This document shows positions 1-64,000 of a DNA stretch of 64,000 nucleotides, piece by piece (position 1 is the first letter of the stretch; the number at the start of each line of letters is the position of its first letter). A model generated the notes under the pieces. That model made no database searches. It was not told the DNA's origin and saw nothing but the letters and a program-made list of their open reading frames with translations. The position numbers and the translations under genes were made by a program. Source of the DNA: Naegleria gruberi (Eukaryota); assembly GCA_000004985.1 (NCBI GenBank), contig GG738884.1. One strand, written 5' to 3'.

Positions 1-828
1 CACCATCTGTGTAAGCTTGAAGTGCACTCTTGGCTTGATTATTCAACAAGAGCATTTCCTTCTTGGCAGCTCTGGCATAACCAATAAATCTTGACAATTT
101 ATCATCTTCCAAAGTGGAACTGTCAGCAATTTCACTCAACCTACCCTGGGACACTCTTCTAATAAGATCCATTTGGAAGAGTCTTTCTTGGGCAGTTGCA
201 AACCCTTGACCAAATATCATGTCTAACTCTTTTTCTCCATCCACATAAATAATTCCATTCACATCTCTCCTTATATTAATTTTTGTGTTTGGTGTTAAAT
301 AGGAAGGATATGATTTTAAATAAGTGTTTGTTTCCAATACAATTGATTTTACATTGAGTGTGCCACTCTTATTCACAATAGAAGAAAGAGGAATGGCCAT
401 AAATACTACGTATACAATTAGAAAAACTGCAAACAAAATTGCACTCACAACACAACTCGTTACAAACAAGCAATAAATTGTTCCCTTCACAACACCTCTC
501 AAAGAGTGAGCTTTCCATATCAAAAACAGTGCAAAAGCAATACACACTCCCATTGATGCACAAGCCACCAATGACAATGTCAAAATTATAGCCAATTCGG
601 CTCTTTCACACTTTACACATTGTTTAGGAAACACACCGTATAAACTAAATGAAAGTGCCAAGGTAACAATGATGAAGAATATCGACAAGCCAACAGCCGA
701 AAGTGATATTATAGATGAAGGTGTTTTCAATTGATGATCACTATGTAAATGATCACCAGTGCTAGTAGAATTAGAATTGGACCGTACTTCTCTTGTAGTC
801 AATCCATCTTCGTGATAATTGGTAGCCA
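1..828 (-). CDS. Penicillin amidase (Ntn-hydrolase, PF01804-like) family protein, N-terminal part only; the 3' end of the gene lies beyond the window start. Has an N-terminal signal anchor/TM segment.
   Basis: Minus-strand ATG at 826-828; the frame stays open to position 1. My translation: MATNYHEDG...IFFIIVTLALSF (TM)...IYVDGEKELDMIFGQGFATAQERLFQMDLIRRVSQGRLSEIADSSTLEDDKLSRFIGYARAAKKEMLLLNNQAKSALQAYTDG. This matches the conserved N-terminal A-subunit motif of the penicillin/cephalosporin acylase family (GxGxAxAQDRLxQMxxxRRxxxGRLSE). The partial ORF is missing from the ORF track. Confidence 0.55.
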
Positions 829-1768
829 TTTAGAAAATAATATTATTATTATAATTATAAATTATAATGTCTTGAGTGATGCATAACTTTGCAGTAATTT
901 TCGGTATTATTCAAAATCACCAGTGATGCACTTTCTTTTTGTTTTTTTCAAGTTGTAAAGACCTAATATCGCCATTTGGAAGAAGATAGTTTCAATCTCC
1001 AACAACAACAAATTGCAGTTAGAACCTTACATTGTACAGAGTGTGTTGTCTCTTCTCAAACAAACAAGGAGTATGTCTTGGTTAGACGAGCGACATGACA
1101 GAGAAGGACTATTAAGCGGACCTATTGATCCGTTCTACAAGTTTTCCAGTTTCGCTGGGTTTGCAAGAGCGGAAAATGTTTAAGAATTGGTCAATAAGGT
1201 ATTTAAATTACGGTATCAATTTGGGTAGTGGTAATACCCTATATCTCAAAACCAGGTAAGATCTATTTTAGCAATAAATTCTCTATCAAAATTTCTCGTT
1301 CATGTAAGCATCTAGTGAATTCTTAATTACCTCTAACGATATGTTTCTATTCCTTTTGCAATCCAATTTAGGCTATACCTGAGTGAACATTCATTTTGTT
1401 TACCAGCCTCCATTACAATAGAAAAATCATTTCTCAAATCCTTTTTACTGTGGTGAAAACTACTTCTCTATCGATTATTTTTCAAGCAATTATTAAGCAA
1501 AAATTGGCATTATTCACTCTATGAATTATTTATCTCGTTATTTACAAAATGAACAGACTCCTCAGGCATCACCGAGTAACTCTAATATGGTCTTCAAATA
1601 TCTTTAACAGCCTAATTTTCCTCATAAACAATTCACACAATCCAAATAAATTTTCAAAATGTTGTTCGCATCTTCCGATTGGTATTTTCTCTTCTTGTTT
1701 GCTTTCGGAAGAAAGTTAGTTTAAAGATCTTTGTAATGGTAGTAGGAAAGAGATTGCACATTGGACTA

Positions 1769-2587
1769 TTAATTTAATAATTCTTTTATTGAAATTGAAG
1801 TTCTGACTCTTCTAGGTTGTGAGAGATTGTGTAGTAGTTGTTGTTGTGTTTGTGAGAAATGGGATGAGGAAAATGGAGCAGTTGAAACACTTCCAATTTG
1901 TTGTGTTGGATAGGTTGTAATTGTTTGTGGATTTTTCTCTCCAATGTATTGTGAAATTTCATGAAGGGTTGACTCGAATTTTGCATCAGAATTCAATCCT
2001 GTTGAATTTGCACTGCTGCTACTACTACAACTGTTGCTGCTGTTGCTCGATTGATGATCTGATTGACCATTTGAACCGTTTGAAACTCCTGTCATGGTGA
2101 AGGAAATTACATTTTCATAAGGTTGCACTTGATCACATCTCTTTGTTCTCTTTCTCTTTTTCATGGTATAATCAAAGAATTTGAATGAATCTCTAGCTTT
2201 GTATGGTTTGGTAATTTTGTGAGTTGGGGAATGGATAATTGGATTTGAAAGTGTTTGGTAAAAAACATGTTGGTCAATTGGTGGATTTTCGAATAGATGT
2301 TGTGGATGGGTATTAGGATAGGATGAAGTACTTGATGTAGAGGAAGAAACAGAAGGTGAACGCTGTTCACACATGGATGACCATGAATAATTATTAGAAA
2401 GTGATGGAGAAACATGACCACCAAGAGAATATTTAACAGGTGTTGTACCATCCAAAGTGGTGTGTAATTTATCTTGATGCCAACGAAACACCTTTCCACT
2501 CTTATGTTTAATCATCTTGGAAAGATTTGATGAGTGCTGACACACTTCAGATGGTGTTACAATAGTAAATGATGCTGCTTGACTCAT
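1769..2587 (-). CDS. Hypothetical Ser/Thr-rich protein with a basic KKRKRTKR motif (possible nuclear localisation signal).
   Basis: ORF-track entry 1769..2593. Its first M is a TTG codon, so I take the first ATG (2585-2587) as the start. No family recognised; Ser-rich low complexity. Confidence 0.35.
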   Translation of the reverse strand: MSQAASFTIVTPSEVCQHSSNLSKMIKHKSGKVFRWHQDKLHTTLDGTTPVKYSLGGHVSPSLSNNYSWSSMCEQRSPSVSSSTSSTSSYPNTHPQHLFENPPIDQHVFYQTLSNPIIHSPTHKITKPYKARDSFKFFDYTMKKRKRTKRCDQVQPYENVISFTMTGVSNGSNGQSDHQSSNSSNSCSSSSSANSTGLNSDAKFESTLHEISQYIGEKNPQTITTYPTQQIGSVSTAPFSSSHFSQTQQQLLHNLSQPRRVRTSISIKELLN

Positions 2588-4201
2588 TTCCAATAAGAAG
2601 ACTCACTAAAGATTAATACCTATAGCTATGCAGTTAGTGTGACCACTTGTTTAAATTAGTTTATACTATTGTTTCCAATAGAAGCGGTATAATAAATTGT
2701 TTTTTTTTCTGAAAGAAGTCTAACAGTAACTGAGCATGCGACCTTTATTCCATCAACAACATGTTTTGCAATACACTTTGAGAATTAAATACAAGTTTGG
2801 TACTTCGATCACAAAGTATGCACAAGTCAATTGTTGCATGAAGAGTTTCATGTGAGATGCAGCGCAAAAAAAGTAGCGGTTGTAATACAAGATCCAATTG
2901 TACAATTATATCGAAATTGATCTTGATAATGGTAATTTTTGTTGCCCAAGTGAATTTGTTTTTGGCAAGGAAAAACACATTTTTGGAGAATAAAATTGAA
3001 ATTGTTCATGATACCATTTATATTCATTACCAGTTATGATGATTGAGAACGGAAATGTAATTTTAAAAAAAAAGTTGGTAAGCAAATCACATGACATTGT
3101 TAAAATCGTGAAATTAGTTTGCTAAAAAGATAAGAAGGACTTTGTTGAAAATGAACTTATTTGTGTCAAAATCTATTCGAAAGGAAAGCAACAACTTTAG
3201 GAATTAGTCTTTACTTTTATGTATTTGAAGAGTTAAAAAGAGGGAAAGGGTCTCTACAAGGTGTTTGATTAAATAGGTTTCGTATAAGTTGGCTCTTTAA
3301 AAATGGCTTTTTATTGGAAAGTGAAGAGAATCATGACATTAACATTTATCAAGTGTTAATATCTCTTGATGATTTCTTTTCTTTATTAATTAAAAATTCT
3401 CATTGTAATCCTATTGTAATGTTAATACATTATCCGAAATTGGTAATGATAAATACTCAACATCTGTTGTATCAAAGTTTCTAATTCGAATAGATAATTT
3501 TTTCAACGTTGAACCCCTTATTGGAAAATGAATTAATCAAAATATTCGATACAATGCGACATGATCACCACAACATCTAGGTTCCAATTCTAATGATTTA
3601 CAAATTGGAGTTTTTACAGTTTTTGTTAAATGAATAACATTCAGGGATGATTGTTTAAGAAGGAAAAAATCGAATAAATTCTTTCGGATAGTATCGAATA
3701 GAATACATGAAATTTGGGTGATACTTTTCAATTTGGTCAATTTACACGTTAATAAAACGGTTCTCACTAAAGTTTATGAGATTGCTACACTTATTGTCCT
3801 CACGCAATCAATTATTTTAGTTTATTTCCTTGATTAACAACCAAAACAACAAAATTGTAATGATTCATGAAAGTAGTTTCAAAGTTTGGAATATAATGGA
3901 ACATCTTCTCTCCAATTATCCTTCTTGAAATACTTCTTAGCCATTATCAGACAAGTCAATGCTCTTTGCCTTGGATTTTGGGATCCCAAAACAAGTCCAT
4001 TTGCATTGGCTGGATCATAATTAGAAATATGCACATTGAATGAAAACCACTGTGGTTCCTTATTGATTTAAGATGAATGGTTTCAAGTTACAATAAAAGA
4101 AATATGATAAAATAACAATATGAAACCTTCATTCCAAAGGTGTGATGACTTCATTGACCACAAGTTCTAAGACATATAGAAAATTTTCATCATGAATGTA
4201 A

Positions 4202-4275
4202 GCAGCGATAGATCAGTTGGTTAGATCGTAAGCCTAACACGCTTAAGGTCGCGGGTTCAAGCCCCGCTCGCTGTA
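4202..4275 (+). tRNA. tRNA-Val, anticodon AAC
   Basis: Full cloverleaf read from the sequence. Acceptor GCAGCGA/TCGCTGT (G1:U72 wobble), then U8 A9. D-stem GATC/GATC with a 9-nt loop AGTTGGTTA. Anticodon stem TAAGC/GCTTA with loop CTAACAC (anticodon AAC at 4236-4238). Variable loop AGGTC; T-stem GCGGG/CCCGC; T-loop TTCAAGC; discriminator A. A-box-like and B-box-like (GGTTCAAGCCC) internal promoter elements are present. Confidence 0.9.
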
Positions 4276-4278
4276 ACC

Positions 4279-4282
4279 TTTT
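4279..4282 (+). terminator. Candidate RNA polymerase III terminator (T-run) just 3' of tRNA-Val
   Basis: TTTT starts 4 nt after the discriminator base; more T5 runs at about 4291 and 4314. Confidence 0.45.
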
Positions 4283-4338
4283 AACCAGTTTTTAACCATA
4301 ATTTAATCAACATTTTTACAACTTCAACAATTTTCTGA

Positions 4339-5706
4339 ATGTTCAAAACAACAACAATACCTAAATTAATCACAAAAAAAATGCCAAAACACAACAAATC
4401 TCTCACCACATCCAAATCAATTCCATCATCGGAAGAACACTCGGGAATTAAAAAAAAGCAAAATACACAAACTGTCTTGGTTAATTCCATCAGAAAGAAA
4501 AAAATAGAAAGAGCCATCAAGAATGATTATGAAACTGAGAAGGCTAAAAAGGAAGAAGATAAGAATGATTTTCTCTCCAAGATGAGTGAAGACTATAATC
4601 CAACATCAACGGAAGGTCAATTCGAAATGATGAGAGGCTTGATGAAAAAGACAACTAAAAAATCAGGTCTTGATATCTTTGATGATGATGAGGAAATGGA
4701 AGAATCTAAAAAGAAGGATGAGGAACCAATTGATGAAAATCATCTTGTAAAAACTAGTGAACAACAAGTTTCAATTTTGGAAAAAGTCTTGTCGAAAAAG
4801 AAGAAATCCGAAGAACTCAAGAAAAAGTATGAAAAGAAGGAAGCTATGGAAAAGATTGCTTTGGAACAATTACCATTCTCAAAGAGTACTACCAAGTCAA
4901 CAACCACTCCATCATCAACATCAGCAACAACAACATCAAGTGTGAAATCAACAACAACAACAACAACAACAGACTTTATTCCACTTGCTGTTCCACAAAC
5001 AGAAGTTAAATCCATTGATAAGGATTTACCTTTCGTGAAGGCACCAATCTCTAAAACTATTTGCTTGCATTGTGAAAGAGAAAGAACCATCAGGGGTTTA
5101 ATGATCAAATATGTTATTGTCACCAACGATCAAGATGAAGTTATTTATCATGCTGCTTCAGAAGATACACTCCGAGCCATTGCTGAAGATAAAGAAGCAG
5201 TAGCCTCATCAACACAGGCAAATATTTCTCTGGGAGAGGTCACTTACTCACTCCTCACTATTCGTGAACATTTGAGTAAGATTTTCAGAAAAACTTTTGT
5301 AATTGTTGGTTACACAATTTACAATGACATGATTGGTATTTTTGGTCCAAGAAATATTCGTGAATTCCAAAGTAAATTGAGAGATGTCGGTATTGTGGAT
5401 CCAAACACAGAACAACCACTCGATAGATCCATGCTTACCAATGTATCCGTACTCTTGAGCAAATTGCTTGGTCTCAACAATACCAAAAAGATGACTCGTA
5501 TCGAAAACACAACCAATATCTATAAGGCTTACAAATTGCATTCCAAGATTTTTGACAAGTATTCAAAACAATCTTCACTCGATTTATTAGGATTTGAGGA
5601 AAGACAATTAATCAAGAAGGAAAAGAAAGTTCAATACCAACAAAAATACATGACTGCAATCAATGGCAGTATTGACAATATTCTCTCTCAAATGAAGAAT
5701 AAATAA
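4339..5706 (+). CDS. Hypothetical protein (455 aa) with a Lys/Glu-rich N-terminal half and a poly-Thr tract
   Basis: ATG at 4339, 64 nt downstream of the tRNA. Long open frame with A/T third-position bias. Low-complexity KKK/EEE region and an STTTTTTTD tract encoded by (ACA)n. The C-terminal roughly 230 aa looks globular; no family recognised. Confidence 0.5.
   Translation: MFKTTTIPKLITKKMPKHNKSLTTSKSIPSSEEHSGIKKKQNTQTVLVNSIRKKKIERAIKNDYETEKAKKEEDKNDFLSKMSEDYNPTSTEGQFEMMRGLMKKTTKKSGLDIFDDDEEMEESKKKDEEPIDENHLVKTSEQQVSILEKVLSKKKKSEELKKKYEKKEAMEKIALEQLPFSKSTTKSTTTPSSTSATTTSSVKSTTTTTTTDFIPLAVPQTEVKSIDKDLPFVKAPISKTICLHCERERTIRGLMIKYVIVTNDQDEVIYHAASEDTLRAIAEDKEAVASSTQANISLGEVTYSLLTIREHLSKIFRKTFVIVGYTIYNDMIGIFGPRNIREFQSKLRDVGIVDPNTEQPLDRSMLTNVSVLLSKLLGLNNTKKMTRIENTTNIYKAYKLHSKIFDKYSKQSSLDLLGFEERQLIKKEKKVQYQQKYMTAINGSIDNILSQMKNK
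4951..4972 (+). repeat. (ACA)7 microsatellite encoding poly-Thr
   Basis: acaacaacaacaacaacaacag read directly inside CDS 4339..5706. Confidence 0.7.
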
Positions 5707-5994
5707 GATGAAATTTCTAATGAGGACTCTGATGATTTCAAAACAAAGTCGTAACCAATTTGGTCCCAGACAGCAATTGCCCCGAGAGTGATTAACAAAC
5801 TTGCACCCTCATCCGGAGTTTCAGCAAAGATTGAGGAAGCTTTTCTCCCATCTTCTTACCGTTAGAATTTTATCTATTAAAAAATACGTCACCACGTTTG
5901 CTTGTTGGATTCTTTTTTAGCGTCATCAAGAAAGATTTTTTCTAAAGAACAAACTCTGTGAATATATATTACTTTTATAATAACAACATCAAAA

Positions 5995-6942
5995 ATGTCC
6001 AATACAGGAGGAGAAGTGCAGGAATACTTGTATAAGATTCTAGTAGTTGGCGATATAGGTACCGGAAAGACTAGTATTATTAAACGATATGTACATAATA
6101 TTTTCTCTAATACATACAAATCAACTGTAAGTTTATTTGGATACTTGATGGATTAATGATTGTGAATGTATTTAATTCATGGTGTTATGTTGATAAACTG
6201 ACTTTTAGATTGGTGTTGATTTTGCTCTCAAAGTTTTAAACTGGGACGACAACATCATAATTAGACTTCAATTATGGGATATTGCCGGTCAGGTAAGCAT
6301 TGTTTTAGATTAAATCATACTAATTATTTACTTTATTAATATCTAATGAAAATAATACACTATCAATTACTAATGATGATATTAACAAATACTTTACTAA
6401 TAATTTTACATCAAATGATGAACATTTACGATTAACAATCATCACGTTTTGCTAATTTTAATCAATTATTAATAATGATTGACAATTAATAGGAAAGATT
6501 CGGTTCCATGACAAGAGTTTACTACAAGGAGGCTGTTGGTGCTTTTGTTGTGTATGATATTACTCGTCCTCCAACATTTGAAGCTGTACAAAAGTGGAAG
6601 AGTGATATTGAACACAAAGTTTTCCTTCCTGATGAACGTCCAATTCCTTGTGTATTACTTGCCAACAAGTGCGATCTTCCAAGTGCTGTTTCCAAATCAA
6701 AGGAAGAAATGGATCAATATTGTCAAGAAAATGGATTTATTGGTTGGTTTGAAACAAGTGCAAAGGACGATAAGAATATCAACGAAGCTGCCAACTTTTT
6801 AGTGAAAAAGATCTTGGAAAATCATGCAGAAATGAACAAACAACAAGGTGAAGAACAACCACGTGATGATGTTGTTCAATTCAGTGAAAAACCTCAATCA
6901 CAAAATCCAAAACCATCATCTTCAGGTGGATGTCAATGTTAA
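5995..6942 (+). CDS. Rab32/Rab38-family small GTPase, 221 aa, 3 exons: 5995..6126, 6209..6292, 6493..6942
   Basis: Exon 1 is MSNTGGEVQEYLYKILVVGDIGTGKTSIIKRYV...YKST, with a P-loop GDxGxGKT. Exon 2 is IGVDFALKVLNWDDNIIIRLQLWDIAGQ. Exon 3 is ERFGSMTRVYYKEAVGAFVVYDITRP...LLANKCDL...ETSAKD...GGCQC (WDIAGQERFG, NKxD, SAK and a C-terminal CXC prenylation motif). Introns are GTAAGT..TTTTAG (82 nt) and GTAAGC..AATAG (200 nt). The WDIAGQERFGxMTRVYYKEAVGAFVV stretch is characteristic of the Rab32/38 subfamily. Confidence 0.85.
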
Positions 6943-7157
6943 ATTATTTTCAATTTGGATTACTTTGGAACTGACCGAATGTCAGTTTAGTAGTCATTTT
7001 TTGTGACACTTTTCAAATAACTGTACATAGAGAGCTTGATGCATCTCACACAAGTAAATATATTGTTGTTTAATCATATCAAGTTGTCAGTATCCTCTTT
7101 TCTACCAAGTATTAAAACATTTTTCAGACAAAAACGAAGATTGTACAATTTAATTTT

Positions 7158-8864
7158 TTAATCAAAAGATACTTTCCTTCTTTCTTCACTAGTTTTTGGT
7201 TTTTCCTCATTATTTGATTCTTCCAAGTCTATTGGTTCAGTAATTATCTTGGAATTACGATTCTTGTTGAAAGCAGCTTCGAGTGAGGACTGGTATTCAT
7301 TACATCCCGTCTCAGGTGTGTGCCTATTTTGAAAACGTCTTTCCATAAATCTTCCACCAATCTGTTTGACCCCTGTTGAAACTGTTGGGGAGGTACTCTT
7401 GTGTAATATTGAGGAATGTGGTTTGCTTTCTGAAACGGATGGTAAATCTGATGAAGGGGATGGAGAATGACTAGTTTCATCATTTTCAGTCTTTTTATCA
7501 GATTTGGCGATCATTTTCTCCTTCTTTTCTGAAAGATGGGAGAATTTAGAATCTATTATTTCCTCCTCCTCGTCATCGTCATTGGTTTTCTTGATCTTAA
7601 TTTCCTCATCATCCTTTTCCCAGTCACTGTCATCACTTTCATCATTATCATCTATAACGACTGGTTTCTTAACTGTCACAATTGGTTGCTTGGCAGTTGT
7701 ATTTCTAATGGATACAGCTAAGCGTGGAGATTCACTTGTTTCAATACTTGGTGTGACATTTACTTCTGTTGGTGAATTTGGTGATTGAATATCCTTATTG
7801 GAAGGAACATTTTGGGTGGTTTCTTTCTGTGAAACAATAGGTTGCTGTTGTTGTGGAATGTTAGTGATTCCATGGTTGATAATTTCCAAATTTGAATCAA
7901 TGCTAGTCAATTTGAGCATTGCTTGAAGAGGAGAAACTAAACATGTGGAAAATTCTCTTTCAATAAACTCTCTTAGGCCAACAATTTCATCTCTTCCTCT
8001 AAAATTAACATTCAAACCAAAGATTACATCTCTAATAAAATACAAGGTAATAGTAGTGAAAAGTAAGAGGGATAATAATTGTGGAAGAATGGAACTAGTT
8101 TCCAATTGTTTCTTAATAAATGGAATTGATGTGTTAAATGCTAATTTTTCACCTCCCCAACTTATATCAGTACTTTCCAAAATACTAGGAATGAAACTAA
8201 TCCAATCGAAACTAGCTTGTTTTAACGAAACTACTACATTTGATAGGAAAAGAGACAAGATACAAAACCAATAAACCATCATTCTACTCTCTCTCACATA
8301 AGACTTATTCACAATCAAAGAAATATATGGCAACACAACCAATGGAATGTGAATCAACCATTGCAACATGAAAATCAACTTGGTTGCCGAAAGATTTACA
8401 TTCGTAACAAGTCTCTTCTCATGTTCAAATCCCACAGAGAAGGAAACCACAAAATGATCAGATGCCGACCCAATATTCTCACTACTACCTACTACAGATG
8501 ATGGCTGCTTTTCCAGAAAGGATGACAACACCAAAGGTAACAAGACTGGACATATCAACTGACTCACCACCACCAAAAACAATGAATAATTAATTAGACT
8601 TTGAATGGTAGTAACAGGATTGAACCAAGATGATGATGATGATGTTTTGGAGAATTTACTAATGGTATGATCTGATGACAATGATTTTTGATTAAATTCA
8701 TCAACAATAATATTATCAACTAGTTGACGATTATTATAAGAATTAATAGCTATCATGGAAGGAGAAGGTAAATTAATTTTACCTCTTGTTGTTGTTGTTG
8801 TATCAAATGATGATGATGATAAGGGAGGACGGGAAACACCAGTCGAAGAAGAAGCACCAATCAT
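7158..8864 (-). CDS. Hypothetical multi-pass membrane protein (568 aa) with an acidic, Ser/Pro-rich C-terminal tail
   Basis: ATG at 8862-8864. Several hydrophobic segments in the N-terminal half; the C-terminal half is low-complexity (DDNDESDDSDWEKDDEE, S/P/T-rich). No family recognised. Confidence 0.5.
   Translation of the reverse strand: MIGASSSTGVSRPPLSSSSFDTTTTTRGKINLPSPSMIAINSYNNRQLVDNIIVDEFNQKSLSSDHTISKFSKTSSSSSWFNPVTTIQSLINYSLFLVVVSQLICPVLLPLVLSSFLEKQPSSVVGSSENIGSASDHFVVSFSVGFEHEKRLVTNVNLSATKLIFMLQWLIHIPLVVLPYISLIVNKSYVRESRMMVYWFCILSLFLSNVVVSLKQASFDWISFIPSILESTDISWGGEKLAFNTSIPFIKKQLETSSILPQLLSLLLFTTITLYFIRDVIFGLNVNFRGRDEIVGLREFIEREFSTCLVSPLQAMLKLTSIDSNLEIINHGITNIPQQQQPIVSQKETTQNVPSNKDIQSPNSPTEVNVTPSIETSESPRLAVSIRNTTAKQPIVTVKKPVVIDDNDESDDSDWEKDDEEIKIKKTNDDDEEEEIIDSKFSHLSEKKEKMIAKSDKKTENDETSHSPSPSSDLPSVSESKPHSSILHKSTSPTVSTGVKQIGGRFMERRFQNRHTPETGCNEYQSSLEAAFNKNRNSKIITEPIDLEESNNEEKPKTSEERRKVSFD
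8629..8644. repeat. (GAT)5 microsatellite
   Basis: gatgatgatgatgatg read directly from the sequence. Confidence 0.6.
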
Positions 8865-9375
8865 CTTTGAATTAGTTTTCTCTTAGTTTGCGCGGCAGTT
8901 ACGTTTTTTTGTAATTTTTTTAATGATGTTGGTTATTTTGAATAAATTTGTTCCAGATCCAACTTTGGAAAATATATTAATCGGATAATGAAAGGTTTAT
9001 GATACTTTCGTCTAGTTTCTACTACTGAAAAGGTGTTTGGAGTTGTGTGTTAGAGGAGTTAGATATTCTTTTTTAAAAAAGTTTATTTAAAATATTCAAT
9101 TTTCAGTGTGATTCAAAATTGTAACAAAAATGAATCTCTTTTTCGAATCTTGAAAAACTAATTCATGATGATTAAACTGTACATTGTAAAGTTCTTTCAA
9201 AAATTGATTGAATTTAAACTTGCATTCCACATCCTTTGGTTAGCTACTATCCAAAATGAAATCTATTAGATTCTTGATGGAACACAATTCTCCATTAATG
9301 AAACTCTACGCTCAATGATCGCGCTCAAAGGATCCGCTTCTTTCAAGCCTCAGCAAAATACAAAATCCAAAAAAA

Positions 9376-11114
9376 ATGCTTAACTTGATCGCTTCTTTCA
9401 TGGGCACGATGGGGGAGGATTCGATGCGAGATGATCCTTCTTCTTCATCATCATGGTCCTTGTTGAGGGTTTTAATGATGATCGGGATGAGTTTGTTGGT
9501 AATTGTTGCTTCGTGGTTTGTGGTTGGATTGTTCAAGTTGATGAAGAATATGGCAAAGGTCTCTCATATTCCTGGTACTTTCCAATTTATGTTTTCTCCT
9601 ATTAGGATTCCATTGTTGGCTCCATTGTTTTACATGGGTAATTGGGAAGAAATCTATCAAGCCATTGATAAGTATGGAGATAAGAAGGGAAGTTTAAGAG
9701 TTTCTTATCAAGCTGGTAATACATTCACAACTTGTAATAAGGATATTTTGAAAGAAATTTTCATTACAAAAGCATCAGCTTTTGACAAGCCAGAGTTCTT
9801 GTATGATATGTTTAATTTGATAGATGTGAATATTTTGAGTGCATTGACTACAAGTGATTGGAAAAAACATCACAAAGTGGTAAGCCCTGCATTTTCAAAG
9901 GACAATTTGGAATATGTGTGTGAGGAAGCAGTAAATTGTACTGATTTGATGATGAAATTATTTTGGGAGAAGAGATTGAAGAAGGATGGAAAATTGACAT
10001 TGAGTGACGATGATTTCTGTTCCATCACATTGGAAGTTCTTGGTAGGGCTGGATTTGGACTTTCATTTGGCGTATTTGATGAAAAAGATGAAACTGGCAA
10101 ACAATTTAGAGATGCAGTTGAGAAGGTTATTAATATTGGTATAATGGTTAAAAGATTTGCACCAAACACCTTCCTCTATCATTTGATCCTCAAGTTAACT
10201 GGCATCGAGAAGGCTATCACTTTTGTGAATAATATTTTGGATAAGCATATTGAGGAGAGAAAGAAGGAAGCTGATGAAAACTTTGATAATTTCTCTAAGA
10301 GAGATATTTTGAGTTTATTAGTTAAAGGAAATACAATTGAGAAAGTATTGACTAATTCGGAGCTCAAGAGTAATTCTCTGCTGATTACTCTTGCTGGGGA
10401 TGAAACTACATCAACTACTTTAAGGTATGTCAAAAATTATTCAAACCATTTGATTCAAATATTACAAACTTGTAGTTGGATAATTTACCATTTGTCAAAG
10501 AATAAGGATGTCCAAGAAAAGGCTAGAGAAGAAGTTAACAAATTACTTCCAAATCAAGAAAAACCAAGTGCTGAAACTTTCGAAAAACTTGAATATATCA
10601 ATGCTATTGTTATGGAAACTTTAAGGTAAGTGGAATGGGTACTCATGTTTTTACTCATTCTTGAATTTTAGAGTAAATCCTGCTGTATTGGGTGTTCTTA
10701 AGGTTGCTAATAAGGATGTTCAATTAGGTGAATACAAGATTCCAAAAGGAACATTTATTGAAGGCAACATTTATGCAACTCATAAAGATTGGCCAGAGGC
10801 TAAGGTATTTAAACCAGAGAGATTTATGGATCCTGAGTTGAGAGCGAAATCTCAACATGATTTTTCATATCTTCCATTCTCATCTGGTATTAGAAAATGC
10901 ATTGTAAGTATTTGAATGTGTTTTAAATATTCACAAATTACAGGGATATAAATTTGCTAGTATGGAAGCATGTATGGTTACTGCAAGATTATTGCAATTT
11001 TACAAATTTGATTTGTTGAATGATGAAAAGAATGGAGATGTTATTATTCCATCAAGCGGTATTACAGTGAGGCCACTCAATCTCAAAGTTAGAATCACCC
11101 CATTGAATTGTTAA
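9376..11114 (+). CDS. Cytochrome P450 monooxygenase, about 533 aa, 4 exons: 9376..10424, 10476..10625, 10672..10903, 10944..11114
   Basis: N-terminal membrane anchor. I-helix AGDETTSTTLSW (after splicing). K-helix ETLR. Haem-binding FSSGIRKCIG, completed across the third intron. Introns: 10425..10475 (GTATGT..TGTAG, 51 nt), 10626..10671 (GTAAGT..TTTTAG, 46 nt), 10904..10943 (GTAAGT..TTACAG, 40 nt). Removing them restores the canonical P450 motifs and the reading frame. Confidence 0.85.
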
Positions 11115-11691
11115 CAAATAAAACACTTTGGTACCAAATCTTTGTATTAAGACATCTATTGATAATATTTCAACTTTGTTTGGTTAACATACTTCATCAA
11201 GGAAGTTAGACAACATGGTCATTTCGTCTTGGCTAATTTTTGGTACGAAAACTGTTGGTTGTTGAATTTCTGTGATTAAGGTTTTATCAAATCTGTCAAG
11301 CTTTTCTGGAATAAACTATTGCCATCAAATCCCTTCTTCTTAATTAGGTTCTCTCTTTCCACTTCTGTGGAAGAATTCCAAATTTTATCTGGTTGAAGAG
11401 CTGGAAGTGGGTAATGATTTAATTTTGACTCGGTGCTTTCCTGAAAGCTTTGTTGTTGCTTTTTTTTTAATATTTTTGGTGGTGAAGTGATTTGGCTTTA
11501 AAAGTGCACTGTTGCAACAAATTTTGCAAACATATCACATTGTAAAACATTCCAAATTCAATCAAGTAACCATTTTTAACATTATTTCAATATTCATGCT
11601 CCACCGAAATGGTGAAACTCAACATTTTTCTTGCTTCATATTAAACTTACAAAAAGTTCGACCATTTACAAGAATCAAATAAATTAAAAAA

Positions 11692-12486
11692 ATGTCGCAA
11701 CATCAATCTTCTCACTCATCACTTCTCCTCAATTTTGATCAAACCACAACAAGCATCTCTCATTGCTATAGTGGAGGTTGTGAAGGCACTGATTTTGAAT
11801 GGACAAAAGCTTTCGGAAAGAAGAGCATTGTCTATTCCTTTGCTGGACATCATCAGAGAGTATTGCCAAATGTTGGAGAACAAGTAATAACTCTGGACAA
11901 GAAAGAATTGGCGTTTGCTGATAAGAAATTGAGTGAAGCAAATAAGTATCTAAAGAGAAGGAATACCAAGTTCAATTTGCTGAGACGAAACTATTATATT
12001 ATCAGTAAGGCAGCTTCATGTTATGCCATTATTGAAGAGTTTGAGAATAAAACAGCAAGTAATAAGAGTTCGGTGAGAATAAGAGGAGGAACAGCTTGGG
12101 GATGTCAAATGTTTCTATTGAAATACATTTCGGAAAATCAAATACAAGATAAGAAGAATGTTCAACCCCATTTATATGCATTTTGTCAAGAAGCTGGTAA
12201 TTGTAAATGGTTTGGAATTTCTATGGATGTACAAGGAGGTGAAATTGTTAATACTGATTGGTCAGATATGAATCCAAAGAAATTGAGTGGAAAATTTGCA
12301 GGAATTGGTGTGAGAGCAATCAACGATAGTGGAAAACAAGCCATTCAAAGGTTAGCTAAGGAAGCCTCTATTGTGACTTTGAAAATAGATAGACCACAAA
12401 GTAGAAAGGATCCATATCCAGTTGTTTCAAAATCTCAGATCAATGAAATTATCTCAATTGAAGATGATTCAGAAGATGATGAATAA
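11692..12486 (+). CDS. Hypothetical protein (264 aa) with an acidic C-terminus
   Basis: ATG at 11692; clean ORF with A/T third-position bias. No family recognised. Confidence 0.45.
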   Translation: MSQHQSSHSSLLLNFDQTTTSISHCYSGGCEGTDFEWTKAFGKKSIVYSFAGHHQRVLPNVGEQVITLDKKELAFADKKLSEANKYLKRRNTKFNLLRRNYYIISKAASCYAIIEEFENKTASNKSSVRIRGGTAWGCQMFLLKYISENQIQDKKNVQPHLYAFCQEAGNCKWFGISMDVQGGEIVNTDWSDMNPKKLSGKFAGIGVRAINDSGKQAIQRLAKEASIVTLKIDRPQSRKDPYPVVSKSQINEIISIEDDSEDDE

Positions 12487-12671
12487 ATCAAAAGAAAAGG
12501 AATGCATTTTTATCTCCCTCCTGACTTGGGAATTGTTTGCTGTGGGAGAAAATGGTAAACTATATCAACAACTTTTGAATAGGACAATTTTTGTCAGTTA
12601 TCATTAATGTTTCGAATATTTGAAGAACTGTTTCCTTGATCACGCCAAATCTTTCTCAAACATAAAAAAAT

Positions 12672-13025
12672 ATGAATAAGCAAAACGTTAAGCGAACAGC
12701 AACTGTTCACCAATACTATTCGATTCTTGCAAGCAGAGATTCTACAGGTTTCAGTTTCTCAAATCCCACAACCTTTGTTGAACCAGAAGCCACAACAAGA
12801 TGCACAACACGTTGTGATCAACAAATTCAAACAACCCAATCCTCTTCACCAACACTGCTAACCCACACCATACCACTCACTCATCATAATCGTTTCTATT
12901 CGAAATCAACAACAAACACCACAGGAATGAGTCAAGATGAAATTCGAAAGCTCTATGATAAGGCATGGGAATGGTTCAAAGAGCCAATTTCAATCCAACC
13001 CAATCAAAATACAATCAAAAAGTGA
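12672..13025 (+). CDS. Small hypothetical ORF (117 aa)
   Basis: ATG-initiated ORF in an otherwise empty intergenic stretch. Thr/Gln-rich; weak support. Confidence 0.2.
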   Translation: MNKQNVKRTATVHQYYSILASRDSTGFSFSNPTTFVEPEATTRCTTRCDQQIQTTQSSSPTLLTHTIPLTHHNRFYSKSTTNTTGMSQDEIRKLYDKAWEWFKEPISIQPNQNTIKK

Positions 13026-13630
13026 TTCTCTAGATTGGTTTCAATCAAAATCGTACCAATAAAATAAACGAGAATGTTGTCAATGTACATATTTGGAGTG
13101 TTTGACTTGTCGTTAAACAAGTTTTTCCACATTATTTGCCCAACAACACTGACAACCCATTACATGTTGGCTAGTTGTGATTACATTAGTGTGCCATGTA
13201 AAATCAATAGATAAAAAAATTTATCACTACAGGTTTATTACTCAGTTTACAACGAATCTATTCACTATCCTCTCTTCAATCCAGTTTGCTTCAATTACCA
13301 TGGTCTTATGAGTCCTATTGACGAACAAGTGAGAGGTCCCTCCAACCTGGTTCTTGTACAACAATGAATTACAGAATCGACGATAGTGAGCATCCATTTA
13401 CCTTACTCTCCACTCCCAATTTATAACCCAGGACAGTTACCACTGCCTGGTATAGATAAAAAAATGTAAATTTTAGGAAACAATATCAATTCAGGTTGAG
13501 AAAGTACCTGTTAGGATTATTGAACTCAATTGAAGAATATTTCTGCTAGACATTGCAATATTGTAATATTATTACAGCTGTGTTCTGTAATGGAATGGCA
13601 GTATTTCATAAAATCAAAATTTAAAAAAAA

Positions 13631-14329
13631 ATGGAAAAACCACTCAAAGCAACCTTCGCCTTCTTGCGACGTTTCTTCTGGGGATTGGAAGATTTTATCA
13701 ATTCACAAACAAAGATTTCCTTCCTCTCGATCAGTTCAAGTAGTACCACAATGATACTTACAAAGGGAACAAGTTTTCAAACCTATCTTGCCTATGCCAT
13801 TCTTGTTGATTGTTTGAGACGTTCATTCGGACTTGATTCATGTCCAATAGAGGTTGATTATTCGAGAGCAGAGTGCAAGGATTTTCTCATCAAAGTTACT
13901 GGATATCATCCCAGTTTTGTCACCTATGACTATTATATTAAACGATTTGATGGATTTATAATGAATTTGGATCAGACAAAATTATCTACTCAAGTACAGA
14001 GTTCATTGGAGTATTTATTGAATTTTCTACAGGTGGATGATAGTCGATATTTTGATGATGTTGAGGAGGCCAAGGGAAGTTATCATCGACCAATTCTATT
14101 TGTTTACTTGATGAAGAATGGAAAGAGATACCCCAAAGTTGAAGAATTAACAAAGCAAGTGGAAGAATTGATTGAAAAAACAAAATTTGATCCGAATCAA
14201 TTTCATATTACCTTTCTGTATGAAACAGTTTTTGTTGGGGAGGAGCAAGCAGAGAAATTAAGCAAACAAAATGATGCAGAATTCTATTCGGCAATTGAGT
14301 GGTTATTTAGTAAGTGTGCTATGAAATAA
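13631..14329 (+). CDS. Hypothetical protein (232 aa)
   Basis: ATG at 13631; globular-looking composition with codon bias. No family recognised. Confidence 0.45.
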   Translation: MEKPLKATFAFLRRFFWGLEDFINSQTKISFLSISSSSTTMILTKGTSFQTYLAYAILVDCLRRSFGLDSCPIEVDYSRAECKDFLIKVTGYHPSFVTYDYYIKRFDGFIMNLDQTKLSTQVQSSLEYLLNFLQVDDSRYFDDVEEAKGSYHRPILFVYLMKNGKRYPKVEELTKQVEELIEKTKFDPNQFHITFLYETVFVGEEQAEKLSKQNDAEFYSAIEWLFSKCAMK

Positions 14330-15008
14330 TGATCTCTTTTATATCGTCTTGCACTTTACTGGCTCGATTCGTATTTTCGAGGCCAGCAAATATTAACCTT
14401 CTTTCCATAAGCTCTGTTGGTGAATCAGTTAAGCCAATCACATTTTGTAAAATAGTGGACATTGGAAGTTGGACAAAGAATAATTGCATCCATTCCCACC
14501 TTTCCATGACAACCAATCTTGTAGTCATTAGTGTTTGTATTGTGGTTGTATTTTTTCTACCACACTCAATTAGGACAATTCCATAGCCAAGATTTAACAC
14601 TTTTAAGGAGTTGAATTCAATATGGCAGAAAGGATTACCTACAATGTAACCTTACACTTAAAAAGAGTGAATTACAGCAAATCAGAGGAGCTAACATTTT
14701 GGCAAGAAAATAATAAAATTTAAAACATTTATGCAAGGAATACATGTAAGATGGTTCAATTTTGTGGTATTAAGAAGGGATAATGTCAATGATCTTTATG
14801 ACAAATAAATTTAGAAAGAAATAGGAGTCGTGTAAATCTTTGGGTACTTTAAGTTTCCACAATTTAAACAGGTTACTCTCAAAACGCCATTTTTCTCATT
14901 CCCAAATTCCTAAATGTAAAAGGGAGTTTTCTTAACTCCTGATACTCCGGAGAACCATTTTAAAAGGGCTTGCTTATCTCATTGAATATTGAAACTAATA
15001 CTGAAAAA

Positions 15009-16664
15009 ATGGCTATTACCCTTGTTAAGGATTTCAATTCAAGCATGTGCAAACTATTAGTTGTGGCAATTATGATTCTAAGCTTTTGTTACACATGTTA
15101 TGGACAACAAACACCAATCATCTCTGCTGAGCCAGAGGTTTCCTACTGGATAAACAATACCAATAGTAAGGAAGATCCAACCACACATGTCTATACTTCA
15201 CAACTGTATCAATATGATAGCTTGTTGGGAAGTCCACCAATGGATTTTGATAACACTCAATTATTCTTTGAGTATGAAAAGGCAGATGGCAATTATTTCT
15301 TCAAAGTGAATGTTATTTCTACTGAAGTCGACTCTATCCAAAAGACGGTATTTGGTATTCTTGAACTATCTGTTCAAAGTGATAAAGGCGTTCCTGATAG
15401 AGCTGTTTTTAGATTTAATGCCCCAAATGGTATCATGAATGTTGATTTACTTAGACATACTAGAGCAACATTCATTGCTCCATCTTCATATTCAATTGAG
15501 TTGAGTCCAGTTGGTGATAAGTATGGTATCATTAGAAGATATTGCAACATGTTTGAAGTAGAGGTTAACTTGAAATTTGTTACTGAATCTTTGGGAAAGA
15601 GTACTTTCCAACTTTCTATCTGGACAGAAGATAGCCCAAATGATCCAACTCCACTCGTTGATTATAGATGGCTTGAAGTTCCTTATCCTGCCTCATTCAT
15701 GATGAAATTGGAATCTGAACCTGCCTTTACTAGATACTTTGGTGTTGGTTTCTTTGGTCAATCACCTGTTAATTATTTGCAAGCTGCTCCTCCAAAGTTC
15801 ATGTTAACTGAAGTCAACAATGTCAAAATTCAAGATATTAAGGATGATAGATTGAATACTGGAACATTCACTGTCATGAAAAGTTATTCCTTCCAATCAG
15901 ATAATCTTAATACAAAGGGTTCTTTCATGCAATACAATTATGCATACACTGACTTGAAAGATATTTATGGAAATGAAGTTGAAATTAAGTTTGACGAAGT
16001 GTATTGTGGAACATCCAATGGTGTTGCATATCAACCTGGTGTTCCAATCTATCCAGTCACTGCTTCCTATGAAAGTTATGGTTCAGTCATGTGTCCAGAA
16101 AGTGTCATGGTTCCAAATAGTGTTGTTATCATCTATGCTAAAGTTGTCATGATTAAGAGACCACAAGTTGATGTTTTGACCGACAGTGAAAAGGTTTCTG
16201 GTGAAGTTTCCAACGGATTCGGCAAACTCATGAGAACTGGCCAAATTGACCAAGATACATGTGTCCTTTTCAAAGGATCTGTTGCCAAAAGCAAACTCTC
16301 CATCTACATGTTACAACAAAAACTCGAAACTTACAATATCAATCCAAGTCCAAAACAATACACTGAACTCCAAACATTAGAAATTGGTTCTGATCTCACC
16401 GCCAAATTCTGTTCCACAAAGGAAAAATTCGATAAGGTTGGAGCATTCCAACAAGAAATGGCCTTCTTGTTACTTTCATCCGAAACTAGTATGGTTAGTG
16501 ACTTTAAACTTGTGGCCTCTGTTGGAGAACCATCTGTGGCTGGAACTGTTGTTGGTATCTTGTTCGCTGTTGGCATTGTTGGTTTGCTCATTGTTGCTTC
16601 CATTATTGGAGGAATCATGTATTGGCGAAGAAGAAAGTCTGCTGCTTATGACTCTATCAATTAA
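15009..16664 (+). CDS. Type I membrane glycoprotein (about 551 aa): signal peptide, large extracellular domain with many N-x-S/T sites, C-terminal TM (VVGILFAVGIVGLLIVASIIGGIMYW) followed by RRRK
   Basis: The ORF-track start at 14970 is a TTG; the first ATG is at 15009 (MAITLVKDFNSSMCKLLVVAIMILSFCYTCYGQQ, signal-like). The TM plus basic stop-transfer is read directly. Confidence 0.5.
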   Translation: MAITLVKDFNSSMCKLLVVAIMILSFCYTCYGQQTPIISAEPEVSYWINNTNSKEDPTTHVYTSQLYQYDSLLGSPPMDFDNTQLFFEYEKADGNYFFKVNVISTEVDSIQKTVFGILELSVQSDKGVPDRAVFRFNAPNGIMNVDLLRHTRATFIAPSSYSIELSPVGDKYGIIRRYCNMFEVEVNLKFVTESLGKSTFQLSIWTEDSPNDPTPLVDYRWLEVPYPASFMMKLESEPAFTRYFGVGFFGQSPVNYLQAAPPKFMLTEVNNVKIQDIKDDRLNTGTFTVMKSYSFQSDNLNTKGSFMQYNYAYTDLKDIYGNEVEIKFDEVYCGTSNGVAYQPGVPIYPVTASYESYGSVMCPESVMVPNSVVIIYAKVVMIKRPQVDVLTDSEKVSGEVSNGFGKLMRTGQIDQDTCVLFKGSVAKSKLSIYMLQQKLETYNINPSPKQYTELQTLEIGSDLTAKFCSTKEKFDKVGAFQQEMAFLLLSSETSMVSDFKLVASVGEPSVAGTVVGILFAVGIVGLLIVASIIGGIMYWRRRKSAAYDSIN

Positions 16665-16794
16665 TAAATTACCTGTCCTTCTTTCTCTTTATTGTTTCCA
16701 CAGAATACCTGAATATGTTGCAGTGTAACAAAATGTGTGACATCTCCGTCCATTGGATGGTTGTGAGTAAGAATAATTTCACAACTTGAAAAAA

Positions 16795-19140
16795 ATGTTT
16801 GGACTATTGCAATCGATGGTTAGAATGGAGACCGAAGCTGAGTGTATCACTTTGGCACAACCTAGTGTTGGTATTCATCAAGTTAAACCATTGTTTTTTG
16901 TCAAAAGAAAGGAAAATGATTCGGAAGAATCAACATCCATTGTTGAAATTATTACATCAGCAAAATTAGTAGAATACAATGATGATGATAACAATTCAGA
17001 AAGGAATTGGCAATTTTTGTTCAATAGAAAGACTTTATTTAATAATTCGAGTGGTGGCAATACTACTTTTCAAAAGGAAACTCCTCTCGGGGTAGGATCT
17101 AGTTTGATTGTGGATTGGGAGAGTCAGTTTTTGAATAGTGTTTCCAAGGAGGGAGAATCAAAGAAGGTGAGAGCTTGTTGCTCTTTTAATGTAAGAATAT
17201 GGAGCTCTGCTGATACTCCAAAATATGATCAAGGACTGCCTTGTCTCATTAAGGATTGGAATTTTGATACATTATCGAATGAGAGTTTTCAAATTTTCAA
17301 ATCAAATGATGGAAGTGAAGATGCATGCAGATGTATTGGATTTATTGATGGGAAATTGGTCAGACACTTGTGTCATATGGGACAGAATGCATTGTATATT
17401 GAGGAGAGAGATGGTACAATTGAAGGTATGGAAAAGATTGATGTTCCTAATTGGAATTCTCATTCCTCTTTCATGATTCCTCTTCCTTGTGAAAATTATG
17501 AAGAGAGAAAATATTCACTGAATGCTCTGGTTGGAAATAATAACGCAATCTACAAGTTTAATCTCAAAGAAAAACAATTCGAAAGTGTTGTTCTGAAAGA
17601 TATGACATTCCTCTCTGATTTTGATCTTTCAATGGTTAATTCTCAAGTTATTATTAAGGAAGGTAATAGACTCAGAGTATTCTTAAATATTTCTAATAGT
17701 CTTTTTGAATTGAGATGGAATGAGAAAGAACTAGTTGTTGTAGATCATCTTGTTTGGCTTAGAAATGAAATCAATAATATTGTAAGAGTAGGAAATTCTC
17801 TCCTCATCTTGAGTTCCAAAGGAGACTTTGTTTATACTCCTTCATTATATGATGCTGATGCAAAGACAGGAACTTTGGCGCCAGTCAATATTCCAGAGAA
17901 TACAGCCCACAAATTGCTATGGGATGATGAAACCATGTCCTTAATTAATGGAATCGATTTGTTAAAGGGTGAATCAAATTGCACAATTTTGACAAGTGAA
18001 ACTATCTCACAACTGGAAACAAAGCCAATCTCTGAACGCTATTCTGAGAAGGATTTGTTGAATCAATATCTATTCAAGAACTATGTACCACCAAAAATTA
18101 CAGATGCACTCTCAGTCACAGAACGCCAACCAGGAGATCATTCATTCAGAGGAGATGTTTACTACGAGTGTAAAAAAGGTCGATACAATGATATGGAAAT
18201 TATTGCTGGAATTAAATGTAGAGAGAATGAAAAATTGAAATTTGCAATCTCTCCACAATATGTTGAATTGAATCCACAAGATTTGGCAGATTACTTGGGA
18301 GCTCCTGTGATGGTTCCTAATTTTAATGGTGAAACTTTTGCTGTAGGTCACATTCATGATATGGATGGGAAGAAAAGAGATTCTGACTCTGTTATAATTC
18401 ATCGTGGATTTTTTAGCAACTTTAATTTGAAAGGAAATGACTTTCTTGCCATTCTCTCTCCAAAAGATGAAACCTCGGCCACCCCAGAAGAAATTTCAAA
18501 TAGTGGAAATCAAGAATGGAAAGAGCTAGCAACAAGAAAGCAGTTAAGAGTTGACTCAAATCAAATAAGAGTGGCTGACTTTACAAACAGGGGTTATGTT
18601 GAAATTGATAATGTGGAGAGTGGTATTTGGTCGTATAATCAAAAACTTGAAGATGATCTTCCAGGTCAATTAATTGCCTTTAATCAAAATTACAAAGATT
18701 CAATCAATACGAATATTGAACAAGATTGGAATGTTCCAGATGAAACTTTTTCTGAGGAATTACACAATTCATATAGTATTTCTGAATTGACATCAAAAAC
18801 AAGACCATTAAGTAATGATTGGCAAGTGTCAGCATGTGGAATTTGTGTAGATGGTGGCAATGTTGGAATTTTTGATGCAATCCATTACCAAGATGACACT
18901 GTATTCGGTATGGAAGCAAAAGGATTTGACAAATATTTCAAATCATATGACTCTGGTTGGACTGGTCAATTGAACAGCATGTTGAGGGAACAAAGCTATC
19001 CACTATTGATGAATATTCCATTTGGTATCATTTCAAGAGATGCTGACACAGGCGATGGAAGATTTGCCTGTTTATCCAAAGTGTACAATGGAAAAGTTGT
19101 AGCCGTTAAGGTGATTATTCAACATTCTGCCTATGAATAA
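16795..19140 (+). CDS. Hypothetical protein (about 781 aa)
   Basis: The ORF-track start at 16786 is a TTG; the first ATG is at 16795. Long uninterrupted frame with codon bias. No family recognised. Confidence 0.5.
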   Translation: MFGLLQSMVRMETEAECITLAQPSVGIHQVKPLFFVKRKENDSEESTSIVEIITSAKLVEYNDDDNNSERNWQFLFNRKTLFNNSSGGNTTFQKETPLGVGSSLIVDWESQFLNSVSKEGESKKVRACCSFNVRIWSSADTPKYDQGLPCLIKDWNFDTLSNESFQIFKSNDGSEDACRCIGFIDGKLVRHLCHMGQNALYIEERDGTIEGMEKIDVPNWNSHSSFMIPLPCENYEERKYSLNALVGNNNAIYKFNLKEKQFESVVLKDMTFLSDFDLSMVNSQVIIKEGNRLRVFLNISNSLFELRWNEKELVVVDHLVWLRNEINNIVRVGNSLLILSSKGDFVYTPSLYDADAKTGTLAPVNIPENTAHKLLWDDETMSLINGIDLLKGESNCTILTSETISQLETKPISERYSEKDLLNQYLFKNYVPPKITDALSVTERQPGDHSFRGDVYYECKKGRYNDMEIIAGIKCRENEKLKFAISPQYVELNPQDLADYLGAPVMVPNFNGETFAVGHIHDMDGKKRDSDSVIIHRGFFSNFNLKGNDFLAILSPKDETSATPEEISNSGNQEWKELATRKQLRVDSNQIRVADFTNRGYVEIDNVESGIWSYNQKLEDDLPGQLIAFNQNYKDSINTNIEQDWNVPDETFSEELHNSYSISELTSKTRPLSNDWQVSACGICVDGGNVGIFDAIHYQDDTVFGMEAKGFDKYFKSYDSGWTGQLNSMLREQSYPLLMNIPFGIISRDADTGDGRFACLSKVYNGKVVAVKVIIQHSAYE

Positions 19141-19442
19141 TAAGTAACGCAACTAATTATTGTAGAGTTTGAATATCTATTGTAAAATATTATGAACCAT
19201 TTATTTCTCATTTAAAAGCACTCAATGCTCCCTTAAAGCACTATTGAATACATACAATTCAGGTTGAAAATCTGCGATTTTGAAGCCTTCTTTTTGATTA
19301 CATCACATGAAAGAGGTGTTACAATAAAGATTCAACTCAAATGGACATTAAACACAGTATCGTTCAACAACAAACGAAAAAAAATACATCAACTGTTATT
19401 GTGGAGAGTATTTTCAGTTTTTGTTAGTTGGAAAAAAAGCGT

Positions 19443-21270
19443 ATGATGATGATGGTCGGAGATACGTTCAATAGAAAGATTTTAATAGCCTCCGTTGTGA
19501 TGGCAATGCTGATCTTTGTGATGACAATGGTGGAGAGTAGAAGAATAATATCACCATTCAAGACAAATACTGATAATGTAGATACATTTAAAGTGTTTCC
19601 ACTTCCTGATCAATATTCAACAGGATCAATTGTTGGTATAATCCCTGATTGGAAGAATTTCAATATTGCTTTTCAACAAAATCCAGAATCACCTGGAGAT
19701 TTTGATATTATTTCTGATGCATTCGAGAGATATGGTGGAATGATTTTCTATAATCAAGCTGTTGATTCATCTGCAACTTGTCCTACATTGAATGGTACAA
19801 AAGTTTATTGTATGAATAGAGCTGTTTTGACTATTCTTAAAGGAAGTACTGATTTAATTCCAAAACCATTCCTTGGTATGGATGAAAGTTATGCTATTAC
19901 TGTCAATCCAAGTGATGGATTTATTCAAATGACAGCTAATACTGTTTGGGGAGGTCTCAGAGCTTTGGAATCAATTTCACAACTTATTGTGCCAACTGAC
20001 AATATGAATGGAGTTGATTTTGGAAAGGTTTATTATTCATTCGCTGAATATTTACCTATTCTAATTAAGGATCAACCAAGATTTTCTTGGAGAGGATTTC
20101 TTGTAGACACCAGTAGACATTATTACTCTGTTAAGAAGATTTTGCAAATCATTGATTCTCTTGCCTATTTAAAGATGAACGTTTTCCATTGGCATATTGT
20201 TGATGCTCAAAGCTTCCCTCTTGTCGTCGATGCCTATCCAAACCTCAGTGGAAAGGGTGCCTATCAAAAGAAGGCTGTTTACTCTGCTGAAGATATTCTT
20301 GCCATTACTGAATATGGTAGAAGAAGAGGTGTCAGAGTTATTCCAGAAATTGATATTCCAGGTCATGCTGGATCTTGGGGATTTGGTTATCCTGAAATTA
20401 CTGCCAACTGTCCAAGTTACAAGCACAACATCAATAATATTCCACTCAATATTGCTGAACCAAAGACTTACCAAGTGTTAGGAGCTATCATCAAGCAATT
20501 AGTTCAAAATGGATTTTCTGATCAGTACTACCACTTTGGTGGAGATGAACTCGTCATGGGTTGTTGGCTCCAAGATCCAAGTATTCTATCATTCATGAAG
20601 CAAAAGGGATTCACACAACCAGTCCAATTGTTGCACTACTTTGAAGATAATTTGAGAACCTTGTACAAACCATACAATAAGACTATGATTTGTTGGGAAG
20701 AACTCGCTTTGGAATACGGATACAATTTGCCAAAGGATACTATTGTTCATGTTTGGAAGGAAAGACACACTCTTATTGACGTTGTCAAGATGGGTTACCA
20801 AACCTTGTTGAGTGGTGGTTGGTATTTGGATCAACAAATTCCAAACCATAATCAAACTTTCTATGGTATGTTTCTTCTAAATTTCTCAAATATTAATTCT
20901 AATAATTTCAAATTAATCGATTACTGAATTGTGAATGTTTTCTTAAACAGAATGGGTTGATACTTGGATTAATTTTTATCAAAATGACCCAACTGAAGGA
21001 TTTGGTATGACTGATAGTCAAAAGAAATTAGTTTTGGGTGGTGAAGGAGCCATGTGGAGTGAACAAGTCGATGATGCCAACTTTGACTCTCGTGTCTTCC
21101 CTCGTACTCTTGCTATTGCTGAAAGATTGTGGAGTAGTAGTTCTGTTACTGACCTCACTAGTGCCAGAATCAGAATGGAATACAGCAGATGTAACGTCTT
21201 GGTTCGTAGAGGTGTCAATGCTGGTCCAGTAATGCCAGGTTATTGTCAAGCTACTTATGATAACTTCTAA
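19443..21270 (+). CDS. Beta-hexosaminidase (glycoside hydrolase family 20), 2 exons: 19443..20865, 20951..21270
   Basis: Signal anchor, then the GH20 catalytic core RFSWRGFLVDTSRHYY...MNVFHWHIVDAQSFP...VIPEIDIPGHAGSW...HFGGDE. Exon 2 supplies the conserved C-terminus EWVDTW...LGGEGAMWSEQVDDANFDSRVFPRTLAIAERLWS. Intron 20866..20950 (GTATGT..AAACAG, 85 nt, phase 1). The ORF-track start at 19428 is a TTG; the first ATG is at 19443. Confidence 0.85.
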
Positions 21271-21746
21271 ACTAAGCAAAACTGAAACCTATTATTTATT
21301 AAAATTATTTATTAACATAATTCTTAACATTTTCAATTTGGCGCACCTCAAAACAAGTCTTTCTTATTGAGAGTTGTTCGAAGACCTTTAATCAACAATA
21401 AATAGAAATCATTCACCTCATCCTTTATTGAGGAAAGTTCAGTCTGTTTTTGATGAAATAATGGCCCAACCTTTTGATAGTTCGTTAGAATTAGATAGCT
21501 TAATGGGATGCTGTAAGAAATTATTAAGAGCAAAAGAAAGTGTAAATGATTTTCGATATTAGAACATGTTAAGTTCACTTGAAGAGTTAAAACAACAACT
21601 TACATCCTCTTTTTAATAAAACAATTCTTTGAAAATTAAATCAACAATTGTATTCACACCTTAAACTCTTCATTGTTCATCACAGCATCCAGACAATGTA
21701 ATTGACAAAAAAGAAACAGTCCAAATTCTGTACATACCATTATCTG

Positions 21747-24700
21747 ATGACTGAATTGGAACAATCCATAAAGCAGGCACACAGTATTCAATTCCTTCTC
21801 TCTCTAACGTGTTATGGTAGACTATTTTTAGGTTTTGACAACAAAAAATACAGGCAACACAATAACCTCACCACAACCACGTCGACGAATAGGGCAATGA
21901 GTAATAATAATAATTATGTGGTGAGGCCTTTGAATGGCACTAACAATAGCAATTCGGGCCGATCTGCATCAAATACAACAACTAGTATTCCATCGGCTCC
22001 TCCACTAGAATCTTCATCTCCAACCACACAAAAACAACCTTCATCCATTGTACATAATATCTATCCACCTGTAAATAATTTTGGTGCAGCAACAGCTTTT
22101 CCAAATAATAATACATCTTCAGCAGCATCAACTATTTATCCAAAATTACCTGATCAGCAATTATCTGTAAATCAACACTTGTACAATATTCAAAAACAAC
22201 ATCAACGACCAAGTAATAGTAACAACAACTCTACTAACAATGGTTCATCACAACAACCAATGAGTAAATCATCAGTTCCGAATACTAGTACCAAAAAGAC
22301 TTCTAAAAAGAACGAACCATCCTCTGCCAAAATATTATATGATTCATCTTCACAATTAATTTCAGGTATTTCCTCCTATGTAAAGAGTATTCCGTGGACA
22401 AATATTGCAAAACAATTCAATGAAAACGTTATTCAGCCATATAGTACCTATGTATCATCAGCTATTGGTTCTGGAATTTCAATTACTAATAATACATCTG
22501 GTGGTGATATGAGTCAATGCAACTCGGATACAAATATTTATACCTCTCATTTAGGACGATTGATATGGTCTGACTTAAGGTTTTTACCAGTTACCGATTC
22601 GAATTCAACCGATGAACGTTTATTCATGATTTTGGCCTTTACTAATGGTTTTCAAATTTTTGACATTAATGATCCTAATAACGTTAGAGAAATTATAACC
22701 TCAAGTTCTGATGAGTGGGAATTGAATAAGGAATCAATTAGTGAAATTATTGGTAGAACAATGAATGTAGTATCATCAGCAAATAATACTGACAATGCTC
22801 CTACTACAAATGGTAGCATTAGTAATGCAGTTCCTGAAAACAATTTTGAACAAACTGAGCAGGAGGAAAATTCTATTGAAAATTCTGGTCCAATTACCGT
22901 CATGAATTCAGATTTAGATAGAAATCAGGACCACTCTTCTTTTTTCAACCTGGACTATGTTGACCATGATTATGAGGAAATAAGCAGTGCTCAACCAACC
23001 AACCCCCCTAAATCAACACTAAATATTGATGATTGGTACAATAGAATGCTAGACGATTCAGATTATGAGGAAGAGTATTCACTGGATCAAACCAGAAGAG
23101 AACCAACAAAACCTGCCTCAACCGCCACTACCACAACACCTCTCTATACTCCCGAAAAAGTTAAGGAAACCAAGGATGAAGTCAAAAAGCAACCTGAGTC
23201 AGTCACCCCTTCTACTTCTCAACAACCACCTGAAACAGAAGAACCTACAAATAGGGAAATTTATTATCCTGAAATGAATGTTCCAGACACTCTTGGCCCT
23301 ATTAAAATGGCAACTCTCCTCTCCAGACCTTCCAAGAAGGCTATCAAAAGAAGTGAAAAACGTGCCTTCGACCAACCTTCATACCTCAATTATTATCCCC
23401 TTGTTGCTGTTGTTACTGAAACTGAGCCAAATATTGTGCATCTCTACTCATTGAAATATCAATGCTTCTTGGATGATAGCGTTAAAATCTATTGTCATAA
23501 TCCTAATACTGAAAAAGTTACTGTTTTTCAGACTGTTTCTTCAGAAGATTCCTTCATTGTTTCAGACTCTTCAGGTCAAATTTTCTTTTTAGATCCTTGT
23601 ACATTTAATTTATTATCACAAGGAGTTTGTTTCCCTTCTCCTGATAATTTTACAAAGAATTACTCAAGCGAAAACGACTCTAAAAAGAAAAGGAAAAATC
23701 AAAAGAAGAGAATTGATCCAAAAGCATATGGAGGTATCATAGCATGCAGAAATCGATTTGCTGCTTTTGCAAGTGGAACTGAAGTTTTAAATGCCAAATT
23801 AGATTTTACTACAAGAATTAATTCCACTCTAACTGAGAGATCTTGGGAAGTTGCAAAGAAAGCAGCCACTGGTATTTACATGTTGGGAGATTTAGGCCTC
23901 AAGAAGGTTTCCAAATATTGGTTTGAGGATGGAAAGAAAAAGAGTTCTGACAGTGAATCTGGTAGTGATGGATCTAACGATAATAGTGAAGATGAGGGAT
24001 TAAATGATGAAGAAGCATCATTCTCTTCTCTTTGGAACGGTGATATTCCTCAAGAATTACTATCCTATCAACAGACTGTTGGTACTGTAGAAATTAGAGA
24101 TTTGAAAACTAACAGAGTTTTAATGCATTTTAGAGCCCATAATGAACCTATTGCTGCCATGGCATTTGATAGAACAGGTACTCTGCTTTGTACAGCTCCA
24201 ATTTCTGGAAAGTATTTGAATGTTTTCCAAATATTACCAAACTGTTACGGTGCTAATGGTGATTCTATAGCAAGCGAGAAAAATGTAAAATTATTGTACA
24301 GATTGTACAGAGGTTTAACTTCTGCACACATTCAAGATATTCACTTCAGTGTAAATAGCAAATGGGTAGCAGCATGCTCTGCTAGAGGAACTATCCATCT
24401 TTATGCCATCAATCCAACAGGTGGACCAATTGATCCTAGATTCCACTTTAATGGAGAACAAGAAAATCAGTCAGCTAATTCAAATGAACCAATAGTTCTC
24501 AATGTTATTGCCCGTATTCATGATCCAACTGCTGGTAAGAGAACAAATTCATTAGGACAACCACTCACTCAAACAAGATCTGTTTTCCAACTCTATGCTC
24601 TTCCAGAAATCAAATCTCAAAGTACCATCGAAGCATCAGAAAAGTTTTCAACAGAAGAAGATTTATATTGGGAACGTCAAAATGCAACCATCAATAATGA

Positions 24701-26075
24701 AAACATTCTAGTAACTCTGAATTGTGGCATGTTGAGTTATTACTTGCTAAAACCACAACTAAAGAAGAGGGATAGAGCAGCTTCTGCTGAAAATCTTAGT
24801 AGAACAACTGTGGGAACAGCTTCTTCTGGTATTTCTATGGTTGCTATTAGCTCTGATAGACCTGTGTACTCACCTGAAGATTTTGAACTCTCTCTCAATG
24901 TTGAATTGTTGGCCAGGTTTGACACTTTCCAACCACAATTTACTCCTCAAGAACTTGCTTACGATGCTCTTACTGGACAACCAACAAGAAACGAGGAAGA
25001 AACCGTCATGGAGATACAAAGAAAAAAGAAGCTACACAGTATTACATGGAACCAACTCTTGGGTAAAGTCAATGAAATGGATACCACCTATCAAGCAAGA
25101 TATGTAGATGAGACCCAGGACATGTTGTCAAAATGGATTTCGAACGTCGAGCTAGAAACTCACTCTTATCCAACCAATCCTTTGTGGGCTACTGGACATT
25201 TCAAATTTAAGACCATCAAGTCCAATTCAGATATCCTTGAGAATGCGAATGATAATACTATTTTCAAAATTGGAGATAATGATTATGATCAAATTAGTGA
25301 TATTAGCAAGAGTCTTTATATTAAGGTTTCTAATCCTATTCCTCTGAATCATGCAGAAAACTTTTTGCAAGATGATCCTAAACCTGAAACTGTAAAGAGT
25401 GATGTCATTATCAAAGCAATTACTACACCAATCTCTCAACCACCAACAAAAATTACTGTACCACTGTCAAAAATAGCTGTTCCTGATTCTAAAAAGCCAA
25501 CTATTATTCCTCAACCAATACTTAATACTGGAAGAAATAAGTCCCCAGTTAAACAATTCCAACCACAAGTGAAAATTGTAGAGGAAAAGAAGACGATTAT
25601 TGATAGCATTGTTGATGGAGAAGTCTCCTCGGAAGAAGATGAGGAAGTTTCAACTGTTCAACAACAAACCGATGTTCCATATGTTGGAAAGAGTTTCTTT
25701 GGAGATATTCAGCCACAACAACAACCAACAGTTCAATATACCAAACCAAAAGATCTCAAAGAAGACAATTTGCTTTTCTTCTCCCATATGGAAAATTATT
25801 TTGACAAGTCAGAAAGGGAACAAAATGGTGAAACAGATACCACTGTGAGAAATGGTTCAGAATCTCCTGAAACTAAACCAACACTCATTCCAAACCATTT
25901 CAGTCTGTCTTCATCCATTCACCAAGATTATTTTAACGATGAAGAAGATGCTCATTCTGAATTGGAGAGAAGAGAACAATTTTTAAACACCAGTCTATTG
26001 AAGGAGTCTATAATGATTAATCACTTAGAAGATGACGATGATGATGAGGAAAAGTTAGACGAATACTTTAATTAA
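21747..26075 (+). CDS. BCAS3-like WD40 / BCAS3-domain protein (about 1440 aa) with long Asn/Ser/Thr-rich low-complexity regions
   Basis: The central region LMHFRAHNEPIAAMAFDRTGTLLCTAPISGKYLNVFQI...IHFSVNSKWVAACSARGTIHLYAINP matches the WD-repeat core of BCAS3 family proteins. The ORF-track start at 21702 is a TTG; the first ATG in frame is at 21747, but the true start may be later (MSNNNNY at about 21897). Confidence 0.6.
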   Translation: MTELEQSIKQAHSIQFLLSLTCYGRLFLGFDNKKYRQHNNLTTTTSTNRAMSNNNNYVVRPLNGTNNSNSGRSASNTTTSIPSAPPLESSSPTTQKQPSSIVHNIYPPVNNFGAATAFPNNNTSSAASTIYPKLPDQQLSVNQHLYNIQKQHQRPSNSNNNSTNNGSSQQPMSKSSVPNTSTKKTSKKNEPSSAKILYDSSSQLISGISSYVKSIPWTNIAKQFNENVIQPYSTYVSSAIGSGISITNNTSGGDMSQCNSDTNIYTSHLGRLIWSDLRFLPVTDSNSTDERLFMILAFTNGFQIFDINDPNNVREIITSSSDEWELNKESISEIIGRTMNVVSSANNTDNAPTTNGSISNAVPENNFEQTEQEENSIENSGPITVMNSDLDRNQDHSSFFNLDYVDHDYEEISSAQPTNPPKSTLNIDDWYNRMLDDSDYEEEYSLDQTRREPTKPASTATTTTPLYTPEKVKETKDEVKKQPESVTPSTSQQPPETEEPTNREIYYPEMNVPDTLGPIKMATLLSRPSKKAIKRSEKRAFDQPSYLNYYPLVAVVTETEPNIVHLYSLKYQCFLDDSVKIYCHNPNTEKVTVFQTVSSEDSFIVSDSSGQIFFLDPCTFNLLSQGVCFPSPDNFTKNYSSENDSKKKRKNQKKRIDPKAYGGIIACRNRFAAFASGTEVLNAKLDFTTRINSTLTERSWEVAKKAATGIYMLGDLGLKKVSKYWFEDGKKKSSDSESGSDGSNDNSEDEGLNDEEASFSSLWNGDIPQELLSYQQTVGTVEIRDLKTNRVLMHFRAHNEPIAAMAFDRTGTLLCTAPISGKYLNVFQILPNCYGANGDSIASEKNVKLLYRLYRGLTSAHIQDIHFSVNSKWVAACSARGTIHLYAINPTGGPIDPRFHFNGEQENQSANSNEPIVLNVIARIHDPTAGKRTNSLGQPLTQTRSVFQLYALPEIKSQSTIEASEKFSTEEDLYWERQNATINNENILVTLNCGMLSYYLLKPQLKKRDRAASAENLSRTTVGTASSGISMVAISSDRPVYSPEDFELSLNVELLARFDTFQPQFTPQELAYDALTGQPTRNEEETVMEIQRKKKLHSITWNQLLGKVNEMDTTYQARYVDETQDMLSKWISNVELETHSYPTNPLWATGHFKFKTIKSNSDILENANDNTIFKIGDNDYDQISDISKSLYIKVSNPIPLNHAENFLQDDPKPETVKSDVIIKAITTPISQPPTKITVPLSKIAVPDSKKPTIIPQPILNTGRNKSPVKQFQPQVKIVEEKKTIIDSIVDGEVSSEEDEEVSTVQQQTDVPYVGKSFFGDIQPQQQPTVQYTKPKDLKEDNLLFFSHMENYFDKSEREQNGETDTTVRNGSESPETKPTLIPNHFSLSSSIHQDYFNDEEDAHSELERREQFLNTSLLKESIMINHLEDDDDDEEKLDEYFN

Positions 26076-26239
26076 TAAAGATATTTCCCCTAATTTCGAC
26101 ACAATTGACACGGTAAAAGCAGATTATTAATCTTTCCAACTTGAATCAAAATTCAGAATTGAAAAGATTAATACTCAACAACCAAGATTACAATAGAAAA
26201 AGCGATGAATATTTAATTAAAAAATTATTTTTAAAAAAA

Positions 26240-28183
26240 ATGAAAAACTTGCTTAAAGGCAAGGCAACCAAAGCTGCCACTCTCGAATTTCTCTCTAAAA
26301 AATTTACTCCCGTAGAAGGATGGAAACTTCCGAACACAACATCAACTCACAATAGTAATGCTAGTATTGAACATTTAATACAATCACAGAATAATCATAA
26401 TCTTCCATTCTACTTTTCTAAAGTTGGATTTGGTGGTCATTCTCTGAGTATGAATGATTCCGAAGGAGAATCAACAATTCAAGATCAAGAATTTGCCATA
26501 CAAAAGGCTATACAGGGAGGTGTAAACTTGATTGATACTAGTGCGGACTATGGCACAAGTCAGATGATGATTGGACATGTTTTGAATGGAATGTGTGCTC
26601 ATCATATTCCAAATCATCATCAACATGTTCATGAACAATTGGTTGATAGTGGAAAGATTTATAGAGATGAATTGGTTTTGATGAGTAAGGTTGGACCTTT
26701 GGATAATTATGTTGATGAGAGGAATCACTCAGTCTTGTCAAAATTAGTGCATGAATGTCAAGTGGAAGATTTGAATAAGAGGATTATTACTTTACCGGAT
26801 AAATTACATCACTATTCACTTGATCCACTCATTCTTTCACATGAAATTACCAGATGTTTGAGGGAATATCAAGTGGAAACATTGGATGTTTTAATAATTA
26901 ATCAACCAGAGAGAATGCTTCAAGCCATGTTAATGAGTGAAGATAGAGATTCAAGTGATAGTGCTGTATTTGCTGAATTTTATCACAAACTGGAACAAGC
27001 TTTCAAGTGCTTGGAAAGTGAAGTTGAGAGAGGACGTATTCAATCCTACGGTATTGCCTCCAAGTCCATTACAAAAGCTCCTGGACCAGGTATCCTCTCC
27101 ATTGATTTGAATAAGTGTTTAAAGATTGCTGAACATGTTTATGGTAACAAGGATCACCACTTTAGAGTCGTTCAAGTCCCATATAATTTACACGAGAAGA
27201 ATGTCTATACAGATGAAATATTCACAGACAAGAATGGCCACAGAGCCAACTTCCTCACAATGGCTAAATCTCACAAATTGGCAACCATGGCCTACAGACC
27301 ACTCAATGCACAATTAGATTCACACTTGATTTTCAGATTTGCTGATTATGATTTTGATAAGAAAAAGAACGATATGGAATCAATTGTTCAAGAATATCAA
27401 AAGATTTCAAACGAAATTGCCTTTAACGAGCTTAATACACCATGGTACACTGTTGACTTGAGTGATGATTCAGTCCATTTGTCAAAGGAAGTTCAACAAT
27501 GCACACTCCCAGAAATGTCTGAGCAAAATTTAATACAAATGAGACCATCCATTTCATGGGGACATATCATAATGACCAATTATGATCAATTGGAATCATA
27601 CTTTACCTTTGAAAAAGTTTTGAGAAATAGAATCATACCAGAACAAAAGTACATCTTTTCCAAATTGGCTCAAATGTCGAACAGAGTTAATGAAAATGAC
27701 TATAATGCAGTTGGTATGAAAAAGGAGACTACTGGAAGTGATGCCAACTCTATGAATAATTTCAAGTCACAATGTAACAGATGGCTCAGTCACTATCAAA
27801 GATTGTGCAACAAGTTCTATAGTGTTTATTCAGATCTTCTCTCGCTCAAGCATCAACATCAATGTGAAGATTTGCACGTCAAGCTTTCCAAACTTTCAAA
27901 TGGTGATTTAGATTCCTACAAGACTCTTTCTCAAAAATCAATAAGGTGCCTCGTCGATACACCAAACTTGGATACAGTTCTAGTTGGTATGGATAAGACA
28001 AAATATGTTGATGAAATACTGTTCGAAGCAACAAATAATGAGTATTCACTTCTCCAATCGAGACCAAAGGAATATCAACAAGTGGTAGACAATGTAATTA
28101 GAAATGTTGCTGTTAACAATTTCCGTCTTATTGTTGATGAAGATCCACATACAGCAAACTTGAACCAACATGAACAACAATAA
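26240..28183 (+). CDS. Protein with an N-terminal aldo-keto reductase-like (NADP-dependent oxidoreductase) domain, about 647 aa
   Basis: The ORF-track start at 26141 is a TTG; the first ATG is at about 26240. The region ...EFAIQKAIQGGVNLIDTSADYGTSQMMIGHVL resembles the start of the AKR fold (GxxxxDTAxxYG). The remainder is unassigned. Confidence 0.45.
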   Translation: MKNLLKGKATKAATLEFLSKKFTPVEGWKLPNTTSTHNSNASIEHLIQSQNNHNLPFYFSKVGFGGHSLSMNDSEGESTIQDQEFAIQKAIQGGVNLIDTSADYGTSQMMIGHVLNGMCAHHIPNHHQHVHEQLVDSGKIYRDELVLMSKVGPLDNYVDERNHSVLSKLVHECQVEDLNKRIITLPDKLHHYSLDPLILSHEITRCLREYQVETLDVLIINQPERMLQAMLMSEDRDSSDSAVFAEFYHKLEQAFKCLESEVERGRIQSYGIASKSITKAPGPGILSIDLNKCLKIAEHVYGNKDHHFRVVQVPYNLHEKNVYTDEIFTDKNGHRANFLTMAKSHKLATMAYRPLNAQLDSHLIFRFADYDFDKKKNDMESIVQEYQKISNEIAFNELNTPWYTVDLSDDSVHLSKEVQQCTLPEMSEQNLIQMRPSISWGHIIMTNYDQLESYFTFEKVLRNRIIPEQKYIFSKLAQMSNRVNENDYNAVGMKKETTGSDANSMNNFKSQCNRWLSHYQRLCNKFYSVYSDLLSLKHQHQCEDLHVKLSKLSNGDLDSYKTLSQKSIRCLVDTPNLDTVLVGMDKTKYVDEILFEATNNEYSLLQSRPKEYQQVVDNVIRNVAVNNFRLIVDEDPHTANLNQHEQQ

Positions 28184-28194
28184 ATCATCCGCTC

Positions 28195-29637
28195 TTACTT
28201 GGTAATTGTCTTTTTTGCAGGAATAGCCAATCGAATTGAATTACTAAGCCCAAGATGATTTGGAACCTGGGGTGGTTCTCTATTGTTCATGTTTCTTCTG
28301 TATGCTGTTGGTTTTGGTCTTTTTTCTGAGAGGGATGAGCCTAGTTGCTTAGATGGAGGACTCGTCTTGTTTGGCGTGTCTCCTTTTTGAGGTGTTTTGG
28401 GAGATTGTAAAAGGGATGGTCTAGAGTTGATTTCTGACAGCCTTCTTGTGGTTGGATTCTTAATTGGTGTACGTAATTCTTCTCTGACTGGAGTTCTATA
28501 ATCTGGTTGGAATGGCTCTGAAGATTTTGGAGTAGAATCAGAACTGGAATGATCACGTGTATCAACTTTACATTTGGTTAGGAATTGAGAGGTGAGAAAT
28601 ATATGATCATACATTTCATTCTCAGAATCTGAATCAGAGGTAATGATTTGGGAATCATCACACATGATGGAAGATTGTTCGTGAATGGTTTCGTTAAATG
28701 TTGGAGAATGATCCTTAGTATCGAAAATCATTGACTCGAATAATTGAGAATTTAGATCTGAACTTGGAGAGGTATCCTTCTTCTCTTCTATTTTTTGAGC
28801 AGAAAGGGAAGAAATTCCAGACCAGTAGCCAGAGTGCTCAGTGGATTCTTGAGGTGTTGTTTGGAGTGGATGGGAAGGAGGGAAGTGAGGGTTTTCAGTT
28901 TTCTTTTCTAGTGGTGGAGTGAAAACCACAGTTGGGACTGTTGGCATTGAGACAATCAATTGACTTCTTGGACTGCTGGAATGGTTTTTTGGGGTTGGTG
29001 GTTTAGAGTGAATGATTGGTGTTTCCACAATTTGAGAGAGTATCCTTGAGGTTTCCTCAATAGGTCCAATTATTAATTCTGATTCCAATGATTTGATTTC
29101 CCGTTCTACTTTTTGAATATCTTGCTTAATTACCTCCTGTTGTTTCATGTCAATAGTTTTTGACAATTTCGTTTTCAAGAGATTATAAATCTTTTTCATT
29201 GCGTTAAGTTCCATTTCCTCACTTGAAATATTATCATCATGATGAAGATATGAAAATTGATTCTCCAATAGATTTTCATGCATTTGAGATTGTTCTTCCT
29301 CAGCCTCTGTCATTTTCATAAGAGGTTCAAAGAATGTTGTGTGTATTTGTTGCAAAGCTTGCAACCTCTCCAACACTAATAAATTCATCTTGTGTTTTAA
29401 TTTTGTTGTATCCATCAAATCAGGCAATTTATCATTGCTTGATTGTTTCACGAACTGTTCATAGGAGAGCAAAGCTTGCTCTAAAACTTGTTCACTCCTT
29501 TTCAGTGAGCATTCTATAGTTTCATGAAGTTCGAATACAATTTCCGACATTCTGCTTAGATACCCAGAGGTAAGATAAAGGCTATTGCTCTTATTGTGAT
29601 TTGAGGGTGCTACAGGTAGCATTTGTATTGTGCTCAT
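28195..29637 (-). CDS. Hypothetical coiled-coil protein (480 aa) with a Ser/Pro/Thr-rich C-terminal half carrying many (S/T)P-x-K motifs
   Basis: ATG at 29635-29637. The N-terminal approximately 200 aa are heptad-like (LEQALLSYEQFVKQ...). The C-terminus has TPxK/SPxK motifs (SPKTPQKGDTPNKTSPPSK), consistent with CDK-type phosphorylation sites. Confidence 0.45.
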   Translation of the reverse strand: MSTIQMLPVAPSNHNKSNSLYLTSGYLSRMSEIVFELHETIECSLKRSEQVLEQALLSYEQFVKQSSNDKLPDLMDTTKLKHKMNLLVLERLQALQQIHTTFFEPLMKMTEAEEEQSQMHENLLENQFSYLHHDDNISSEEMELNAMKKIYNLLKTKLSKTIDMKQQEVIKQDIQKVEREIKSLESELIIGPIEETSRILSQIVETPIIHSKPPTPKNHSSSPRSQLIVSMPTVPTVVFTPPLEKKTENPHFPPSHPLQTTPQESTEHSGYWSGISSLSAQKIEEKKDTSPSSDLNSQLFESMIFDTKDHSPTFNETIHEQSSIMCDDSQIITSDSDSENEMYDHIFLTSQFLTKCKVDTRDHSSSDSTPKSSEPFQPDYRTPVREELRTPIKNPTTRRLSEINSRPSLLQSPKTPQKGDTPNKTSPPSKQLGSSLSEKRPKPTAYRRNMNNREPPQVPNHLGLSNSIRLAIPAKKTITK

Positions 29638-29807
29638 TTTTTTTTCTTATTAACGTTATAAAAATAGTGAAGTTGTTGGCGGGAAAGTGAATTACAAAAA
29701 ATACATTGCAAGAAGAAACTAATAATCATCAACAATCTACAACTTGGTATTTGGATCTGTTTTTAATATTAAGATTTCCAAATAATAATAATAAAATCAA
29801 ATATTTT

Positions 29808-32417
29808 TTATAGAGTTATGCTTTCAAACTTTGAATTTCCACTCTTCAAAAGCTTAATATATTCAAGAGTATTTCTGTAGAAGGTTGCAATTGGAGCAAC
29901 AGTCTTGGTTTCATTTTGGTTTTCTGTTGCAGCACCAGCAACACCAAATTCTTCCTCAGAAGATCCAATGTTGGAGTTAATGACATCAATCAAGTCATTC
30001 AAATAGTCTACAGTGACCTTTTCATTATTGTTAATAAATTGATAGAGGTGAACATTCAAAATTTCGATAAAGAGAGCAATCTTTTGATCGGCCATGCATG
30101 ACTTGACAATCTTCAAGGACCATATCAAGCATTCAAGAGATTTGTCAGCATTTTGTAATGATTCATTGTGTTCCATTGGCCAGAATAAGTGGCTACACAT
30201 AAAGGCTGCCTTGCATTGATTTGGCTTGAGTAAGAGTCTGGAAGAGTATTGACAAGTCTTTGTGGAGAGTGTATCATAATTTTCATTGCCAATATTCTTC
30301 ATTTGTCTCAATGCATTAATAATCATTATAAAGTATTCCAATTGAATCTTGCTGTCTTGTTCTTCATAAAGCATAAAGGCTTGCGACAAGAGTTCGAAAA
30401 CAATTGTTTCCAATTTACAGAGATCAGCACAGATGGCACTTTGAAGATACAACTTTAAGGCCATGTCTGATTGTTGGTTAGCCAAAACTTCTAAAATTTC
30501 AATAACATATTGGAACACCTTATCTTCCTTGATTGCTTTTTCTTCTCTATCCTTGGCATTAAAGATACGTTTAGCCAAAGAAAGGTAAGAAAAGACGAGA
30601 GGTGTCAATGTATATTGAATTCTCTTAACACCACCTTGACCGAAAGCCTTTCTAGCAGTAGAATAAACCTTGAATAACATGTCGGTATCTTCACTATCGC
30701 AAATGTGAATGAGTCTAGCAACGAGATTTTGTTCCTCTTCAAAGTCTTCCTCATCAACATCGGTGGTATCTTCTTCGTCCTTCAAGAGTGGCTTGATAAG
30801 TTCGAATAACCCTCTGATTTCATCAACGTTGGTAACCTTGTGTCTATGTTTGAGAGCACATCTACAAATATCCATAGCAATTGATCTTCTATCATCAAAC
30901 CCTAATAATTCAAGAATTTCTCCATACTTTTCGAGTTGAAGGACAGTGAGAACATTCTTGTATGATTCAATTGGAATGAGCAAGAGTTTCTTAACAAGTT
31001 TGACCAAAAGAGGAGTTGAAGTAATATCACCAGCAGTGCTGAGTTGTTGATGGCAGAAGGTAATTACATCATTGACATATTTAATCTTGTCTGGATATGA
31101 TTGCAAAGCAAGATTCATGAGAGAAATTTGGAAGGCCAAAACGTCGGAAAGTTCCATTCTTTGATCGGAAATCTTTTCAACATTTTCCAAAAAGATGTCA
31201 ATAATATTAGCACCACCATTTTGTTCATCACGATTTGGAATGTTTTCTGGGAATTGTCTAGCATAATTGGCAAGACGATCCATGAGAGCAATATAAATTG
31301 TCTTTAAATCCACATCAGCTTGTAACTCTTGGCAAGCAGTAACAATTTGAGTGAGAGTATCAATATGGAATTCATCAGGGAAAACTTGAATAAGACATTC
31401 CATAAGATATTGTTGAGCCATTTGATCGTTAGACTTGATAATAATATTTAAAATCTTTGGTAAGACATCATCTCTATAAATATCCAATTTGATACCATCC
31501 AATTGAGAAAGTCTTACAAGATTAAATCCGATTAAAATCCTCAATTCCAATCTTTCCTTTTCTCTCTTACTTCTTTCCTTGACTGGACCTTCATTCTTCA
31601 AACGACTGAAAAGGAAGACCATTTCATTAAAGTTTTGAAGTACGTAGGCAATAGAGTCGTGAATATTTCCACCAGTACCTTCATATTCACCTCCAGTATC
31701 TGGAAGTTTATCCTTTGTAATTTGACTGAGATAATTTCTCAAGAAGAGACCACGAGTTGGGTGTTGAACTCCTTTACACATTTCCACAAGATCTTTGAGA
31801 ACATCCTTTGCTGGAGCTTGTTTAGATTTGATGTAAATAGATCCAATAGTTGCCATAAGATATAATCTTGGGACAATACTTGGAGTATGTTGAACACGAA
31901 TATATAAATCTTGCATATTTTCCTCACCTCGGAAGAAGGTTGTTAAACGTCCAAGTTGATCAAATACTTGCATATCTGTTTGTTTTAGTACAAGTACCAG
32001 TATGATGACATTTTCATTATTGTTATTAAATAATATAAATTGAAGAGTTTGTGATTTGATGAAGAGAAAATAATATTTTGATTATAATAAAAGTATTGAA
32101 TACATAAGTAACACAACAAGTGAAACAATAAAAATCTTGTTTGATCGGAAAAACCTACAAAGAGCATAGTAATTCTTTGGGCTAAGACTTGATGATCTCA
32201 ACTCACTCAACATTTTAGCAGCGTGATCCAAAGCAGCATTTAAATTATTCTTGTCCAAACATCTGATCATTCTGTGAGCCTCAACCTCCACAACTTCCTT
32301 GGCTTGATTCAAGTATTGGACTTGTCTCTCTTGAGGACTCATATTTTGAGTTCCTTGTTGAATATATTCCTCTTCATCGTCATCAACAGGAGGTTGATTA
32401 TTGTAGTTGGAAGACAT
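29808..32417 (-). CDS. VPS35: VPS35, retromer complex subunit, 808 aa, 2 exons: 32159..32417 and 29808..31975 (minus strand)
   Basis: Exon 1 is MSS...MSPQERQVQYLNQAKEVVEVEAHRMIRCLDKNNLNAALDHAAKMLSELRSSSLSPKNYYAL. Exon 2 begins (Y)MQVFDQLGRLTTFFRGEENMQDLYIRVQHTPSIVPRLYLMATIGSIYIKSK...LFLRNYL and continues through the PRLYL and GLFLRNYL motifs and the conserved C-terminal alpha-solenoid (...CAAFMCSHLFW...EILNVHLYQF...). Intron 31976..32158 (GTAGGT..AAACAG, 183 nt, phase 1); splicing restores Y and the frame. Confidence 0.9.
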
Positions 32418-32884
32418 TTTTTTTACACTGTGATGATAAGAAGATTATATCCAAGTGGTCTCTAATGTGGTGTGGAAAAATCTTCTTGGTGGGTGGAATC
32501 ATTTCTCCTATGAACAAGCCTCCCTTCATTGAATTTTTCAATATACTCTTCCATCACATTCACCATCATGATTGTGGCCTATTATTGTTGACCTGAGCAC
32601 TGGAAATTGGCAATGGTTCATTCTGAAGATGATTCACACAAGAATAATATGTTTATTTGGTTATTTGACATTATTGTAGCCATGATAACAGGTAGGCCAT
32701 TACAACATTTCATCTTACTCAGTAGTTGTTTTCACATTGATGAAGACAGCATCTCGTAAAAGTGGCTTCATTTGTTATTCATTCCTCTTTCAAAAATATG
32801 TTGGTGAGCACTTGTGTTGTAAAGAACATATCTTGATTGTCAACCAAATATTTTAGAAAACTTGTTGAAAAAAAATACGTAAAA

Positions 32885-33853
32885 ATGGTACGTTATCTGT
32901 GGGAATGGATCTTGTCTAACTAAAAACTCTTGCTAATAATTTTATTATTGCTTACTCCTTCTCTCTCTTCAATCACTCTATGATGTTAATATATTATGAT
33001 AACAATTATTATTGATGATGATTATATATAGGCCAGAGGACCAAGAAAGCACACCAAGAGAATTGCTGCTCCAAAGCACTGGATGATGTCCAAGTTGGGT
33101 GGTGTTTATGCACCAAAGCCAAAGCCAGGCGCTCACGCTGCTAGAGAATCATTGCCACTTTTGTTGTTGTTGAGAAACAGACTCAAGTATGCCGCTACTG
33201 CCAAGGAAGTTAACGTTATTTTGAAGCAAAGATTGGTCAAGGTTGACGGTTTGGTTAGAACTGATAAGAGCTATCCATCTGGTTTCAATGATGTCATCTC
33301 CATTGATAAGACCAACGAACACTTCAGACTTTTGTTCGATACCAAGGGTAGATTCGTCATTCACCCAATCTCTGAAAGAGAAGCCAACTATAAGCTCTGT
33401 AAGGTTACCAAGAGAGGTACTGCCACTCAAGGTGTTCCATACATCCAAACCAACGATGGTAGACTCATCAGATTCCCAGACCCATCCATCAAGGTCAATG
33501 ATACCGTTAAGGTTGATATTGAAACTGGTAAGGTCACCAAGTCTGTCCACTTCGAATCTGGAAACTTGTGTATGGTCACTGGTGGTCACAATCAAGGTCG
33601 TATTGGTGAAATCGTCAACAGAGAATTGCACCCTGGTTCCTTCGAAATTGTCCACGTTAAGGATATTGCTGGTAACAACTTCACCACTCGTGCCAACAAT
33701 GTTTTCGTTCTCGGTCAAGGACACTCCTCCATGATCACTCTTCCAAAGGGCAAGGGTTTGAAGTTGAACGTTGTTGAAGACAGAAAGAAGCAAATGAGAT
33801 TGGCCAAGAAGTCCAAGAAGGCTGGTCTTAAGAAGAAGACTGAATCCAAGTAA
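32885..33853 (+). CDS. RPS4: 40S ribosomal protein S4 (eS4), 274 aa, 2 exons: 32885..32887 (ATG only) and 33032..33853
   Basis: Exon 2 begins [54 protein letters not shown]... and continues ...[34 protein letters not shown]..., which aligns colinearly with eS4 ([23 protein letters not shown]...). The initiator ATG (32885) is followed directly by a GTACGT donor; the acceptor is TATATAG at 33031. Confidence 0.9.
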
Positions 33854-33936
33854 ATTCACTAAAACTATTTAAAATAAACAAAATTTCAAAAAACAATTAA
33901 ACATTTCTCTTTTTTTGAGTCAATTCTAGTTGCTTC

Positions 33937-36468
33937 TTGAAGTTGTTTAAGAAATACATCAAAAAAATGGTCACATTGGCTTGCAAATCTTGGCTTTTAC
34001 CATTCATGAATGACAATTTAGAAGCGGCTGTGATGAAGAAACCTCTGGAGGAGTATCCCAAACCATCAAAGCAGAGAAATCTTGTTCAAGTTATAGATCA
34101 CAGTGAAAATTTACATTCCGAATCAGTTTCATTCAATGATCTCTATGTGTTACATCTTTCCGATGGGTTTCATTTTGTGACTGCCAAACTCTCTCCCAAA
34201 TCTATTAAGAGATTGTACAAGTAAGTTGAATTTTCAAGAGTAATCAGAATTAATCCTTTTCATCATTCAATTCCTTTATTAATATACTAAAAATCCATTA
34301 CGTTGTTAATACATTCATTGAAATGCAGACGATTTCCCAACTTTAAACCACTTTCCAAACTCAGAGGAGCCATCATTCGACTCGATGATTATTTCTTTGT
34401 GTTGGGAGGTCCCAATCGATCTCTGTGCTCCATTGTTGTTAACAAGTTTGATTATGTTGGAGCTGCATTGTCCGGAACTTTTCGATCTCCCTCTAACCTT
34501 TCTTCAACTCTCTCAAAACACTTTTCCTTCCAAAATCAACAATTAACCAGACTAAACAATCACCTTATTAATCCAAACAACCTCTTCCTTCAAAACAATC
34601 AAAAAAAACTCCATTCACCTCTTCGACCATTCGTTCCTGGAAGAAACTCAATTCTCAATCATCATACTGCTAGTAATAACAACATTGCTTCTCATTCAAA
34701 CAAAAGTAATTTCAACAACCCTCAAGATTCTCACCAACAAAAACAAACCTTCCCAAGCAATATTGTGAATAATAATACTGCAATTGCTCATCCTTTTCAT
34801 AATAACATCATTCAACCAACAATAACATCCTCATCAACAATGAACCAAGTGCAGAGCAATTTTTTCGCGCCATTTTTGAATGTTTTTAGTTCGACCCAAA
34901 AAACAAACGAAAAAATACCACAACATCAACCCTCTGCACCAATTTTGATAACGGAAGAATTGGACAAGACTAAAAGTGCATCAGGAATAGAGGTATTTCA
35001 TCATAACAAACAAGTAGAATTGTTGCAACAAGAACAACATCAAGGAGAGGAAATCATGGATCAACGAAAAGAATTGACCAAGGAGATTACGGTAAATCAT
35101 CACCATATGGAAGATGCACAATTATCACAAAATTCATTCTTTGTGGAGAATGTTGAAGATGCTTGTGAAATTCCAGCCTCTCAAATGGAACAATTAAAGA
35201 GGATGGAAATACCAGGATTTTCCAATGAAGAATCAATGATGGAAATTCCGATTCCTTCAACTCAACAACTTAAAGCACCAGAACCTTCGAATAGTGTTTC
35301 TTCAATTACTGTTACAGAGTTGGTATCGACATCGGTAACATTGCAAAGTGATAATACCGAAGAGGAATACACTCAAAGAAATGAATCACCATCATATGTG
35401 AGAGTGATATCCACCCCACATAAAAGAAGAACAATTACTGGGATACTGTCTCCAGATCTTGAAATTCCTTCGAGGATACCCCAAAAATTAGAAGTGACTC
35501 CTTCAATAATTCAATCACAAGAAATTACAAGTGACAATGACAGTGATGATGCTATGGAAGATGCTCCAGAAATAATACCCTTCTCCTACAGAAGTGGCTC
35601 TGTATTTTCCCCTTCAAGATATAAGAACATGGCTCCTCCTATAGTCTATCTTCACAGTCAAAATTTCCATACTCAAAAGGCTCCAAGCACTCCTTTACAA
35701 TCCTCTTCAATTAATAATAATAATACTTCTGCTGCCAAAGTTGCTTCAAATCAGAACACATTAGAGATTAAAGAAACACCAGTAAAGGACATTGACGAAT
35801 TTCAAGATCTCATAAATCGAAGGAATAATAGAATAGAAGATGAATCATTTGATTCCTCTGAGGATGAAAATGAAAAGTATGAGGCCTACATGAATAGATC
35901 ACTATTCAGAAATCCTTTACATTTGGAGGAGCATGCCTTCAAGAAGCTTGAACAACGTGCATTACCTCATCATAAAAAAATTATTCAAGCTAGGGAGAGA
36001 AGAAGACAGGAAGAGGATCAAAGGTCAAGAACTATTACAACTATTGAGGTAGAAACTGATATTGAAATAACACCAGACACCATGCTGGAAATACTGAAGG
36101 ATCCACCACTTGAAAGTAGAAAGAGACAAATTATTGAGGAAAAACCAAAAGATAATTTGAAAAAACAAAAAACCAATCCTTCACAATCCTCTCCAAACAC
36201 CACAAGTAGTAGTGAAACAGTTACAAAAAATCCTACACAAAAAGTCCTCTCCTCTTCAAGCACTACTACAAAAATTCAGGATTCTCCAAAACCTGTACAG
36301 ACACAACCAAAACCACAAGAATCTTCAAAAACAGTACTGCAGACACAACCAGTATCACAAGCTCAATTACAACAATCATCCAACCAATCAACTAAACGAA
36401 TCGAAAAGAAACCAACTGAAAAACCTAGGAAAAAAGCAAATTATAGCAATTGGTCTGCCTTTTTGTAA
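33937..36468 (+). CDS. OB-fold protein resembling RMI1 (N-terminal DUF1767 plus OB1) or RPA70N, with a long Asn/Ser/Gln-rich acidic C-terminus; 2 exons: 33937..34220, 34329..36468
   Basis: Spliced N-terminus: ...VQVIDHSENLHSESVSFNDLYVLHLSDGFHFVTAKLSPKSIKRLYK|RFPNFKPLSKLRGAIIRLDDYFFVLGG. This follows the pattern of the RMI1 OB1 segment ([56 protein letters not shown]). Intron 34221..34328 (GTAAGT..TGCAG, 108 nt, phase 2). Family assignment is tentative. Confidence 0.4.
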
Positions 36469-36473
36469 AATAT

Positions 36474-37504
36474 TTATTTCTTCTTTTTACTAGATACTGG
36501 CCTAGAGCTTGATTGTTTTTGTTTTTGTTGTGACGTTGTTGCCAATACTTTCTTTCTTCTCTGTTCAAGAATGGTTTCTCTTTGCTTTTCCTTTTCTTCC
36601 TCTTCGTCCAGTTTTGATTTGATTGAGAGAGGAAGCCAATTATCCAATTCTTGAACTAGGAGGGCATCTCGTTTTCGTTCTGCTTCAATTTCTTGCATCT
36701 TTAATCTTTTATAGAACTCATCATTTTCTTCCAGTAAGGTTCTTGATGTTTTGCTAAGAGTTTCACACAATCTGTCTCCACTGTTGTTTTTCAAGTTCAT
36801 GATTGGTGAATTCATTTGAAATCTTATCTAAAGACTTACTTTGGGTGAATATATTTTGGGTGATCCGAGTGAACACTCAGAACAGGAGGGTACATTACAT
36901 TCGATGCAGTGGCCCTACTTAAATCATGTCCAGAAAATACTGATGGCCTCTGATTAATATTATTCTTTTTTCTTCCCATGAATTGTTCCAAAGCTACTTC
37001 AGTTCCTCTTTTTTGTTCAACTCGTTTACCACTCTCATCATAAACCTTCTTTGGTTTTGGAACTCCAAATAAATGGTCTAACTCGGTCTTGTTATTTACA
37101 TGATCTAGTAAACACAATTGAAGATCAAAATTGATCATCATTCTCAATTAAAACCTACCTGGAAACATTGCCTTTCTCTTCACTTTAATTTCCTCAGTTG
37201 TTGGTCCATCAATCATCTTTTTCCTCACACTTTTATATTCTGGTTGTGGTTCACTTAATACTCTTATTTGTGGTTTATATTCAAATTCACTTGTTGGTTC
37301 TTGCAGAGGGTAATGTTTTCGGATACTATCACCATGAGTTATCCTTGGAAATTCACTTGTATAGAATGTTGAAAATCCCTTCCCCAAAGTTTCCGTCGTT
37401 GCTGTTGTATCATTATTCAAATAGGTTCTCTTCTGTCCGTACATCCAATGATTAGGAGAGGATCCGACAATTCCCTCTAATCCACCCGAGAAATTACTAG
37501 TCAT
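36474..37504 (-). CDS. Hypothetical protein (about 305 aa) with a coiled-coil, Lys-rich C-terminus; 3 exons on the minus strand: 37159..37504, 36840..37104, 36474..36780
   Basis: Three consecutive minus-strand ORFs are linked by two short canonical introns: 37105..37158 (GTAGGT..TACTAG, 54 nt, phase 1) and 36781..36839 (GTAAGT..CAACAG, 59 nt, phase 2). Splicing keeps one frame throughout: ...KRKAMFP-D-HVNNKTELDH...KYIHP-N-GDRLCETLSK...SKKKK. Confidence 0.4.
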
Positions 37505-38109
37505 GCTTATTTTTTTCTAAGTAAGATTTTAAAAAACTGTAAAATTTTAAATTGGCGCCAAAATTAATGGGTCTTGGTGTTCTTAACGTTTTTACTGAAT
37601 TTATTAGTTTTTTCAATTTTATTTAATAATTCCTTATTTAGTAGCTATGTTATTTTTCAAAATTATTTTTTACTTTCATAACCAGCTACCAATCCAGAAA
37701 CTACTGTCTTGGATGGTTGTGGTTGTGGAGGGCATGCATGAATTTTCAATGTAGTACCAGTAACTGTGTGAGTAGTGACAGGTGGCACACCAGCACTTGT
37801 TGGTGGAATAGAATTATCTTGTTGTTGAGACATTTGGCTTGATGATGTTGAATAGTTTTTTTATGCTTGTTTCTTTGAAGCGAATCCAACTTGAGTGAAA
37901 TAGTCAATTTCGTTCCTTTTTATTCCTTTTGATTTTTGATGCAACCTTTCCTATGGTTGATCATATTTTAGCCGAAACCAATTTATTGTTTTCAACAACC
38001 ATTTTTTATTAAGGAGGAACAATGAACTAAGTAAATTGTTTACAACAACAAAATTAATAAAATTATTACACAAAAAAAAACAACAATATTTTTTCCTTTC
38101 AATTATTCA

Positions 38110-38985
38110 ATGAATCAACTAATACCAATTCCCATTCTTTCATTCAAAAATCTCTCCACAGAACAATTAAAACAATTTTTCCTCGATTCACAGCCTGTGA
38201 TTATTCGAGGAATCTCCGAGAATCAGATTTTCTCTCATGTTATGGAATGGTCATTGGATGATCTTTTGAAAAAGGTTCCAAATGTTGAATTTCCAATTAC
38301 TTATCGTGGTGAGGATAGTCATGTGGTTGGAGCTGAATCTGTTTCCAAGATGAAACTTGGAGAATTTATTGGAAAGTGTAGTGAGATTAAATCAGCAGAG
38401 TTGGAGAAGAAATCTTGTATTCGATACTACTTGTCAGGAAGTAATTTATTGGAAGATCTGAATGGGGATAATGCGAATGATGAACTAGTTCAAATAAGAA
38501 ATGAAACTTTGCAATTTAAACAATTTATTGAGGAAAAATTATCAGAAACTAAACGATTGTCCTCTTTAGGATTTTGGATTGGTTTGGATGGACAGAAAAC
38601 TCATCTCCACTTTGATTGTGTAAATAATCTCATGTTGCAAATTAGAGGAAGAAAGACTTTTCTACTAGTTTCTCCCCATAATCATTTGAAACTTAATTTA
38701 CATTCGTATAAATCGTCGAAAGGTCAAGATATGGATGGAGAAATTTACCGATTCTCTCAGTATGATATCTTCAATACGGAAATTCCAAAAGTTGAAATAT
38801 TTAAAGGAACAATTGAAAGAGGAGATTGCATTTTGATTCCTTTAGGTTGGTTTCATGCAGTTTATTCTGAAGGAGAGGAAACAAATTATGGATCTTACAA
38901 TATTGCCTTAAACGCATTTTGGAATGCAACTGAGAGTGAATGGGATACATGGAAACATTTAAAACTATTCAGAAATAATTATTAA
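38110..38985 (+). CDS. JmjC-domain (cupin-like, 2-oxoglutarate/Fe(II) oxygenase) protein, 291 aa
   Basis: ATG at 38110. Contains GFWIGLDGQKTHLHFDCVNNLMLQIRGRKTFLLVSP...ILIPLGWFHAVYSE. The HxD ... H metal-binding triad (HLHFD ... WFHAV) and the double-stranded beta-helix pattern fit small JmjC hydroxylases. Confidence 0.65.
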   Translation: MNQLIPIPILSFKNLSTEQLKQFFLDSQPVIIRGISENQIFSHVMEWSLDDLLKKVPNVEFPITYRGEDSHVVGAESVSKMKLGEFIGKCSEIKSAELEKKSCIRYYLSGSNLLEDLNGDNANDELVQIRNETLQFKQFIEEKLSETKRLSSLGFWIGLDGQKTHLHFDCVNNLMLQIRGRKTFLLVSPHNHLKLNLHSYKSSKGQDMDGEIYRFSQYDIFNTEIPKVEIFKGTIERGDCILIPLGWFHAVYSEGEETNYGSYNIALNAFWNATESEWDTWKHLKLFRNNY

Positions 38986-39326
38986 TTTGTTTTTTTGGAC
39001 ATGTGACAGTCTTTAGAATTTAACAGAATGAAATTTCAAATGGGATGGACTATGTATGATTGAATATTCGTGTAATAGTTGTGTCCAATCTTTTGCAGAT
39101 TATGCTTTTGGATTAAGGTGTTGTATAAAAATTCGTCCAGTTTCGAATATACTTTCGCACTGTAAGAAATAATTACATCTTATATAATTGTAAAGGAAAA
39201 GGATTGTAATCAACACAATCCGTAACCTCCAAACTTCCAAAATTCACACAGTGGAACGTCAATGCAAAAACTTTCTAATCACAAATCATTTCGAATAAAA
39301 AAAAAACTCTTTCAACAAGTGAACCG

Positions 39327-40326
39327 ATGAAAAATCGCTCCACAATCCTTCTCACCACTCTTCTGGTTCTCCTTTCTGTTGTTTTTCAACAAGTCAACCT
39401 TGCAACTGGTCAAACATTTAAAAATTGTTATAGACATTCGACAGGTAAACAAATTGAATGGACCATTGATGACACAAACAATGAATTCAGAGCTCTAGTT
39501 ACATTACCTAACGCTAAAGGTTGGGGAGCTTTTGGTTTAAAGACAACTTCTGCTGGTATGACTGGAGCTACCATTGTGATGGCATATTTAGGTTCGAATA
39601 ATGTTACAACGAATATTAATGAAGTAAGTTGATTGTTTGGTTCTCTATCGCATTAACCACCTTGAAAATTCTCCTTTTATTCAACTGCATATTTCACATC
39701 CATGATGGTGATGATAATGATGAATTTTTATTCGAAACTAAAAGTATTATGCTGCTTCGACTACTATTCCAACAAGAATTAAAGCAACAGGCACAACGTC
39801 ATTCACTAACTTTTTCGTTAATGCAGCCATGAATTATACTGGAAATAATTTATATATCCATGTTGTGAGAAGAATGACTCGACCATCCAATGCACCATCA
39901 ACCTATTTCCAATTCACTGGAAAGAGTACAAGTTATGATTTGCTGTTTGCTCTCCACTCTTCCACAAAGCCAAAGAGTGCTGATTCTTTCTTTCAACATT
40001 CTGAAACACTTCACTTGCAACCATTCACATTTTACACACAACAAAATTATTCAATCAATTGTAATGCCACACCAGCAAGGAATATTCCAGTGTTACCTTC
40101 TACCCCACCTCCACCTGCTCCAACTCCTGTTACTAATACTACCAATGGAACAACACCAGTAACATCAACATCAACAACAACAAATTCAACACGTAACAAT
40201 AATACTGCAGTTTCATCATCTTGGAGTATTCACCAAAATGGTGAAAATAGTTTTATTGGAAATTCATTCAAGTGGATTTGCTTTATTGCCTGTTTTGTTA
40301 CCATGTACATTATGAGAAATGATTAG
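39327..40326 (+). CDS. Secreted DOMON-like domain protein with a Ser/Thr/Pro-rich stalk and a hydrophobic C-terminus (GPI-anchor-like); 2 exons, roughly 39327..39623/39627 and 39827..40326
   Basis: Signal peptide MKNRSTILLTTLLVLLSVVF. The block AKGWGAFGLKTTSAGMTGATIVMAYLGSNNVTTN resembles the DOMON core (GW-A-GFS ... M-G-D-VV). Exon 2 is ...YTGNNLYIHVVRRMTRP...TPPPPAPTPVTNTTNGTTPVTSTSTTTNST...FKWICFIACFVTMYIM. Intron about 200 nt; the exact junction is ambiguous (see findings). Confidence 0.4.
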
Positions 40327-40400
40327 ACTATTTTCCTCAAGAAACAATTTTGTAATTTTAGTGAGATTAAAAATAATTCATTCTTTTATTTTCAATGTAA

Positions 40401-43400
40401 TTAATTAGTGCCCCCTCCAACATTATTACTGGAATTATTATTCTTTGATATATATTGATATTCTAATTGGTCACTATCCTTAGATAAATTAGAGTCTGGA
40501 TAACTTTGCTTTTCAGTATTATGAATGTTATGATTACTATTATTATTACTATTTTGTTGAGGGTCATCTTGGCTAACTACATGACCTGCCACCTCGTCTT
40601 CACTTACAACTGCACAAGCATGGTGATGAGCTTTCATCATGTAGGTTGTACATAAGCCTTTTCCTTTCACTTCAACCATTCTTTCTTCAAATTCAAAACC
40701 TAAATCATAAACTCTTTCGTAGGTTGATCGAGAACAGTGGATTCTACCGCCTAAACTTGTACTTTCCATTCTTGAGGCCATATTAATGGTATCACCCCAC
40801 AAATCATAAGCAAACTTCTTGGTACCAATAACACCAGCAACTACACCTCCTGTATTAATACCAACACGAACATTGATTTGATGTCCAAGTGCTTGACGAT
40901 TCTCCAAGTTATAATTTCTCAATACTGCGAAAATATCCATTGCAAATCTGAGAGTTCTTTCAGGGTGATCTGATTGAGTATTACCAATACCACCAACACA
41001 AAAGTAAGCATCACCAATGGTCTTGATCTTTTCCAATTGATACTTGTCTGTGAGTGAGTCAAAACCATTGACCACAGAGTTCAACATCATGACAATTTCA
41101 GTTGGTGTAAGACAACTACTAATAGATGTAAATCCAACCATATCAGAGAAGAAACATGTAATATCATTGAACTTTTCAGCAATGAATGTTTCACCTGATT
41201 TGAGTCTATTGGCAACAGCTTCAGGAAGGATTGAACGAAGGAGATTTTCCGACTTTTTCTTTTCTTCTGCCAACAGGGCATTTTGTTTCTTCTCTGAAGT
41301 GACATCCTTAATAAAGCAAGTGACAACAGGCTTGTTATCAAAGAGTGTTGAGAACAAGTTAATCTTGGCAGGGAATTTGGTATTATTCTTTCTGATACAT
41401 TCCACTTCAATAGTTTCTCCTTGAGCATCAGCATTGGTATTATCCTTTGATGCCTTAATCAAATCATCAATAACTTTACCAAGTGTATCTCTGTTAGAGG
41501 AGTCAAACAAATTGAATAATGGCAAACCAACAAAATCAGTTTGCTTACAGCCAAACATTCTCTGGGCTGCTGGATTAAAAATTTCAATATCACCACGATG
41601 GCTACACAACACGGCACCATCAACAGCAGCATTAAGAATATTCTTCACTTTGGAATCATCATTCTTGGCATTTTCCTTTGTTTCTCTATTCTTGAACATT
41701 GTAATTCTTGAAGGTAATGTATGGTACATGATAAAGTTTCTCATTGTTTCTTCAGAGTCCATCAAATCCAAAGGAATGTAATTGAACATAATTCTCACAT
41801 GGAAAACATTATTCCAATGTGAATCAAATATATTGTAAAGAGCAAAGGAGAATACTAACAACAGCACCGCCCCAACTAGTGAAAAGGCAATAACATATGA
41901 CACTGAAGTTACAGAGAATACTGAAATTAATGTATCCAAGAATACTAACAAACGATCAGTCAGAGCATCTGCCAACACATAGGTTTGCACTTGATTGGAG
42001 AAGAGTTTGAAAGTGGCTGATTTCATTGCAAAAATGTCAGCAGTATTTTCAGATGAAAGTTGAGCATAGATTTCAATCAAATGTTCCAAACCCTTGCATG
42101 AATAAATAGTAGAGTTTGATGTGCAGTTTGTGTCTTGCACCATTGAATCAATCTTTGTAGAGATACCAACACTTGGTAACTTGTTATCTTCAACATTACC
42201 ATAGGCCAGATTATTCCAGCTTGAAACAAGATTTGTTGTGAGTGTTTTCATTTCAGTCTTGTAAGAAATAACATCAGATCCTTCCTTTGATAACTGAGGA
42301 TCATTAATAGCAAGTCCACTTGGTAAGGAAATGTAATTAAATAATTCACCAACGTTGAATGTTGTTCTTTGAATGGATGAGAGAGCTGTTGTTGCTTCCT
42401 TAATATTTAACATGGTACGGTGGGTAGAAATGGTATTGAATGAAGATTCCATGTAGAACATTCCTGAGCACAGAATTGTCACACCCACAATACACAAACC
42501 AATGAGAGCAGCACTCATGTACGGTTTTAGAATTCTCTTTGGTAATTGAATAGAGGCATCATCCACTTCAGATTGCTTTCCTAGGTTATGGTAAATCTTA
42601 CCAATAACATCTTTAGGTACATTCTTTTCCAAGAGTTTAACAAATGTCTTGAGGGAAGAAAAGCTAATTGTTACATAAACCACATAGACAATAGTAAGGA
42701 CACCATAAAGTGAATTGGATGCTAAAAAGTAAATGAAAAAGCTTTGGTCAAGTACTTCCGTTTTTTGTTGAGTTCTGGAAATAAAACTTTGACAAAAAAC
42801 ATCAAAGGCCCCTTGGAATGCATCTTGGTTCAACCACAAGAACATGAATGGATATGAACTGAGCGTGCTATTGTACTCATTTGGTGAGAGGCCTTCAAAA
42901 TATTCTATGTGTTTCATCATTGAGTAGACCATTTGGGAAATCGAGACATTACTTGGGTTAGTATTATTAAAGATACCCAAATCGTTTGGATTTTCAACGT
43001 TTGGAACAACAATTTGCCTGCTAACAGAAATATAATCAGAGTACATCTCTGGTGTGAATAAACCTTTTTGACCCATTACCCTAAGGTCATCAATGAATTG
43101 CTTTGCTTTTGATAACTTTCCTTTCAGCTTGGCAATGAACTCTTCAGTGCTGCTCATATCGAGAGTATGTAATAATTTTAGATTTTCAGATGGGCTGTTC
43201 TTGTAGAGATTCAAGTAGGTTTGTTGTAAACGAATATCTCTCAATGCAAGAAGAGGGACCATTCTTGGCTTGCATGCACTTTGCACTGCCTTAATATCAC
43301 TTAATACCAAGCTTGAAATAACAGAGTCCCATATTATACCTGATGCCAATAGTAAGAAAGAAGCAATAACGAAAATTAAAAAGGAAAGTAGCTGAACATT

Positions 43401-45587
43401 ATGTTGCTGAGGAGTAGCAAGCGATGATCTGAGAATACTTTCTCTCTTCAGTTGAGGATTGTTTTCAACGCCATCCATTCTTTGAGATCCAAGATCAAAT
43501 TCCGAGGCTCTTTCGAATGGTTCATCTGGATCATCAAATTCATTAAAATCAGCTGTTGAAGCAATATTATTACCCTTCTTGATACCAAATGAGAAGGTTT
43601 TACCTCCTGCTTCAGAGAATTTGGTCGAAGATGGAGGTGGATTGTCATCAAATGAAAAGTTTGGAACTATACGATTCTTCTTACTAGCTCCCTTTTTCAA
43701 ATTTGGTCTGAACTTCATTTTGGCTTCTTCATCTTCAATAGCCATAGCTTCTTGGAAGAGCTCTTGAGCAAATTCCTTATTGAATTTGAATTTTTCCACA
43801 TAAGATGCATAGTAACGAAGGACAGTCTTGTTATTTCTATGCTTGGCTATCAAATTTTGGAATGTTGATTCACACTCTGACATTAATTCGGAAGCTCTAG
43901 TGTTGGTTTGCTCAATCTTGTCAAAATTGATGATATCATTGGTCATTTCCTTCCAAAAAGCTCTGTGCAATGCTGCTAATTCGGACTGATTCTTCTCCAT
44001 TCTTTGCAAGAAGAATTTCAATTCGTATGGATTAGAGTTGTCAATCATTTCAAATTCCTTTTCTCTTTCAGAAATTAAGAATTTGTATAAAAAGTTTGGC
44101 TTTGCTTTCAGGGCCTTCTTTAAAAGTGATGAGGCAAAGACTTGAGCATTGACTTCATTCTTCCAATAGTAGGAAACAATTAAACTGCATGTAAGCAAGA
44201 GTCGAGAATCATTAAAGCTCTTTTGTAAAGATGCACCCTTAATAAGACTGAGAGCAATTTCTGGATCTGTAATGTCATCACCCTCTGTTCTATTCTTTGA
44301 TTTAAGAGAAAATTTAAAGAAGAGATTCAACTGTTTCAATCTATTATCTTCTTCAAATTCTTGATAGACAAGCTGAGCCTCCTTTTCCAGCATTTTAAGT
44401 GGAAGCTTTTCAGCATCAGCGTTTCCATCATTGCTTCTTCTGAGAATAGAGGATAATGCCTCAGCACGACGAATACTCACCATGAATCTACCTCTGACCT
44501 TTCTATAAATTACCGTCATGTATATTTCCAATCCTGCCATTCCCACCAAGAAACCAGTCATGATCAAACCCAAGGTAAGACCTGCGCCGAGACCAATACC
44601 CAATATGGAATTATCATCTGAATTGACTATTGAAGTTATTAATGCACCAATGGCTGCTCCCAATCTAGCCCCTGCAACACCAAAAACAAAAGAATTTTCA
44701 GTCTTTCTATAGAATGGTAAAAAGTAAAAAATCAAGACCATGAATACAAGTGTGATAGTGATATGTATCACAGATCTAATGTAGGCATATTGCTGAGGTA
44801 CCACATACATTAGCATTAATTGAAGTGGATTAGCAACAGACAAAAAACCCATTGGTATATTATTATCACCAATAAAGTAGCCTCCCTTAGTTTGTTCGGA
44901 TTCTTGTGAAATCATAATTGATAAAAAGTTCAAAATAAGCATTGGTATAAAGGCTATAATCATCAAGACAATGAGGACAATATTACCTGACATGACACAT
45001 GGTGTGGTATTAAATCTCGAGAGAACATAAATCTGTTCATCATAATTACTAATTGTGTGTAAAGCACTTGTATCACAATCAATAAAGGATGTAAATATAA
45101 AAGTCATTATCATACTAAGAACTTGAATAATATTTCCTAGTGTGGTGGCAGCCTTCTTGTAACGATCTAATTGTTTGCTAGATCGAAAGATTGCATGTAA
45201 GGCAAGGAAGAAACTCACCACTCCACAAGCTATTAACAAAAAGCTTGCTGCTCCAAGTGCTGCAATAGCACCAAAAGGTAAAAGGTGGAATGAAAGTGTT
45301 ATTGGATAATTAATAACTGTGAATAACCATTCTCCATATTCTCCCCAATTATAAGAACCTAGTGTTGGAAGAAATATAGAGACCCAAAATATGTACAAGT
45401 AGTATATTATAGACAGAGTTTTCCTTTTCCATCCATATTGCTTAACTTCGGATGATTCCATCGAAATCACAAACTTTGTAAAGCCCTCCTGTATCTTTAA
45501 CCATACTGATGCATAGAGTGAGGAACCTCCAGATGACTCTGATGAAACATTTGAACCTAGGGCAGAACCTTCATGATTTTGGTCCAT
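40401..45587 (-). CDS. Multi-pass membrane class III nucleotidyl cyclase with a PAS domain, 1728 aa; predicted adenylyl cyclase from its specificity residues
   Basis: Single uninterrupted ORF; ATG at 45585-45587. The N-terminal block has about 8-10 TM helices (residues about 60-370). A cytoplasmic region follows, then a second block of about 4 TM helices with large loops (about 730-1230). Next is a PAS domain ([41 protein letters not shown]...[42 protein letters not shown]). A signalling helix ([18 protein letters not shown]) leads into one cyclase catalytic domain ([12 protein letters not shown]...[14 protein letters not shown]...[39 protein letters not shown]). Lys in KTIGD and Asp in YDLWG are the adenine-selecting pair of class III cyclases. 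Confidence 0.8.
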   Translation of the reverse strand: [1728 protein letters not shown]

Positions 45588-46571
45588 TTTGTTATTATTG
45601 TTGTTATGTGAGTGATGTGGTTTTGAATTTGTGTGTGTTCAGTTATTGTATGAAGAGCCAATCTACAAACAATATATTAACCAACGTTGTTGTGTTTATC
45701 CGTTATGATGTTTGTAGATGTTTATAATGTCGTTCTTTTTAAATAAATATTAAGGCAGTTTCGAGAATGGAAATATTTTCATCCCACCCGATGTAATATT
45801 TACGATTATCCCTTTTTAATCCATAAGAAGCTACTTACATCTGGACTAGATTGATGACTATTACGTTTTCAAAAAACAATAAAACTCGAACTAGAGGAGA
45901 GGTTGAAATTCCTTAATGTTTGCTGTTGAGAATTTTCTCTCCGTTTTATATTGTTTTTTAACTTTCCCTATATTATTGACTGAAAAATACAATTTGATGA
46001 TTTTCCTTATTGTTCTTCTTCTGTATGATGATAAAACAATAATAATGTGAGATGTTGCTCTTATGGTGTGATGAGTGTTTTTTAACGCTTTGGTTTTGGC
46101 AAGTTTGGCGCGCATACAATTATTCTCACCACCACCAGTTTGCATTCTCGAATTGTATTGAATTTGCCCTTACTTGTTCTTGGTGATTTGGTCTCAATCT
46201 CACAACATTACTGTTTGAGGATGCTTAGAGGCAAGTTACTGCCAAGGAACAAGCAGTAACATTACCTTTTGGAAAGGTCTGAATGCAGTTAAGTGTTGGT
46301 TTGGGAAATTTGAAACAACTTTTTCAAATTCCAAGCAACGAACTGTGGCATAATTATGTACTTATGGAGGGGTTAGTTGGGCGAGCGTGGAAGTTTAAGG
46401 AACATTAAGCAGCTTACCAGTCGTAAGTATTGAAAGAAAATTGGAATCAAGCAATACATATTTCTAAAGAAATATGCTTGTATAGCTTGCTTAATTGCAT
46501 TGAGCTATTTAAGAACAGAGTAAGTGCACTTCCCCATACCGGAGTGGTTGAACATTTTCAGTAGTCATTCG

Positions 46572-46587
46572 CTCAACAAAGCCAATG
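46572..46587 (+). promoter_or_regulatory. Tandem direct repeat CCAATGAG-CCAATGAG (two CCAAT-box-like motifs) in a divergent intergenic region
   Basis: gccaatgagccaatgagc read directly. Position is about 0.8 kb upstream of the 47384 gene and about 1 kb upstream of the cyclase gene. Function not established. Confidence 0.2.
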
Positions 46588-47383
46588 AGCCAATGAGCAC
46601 TGTAAAGAAACTGAACTAGGTGATGAAAATTCCTTCTTTATACAATACTACGTTTTGGTTTAATCATTTCCGTTTAAAGAGTTTCTTTTTCCAATTGAGT
46701 AATGTCATTTGGAGCAACTTCAAATGATTTGTTACAATACATTTAACTACAGCCAAACCCAATTTGTGAAAGGCTAATAGACCAATCACCTCTTTATTGA
46801 TTTTTTTATCAATTTCCTTTCCTGGTTATCACCTTTTTTGATAGAAGTCAATTGCAAAATCTGATTTCAAAGCCACAAACTGTAATGTTTCCTTAAAGGC
46901 ATCACCTACCATAAGGTTCTCGTTTTGTTATCAGCAATATTCCACAACTGTTCCAATTGTGGAATTATTGCTGGTAACTATCAAGGGTCTTTTCTCGTAC
47001 AGTTTTATTTTGTCATCCGATTACCGAACAGAATCTGTTGCAGCATCCACAATTTAAATCACACCTGAATTTTCACACACAACCCAAGAAATTTGAGAAA
47101 CTCAAAAAAACATTGCCTGCTTCCGTGCACATCCATCATCATTGTTCTTGATTCAGGTTTTCTTCGGAATTAGTTTTCACATCAAAGAGTTGACGTAAAA
47201 ACCACTCTGAGGTATAAACAGTGATGTAACAAGACCAATACAAGAAGAGAGAACTCCATCATAGTATTGATTATATAAAACAAAAGGAATAATAGAACAC
47301 TTTCTATTCTCAATCTAACTCTTAATTGCCACACTCACAGTACTTAGACTTGTAGATATAACTGTTAATTTTCAAACCTCTCT

Positions 47384-48721
47384 ATGAAAGTAATTGTTGA
47401 AAATAATATTAAGGAAGGAATGAATCAATTAATGAACAGAAACAAGAGAACCGAGCCATCCCTACTGTTGATGACTGAAGATTCAAGCAGTGATCATCTA
47501 ACCATTAATGAATCATCCCCAATTAAATCACTAAATTCAGAACCATCATCATTCTCGGAAGGTTTTTATCATACATCCCTAATCACTACCACATCAGAAG
47601 AAACAAACCAATTGAATCATCAATACTCAATGCTTGATAATGCCAGAGATGAGGGTAACAATAATAATAAGGACAATTATATGAGTGTCATTGAGGAAGA
47701 AATATTTCCTGAAGAGTCACCAACAATTTTGGGCCCTACACCTCTCAATAATACCAACCCACAAATCGTCCATCTTAATACTTCACTCCCTAAGAATGGA
47801 TATCCTCTCTATAATTTAGCTCCATCCCTTCCTAGAATGAGCAATGTAAATTCTGTAAATAACCAAAATAGCAAACAAACTGAGAAGAATCAATTAAGAA
47901 TGAGGGCTGCCCTTAATGGACATGTTATATTCTCTCATCATCCAAAAGAATTGGGAGAATTTTATCATGTGGAGTGGTGGTATTATTTGAGTACTTTTGA
48001 TCATACCATGATTCCATTCTTTAAACATTCACAGGATGGTGATACTTCTATAGTTCAGATTGGGAATGCAATTCATTGTAGAGATTATCAATTGAAATTG
48101 GTCAGTCAATGTAAGGATTTATCATGTGATGATTTGTCTCACTTTTGGTCAACTTATTATTTTGATAATCAACATCGAATTCTTACTCAAAGTCCAGTAT
48201 CCATTTCAATGAGTCCCTTGTATCATAATGCGCCATCCAAGTCAGTTCAAGGAGGAGGTCATGATAATTCCATGATTGTCGATGAAGAATCTCTTTCAGA
48301 ATTTGACACCATCTCACAAGATGAAATTCATTCCATAAACTATGAACAATGGATTGAAACCAAGCATAATCATGAAGAACCTCAAATGGATGACAATTTT
48401 GAACAAGATGAATTCTTCCCATCTCACAATGATGAAGATTATATGGCAGATATTAGTAACATGTCAAATTCTTTCCACAAAAATGACACTTCTCATCAAG
48501 ATGAGATAGCCCACATCGCAGACTCAAGAATACAAGATACTCATCCATCCCATTCTGCAAAAGAACAAGACGAAGACAAGCAAGAAGCAATTTCCACAAC
48601 CTCCTCAAGAACAGATGAAGAAATTATGCTCTCTCTTGATCAATTCATTGAATCTTCCTCTTATCACATCAATGAACAATTCAAAATCATTTCAAGAGAA
48701 TTTTCACGAATTTTCTTCTAA
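47384..48721 (+). CDS. Hypothetical protein (445 aa) with an acidic C-terminal region
   Basis: ATG at 47384; long ORF with codon bias. No family recognised. Confidence 0.45.
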   Translation: MKVIVENNIKEGMNQLMNRNKRTEPSLLLMTEDSSSDHLTINESSPIKSLNSEPSSFSEGFYHTSLITTTSEETNQLNHQYSMLDNARDEGNNNNKDNYMSVIEEEIFPEESPTILGPTPLNNTNPQIVHLNTSLPKNGYPLYNLAPSLPRMSNVNSVNNQNSKQTEKNQLRMRAALNGHVIFSHHPKELGEFYHVEWWYYLSTFDHTMIPFFKHSQDGDTSIVQIGNAIHCRDYQLKLVSQCKDLSCDDLSHFWSTYYFDNQHRILTQSPVSISMSPLYHNAPSKSVQGGGHDNSMIVDEESLSEFDTISQDEIHSINYEQWIETKHNHEEPQMDDNFEQDEFFPSHNDEDYMADISNMSNSFHKNDTSHQDEIAHIADSRIQDTHPSHSAKEQDEDKQEAISTTSSRTDEEIMLSLDQFIESSSYHINEQFKIISREFSRIFF

Positions 48722-48799
48722 TAAACTCTTTTTAATTTTAAGTGCATACAAATCTAGGAGAATTGTTTGTTGTAATTTGAATATTTGAAACTTGTCTTT

Positions 48800-49381
48800 A
48801 TGGAAATTTCTAAAATGATTACAATCAAAAAAATGGCGCAACTGCTCGGCAATTATCACCTCAGCAATAATAGGCTTATGGTTCTTGTTGGAATTTTAAT
48901 GGCTTTTATATTGTTGATGATGATGAATAATTGTGTTATAGGTGGAATTGTCTCGGATGAAAAACATTCCGATGATGATCATCAGGAAGGGATGAAAATA
49001 GGAAGAACAAATAAGTGGATGAATAGAGCAGTGATGGCCTCTACGAATCAAACTGTTGCCAATAGCACAAACCCTATTGTTATTGATAATACTCTGCAAT
49101 ATTATTCATTGATACCAATCTTGTTGATGGGAGTGGTTGGATTGATAGTCTTTTGTGTTACGACAATTTCTACTATTATCTATTGTTGGAAGGAGTTTCA
49201 TGTCAAGAGGAAACAAGAACAGGATGGATTATCGGGTGCTAAAGAGGACATTATGGATAAACATTCAAATTTTAACAAGTTGAACACTAAATTAATTAAT
49301 AATAATGAAGATGATCAGAACGAGGAATCATTCACTAGAATTAGAAGACCTCACAGACCTAGCATTACAGAAGACGTTTAA
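48800..49381 (+). CDS. Small single-pass membrane protein (about 190 aa)
   Basis: The ORF-track start at 48785 is a TTG; the first ATG is at 48800. Hydrophobic signal/anchor, a second TM (LIPILLMGVVGLIVFCVTTISTIIYCW) followed by basic residues, and an acidic tail. Confidence 0.35.
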   Translation: MEISKMITIKKMAQLLGNYHLSNNRLMVLVGILMAFILLMMMNNCVIGGIVSDEKHSDDDHQEGMKIGRTNKWMNRAVMASTNQTVANSTNPIVIDNTLQYYSLIPILLMGVVGLIVFCVTTISTIIYCWKEFHVKRKQEQDGLSGAKEDIMDKHSNFNKLNTKLINNNEDDQNEESFTRIRRPHRPSITEDV

Positions 49382-49610
49382 TTATTTTCATTATTGTTTA
49401 TTTCAATTGGCACTTCACAGTGAGTGCTAAAGAAGAACTTTGTACATTATAGATGATCTTCCATAATCGTCTGTTCATGTATTGAACTTGATTAGTCAAT
49501 TATTATACTCTAATTGATATCACGGTAATCAATGATTGAAATTGATCTCCTTAGTAAAATGTCGGCGAGAAAGAATCAAGTAGTTGAATTGATTGGAAGG
49601 CGAATTTGAT

Positions 49611-51683
49611 TTATTGAACAGAACATCCCGTTTGTTGAGATTGGGCAATTTGCCTACAGATTGACAATAAAACTCTTAATCTTTCCTTAGTATTGGTAAT
49701 TGAAAGCAAGTCAAGTTTGAGTTGTGTTGTGAGAGGAAGCATGGCACTCACCCAAAAACTCAACTTTTCTGGTTCGTTTTCCTTTGGGAATGGTCCAATC
49801 TTTTGGAGAATGGCTTGCTTGGTTTCGTCACCAACTTCCATCATGAAAGTCTCAACCATCATGTAGAGTTGGTCATGTAATTGTTGGAGAGACAATCTCT
49901 CTGCTTGACGCCACACATTGGTTTGCAATTCAGCCAATGATGCAAAGGAGGTGAGGGGAATATTAGAACTAGCACCTGAATTGAGTGTTTCAGATTGTTG
50001 CTGCTGGCCATTGTTACCATTATTAGTAGTACTATTATTCGAGGATGAGCTCACAACAGCAGAAATAGTATCCCTATTTCTTTGAGAATTCTCAATGACA
50101 GATATTTCATTTTCAGTCTTATCTTTGAGAATTTGAACTTTGGCACAAATATATCCATCAGTGTCCCACTTTTCCAGAATTTTGAATCGTTCAGTACCAA
50201 CTGTCTCAATGATACTTCTACCATCTGGCAACATTTTAAAGCTCGTAATCTTGGCAATACACCCATACTTGGCAATGTCACCATTTCTATTGGGTCCACA
50301 ACAAACCAATCCAAAGCATTTACTTCCACTCATACATCTTCTCATCATGAGTCGATATCTTGGTTCAAAAATGTGCAATGGTAGTACGGTATGTGGATAG
50401 AGTACAAAGTCTAATACAAAGATTGGAATGTGATTCACATTGAGTTGTCTTGTCCCAACCTCTTCTTCCATTTCCTTCTTTCTCTCTTCGTATTGAGCTT
50501 TACAATACTTTTGACAGAGTTCATTAATAACCACAGTAATTGGATAATCGTATGGCACCACGTGAATGGTCTGTCTACACAGTGGACACTTATCACTATA
50601 ATCGTGCACTCTACAAATGCAACTTCTATCAAACGTATGTCCACAACTCAACGTTACAGGTTCATAGAATACTCTGTAACAAAGTGGACACTCAAGCTCT
50701 TCACAATCCTCGCTGAAATCATAGACAGTATTCGTTCTCTTTCTCTCAGTAACATCTTGATCCAAGGTTGGTTCTTCTTCTTGCTGTTGGAGTTTGGCCA
50801 ATCGTTCCTGTTCCTCCCTGTACATTTTGTCTTGAATTTGTTTTTCAAGTTGAGCTACATATCTATTGGCAGTATCATTTTGTGGATCATTTTGGAAGAT
50901 TGTCTTTAAATCTCTCTCAGCTTCTTGTTCCAGTTGCATTGGTAAAAGCATTTCAACCTTTTTCAAGAGTACACTAATCAATTGTGAACGAACTGCATAA
51001 ATTGTATCATTGATTTGCCTTAATCTTTCCTGATCGTGATAGAAAGTTTGCTGGAAATTCTTAATATCATCAAAGAATTGAAACTTTAGTTTGGATTCTC
51101 GTGTTTTCTGTAATAACTGATCTTGCTGACCCATCAAATCTTCTAAATGAGTTTGAAAATTCTTTGCCTTATTAGCCAACAATGAAAGAGCCTGATGTGG
51201 TTTCCTCTCTCTCACAAAACCATTCACTCGTTCCATAAATTGTTTCATCTCCTCTGGAGTCATTACAAAAAAGAATAGTTCATTATTAGAATTCAACACT
51301 TGCTTTTCTTCTTCTTGTCCTGAATTGTTGTTGTGCTGTTGAATTTTGGCATTGTTTTCATGTTGGGAGAGACATGAATCATGAGAAACTATTGTATCAT
51401 GATTATTATTGTAATGTTGATGAGGATTTACAGAGTGTTGATGATGTTGTTGTTGATTGGTGGAGGAAGTACTATAGGAACAATTGGTTGTTGGTGAATG
51501 TTGTTGTTGTTGTTGTTGGTCTTGTTGATTGGTAGAAGTAGAATTGTTATTAGGAGAGGATGTGGAAGAATAACCTCCATGATAGGCTTGATTATTGTTG
51601 CCATCATTCGGAGAGTTGCAATGTTCTTGTTGCTGATTAAAATTCATCATGCGTTGTTGATACTGCTGATTGTTATTATTCAT
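49611..51683 (-). CDS. LONRF-like protein (690 aa): poly-Asn/Gln N-terminus, C3HC4 RING finger, and an ATP-dependent protease La (LON) N-terminal substrate-binding domain
   Basis: RING: ECPLCYRVFYEPVTLSCGHTFDRSCICRVHDYSDKCPLCRQ. LON N-domain: IPIFVLDFVLYPHTVLPLHIFEPRYRLMMRRCMSGSKCFGLVCC...GCIAKITSFKMLPDGRSIIETVGTERFKI. ATG at 51681-51683. Confidence 0.75.
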   Translation of the reverse strand: MNNNNQQYQQRMMNFNQQQEHCNSPNDGNNNQAYHGGYSSTSSPNNNSTSTNQQDQQQQQQHSPTTNCSYSTSSTNQQQHHQHSVNPHQHYNNNHDTIVSHDSCLSQHENNAKIQQHNNNSGQEEEKQVLNSNNELFFFVMTPEEMKQFMERVNGFVRERKPHQALSLLANKAKNFQTHLEDLMGQQDQLLQKTRESKLKFQFFDDIKNFQQTFYHDQERLRQINDTIYAVRSQLISVLLKKVEMLLPMQLEQEAERDLKTIFQNDPQNDTANRYVAQLEKQIQDKMYREEQERLAKLQQQEEEPTLDQDVTERKRTNTVYDFSEDCEELECPLCYRVFYEPVTLSCGHTFDRSCICRVHDYSDKCPLCRQTIHVVPYDYPITVVINELCQKYCKAQYEERKKEMEEEVGTRQLNVNHIPIFVLDFVLYPHTVLPLHIFEPRYRLMMRRCMSGSKCFGLVCCGPNRNGDIAKYGCIAKITSFKMLPDGRSIIETVGTERFKILEKWDTDGYICAKVQILKDKTENEISVIENSQRNRDTISAVVSSSSNNSTTNNGNNGQQQQSETLNSGASSNIPLTSFASLAELQTNVWRQAERLSLQQLHDQLYMMVETFMMEVGDETKQAILQKIGPFPKENEPEKLSFWVSAMLPLTTQLKLDLLSITNTKERLRVLLSICRQIAQSQQTGCSVQ
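51500..51520. repeat. (TTG)6-7 microsatellite (poly-Gln on the minus-strand CDS)
   Basis: ttgttgttgttgttgttgg read directly; inside a wider CAA/CAG-rich low-complexity coding tract of about 300 nt (about 51380-51760). Confidence 0.7.
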
Positions 51684-52483
51684 TGATGATGTTAGATGAT
51701 GATGTTGATAATTATTGTTATTGTTGTTGTTGATTATTAATTGATGATTCGGAGTGATGATGATTATTCATCTTGTTTTTATATTTGGAAAAATTAATGT
51801 TGTGTTGTGATGACTTGTTTTAAAACACAACTCTAATGCGCAGAGTGCACTAACAATATACTATTATAAGAAGTTGCAAATTTTCTTCTTCTTCTTGTGT
51901 CAAGTATAATTCTTGAGGAGTAAAGTGAATTGTTATGATTGAACAAATTGAAATTCTTTTTTAGATGGTTTGCTAATTGGCTTGCAGATTTTCAAAACTG
52001 CTGAACGCACGAATCAAACATTACTTGGACTTGAAGTCCGTCAATTATAAGATAGTTATCTGAGGCAAAATGCATTGTTCAAGCATGGAGAGAGATTCTG
52101 AATAAAGGGTATCTGAAAAAATGAGAATCATATTTCTATTATTTGAGATTGAACAGAGATTTTTCCAAAAATTACTTTAACTTGGTTTGTTAGTAGTGGA
52201 ATAGTGGAAGGAGGATTACAACAAGTAAAATTACTTGGATTTTTAATGAAATTTAGAGTGATAAGTAGTGGTTGTGGTGGTTACATTATGCAGTATAATG
52301 ATTGAGTTGAAGGGCAACTTGCAGTATTGGAAGAGAAGTGTTTTGTGTTGCACAGCTGCTTGAACATTTCCTTTTTGGATCTTCAATTAGCTCAATGCAA
52401 CTTTGGTTTAGTCCTTGATTTAATCCTAATCTTTTTCTTTGTATACTTTGTTTGCTGAACAATGTTCAATTAATGGTGGTTGA

Positions 52484-53194
52484 CTAGCAATTATTTCTTG
52501 GCTTGGAATTGGGAAAAGTATCATCGATAATAGTCTTATGAAGCTCATTCGAATCATCATAAAGTAGATCCAATGGAGTGTTTCCATCAATATTGACTTC
52601 GTGTGCCATTTCTGGAAGTGCTTTGAGTAATGAAAGCAATGGAAATAGATGAATTTTGGAAAGATTATTTCCTCTTTTGCTTGCAATAATATGGAGAATA
52701 TTGTCATTTCTTTCGTTATTCTTGAAATATTTTTTGACAGCGTCTGGATATTGGCTTAGAAAATTCAGCAAATTTTCATTATAGACCCTTACAATGAGTG
52801 GAACTGAAACATCTCCATCCTGGATGAACTCTGCCAATTTTTCAATCAACTGTTGAGGTTGTGTCATCATCAACATGAGAATAATATCATCAATCCTATG
52901 ATTTTGAGATAATACCAAACCTTTGAAATTTTCTAACAAGTTTACACACTTCCAAATAACTTTCACTGACAAATTAGGGGAGAAGGTCATTGCCGAAAGT
53001 TCTTGCAGTTGATTTTCTGGATTCCATCCATAAAGAATCATACTATCATCAACTATTGATAGCGGTTCATACAATCTTCCATTTTGATATTGATTAACCA
53101 AGTAGATAATGTATTGGAAGTGTGGATCTACTTCAATTGAATTATTTCTGGGAATGAATAGAGTTTCAACAGGTACCAATAGGTCAGCAAACAT
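52484..53194 (-). CDS. Ankyrin-repeat-containing hypothetical protein (236 aa)
   Basis: ATG at 53192-53194. C-terminal ankyrin-like repeats (NILHIIASKRGNNLSKIHLFPLLSLLK...NIDGNTPLDLL). Confidence 0.45.
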   Translation of the reverse strand: MFADLLVPVETLFIPRNNSIEVDPHFQYIIYLVNQYQNGRLYEPLSIVDDSMILYGWNPENQLQELSAMTFSPNLSVKVIWKCVNLLENFKGLVLSQNHRIDDIILMLMMTQPQQLIEKLAEFIQDGDVSVPLIVRVYNENLLNFLSQYPDAVKKYFKNNERNDNILHIIASKRGNNLSKIHLFPLLSLLKALPEMAHEVNIDGNTPLDLLYDDSNELHKTIIDDTFPNSKPRNNC

Positions 53195-53264
53195 TCTTTC
53201 GAAAAGTTCCTTCTTTTTTTCAAATGGAAAAATTAATATATTGTGGAAAATGGTGGATATTTGA

Positions 53265-54362
53265 TTAAGGCTGGCATGCTTCTAGAGAAGATTCACCAAA
53301 CTTGGAAAGTAATTGTTTTTCAATAAATTCAGGGAAATTCATAGAGCTTTCAATTGAAATTTTGTCTTTCAAATGTGCAGATTCTGGAGATTTAAAATTG
53401 AAGAGAAGTAATGTTCTCAAATTGCTAAGGGTAGAAAAATCTTGTTGTTGAGAAAATAATTTTTGAGGGGAAAAGGAAACTATTTCTTCCACTGAATCAT
53501 TAGAAAATCCTTCCAATAACTCACTTTTCACCAATATTAATTTTTTGAGTTCTTTCAAATTTGACAAGAAACTGTGGTGTTTCAAATCGAAAATCATCAA
53601 CTCTTTAACTGTGGTATTGCTTCCAATAAAATCTGGCGAAATTTCTTCAATTCTTTCTGCATAATTGATTGTTGTTGGTTTAAAATAAGAAAAAGTTGAT
53701 GTGTTACTTCTTTTCACAGTATTGCTTTCCTCTCCACTAGCTGATTTAAATGAAAAATTTCCAAAAATTGATGAGAAGACTGGTGGCTTTGGTTTCAATA
53801 TTTCAATATCCTGATACAATAGTAATGCATCTGTGTCTAATTTACACCCATTCTCCACAAATTTCCTCTGTTCTCTAAAAAGTGTAAAGTAATATTTGAT
53901 ACAAGGATCAACTGTTGAATTGATCATAAATTCAGACATTTTCAACAATTTCAGCATCATTCTTCTATTGAAGTGTTTAGAAACTAGTCTCATTTTGTGA
54001 ATGGTGGTGATCGGAGAGTCAATTCTTTCCTCCTTCTTTCTCTTTTTAATCTTGCTCATGCCAAGTTGTTCAAGTTTCTTATCCATCTTGGCGATCTTCT
54101 TCCACTTTGAATAGGTTGGAATAAATTCGATAATTTCATATTTCACACTTTCATCAAGCCTATGAATTAATTCAACATTTAATTCTTGATGTTGGTATTC
54201 TGGGGGAGGCACATGATTTGCAATCATTTGTTCGGTCAATGTATCCACCAGATGATTTCTAATATTTTCCAGTTCTTCCCTCGAGGAATTTTCTTCTATT
54301 TGCACCAAATCTTCTCTACCCAACAGAATGGCAGCAATATTTGCTATTAGATTATTGTTCAT
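53265..54362 (-). CDS. Hypothetical protein (365 aa) with leucine-rich segments
   Basis: ATG at 54360-54362, only 28 nt downstream of the stop of the preceding same-strand ORF. Leu-rich repeat-like stretches (LSNLKELKKLILV..., LSNLRTLLLFNF...). Confidence 0.4.
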   Translation of the reverse strand: MNNNLIANIAAILLGREDLVQIEENSSREELENIRNHLVDTLTEQMIANHVPPPEYQHQELNVELIHRLDESVKYEIIEFIPTYSKWKKIAKMDKKLEQLGMSKIKKRKKEERIDSPITTIHKMRLVSKHFNRRMMLKLLKMSEFMINSTVDPCIKYYFTLFREQRKFVENGCKLDTDALLLYQDIEILKPKPPVFSSIFGNFSFKSASGEESNTVKRSNTSTFSYFKPTTINYAERIEEISPDFIGSNTTVKELMIFDLKHHSFLSNLKELKKLILVKSELLEGFSNDSVEEIVSFSPQKLFSQQQDFSTLSNLRTLLLFNFKSPESAHLKDKISIESSMNFPEFIEKQLLSKFGESSLEACQP

Positions 54363-54390
54363 TTTTTTTGTAAAATAAATCTAATGTTTC

Positions 54391-55662
54391 TTAATTCTGA
54401 ATATTTAACACAATATCAGCGTATGATATTTTGGCATTTTCAGTGAGTATCAATGGAGGCAAAACAAATGAGGGAAGTTTCATTTCAATAAATGAAATAT
54501 TCCTAAACCTAATAACTTCCTTTGATTTGTAAAGCAGAAAACTCTTGCATCCTCCAAATAATAATATGTGATTTCCTCTGATTAGATAGTGAGCTTGAGA
54601 ATCATTTCGCAAGAGTTCATCTTTATCCTTCTCTGAGCAATCCAAACTTAAATGACCAATTCTGCAATTGTAAAGACAATCAAATATACCAACCGTTTCT
54701 GTGTTAACGAACCTATCTTTGTAATATCCACCAAAACTGATTAGATATCGACCAGCTATGAGTGCAGTCGCATTTCTACCAGCTTCTGCATCATATATGG
54801 ATTCAAAATCTCTTGTTTGCCCACTACCATATGTATTAAAATCAAATCTAATAATCTTGGATGAGGTGTAAGATCTATATGAAGAGCCACCATATGAAAC
54901 CACACTTCCACTTCCTTCTTCTGCATTATATTTCAATAATTGAGAACTGTGGGTGCTTGGTGTAAGAGTTGCACCCATTTCTTTGAGACTTTCCTCATAA
55001 ACTTCAAAGCATGAAATTGATGATCTACTCTCCAACACTTCTTTGCTTAAATATTTCAGTTTAAAAACTGATGTATGGAATACCAAAAGATCACTTTCTT
55101 TCAATTCGAGCCCCATTAACCTTTCCAAGTCTTTCACGAATGTAATTTTCCCATTCTCATGAATTTTCATCAACTTGATACATTCCAATGAATAACAAAG
55201 AAAGTAGGGACTATTTTCAAAAACTATCAAATTAATTTCTGAACTCTCCCACATAGCATTGTCCATCACATATTCCGATTCTCCAATAAATTCCTTCTTC
55301 CATAAATCAAATATTGCAACTCCACCAGTAACAGCCGAATGTTGTTGGATAAGGAATGCTAAAAGCAAAAATCTCTCATTACTCATATTATTAGGTAAAT
55401 TGACAAATTTTGATGCTGATAGGACTTGTCTATAAAATAGGTTGTATGGTGTGGTTTGTTGTTGATTTTCCTTGTGCTTGTTTTCTAATCTTACTTCAAT
55501 GGGAAGTGAATTCTTTGGAAAGTGGACTGAACAGCAAATTTTACCAAGACATTTATTCATTTCTTCATGATCCATCGATGATTCATTGTTTTCCGAATCA
55601 TCATCATCATCGTCTTGTCTTTTTCTTTTCAGTTCCTCCCCACTTGCCGACAAGTGGCTCAT
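54391..55662 (-). CDS. Hypothetical protein (423 aa) with an acidic N-terminus and Kelch/beta-propeller-like GG motifs
   Basis: ATG at 55660-55662. Motifs ALIAGRYLISFGGY and GNHILLFGG suggest Kelch-type blades (weak). Confidence 0.4.
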   Translation of the reverse strand: MSHLSASGEELKRKRQDDDDDDSENNESSMDHEEMNKCLGKICCSVHFPKNSLPIEVRLENKHKENQQQTTPYNLFYRQVLSASKFVNLPNNMSNERFLLLAFLIQQHSAVTGGVAIFDLWKKEFIGESEYVMDNAMWESSEINLIVFENSPYFLCYSLECIKLMKIHENGKITFVKDLERLMGLELKESDLLVFHTSVFKLKYLSKEVLESRSSISCFEVYEESLKEMGATLTPSTHSSQLLKYNAEEGSGSVVSYGGSSYRSYTSSKIIRFDFNTYGSGQTRDFESIYDAEAGRNATALIAGRYLISFGGYYKDRFVNTETVGIFDCLYNCRIGHLSLDCSEKDKDELLRNDSQAHYLIRGNHILLFGGCKSFLLYKSKEVIRFRNISFIEMKLPSFVLPPLILTENAKISYADIVLNIQN

Positions 55663-55718
55663 ATTGATCTGCTATTTTTCTTTAATTATTAATTTATTTA
55701 AATAAATTACAAAAGAAA

Positions 55719-56600
55719 ATGAATCAATTGGAATCAATCATTGCCGATTACCTCTCCAATCATTGTTCTTCATCTCCGTTGGATGATGATGAATTTTCCA
55801 TTATTAAATTAAAAATTGAAACTCTAAAAAATTCGATAAGCGAAAAGGAATGGAAGGCAATCAGGGAAGATATAAGAGTGGAGGATTTATTTGGTTCAAT
55901 ATATTTGTTAATTTTGAAGGAATTGATGCCATTCCGAGATGGATATTCGCAAGAATTTCGAGATTGCTCACTCTGTCCCGAACGTTACATTAATTTTCAA
56001 ATCAAGCCTTCGTGTTGTACCTCAAAGTGTACTAAAACTACTTGTGAAATAATTAAGTATCTGGTGATGAATGTTTATGAGAGTGAATTATTGGTAGATA
56101 GACAGGCTTCATGTTGGTTTGATGGATATTATGTAAGATCAATGCATTGGTTGGCTCACTTTGGTCAATTATCACTTGTGAGATTTTTGGTGAATGAATG
56201 TGGATTTAAGGCACAAGTCCAATCTGATATTGATTGGGTCTCAGATTGGTCAATTAATCAGGCCTTTATTGAAAAACACTTTGATTTGGTTAGAGAAATG
56301 TGTAAGGGAGATTATTCCTTCATGTTGAGAGATAGGTGTGATCATATTCCAGCTGGAATGTTATATTCTTGTTTTGAAATGATCAAAATGGAAGTAGAAA
56401 ACACTTGGGATTATTGGCTATTTATTGTAGAGGAATGTTTGAGGGGAAAGATTACAGATGAAATATTGGATGAAGCAATGGAGACATGGGATAGAAAACC
56501 GAAAGATTTTCTGAGAGCCAAACAAGATCTTTGTTTGAGGGAAAATCCAATACGATCTCACAAACAACTTTCTGATATCATATTTGAATTTGAACTTTGA
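55719..56600 (+). CDS. Hypothetical Cys-rich protein (293 aa)
   Basis: ATG at 55719, only 56 nt from the divergent start at 55662. No family recognised; possible ankyrin-like helix pair (SMHWLAHFGQLSLVRFLVNECG). Confidence 0.45.
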   Translation: MNQLESIIADYLSNHCSSSPLDDDEFSIIKLKIETLKNSISEKEWKAIREDIRVEDLFGSIYLLILKELMPFRDGYSQEFRDCSLCPERYINFQIKPSCCTSKCTKTTCEIIKYLVMNVYESELLVDRQASCWFDGYYVRSMHWLAHFGQLSLVRFLVNECGFKAQVQSDIDWVSDWSINQAFIEKHFDLVREMCKGDYSFMLRDRCDHIPAGMLYSCFEMIKMEVENTWDYWLFIVEECLRGKITDEILDEAMETWDRKPKDFLRAKQDLCLRENPIRSHKQLSDIIFEFEL

Positions 56601-56864
56601 TTCAATACAATCGAATAGCTCAATCATGAAAATGAATAACCAAAACTAAACTGTACAATTCTAACAATCTGATTCCAATTCATCTCTTAAACGTGTAACA
56701 TCATCACCTCTACAAGCAGCTCTCGCTTTAAATCTCATTTCTAATGAGTGTTACCCTTTTCATGGCAGATTACAAATTTCAAACTTTAAATTTACGCTTC
56801 AATTTACAAAAGCTAAATTTAAACCAGAAAACTCAAACTTTCAAAATTCAACAAAACAAAAAAA

Positions 56865-58552
56865 ATGTTCATCTCATCTCTGATAGAAAACGTGAGTCAA
56901 GGAGGAGGTATTGTCAGTTCCTCGGAGAATGTCACTCTATTCTCATCATCTTTTATAATTTTGATGGGTGTTGTGGGTTATGTCATGTATTTTCTGAAGG
57001 ATACTTTGGAGGAATTTATTAGAAGGTTATTCTTTTTCATGTTGGATTTGTCGGATGCTGATCAGGAGTTTGTTTGGTTCTTTACCTTCTTTTCATTCCA
57101 TCCCTATACGAATCATGGTTCTTCACATATTAAACCATATCAAAAGAAGGCCAATAAGGTGAATGATTATGATGATGATCCACTTGAATATGATGGTTTT
57201 GATTTGGGAAAGGATGAGGAATTTAAAAAGACCAAGTTTGTTCCTGCACCTGGCTATCATGTAATTTACATTGAGGGAAAGCCATTATTGATTAATATGA
57301 TTAGTACCATGCCAACTAATGGAAATATTATGAAAGCTAAGGAAAATGTGGAAATTTACAAGCCAAAGTATGATTTTATTGATGCCATTTTGAGAATGAT
57401 TGTCCCATGCACTGATGACAATAATTGTCCAGATCCATTGACTATGGCCAAGAGAGCTGGTTTGAACACTTCAAGTTTCCTCTCACAAAGATATGATGAG
57501 AATGGAAAGGTCATTGCTAAAACTCAAAAGATTTCTTCCAGTAATTATTTCAAGGAATTGATGGCCAATTGCTATTATATCAATACTCTTTATATGAAAT
57601 CCAAGACAACAATTTATACACAAAATTATGGTAGATGGGCTGCTTCATGTGTTAAACATAAGAGAGATAAGAATTCTGTCATTTTGGATAATGGTGTCTG
57701 GGAGAGTCTTTACACGGATGTTGAACAATTCTTGAATAGCAGAGATTGGTATTTCGATCAAGGTATTCCATACAGAAGAGGTTATTTATTATATGTAAGT
57801 TTTTTTAAATTATTGGAGGATTTAATTTTTAACACAATATCTATCTCACTAAACTTTCTATATTCATGAATTTTCAATCAATCAAATAACAACAGGGACC
57901 ACCAGGTACAGGTAAATCAAGTACTATTGGATCTATTGCAGCAGCTTTCAATATGAATATTTGTGTTGTCAATTTGGCTTCTAAGGAATTGAGTGATGAA
58001 GACCTTAATGCAATGTTCAGTAGTGCTCCATTGGATGCCTTGATTGTTCTTGAAGATATTGATTCTTCCTTCATGAATTCTACTGTTGAGGAGAAGAAAC
58101 CTTCCAAGAAGGAAGATGGAGAAGAAAAGGAAGATGAAGAGCCATCAGAAATCAGTAATGTCATTCAAACCAAATCTCAAGTTACTTTCAGTGGTATTTT
58201 GAATGCCATTGATGGTATTGCTGCTTAAGAATCAAGAATGATTTTCATGACAACTAATTACAAGGATAAGCTTCCACCTGCACTTATTAGAAATGGTAGA
58301 ATTGACAAGAAGATTTTCATTGGATATGCCACAGAACATCAAGTCAAGGCCTATGTTAAAAAGTTCTACGAAAAGGATAATCTTTCAGAGGAGGAATTCT
58401 CAACTTTAATTGAACAATTCTGGAATAAGATCAAGAACATGTCCATCTGTATGGCTCAATTGCAAGGTTTCTTATTACTCTATAGACATTCTCTTAAGGA
58501 TCTCGTCAATGCTGCTGATGAATTTGAAAAATTCACCAAAGATGAAATTTAA
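56865..58552 (+). CDS. BCS1-like mitochondrial AAA ATPase, 2 exons (56865..57794, 57896..58552), interrupted by an in-frame TAA at 58226..58228; possible pseudogene
   Basis: N-terminal TM plus BCS1_N-like region (KTKFVPAPGYHVIYIEGKPLL...WYFDQGIPYRRGYLLY). The AAA core after the intron has Walker A GPPGTGKSS and ...ALIVLEDIDSSF... then [10 protein letters not shown][TAA][34 protein letters not shown] (sensor-1 TTN, Arg finger). Intron 57795..57895 (GTAAGT..AACAG, 101 nt). Both sides of the TAA share one frame and align colinearly with BCS1 (GVAS-S/T-E..I.FMTTN). Confidence 0.6.
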
Positions 58553-58733
58553 TTTATTAACTTAGTTAAATAGATCATTAAGATAATCAATAAATAGATT
58601 GTTCATTAACTATTACAATAGTAATTTAATTAATCAAGTTCTTGACCTTTCCAATGATGTTGGAATAAGAAAACACAAGACGACTAAACAGATTTAAAGA
58701 GATTGAAAAATTGATAAATTTTGTTTTTACTGT

Positions 58734-60212
58734 TTAAACTTGTTGAGCTCTTCTTGAATTTCTCTTAATTGTTATAACTACAACCAGGATAGCAATCAAA
58801 CCAAATAATGGGAAAACAACAGCAGAAGTGATAATAACTGGTAATCTATAACTCCATCCAAAATAATAAATATTTGAAATATATGGAATAAATTCCATAT
58901 TTGTAGTAGTGGAACTTGAAGTAGGTCTAACAGAAACATAAACAGTCTTTGCATTAGTATAATAATTAGTATAACTCAATGATGAGTATTGAGAAGTGGA
59001 ATAAACATAAATTTCACTACTGCTATAGTAACTATCAGCATTAATTGTAATATAACCACTATAGCTTGATGAGGTGAATAAATTGATATCTTTCAATGTC
59101 AATGTAAAACCAGATGGAACTGAAATCTTGTAGTATTTTGTCGAATAGAGTGTACCAGTATTGACATAAGTTGCAGAATACAAGGTAGTTGCAGAACTCA
59201 TTGGATCAGAATTAGCAGCATTAATTGTTTGAGCAGCAATTGAAAGATATTGACAACTTGAAGGAATATTGCTACATGTCAAGCCAGTGGAAGTGACACT
59301 AACTGTAGTTTTAGAATATGAATTTCCATCAGCAGAGCAAAAACAAGCAAGAGTGCTTTTCTGAATCAGAACAGAATTTCCATTCACATCATAAAAATTA
59401 TTTCCACTAGCATATGAATATTGTAAACTAGCTCCATATACATTAGGATTGGATAAACTTGTTACACTGAATGCATACAATGTACTATAACCAGTTGTTT
59501 TATAGGCATAGACGGCGTTAGCAATTGAAAATCCATAACCATTCAAGTTAGGCCAAACATTTGGCAATAAATAACTCATTGATTCAACCAATTGACCAAA
59601 TGCATTACTTCTCAATTGATAATTAAATTGATAAGGTCCAAAAAAGTTTTTAAATGGACCCAAAGTTGACTTTCCATCCTCAACAATTGCTGCAAATCCA
59701 ATAGTTGCACTTCCACTTGTTGCATTCTGAGTGAATGTATAACCAATAGTAGAGCCACTACTAGCAGCAGCATCAGTCGATTTAAAATAATACGAAACAC
59801 TTGGATTCAGTGTGAAAATTGCCATACTTTGAGGTCTGACATTTAACATGCCATTCGTACAAATATAAGTAAATGTAAAATCAACAGCAGCAGTAGCACT
59901 ATTATTTGCAGAATTGACACTATAAGATAAACCAGAAACACCCACCAAACTATATGGTAAAGTATTTAAACGACCTGAATAGGCAGAAGTTGCATAATTG
60001 CTAATGGTAAGAGTGAGAGGATCTGTTGAAGTTCTGTTGATATAAACATAGAGGGAACAGGAAGAGGTGGTTGTTGCTCCTGCGAAGGAATAGCTTGCGA
60101 AGGGAGAGGTGGTTGTGTATTGCACATTAAAGTCAGATGCGCTGACAAGTGTGAGTAGTGACAGGAGTAAAAGTGTGAAGAAAAATATTGTTCGAGGAGT
60201 GTTGTTGGGCAT
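58734..60212 (-). CDS. Secreted/type I membrane Ser/Thr/Tyr-rich cell-surface glycoprotein (about 492 aa)
   Basis: The ORF-track start at 60284 is a TTG; the first ATG (60210-60212) gives the signal peptide MPNNTPRTIFFFTLLLLSLLTLVSA. Low-complexity S/T/Y/N-rich ectodomain, C-terminal TM (VIITSAVVFPLFGLIAILVVVITI) followed by KRNSRR. Confidence 0.5.
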   Translation of the reverse strand: MPNNTPRTIFFFTLLLLSLLTLVSASDFNVQYTTTSPFASYSFAGATTTSSCSLYVYINRTSTDPLTLTISNYATSAYSGRLNTLPYSLVGVSGLSYSVNSANNSATAAVDFTFTYICTNGMLNVRPQSMAIFTLNPSVSYYFKSTDAAASSGSTIGYTFTQNATSGSATIGFAAIVEDGKSTLGPFKNFFGPYQFNYQLRSNAFGQLVESMSYLLPNVWPNLNGYGFSIANAVYAYKTTGYSTLYAFSVTSLSNPNVYGASLQYSYASGNNFYDVNGNSVLIQKSTLACFCSADGNSYSKTTVSVTSTGLTCSNIPSSCQYLSIAAQTINAANSDPMSSATTLYSATYVNTGTLYSTKYYKISVPSGFTLTLKDINLFTSSSYSGYITINADSYYSSSEIYVYSTSQYSSLSYTNYYTNAKTVYVSVRPTSSSTTTNMEFIPYISNIYYFGWSYRLPVIITSAVVFPLFGLIAILVVVITIKRNSRRAQQV

Positions 60213-60978
60213 TTTTTTGTTGTGTAATTTGTTGTTGAATGATTTGATTTGAAAATTAAATAGAAATGATCTTAAACTCCACAAATTAGAAACTTAACTA
60301 AACTCTTATTAGAATCTTGTTTTATCCATCAAAATCAGAAAATTGTAACATATTGTAAATATTATTTGTATAATAATAAAATTGTTATTCTTCAGCAAAT
60401 TTTCCTCTCAAACATTCCAAAAATGTCAATGCCAATAAAAAATATCAAGAGAAGTGTTTGTTTTGGGTTGTGGCTTAACTCATATTCATATAGATTGAGA
60501 GCTATTGCATATTTAGTATGGATTGGTGGAAGCATTGTTGGTTCGATCTTTGATTCATGTGTAATGTTAAGGGAGAAAATGAAAAGTATTGAATGCATTC
60601 AGTGGGTTATGTTGTTAGAAACTATTTTAAATAACATTTCATAAAGATCTTTTTTGAGGATTTGTTCCTCTGGAAGTTTGGAAGTGTGTCTGAGAGTTCT
60701 TGGGAACAAACTTGCTGAGAACACAATTCTTCAATTTATGTAAAAGAAAGAATTCCTTCAATGAACAACCAACAGAGAGAACTGAAATGTAATTATTATC
60801 AATTTCATGTTAATTGCCATTCTAGAAATTGTGTCAATCAAATAAAGAAGAATCACCTTCCATAATTCAATGTTCTTCATATGCTATTGAGCTTTTTTTA
60901 CTAAACATTCATTGGAAAAGTATTAAAGTTGACTATTTTGGCATGCAATAAATATGCAGCTGAATTTAGAAGGTGAAT

Positions 60979-61758
60979 TTATTCATCAAAAACAAGTTTG
61001 AGTGGGAATAATGCATTCCAAGGACAATTATTCTCTTCCAGCTGTCCTATCTGCTGCTCACTGTTATTCACTTCTTCAACTTCTTGAATGCTGGAAATGC
61101 AGAGAAATGATCCATCATCAGAAGATGAAACACTCTCCTTTTGATTTTCAAACGATTTTTGTTGAAACTCAACGTGTTGAATATGTTGGAATTCGTTCGA
61201 ATTAGTATGTTGAAATTGTTGATTGCTAGCTTGCTTTCTCTTTCTGGTTCTCTTCTTTTTCTGAGATTTCCAAGATAATTCAAAGTAATTAGATCCAAAT
61301 TCATCATCTGAAACCATCTTTTTCATTCTGAGACATTTTGGAGGAGAAAGAAATTTGTTAGGATGTGGAGGAAGCTTGACTATTTTTTGATATTTTGCAT
61401 GTTTCGTCCTCTTTTCCAAATCTGTTTTCATGTTATGTGAAACCAAGTTTCCACAATTTCCAATACTTTTCATTATTGGTTTGAATACGTTATGATGATG
61501 ATTATGTTGAGAAGAGAGGAAAGGAGGTGTGTTAAACATGCATGAATTCATGTTTGAATGATCATGGATTGGACACATGTTTTGAGAGTATTGCAAGCAT
61601 TCAGATTGATGTTGGTATGGTTGACCTGGATTGGGTTGTTGTGGCACCGTAAAACTATTGCATGTGTGGCAGCTGGCTTGCATTTGATTGTTGTTCACAC
61701 ACTGCAACATGCTTGCTGTATTCGAAAGGTTTGGATGGTGAAGAGATGGTACGTGCAT
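60979..61758 (-). CDS. Hypothetical His/Gln/Asn-rich protein (259 aa) with a KKKRTRKRK basic cluster
   Basis: ATG at 61756-61758; low-complexity composition; no family recognised. Confidence 0.35.
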   Translation of the reverse strand: MHVPSLHHPNLSNTASMLQCVNNNQMQASCHTCNSFTVPQQPNPGQPYQHQSECLQYSQNMCPIHDHSNMNSCMFNTPPFLSSQHNHHHNVFKPIMKSIGNCGNLVSHNMKTDLEKRTKHAKYQKIVKLPPHPNKFLSPPKCLRMKKMVSDDEFGSNYFELSWKSQKKKRTRKRKQASNQQFQHTNSNEFQHIQHVEFQQKSFENQKESVSSSDDGSFLCISSIQEVEEVNNSEQQIGQLEENNCPWNALFPLKLVFDE

Positions 61759-62655
61759 GGTTGATTTAGAGAAATAGTTTGGATGTTGAGTGAAGGGTAT
61801 TAGTTATCATATATTTGAGCGTTTTTTTTGTGAATAGTTTGGTTTCTTCAAGCATGCTAAGAAAATAAACTCATCCAAAAAATGGGATCACCGTTCCAAA
61901 TCTGTACATCCATTACATTTCGTACATAAAAACTAAATCGCCACACCTTAAACGAAACTTTCAAATAAGATATACCTGGGCTTTTTTAAATATGAAGAGT
62001 CGCTGAGTGCTTGCCATGCTCAATTAATGTAGATCCCTTTCTTCTTTTGTTGTGATGGGTTCTTCATAAAACAATGCTTGTACAATAGGAAATATGTCAG
62101 TCTAAACAATCAACTATCAATCGTCGGTTATGTAAGTTGAATAGTTACTAGAATAGTCTTATATATATGTAGAGATAATACGTCTTATTAAATTGTCTAT
62201 TCCTTTAAGAATCAAAAAGGTACATCATGCATAATATAGTCATATTGAATTCGAATCAATCAACACGTTATCTGAATCTTAATCCATGCTTGATCTTTGC
62301 GGTCTTGTAGCCGAAGTAAGTACCTAACAAATCAGAAAGTCCTTATCAATTATAAAACAATAGAAAAGGCCATCCAATTAAGTATGAAATTCAGTCTGAA
62401 ATGTAATTTCACCTTCTCTTGAGATCTAAAGACCTAGCTGATCATTTCTGTGTATGTAGGAGGAGAAGGATGAAAGTTTTTCCTAATAATGTTCACTTTA
62501 TTAGTGGACTATAACCTGATGTTGTAAATCAAAATAAAATCCATACTGTTGGTTGGATTTTAAGATAGTCAGCTGCTTCCACATTCCTTAATAATATTCA
62601 TCTATTGTTGTTGATAGAATAGAGATCAATCTCTTTTCCAATCATTCACATTGAA

Positions 62656-63012
62656 TTATCTGTGCAACAAGTAAATTCCAAGAATTGCAAAGAAAGCAGA
62701 ACCACCAGAAACCCACATCCAACCCTTTCTATCCATACCATTCTTCCATGCAATAAGTCCAGCTCCAACATCTACCAAATCACAGAACAATCCCATTTGC
62801 AAAGCCATCTTTAAAGCTTCAGGATTCTTTGCGTACAACAATGAAACTCCCAAAATAAAGTCTCTGGCACCAAACATTCTTCCAACAAGAACACCCTCTA
62901 CAGAAGATGGTGCAGCCTTGGTAAGGTGTTCGAGAGTTTGATTAGGAAGGATATAGGTTGAAGCTCCAACTCCCATACGAAGATAGGCAAGTGTTTGAAG
63001 AATGGCAGACAT
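62656..63012 (-). CDS. Small hydrophobic (multi-TM) protein, 118 aa
   Basis: ATG at 63010-63012. Gly/Ala/Leu-rich hydrophobic segments separated by short loops; lower A+T content than its surroundings. Confidence 0.35.
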   Translation of the reverse strand: MSAILQTLAYLRMGVGASTYILPNQTLEHLTKAAPSSVEGVLVGRMFGARDFILGVSLLYAKNPEALKMALQMGLFCDLVDVGAGLIAWKNGMDRKGWMWVSGGSAFFAILGIYLLHR

Positions 63013-63282
63013 TTGTAATATATTGTTGTTATTGTAATATATTGTTGTTGTTTAATGTATTAAATTGTATAATGAATAGAAAATGATGATGAATATTAAT
63101 GCGCAATTTTCTTCACAATTTTTCAAGTTGAGATTTTTGCGATTTTTTTTAAATTTAATTTTGAAAAAGATTTTACGCGGGAAAGAACTTATTTGGACCT
63201 TCACACAAAGAAGAAATAAGAAGAAACTTATTGAAACTTTTCTCAATATATTTGTTTCAATGCAACAACAATAAAATGTTTA

Positions 63283-64000
63283 TTAGTTTTTCAGAATTAT
63301 ACTCATGGTTTTTTGTGGATCATCAAATGGACATGCCAATACTTCACAACATCCAAGAGTTGAATCACTCATGTCGAGATCAGTCATTTCAAAAACATTT
63401 TCCTGTTTTTCATAGAGTGGTCTCATGTCTGGATTATCCTTGAATGCCAAGTGTCGAATCCAAAATGCTCTATCAAATCCTTTGAGTAGAATCCATTCAT
63501 TCTTATGATTGTGCTTAAAATCTGGATCCTTAGTTTCCAATTGTTTAACAAAGAGATCCAATTCGGAGTGAGTTAGGAATTTCTTGACCTTTTCCTTAAT
63601 GGAAAACTTTTCTCTAAAGGCAGGGTTTAGTTTAATTTCCATCTGGCATCTTCCATATTTACGCATATCTCGCATGTATTGTCCCATTGGACTGTCACTG
63701 TTGAGTAGATTTTCCAACACTTCTCTCTTTCCAATACTATCCAAAATGTCAAAGATGAAATCTTGGCAATTACCAGTATTCACATAATTTTTCAATGATT
63801 TGCTAGATTTCTTAGGTTTTTTAGATTTCTTCTTTCGTTTTCTCTCGCTATAAATCATGGTGGTATTCCATCGACAAATTACCTCGGAAAGTTTCTTTAC
63901 AATATCTTCCAAATCGTGAGCTGTCGTAATTTCTTCAATATCTGCTGAAAAGAAACTAGATTGAGAACTTAATTTACGTGGTATACATAGTGAGCTATCT
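63283..64000 (-). CDS. Hypothetical protein; the 5' end lies beyond the window end
   Basis: The ORF-track M at 63912 is a TTG. My translation upstream shows the same frame open to position 64000 (...SFFSADIEEITTAHDLEDIVKKLSEV...), so the gene continues past the window. Contains a KRKKKSKKPKK basic cluster and a YVNTGNCQDFIFDILDSIG segment of unknown family. Confidence 0.4.
   Translation of the reverse strand, partial: DSSLCIPRKLSSQSSFFSADIEEITTAHDLEDIVKKLSEVICRWNTTMIYSERKRKKKSKKPKKSSKSLKNYVNTGNCQDFIFDILDSIGKREVLENLLNSDSPMGQYMRDMRKYGRCQMEIKLNPAFREKFSIKEKVKKFLTHSELDLFVKQLETKDPDFKHNHKNEWILLKGFDRAFWIRHLAFKDNPDMRPLYEKQENVFEMTDLDMSDSTLGCCEVLACPFDDPQKTMSIILKN

What the first reader, a model, noticed from the sequence alone, without database searches (positions are those of the whole stretch)
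40401..45587. Large membrane cyclase with an unusual architecture: two multi-TM blocks, a PAS domain and a single adenylyl-type class III catalytic domain
The sequence shows a 1728-aa intron-less ORF. Its C-terminal domain carries the canonical class III cyclase signatures FSDMVGFT, KTIGDAYF and YDLWGDTINMASRMES. Directly upstream is a textbook PAS fold (ILNAAVDG ... FGCKQTDFVGLPL ... IKDVTSEKK) joined to it by a signalling helix. The N-terminal ~1230 residues consist of one block of ~8-10 hydrophobic helices, a ~350-aa soluble region, and a second block of ~4 helices with large loops. The Lys (KTIGD) and Asp (YDLWG) specificity pair predicts ATP rather than GTP as substrate. A single catalytic domain implies a homodimer. 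This combination differs from the adenylyl cyclase types I know in amoebozoa: ACA-like 12-TM two-domain enzymes, the single-TM CHASE-type ACG, the histidine-kinase/response-regulator ACB/ACR, and the soluble two-domain sGC. It also differs from the LRR/PP2C adenylyl cyclases of fungi. The closest analogy is the PAS-cyclase fusion seen in some bacteria and in protists with expanded cyclase repertoires. The membrane blocks could be a ligand- or ion-sensing module that gates the PAS domain.
Basis: partly seen in the sequence, partly recalled or inferred. Interest (0 to 1): 0.7.

Follow-up and report, generated by a model that had tools for sequence, protein, structure and literature searches.

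The report
TmcB-like receptor adenylyl cyclase of Naegleria
This is a real but unstudied Naegleria gruberi gene for a 12-helix membrane adenylyl cyclase; its sensor-like membrane part is related to a Dictyostelium protein (TmcB) that genetics had already tied to cAMP signalling.

Summary
An intact 1728-codon ORF lies at 40401-45587, on the minus strand. It is 100% identical to a Naegleria gruberi "predicted protein", so the organism is a heterolobosean, not an amoebozoan.

All eight catalytic residues are present, including the Lys/Asp pair that predicts ATP as substrate. This fits a homodimeric adenylyl cyclase.

AlphaFold models (pLDDT about 80), hydropathy, charge bias and three conserved cysteine pairs support this order:
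- an 8-TM block
- a cytosolic alpha-solenoid
- a disordered linker
- PAS, a signalling helix and the cyclase domain

The architecture is not a one-off. It defines a family with at least 10 N. gruberi paralogues, found across Heterolobosea. A topological look-alike occurs in Tritrichomonas. No member has been characterised.

The 8-TM block and solenoid are homologous to TmcB-family proteins. This fusion suggests that TmcB modules act on cyclases.

Verdict: a new variant of a known kind, of moderate interest.

The parts
40401..45587 (-). Complete intron-less CDS, 1728 aa plus TAA stop (stop codon at 40401-40403)
   Evidence: 100% identical to the NCBI N. gruberi predicted protein P0001
45432..45587 (-). 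aa 1-52: cytosolic N-terminal tail, poorly conserved
44538..45431 (-). aa 53-350: 8-TM block (TmcB-type). The extracytoplasmic loop 167-200 forms a beta-hairpin with the conserved pair C171/C197. A conserved LPFYR..N motif follows TM6.
   Evidence: Hydropathy; AF2 helices; conservation and K/R bias; alignment with TmcB-like P0152/P0162; profile hits of 56 and 19 bits. No Pfam family.
43713..44420 (-). aa 390-625: cytosolic alpha-solenoid, including Pfam TPR_TmcB (523-623)
   Evidence: PF25474 at 51.8 bits against a cut-off of 27; 55.4 bits when scanned alone; AF2 helices 390-625; 82% identical to the N. lovaniensis orthologue
43458..43703 (-). aa 629-710: disordered, low-complexity cytosolic linker
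   Evidence: pLDDT below 50
42660..43391 (-). aa 733-976: TM9, helical ectodomain 1 (754-951; conserved C772/C932; 3 N-x-S/T sites; beta-hairpin 857-881) and TM10
42516..42659 (-). aa 977-1024: short basic cytosolic loop (9 K/R) with the conserved KxxGKIYH motif
41838..42515 (-). aa 1025-1250: TM11, helical ectodomain 2 (1046-1228; conserved C1155/C1164; motif WNxLxYG...ID....G..NCT) and TM12
41652..41837 (-). aa 1251-1312: cytosolic juxtamembrane helices linking TM12 to PAS
   Evidence: 82% identical to the orthologue
41298..41651 (-). aa 1313-1430: PAS domain. Its closest solved relatives by sequence are FixL/DosP, but it has no histidine in the F-alpha helix.
   Evidence: PAS_9 E 2e-15; FixL E 1e-6; family alignment
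41181..41297 (-). aa 1431-1469: signalling helix / cyclase-transducer-element-like segment (LLRSILPEAVANRLKSGE)
   Evidence: AF2 helices 1431-1453 and 1456-1463; aligns with the pre-C2 segment of AC9; 97% identical to the orthologue; weak HNOBA hit
40632..41180 (-). aa 1470-1652: class IIIa cyclase homology domain. Catalytic residues are D1482 and D1526 (metal), K1522 and D1595 (adenine), R1574, N1602, R1606 and K1641.
   Evidence: PF00211 E 3.6e-53; PDB hits AC9, AC8, AC5, Rv1625c and GC-A; residue conservation; Foldseek TM-score 0.84-0.90 to solved CHDs
40404..40631 (-). aa 1653-1728: disordered, N/S/Q-rich C-terminal tail
   Evidence: pLDDT below 50; poorly conserved

Best explanation
The gene encodes a receptor-type, homodimeric class IIIa adenylyl cyclase. 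It belongs to a heterolobosean family built as: TmcB-like 8-TM block, cytosolic alpha-solenoid, two tandem TM-helical-bundle-TM ectodomain modules, PAS, signalling helix and catalytic domain.

Shown by the sequence and the tools:
- The domain order, and a complete set of catalytic residues with the Lys/Asp pair that specifies ATP.
- Evidence consistent with a 12-TM topology with the N-terminus inside, placing both large loops outside the cytoplasm.
- Family-wide conservation of the architecture.

Inferred:
- Two chains pair through their catalytic domains to form two symmetric active sites that make cAMP.
- The two ectodomains each look like a four-helix bundle whose first and last helices continue into the membrane, as in bacterial Tar, PilJ or NIT-type sensors. 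They would bind an extracellular ligand.
- The resulting shift of TM12 would pass through the juxtamembrane helices, the PAS domain and the transducer helix to set the geometry of the catalytic dimer.
- The 8-TM TmcB-type block and its solenoid would be a second regulatory or scaffolding input. Their biochemical role is unknown.
For: Catalysis:
- PF00211 at 180 bits.
- The best solved relatives are AC9, AC8, AC5, Rv1625c-type Cya and GC-A.
- The domain carries both C1-type residues (D1482, D1526, R1574) and C2-type residues (K1522, D1595, N1602, R1606, K1641) in one chain. These are conserved in 24-29 of 30 family members.
- The segment before the catalytic domain aligns with the pre-C2 helix of AC9. 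The PAS-helix-CHD unit aligns over about 380 columns with human sGC.

Topology:
- 8 + 4 TM helices.
- Short predicted inside loops carry 3, 1, 2 and 9 K/R, against 0, 1, 0 and 0 for the short outside loops.
- The three family-conserved cysteine pairs (171/197, 772/932, 1155/1164) all lie in predicted outside segments, as do N-x-S/T sites.

Sensor character of the ectodomains:
- The ectodomains diverge fastest: 53-55% identity to the orthologue and 22-29% to paralogues. The figures are 82-97% for the solenoid, PAS, transducer helix and CHD. This is the pattern expected of a receptor family that diversifies its ligand specificity.

Family:
- About 45 cluster representatives (50% identity clusters) carry the N-module plus PAS plus CHD. 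All named members are Heterolobosea.

Established knowledge: membrane anchors of class IIIa cyclases can act as receptors that signal through the transducer element (Beltz et al. 2016, PMC4821796, found).
Against: - No enzymatic, ligand or expression data exist for any member.
- The models are monomers built from 28-30 sequences (pTM 0.53), so domain packing and dimerisation are not shown.
- The PAS domain could itself be the sensor.
- With at least 10 paralogues, heterodimers cannot be excluded.
Confidence: 0.6

Rival explanations
1. The cytosolic PAS domain is the true sensor, for a small molecule, redox state or gas. The 12-TM part would be mainly an anchor or localisation device. The enzyme would then work like the soluble PAS-regulated cyclases of bacteria, tethered to a membrane.
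For: PAS is present in every full-length member and is highly conserved, at 89% identity to the orthologue. Its closest solved relatives are the ligand-binding heme PAS domains of FixL and DosP (E 1e-6 for the single sequence, 3.5e-14 for the family profile).
Against: The heme-ligating histidine of the F-alpha helix is absent in the query and is not conserved in the family. No LOV-type cysteine motif is visible in the sequence. An anchor-only role would not explain three conserved extracytoplasmic cysteine pairs, two folded ectodomains, or conservation of the 1250-aa module from Naegleria to Pharyngomonas.
Confidence: 0.2
2. The 8-TM TmcB-type block is a transporter or channel, and the protein is bifunctional. 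It would couple ion or solute flux to cAMP synthesis, like the K+-channel/cyclase fusions of Paramecium and Plasmodium or the P4-ATPase/guanylyl cyclase fusions of apicomplexans and ciliates.
For: It is a large, conserved polytopic block with invariant polar and proline residues (P291, N298) next to or within TM helices. Transporter-cyclase fusions are a recurrent protist theme; for example, hit P0005 from Blepharisma is a P-type phospholipid transporter with a cyclase domain.
Confidence: 0.12
3. The protein is an obligate heterodimer partner of a paralogue, or a regulatory pseudo-enzyme, rather than an autonomous homodimeric cyclase.
For: There are at least 10 paralogues of the same design in one genome. 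A few family members carry substitutions at catalytic positions: one T at D1482, one E at K1522, and one V and one N at D1595. Those members could act as degenerate partners.
Against: This particular protein and its orthologue retain every catalytic residue of both half-sites, so nothing forces heterodimerisation.
Confidence: 0.08

Closest known systems
Mycobacterial Rv1625c / Cya (6-TM homodimeric class IIIa adenylyl cyclase)
   Same: One catalytic domain per chain carries all the catalytic residues, and a helical transducer segment precedes it. It is 38-40% identical over the CHD. Sequence E-values are 1e-45 to 1e-47 and Foldseek TM-scores are 0.82-0.87.
   Different: It has a 6-TM anchor with no ectodomains, no PAS domain and no TmcB-type block or solenoid. 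It is bacterial.
TmcB ('tiny macrocysts protein B') family, Pfam TPR_TmcB PF25474; Dictyostelium tmcB is described as a regulator of the cAMP pathway in sexual development (Muramoto et al. 2005, cited in PMC12750705 and PMC8516963)
   Same: The TPR_TmcB domain scores above the Pfam cut-off. The 8-TM block, with its extracellular Cys...Cys loop and LPFY motif, is homologous to that of the TmcB-like proteins P0152 and P0162. Those proteins also have four widely spaced C-terminal TM helices.
   Different: The two TmcB-like proxies have a PAS domain directly after the TPR and no cyclase domain. Their C-terminal 4-TM region shows no detectable sequence similarity to block 2 here. Dictyostelium TmcB itself could not be compared.
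Soluble guanylyl cyclase (H-NOX, PAS, coiled coil, CHD)
   Same: The cytosolic domain order is PAS, helix, CHD. The top Foldseek hit is 8hbf_A (E 7e-15) over about 380 aligned columns. There is a weak Pfam HNOBA hit on the helix.
   Different: There is no H-NOX domain. The protein is membrane-embedded. It has Lys/Asp (ATP) rather than Glu/Cys (GTP). All catalytic residues are in one chain rather than split between alpha and beta subunits.
Mammalian membrane adenylyl cyclases (AC9, AC8, AC5)
   Same: These are the best sequence matches for the CHD, at E about 1e-60, to both C1 and C2. They also have 12 TM helices in total.
   Different: They are 2 x 6 TM with two complementary catalytic domains in one chain (a pseudo-heterodimer) and are regulated by G proteins. 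Here the layout is 8 + 4 TM with one CHD, ectodomains and a PAS domain.
Bacterial extracytoplasmic four-helix-bundle sensors (NIT domain of NasR; 4HB/PilJ ligand-binding domains of chemoreceptors and histidine kinases)
   Different: There is no sequence similarity (3-13% identity) and no Pfam hit. Two bundles sit in one chain, separated by a TM hairpin. This is a eukaryotic protein with conserved disulfide-type cysteine pairs.
Tritrichomonas foetus cyclase P0009 (TRFO_09863)
   Same: It has the same topology: about 8 TM, 4 widely spaced TM, PAS and CHD. BLASTP gives E 3e-41 over query 1127-1652. It shares the ectodomain-2 motif.
   Different: Its first TM block and soluble region show no detectable similarity to the TmcB-type parts. 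The gene model has a probably spurious N-terminal exonuclease domain.
Protist receptor or transporter cyclase fusions (trypanosomatid receptor cyclases; K+-channel and P4-ATPase cyclases of alveolates)
   Same: The principle is the same: a class III catalytic domain is fused to a large lineage-specific membrane or ectodomain module.
   Different: The N-terminal modules are unrelated. None has the TmcB-type block, the tandem helical ectodomains or the PAS domain.

Membership tests
Class III (IIIa) nucleotidyl cyclase | Cyclase homology domain above the curated threshold | tested here: met
   PF00211 at 180.3 bits against a cut-off of 21.9, covering 3-182 of 183 profile positions
Class III (IIIa) nucleotidyl cyclase | Two metal-binding Asp, the transition-state Asn/Arg pair and phosphate-binding Arg/Lys | tested here: met
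   D1482, D1526, N1602, R1606, R1574 and K1641 are present and conserved in 24-29 of 30 family members. They align with the C1 and C2 residues of AC9.
Class III (IIIa) nucleotidyl cyclase | Adenine-specifying Lys/Asp pair (guanylyl cyclases have Glu/Cys instead) | tested here: met
   K1522 and D1595; K in 29 of 30 and D in 26 of 30 family members
Class III (IIIa) nucleotidyl cyclase | Helical transducer segment directly before the catalytic domain | tested here: met
   LLRSILPEAVANRLK aligns with LLRNIIPYHVAEQLK of AC9; AF2 helices at 1431-1463
Class III (IIIa) nucleotidyl cyclase | cAMP formation from ATP by a dimer | not testable with these tools
   Needs an enzyme assay
TmcB family (PF25474-containing membrane proteins) | TPR_TmcB domain above the curated threshold | tested here: met
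   51.8 bits against a cut-off of 27; 55.4 bits for the isolated region
TmcB family (PF25474-containing membrane proteins) | Homologous polytopic block N-terminal of the TPR | tested here: met
   Whole-library phmmer E-values of 2.7e-5 and 5e-4 to P0152 and P0162, over query aa 192-624 and 182-651 respectively (match positions, offset by 50). The block-1 profile scores 56 and 19 bits. Conserved Cys...Cys and LPFY motifs are shared. P0152 and P0162 are proxies identified by their own PF25474 hits of 84-89 bits.
TmcB family (PF25474-containing membrane proteins) | PAS domain directly after the TPR, and no enzymatic output domain (as in the two proxies) | tested here: not met
   Here the TPR is followed by a disordered linker and the 4-TM block. 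PAS comes 700 aa later and is followed by a cyclase domain.
TmcB family (PF25474-containing membrane proteins) | C-terminal set of four widely spaced TM helices homologous to block 2 | tested here: inconclusive
   The spacing pattern is the same in P0152 and P0162, but the block-2 profile finds nothing there
TmcB family (PF25474-containing membrane proteins) | Direct similarity to Dictyostelium TmcB itself | not tested
   The sequence could not be obtained. The third homologue search returned nothing and the AFDB library was unavailable.
Heme-PAS oxygen sensors (FixL/DosP type) | Proximal histidine in the F-alpha helix | tested here: not met
   There is no His in 1358-1383 of the query and no conserved His in the family alignment
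Soluble guanylyl cyclase | H-NOX domain, alpha/beta heterodimer with split catalytic residues, Glu/Cys specificity | tested here: not met
   No H-NOX hit. All catalytic residues are in one chain, with Lys/Asp. Only the PAS-helix-CHD order is shared.
Mammalian-type 2x6-TM adenylyl cyclase (also Dictyostelium ACA) | Two catalytic domains (C1, C2), each preceded by 6 TM helices | tested here: not met
   One CHD; TM helices arranged 8 + 4
Four-helix-bundle / NIT extracytoplasmic sensor domains | Four-helix-bundle fold flanked by TM helices | tested here: inconclusive
Four-helix-bundle / NIT extracytoplasmic sensor domains | Sequence-profile membership (Pfam 4HB_MCP, NIT, PilJ and similar) | tested here: not met
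   No such hit for either ectodomain at E up to 10

The most novel reading that the evidence does not exclude
TmcB-family membrane modules (8 TM plus solenoid, present in Dictyostelium, Chlamydomonas cilia, Carpediemonas and marine protists) may be a widespread and so far unrecognised class of eukaryotic sensors. Their conserved job would be to control class III cyclases. In Heterolobosea the module is fused in cis to the cyclase. In Dictyostelium TmcB would do the same in trans, which would explain the cAMP-pathway phenotype of the tmcB mutant. On this reading the Naegleria fusion assigns a biochemical function to an orphan family.
Probability: 0.25. Interest if true: 0.7.

Novelty: new variant of a known kind. 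Interest (0 to 1): 0.5.

Why it matters
- Naegleria species carry 80-100 cyclases whose inputs are essentially unknown (PMC9928731, PMC9283941). That includes the lethal pathogen N. fowleri, which has members of this family.
- This work defines one coherent sub-family of at least 10 genes per genome. It comes with a concrete, testable receptor design: two extracellular helical bundles feeding PAS and then the cyclase.
- The fusion also links the orphan TmcB family directly to cAMP synthesis. TmcB was known only from a Dictyostelium developmental phenotype and from a Chlamydomonas ciliary proteome.
- If the ectodomains really are eukaryotic counterparts of bacterial four-helix-bundle chemoreceptor sensors, the family could serve as a model for how such sensors drive a class III cyclase.

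Tried and rejected
- The plus-strand reading of the given coordinates is full of stops.
- Amoebozoan origin is rejected: there is a 100% match to N. gruberi.
- A heme-binding FixL-like PAS is rejected: the histidine is missing.
- Internal duplication of the two ectodomains was tested with hhalign on the family alignments. The probability was 0.7%, so there is no detectable similarity.
- No transporter, channel or known sensor family was found for the TM blocks or ectodomains. Pfam gave nothing at E up to 10, the profile search of PDB sequences gave nothing and Foldseek against the PDB gave nothing better than E 0.09.
- Foldseek against AFDB50 was not available.
- The second homologue search, with aa 1-1300, returned only four proteins.
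- The third search, with an alignment of the query plus the two TmcB-like proxies, returned nothing. The word prefilter was probably swamped by TM-helix words. As a result, Dictyostelium TmcB could not be retrieved.
- The Naegleria genome paper (Cell 2010) is not held in the library.
- Rfam and tRNA scans found nothing near the gene.
Full report
**1. The observation**

The coordinates are right, but the ORF is on the minus strand. The plus-strand translation of the same interval is full of stops. The frame has 1728 sense codons from ATG to TAA and is the longest ORF in the window. With the window's empirical stop frequency of 0.059, its chance probability is about 1e-46.

The protein is 100% identical, over its whole length, to an NCBI "predicted protein" of Naegleria gruberi. 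A 68%-identical orthologue in N. lovaniensis starts at the same methionine. The intron-less gene model is therefore sound. The window comes from a heterolobosean (Discoba), not an amoebozoan. Its GC content is about 34% throughout.

**2. Domains**

Pfam finds three domains above threshold:
- Guanylate_cyc at 1470-1652 (E 3.6e-53)
- PAS_9 at 1323-1430 (E 2e-15)
- TPR_TmcB (PF25474) at 523-623 (E 1e-13, 51.8 bits against a cut-off of 27), which is new relative to the finding

Nothing in Pfam covers the transmembrane blocks or the large loops, even at E up to 10.

**3. Catalytic domain**

The best solved relatives are mammalian AC9, AC8 and AC5 (both the C1 and C2 halves), mycobacterial Rv1625c-type Cya, and the ANP receptor guanylyl cyclase. 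The domain is therefore class IIIa.

One chain carries both sets of catalytic residues:
- C1-type: D1482, D1526, R1574
- C2-type: K1522, D1595, N1602, R1606, K1641

These are conserved in 24-29 of 30 family members. By the established rules for class III cyclases, this means a homodimer with two symmetric active sites is feasible and that ATP is the substrate (Lys/Asp rather than Glu/Cys).

The helix before the domain (LLRSILPEAVANRLK) aligns with the pre-C2 helix of AC9. It is the most conserved part of the protein, at 97% identity to the orthologue. The AlphaFold model of aa 720-1728 has a pLDDT of 80.9. Its PAS-helix-CHD unit aligns over about 380 columns with human soluble guanylyl cyclase, and the CHD alone gives TM-scores of 0.84-0.90 to solved cyclase domains.

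**4. PAS domain**

By sequence it is closest to the heme PAS domains of FixL and DosP (E 1e-6; 3.5e-14 with the family profile). However, the F-alpha helix contains no histidine in the query and none is conserved in the family. It is not a FixL-type heme sensor, and its ligand, if any, is unknown.

**5. Membrane module**

Hydropathy and an AlphaFold model of aa 51-1250 (pLDDT 80.4) agree on the following layout:
- 8 TM helices (53-350), with a beta-hairpin in loop 167-200
- a cytosolic alpha-solenoid (390-625) that contains the TPR_TmcB hit
- a disordered linker (629-710)
- 4 TM helices (733-753, 952-976, 1025-1045, 1229-1250)

The helices of the last four TM segments continue for 60-70 residues into two all-helical domains, at 754-951 and 1046-1228.

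Several lines support a 12-TM topology with the N-terminus inside and both large domains outside the cytoplasm:
- The short predicted inside loops hold 3, 1, 2 and 9 Lys/Arg, against 0, 1, 0 and 0 for the short outside loops.
- The three cysteine pairs conserved across the family (171/197, 772/932, 1155/1164) all fall in predicted outside segments.
- N-x-S/T sites also fall in those segments.
- This orientation places the solenoid, PAS and the cyclase domain in the cytosol, as they must be.

The two ectodomains show no detectable similarity to each other (hhalign probability 0.7%).

**6. Fold comparisons for the N-module**

- Foldseek against the PDB finds nothing (best E 0.09).
- A family profile finds no PDB sequence outside the PAS and CHD regions.

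The secondary structure shows four long helices per ectodomain, with the first and last continuous with TM helices. This fits two tandem Tar-like TM-bundle-TM sensor modules.

**7. The family**

An exhaustive phmmer search with aa 51-1250 against 1.84 billion representatives gave only 149 hits. A local phmmer search showed that essentially every hit long enough to extend beyond the N-module also carries PAS plus the cyclase domain, about 45 representatives in all. The rest are fragments.

All named members are Heterolobosea:
- N. gruberi, with at least 10 paralogues: P0001, P0003, P0017, P0164, P0109, P0161, P0019, P0034, P0052 and P0089
- N. fowleri
- N. lovaniensis
- Willaertia magna
- Acrasis kona
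- Pharyngomonas kirbyi

An intron-bearing homologue lies on an unnamed Logan contig.

A Tritrichomonas foetus cyclase (P0009) has the same topology. It shares sequence from ectodomain 2 through the CHD (BLASTP E 3e-41; ectodomain motif WNxLxYG...ID...NCT). Its first block is not detectably related.

Between orthologues and paralogues the ectodomains diverge fastest, at 53-55% and 22-29% identity. The cytosolic parts are conserved at 82-97%. This is the pattern expected of a receptor family that diversifies ligand specificity.

**8. The TmcB link**

Outside the cyclase family, the only significant library hits are P0152 (a metagenome protein) and P0162 (MMETSP). They match query aa 182-651, that is, TM4-TM8 plus the solenoid. 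They score 84-89 bits on PF25474 and have no cyclase domain. They share the extracellular Cys...Cys loop and the LPFY motif of the 8-TM block and are hit by the family's block-1 and solenoid profiles. They also have four widely spaced C-terminal TM helices, but these show no sequence similarity to block 2.

PF25474 is named after Dictyostelium TmcB. Two papers describe tmcB, citing Muramoto et al. 2005 (Mech Dev 122:733), as a regulator of the cAMP signalling pathway in sexual development (PMC12750705; PMC8516963). A TmcB-related protein is listed in a Chlamydomonas cilia proteome (PMC11244166).

Fusion of a TmcB-type module to an adenylyl cyclase in Heterolobosea therefore suggests a direct functional link between TmcB modules and cAMP synthesis. 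This is an inference. Dictyostelium TmcB itself could not be retrieved for comparison.

**9. Literature status**

[quoted passage not shown] I found no description of this architecture and no experimental work on any member. Database names for the members are "predicted protein" or generic cyclase-domain labels.

**10. Mechanism proposed**

I propose a receptor-type homodimeric adenylyl cyclase. Ligand binding at the extracellular helical bundles would shift TM12. The shift would then pass through the juxtamembrane helices, PAS and the transducer helix to the catalytic dimer. The TmcB-type block and solenoid would be a second regulatory or scaffolding input.

Shown: the domain order, the catalytic residue set, evidence consistent with the topology, and conservation across the family. 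Inferred: dimerisation, ligand sensing by the ectodomains and the signalling route. That membrane anchors of class IIIa cyclases can act as receptors is established (Beltz et al. 2016, PMC4821796).

The rivals are:
- PAS as the real sensor
- a transporter or channel function for the 8-TM block
- heterodimerisation among paralogues

**11. Verdict**

This is a new, uncharacterised variant of a known kind (a class III receptor cyclase), not a categorically new system. It is one member of a sizeable family rather than a unique protein. The added value lies in the TmcB homology and the chemoreceptor-like ectodomains, both of which give concrete experiments. Interest is 0.5.

Noticed in passing
window 45588-47383: About 1.8 kb upstream of the cyclase start codon has no ORF longer than 84 aa on either strand and no Rfam or tRNA hit. 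This may be long for an intergenic region in this genome (not checked); it was not examined further.
   Followed up: partly
L001 273-2291 and 4252-6981 (Logan SRR29240419 contig): The intron-bearing homologue of the cyclase on this unnamed contig has two notable neighbours: a second, shorter cyclase gene (672 aa, Guanylate_cyc) and a TrkH-family cation transporter gene. The organism is unknown.
   Followed up: no
P0009 (Tritrichomonas foetus TRFO_09863), aa 48-209: The parabasalid look-alike begins with a 3'-5' exonuclease domain (PF01612) ahead of about 12 TM helices, PAS and the cyclase domain. This is probably a merged gene model.
   Followed up: no
window 38110-38985 (+), 39327-39632 (+) and 39829-40326 (+): The downstream neighbours are a Cupin_8/JmjC-like protein (E 9e-28), a short ORF with sub-threshold DOMON / cellobiose-dehydrogenase cytochrome similarity, and a 165-aa ORF with no family. 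The last two may be exons of one gene.
   Followed up: no
window 49611-51683 (-): This 690-aa ORF combines a RING/U-box finger with a LON substrate-binding domain, an LONRF-like architecture.
   Followed up: no
window 4202-4275 (+); 19428-20927 (+); 21702-26075 (+); 26141-28183 (+); 29808-31973 (-): Other genes recognised in the window are tRNA-Val(AAC), a GH20 hexosaminidase, a BCAS3-like WD40 protein, an aldo/keto reductase and Vps35. Several long ORFs have no Pfam hit: 14970-16664, 16786-19140, 28195-29637, 7158-8864, 58734-60284, 34303-36468 and 47384-48721.
   Followed up: no
P0146 (Acrasis kona, source name 'cob') and P0109 (N. gruberi, 2426 aa): These are atypical family members. P0146 lacks the first part of the 8-TM block and has only a weak PAS hit. 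P0109 carries roughly 900 extra C-terminal residues after a cyclase domain that matches only 135 of 183 Pfam profile positions.
   Followed up: partly

Follow-up and report, generated by a model that had tools for sequence, protein, structure and literature searches.

The window (the whole 64,000-nt stretch of Naegleria gruberi NEG-M contig GG738884.1 that was analysed) is gene-dense, with 34% GC and 32 ORFs of at least 150 codons in the standard code. One of its genes, annotated as NAEGRDRAFT_70508 (XP_002674410.1, D2VNI1_NAEGR; 515 aa, labelled "predicted protein"), specifies a BCS1-like ATPase and has a TAA codon in the middle of its second exon. By exact look-up, neighbouring ORFs are NAEGRDRAFT_80641, _70501 and _70509, which belong to a 363-kb scaffold. 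The features of the gene are collected in Table 1.

Table 1. Features of the BCS1-like gene NAEGRDRAFT_70508, in window coordinates
Feature	Position	Strand	Remarks
Exon 1	56865..57794	+	310 codons, ORF; phase-0 junction with exon 2
True intron	57795..57895	+	101 nt, GTAAGT...AACAG
Exon 2	57896..58552	+	begins GGA CCA CCA GGT ACA GGT AAA = GPPGTGK
Exon 2, part 5' of the stop	57896..58225	+	Walker A, Walker B, acidic insertion, then helix
Walker A, GPPGTGKSS	57896..57922	+	intact
Walker B, ALIVLEDID	58037..58063	+	intact
Annotated 39-nt "intron" (probable artefact)	58191..58229	+	GTGGTA...CTTAAG, GTGGTATTTTGAATGCCATTGATGGTATTGCTGCTTAAG
In-frame TAA, codon 421	58226..58228	+	between Walker B and sensor-1; alignment column 456
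Exon 2, part 3' of the stop	58229..58552	+	open, conserved
Sensor-1, FMTTN	58244..58258	+	intact, 3' of the TAA
Arg residues R132/R135 of LIRNGRID	58289..58300	+	intact, 3' of the TAA
Natural TAA terminator	58550..58552	+	ends exon 2

Structure of the gene and its product

The product of exon 1, which is identical to the N-terminus of the public protein (P0183), comprises an N-terminal transmembrane segment (the hydrophobic stretch FSSSFIILMGVVGYVMYFL, lying ahead of BCS1_N) and BCS1_N with a lineage-specific insertion, and runs to ...IPYRRGYLLY. Removal of the 101-nt intron joins RGYLLY to GPPGTGKSS exactly as in BCS1; the junction is in phase 0 and the intron is of the form GTAAGT...ACAG, in keeping with the description of the upstream exon and intron as clean in a first-pass annotation of this DNA. 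The same annotation had drawn attention to the single in-frame TAA at 58226-58228, flanked by the ORF pieces 57953..58228 and 58238..58552. Both pieces are there as described and the TAA is in frame with exon 2, the surrounding sequence reading AAT GCC ATT GAT GGT ATT GCT GCT TAA GAA TCA AGA ATG ATT TTC ATG ACA ACT AAT.

Spliced and read through, the gene specifies 527 residues (528 codon positions when the TAA is included) and is otherwise open. The BCS1_N domain is recognized by PF08740 at residues 36-164 (36.8 bits against a cut-off of 28.1), the AAA core by PF00004 (67 bits, above cut-off) and the BCS1-type lid, AAA_lid_BCS1, by PF25426 at residues 458-518, which is 3' of the TAA (36.1 bits against a cut-off of 27). 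The read-through product matches mouse BCS1 with E=3e-56: GPPGTGKSS, IVLEDID, FMTTN and LIRNGRID all align with their mouse counterparts and the TAA aligns with the Thr of DGVAS-T-EARIVFMTTNY. Pfam and the mouse alignment agree with the earlier statement that both Walker motifs, sensor-1 and the Arg finger are intact. NAEGRDRAFT_70508 encodes every tested BCS1-type AAA ATPase domain, but its reading frame is interrupted.

The annotated 39-nt intron

The 515-aa public protein is reproduced exactly when 58191..58229 is removed together with the real intron. The interval that the public gene model excises begins 35 nt 5' of the TAA and ends one base past it; its removal deletes 13-14 residues, including the LNxxDG...E block, and creates a Lys codon. 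The public model therefore amounts to the proposal that 58191..58229 is a real intron, or a cryptic one that bypasses the stop ("intronization"), with the 515-aa protein as its product. The ends of the interval are indeed GT..AG, the frame is preserved and Naegleria introns as short as 37-46 nt exist; its length places it at the extreme lower edge of what was observed (37, 40 and 46 nt). Its donor is a poor one. An assumption-free search for the GT..AG intervals needed to join coding stretches in the window yielded six convincing introns (of 40, 46, 54, 85, 101 and 121 nt). Every one of them has a GTA[AGT]GT donor, a window consensus that the donor of the 101-nt intron of this gene shares; the introns of orthologues have the donors GTTAGT (37 nt) and GTAAGT (55 nt). 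The annotated donor, GTGGTA, is without the +5 G and +6 T that are present in eight of eight confirmed introns. Moreover, 59 frame-preserving, stop-free GT..AG pairs span the TAA, so that a predictor can always draw one.

What the excision removes also argues against it. Orthologues without an intron here can be aligned with the 39 nt codon by codon and, bar the stop, differ from them only synonymously; within the deleted block, five columns (L, N, D, G and E) are invariant in 16 references ranging from planctomycetes to animals. A family HMM built without the window gene assigns 661.6 bits to the Gln-restored protein, 602.4 to the annotated protein and 497.1 to the truncated one; the deletion costs 59 bits. 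(The generic Pfam AAA model, at 65.8 versus 67.9 bits, does not discriminate for the annotated intron.) The 39-nt intron is very probably a gene-prediction artefact, and real or cryptic splicing at these sites is highly improbable; were it to occur as a cryptic event, the intronization of coding sequence would have been caught in the act. A 15-nt micro-intron, GTATTGCTGCTTAAG, was considered separately and rejected: introns of the sizes observed are far longer, and its removal would delete the conserved DG.

The consequence is in the first place curatorial, and the correction of the reference protein model is the main value of the analysis. XP_002674410.1/D2VNI1_NAEGR is probably a fiction, and phylogeny, structure prediction and mitochondrial proteome inventories that draw on it would inherit the error.

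The ancestral codon and the relatives of the gene

The stop had been noted in the first-pass annotation as falling exactly where BCS1 homologues have Ser or Thr, and a change of TCA to TAA had been proposed. The former observation is valid for canonical BCS1 proteins, which have Ser, Thr or Ala at this position, but not for the closest relatives of the window gene, which have Gln. The best homologue is N. lovaniensis C9374_008885 (P0001/L003; 60% identity) and a closer orthologue, with ~73-75% nucleotide identity, is found on a JGI metagenome contig (L002). Each has the stretch DGIAA-Q-E, its Gln being written CAA in N. lovaniensis and CAG in the metagenome contig; the comparison with orthologues that had been suggested accordingly returns a sense codon at the homologous position in each of the two. 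The same residue stands at the stop position in nine of the ten heterolobosean relatives that were compared, namely these two and seven of the eight others (from Naegleria, Willaertia and Logan/ENA contigs), and two Logan-derived heterolobosean members have Ser or Gly there. A Gln codon in the orthologues and relatives implies that the lesion is one C-to-T transition, CAA to TAA, which displaces the path from TCA; the presumptive ancestral codon at 58226-58228 is Gln (CAA).

No flanking gene is shared with N. lovaniensis, and orthology therefore rests on similarity (60% as against 44% or less) and on an NJ tree. In that tree, which carries no support values, the window gene, its metagenome orthologue and N. 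lovaniensis 008885 form one group. The group sits within a clade that is exclusively heterolobosean and that holds at least three Naegleria subfamilies; the BCS1 proteins of animals, fungi and amoebozoans are grouped apart from it (both placements without bootstrap). The number of BCS1-like paralogues in the genome, which the first-pass annotation had wished to see counted, is to that extent answered, as a minimum number of subfamilies. No N. fowleri member of the window gene's subfamily was found among the top matches. On its placement in the tree, the window gene is a lineage-specific paralogue and does not group with canonical BCS1, the Rieske translocase.

Stop codons across the window

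How unusual such a codon is can be judged from the stops of the window at large. In a coding-potential survey, every stop in the window was scored over the 50 stop-free codons to either side of it. With 0.77/0.48, the TAA at 58226 stands out, as compared with a coding mean of 0.35 (sd 0.14), as a clear outlier; it is the only stop in the window with strongly coding, stop-free sequence on both sides. One other candidate, an in-frame stop on the minus strand at 37150, turned out to lie in an ordinary 54-nt in-frame intron (GTAGGT...CTAG), and other same-frame ORF pairs that might have been interrupted genes are antisense or non-coding by their coding scores. No frameshifted genes were found elsewhere in the 64 kb, adjacent ORFs each having an ATG of their own and being separate genes. 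The TAA at 58226 is an isolated lesion among ~35 genes; it is neither a feature of the genetic code nor a sign of poor assembly. A code variant in which TAA specifies Gln can be set aside, given one case in ~35 genes and the use of TAA as terminator by 24 of 29 ORFs that reach 200 codons or more. The window contains a single tRNA, Val-AAC, and none of a suppressor-like kind.

The survey of terminators brought a separate feature to light. An immediate second in-frame stop follows 7 of 26 genuine terminators, as against a frequency of 3.8% at codons +2 to +12 (p=4e-5). These tandem stops are mostly TAATAAA and may overlap a poly(A)-type signal.

Age of the lesion and constraint on the gene

An ENA metagenome contig from a sister strain (L001) is 97.7% identical to window positions 55807..58212. 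It ends 14 nt short of the TAA, so that the stop site itself lies outside its coverage, but it is informative about the gene up to that point. In the exons, 6 of 1247 nt differ (0.5%), four of these differences being synonymous and two non-synonymous, while divergence reaches ~9% in the intergenic spacer and ~25% in the 101-nt intron. The part of exon 2 that lies 5' of the stop has 317 nt in common with the contig and differs from it once, synonymously. Up to the divergence of the strains, the gene was evidently under purifying selection.

On the far side of the stop, constraint was gauged by a three-taxon comparison of the window gene with its metagenome orthologue, N. lovaniensis serving as outgroup. 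In the 106 codons that follow the TAA, there are 9 amino-acid changes specific to the window gene and 11 specific to the metagenome orthologue, with no excess in the former. (5' of the stop, it is the window lineage that has evolved faster, with 49 changes versus 22, p=0.002; the N-terminal domain accounts for most of them.) The sequence 3' of the TAA contains neither another stop nor an indel, and the three-taxon comparison detects no measurable relaxation of constraint there. The absence of downstream decay, together with the low divergence of the exons, implies that any inactivation would have to be very recent; on these comparisons the lesion is very recent, allelic, or an error of base calling.

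The last of these readings is that a sequencing, consensus or cloning error entered the 2010 Sanger assembly, that the genome has CAA and that the gene is intact and functional. It would account for a gene that is otherwise intact and constrained, has no second lesion and needs one base change for its conserved Gln to be restored, and an intact gene carrying a sequencing error would be just as much expected to be free of downstream decay. Substitution errors in a multi-fold consensus are rare, however; moreover, the TAA lies outside any homopolymer or low-complexity run, and the remainder of the 64 kb contains no other interrupted gene or frameshift. An error is on balance unlikely, although it is the main rival reading and deserves to be taken seriously.

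Searches for another copy of the site did not yield one. Scans of metagenome DNA produced nothing, or distant BCS1 genes only, and no near-identical sequence spanning the stop. With exon 2 as query, no fragment close to identity was recovered. Four sequences were looked up for exact matches (the two ORF fragments, the truncated product of 420 aa and the product with Gln restored), and none had one. For NAEGRDRAFT_70509, the next gene downstream, the cluster contains no copy from the sister strain.

Readthrough and other escapes from termination

The stop could in principle be read. Near-cognate decoding of UAA typically inserts Gln, and functional readthrough, in which a near-cognate tRNA-Gln decodes the UAA and restores both the Gln and the full-length ATPase, is favoured by the coincidence of the stop with a conserved Gln. 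The ~106-108 downstream codons are perfectly preserved, as readthrough would have it, and the excess of tandem stops (7 of 26) could be a hint that leakage at termination has consequences; if readthrough is true, that excess of back-up stops would reflect generally leaky UAA termination. The particulars of the site point the other way. The stop is unconserved, its place being taken by CAA and CAG in the orthologues. UAA is generally the least leaky stop and a +4 G is not a leaky context; here the context is UAA-G, without a C at +4, and the same TAA-G is found at 4 of 29 long-ORF ends, at least one of them a splice donor. Folding of the 120 nt that follow is not superior to that of shuffled sequence (z=+0.65). 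No other in-frame stop was found in ~35 genes, in which TAA is the usual terminator (24 of 29 ORFs). A literature search turned up no report of readthrough or of a code deviation in Naegleria, and no paper was found that mentions the identifiers of NAEGRDRAFT_70508. Readthrough had been one of the options listed in the first-pass annotation; nothing specific favours it, since the stop is not conserved, its context is unremarkable, no structure follows it and no second case exists in the window, and we regard it as most improbable. That the gene should be functional despite its UAA by one means or another, be it useful readthrough by tRNA-Gln or a newly recruited 39-nt cryptic intron, is very unlikely.

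Two further escapes were considered and rejected. Termination followed by reinitiation at the ATG at 58238, three codons past the stop, is rejected on general grounds only: reinitiation after an ORF of 420 codons is inefficient without special signals. RNA editing would have to restore CAA by U-to-C editing of a nuclear mRNA, which is not known as an activity of Naegleria.

A candidate null allele

The explanation that we consider probable, if by no means secure, is a real and very recent C-to-T nonsense mutation which has made of NAEGRDRAFT_70508 a null allele, or a nascent pseudogene, of a redundant paralogue. The options originally listed (nonsense pseudogenization, polymorphism or error, readthrough) still include the most likely answers. 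The T at 58226 would then truly be in the genome, and the proposed course of events is as follows. CAA would have changed to TAA in one of at least three lineage-specific Naegleria BCS1-like paralogues. Translation would end after ...NAIDGIAA, yielding a 420-residue protein that would keep the membrane anchor, BCS1_N and Walker A/B and would be without the sensor-1 Asn strand, both arginines of LIRNGRID and the lid. (Of the 131 positions in the Pfam AAA model, the truncated product covers 1-74 only.) AAA+ ATPases work as rings, and a protein without sensor-1, arginine fingers and lid cannot hydrolyse ATP in trans or assemble normally. The truncated product would be inactive, and it is from this predicted loss of ring ATP hydrolysis that the allele is taken to be a null.

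A null allele may have come to stand in a reference assembly in either of two ways: as one haplotype of a heterozygous diploid that was captured in the consensus, or as a nascent pseudogene that is fixed in the laboratory strain NEG-M. Paralogues would make the loss tolerable in both cases. Naegleria is described as being for the most part a heterozygous diploid that has a large accessory genome (PMC9928731), and a consensus assembly of a heterozygous diploid can capture one null haplotype. Elsewhere in the family, the Willaertia magna member (P0012/L014) is clearly decayed: a 1-nt deletion immediately 3' of the homologous Gln codon shifts its frame, and ~60 codons of its lid are gone. This decay suggests that members of the family have been lost repeatedly and that a null allele would be tolerable. 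As to what marks a pseudogene, the window gene has a disabling lesion, and relaxed constraint or further lesions are absent.

As biology, the finding is ordinary. Birth-and-death turnover within an expansion of BCS1-like ATPases that is specific to Heterolobosea is what the locus documents, and a T that proved both real and heterozygous would serve as a simple marker for allelic loss of function in a long-cultured laboratory strain. A new mechanistic question would arise only if readthrough or cryptic splicing were true.

Comparison with known systems

Several known situations resemble this one in part. The annotated interval is like the pseudo-introns that predictors draw around stops and frameshifts, in its poor donor and in the loss of conserved coding sequence that it entails. 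Ciliates in which TAA specifies Gln offer a formal parallel, in that the very same column is occupied by TAA in a BCS1 contig of ciliate code (L008). In-frame TAAs are frequent in that contig, however, whereas the window has one in ~35 genes and uses TAA as its main terminator. From programmed readthrough the window gene differs in having an unconserved stop, no leaky context and no downstream structure. With nascent unitary pseudogenes and segregating loss-of-function alleles it shares a single nonsense change, an intact remainder, the existence of paralogues and a decayed relative (the Willaertia gene); it differs from nascent pseudogenes in that no downstream relaxation is measurable.

BCS1 itself is a mitochondrial AAA ATPase chaperone by which the Rieske Fe-S protein, already folded, is translocated across the inner membrane. 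The window gene has the same architecture as the mitochondrial protein (PDB 6UKO, 6SH3), with its N-terminal transmembrane segment, BCS1_N, AAA core and BCS1-type lid. It is set apart from mitochondrial BCS1 by its place in a separate heterolobosean clade (in the NJ tree, without support values), by two insertions (one of ~80 residues within the N-terminal domain, the other acidic and within the AAA core), by the Gln that its family has where canonical BCS1 has Ser, Thr or Ala and, finally, by the interruption of its reading frame at precisely that codon.

Divergence of the gene upstream of the stop

When the N. gruberi exon 1 (56865..57794 of the window) is compared with its orthologues from a metagenome (L002) and from N. 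lovaniensis (L003), the N. gruberi lineage is seen to have accumulated 49 unique amino-acid changes upstream of the TAA, about twice the 22 of the L002 lineage (p=0.002), and most of them lie in the N-terminal BCS1_N region. Since the gene of the sister strain (L001) is near-identical, this comparison of sequences suggests that most of the acceleration is older than the TAA.

The N. gruberi, L002 and N. lovaniensis genes each carry a single intron close to Walker A, and no two of them share its position, a pattern that suggests either sliding of the intron or its independent loss and gain within a stretch of ~45 nt. An acidic low-complexity insertion in the AAA core (KKPSKKEDGEEKEDEEPSEIS) also varies in length and composition between orthologues, the N. 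lovaniensis form being longer and Asn/Ser-rich.

Coordinates of features in the window and in homologous loci
Feature	Location	Description
N. gruberi intron	window 57795..57895	101 nt, phase 0; directly after RGYLLY
L002 intron	L002 1872..1908	37 nt; directly after GPPGTGK
N. lovaniensis intron	L003 10942..10996	55 nt; within Arg codon of PYRR
Acidic insertion	window 58086..58150	between Walker B and LNAIDG helix
Willaertia magna family member	L014 3001..4400	JBEGDK010000137.1; annotated protein ABK040_003604
Metagenome BCS1 gene	L008 1060..1107	Ga0078894_10121922
Short spacers, co-oriented genes	window 54381..54390; 26076..26116; 48722..48775	
tRNA-Val (AAC)	window 4202..4275	sole tRNA gene in window

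Terminators in the window

Window-wide, a second in-frame stop directly follows 7 of 26 genuine terminators, whereas over codons +2 to +12 the frequency of stops is 3.8% (p=4e-5). The tandem is TAA TAA in five cases, TAA TAG in one and TAA TGA in one. The excess may reflect selection for back-up stops or, since TAATAA is extended to TAATAAA in four of its five occurrences, overlap with an AATAAA-like poly(A) signal. Separately, some co-oriented genes have extremely short spacers: 10-55 nt separate a stop from the ORF that follows, whose ATG lies only a few codons beyond.

Lesions and stops at or near the same site in other homologues

The Willaertia magna protein ends only 3 residues past the Gln homologous to the N. 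gruberi stop, because 1 nt is deleted immediately 3' of that codon (CAG followed by AATCTAGA, where CAG GAA TCT AGA is expected). The gene also lacks ~60 lid codons and, judged by its sequence, is a decayed member of the BCS1-like family. Its lesion lies 1-3 nt from the position of the N. gruberi stop; as it is one of ~12 inspected homologues, this closeness is probably a coincidence. The metagenome BCS1 gene L008, which is unrelated to the window, has a TAA in the same Gln column; more in-frame TAAs lie close by, and its code looks like the ciliate type, in which TAA specifies Gln.
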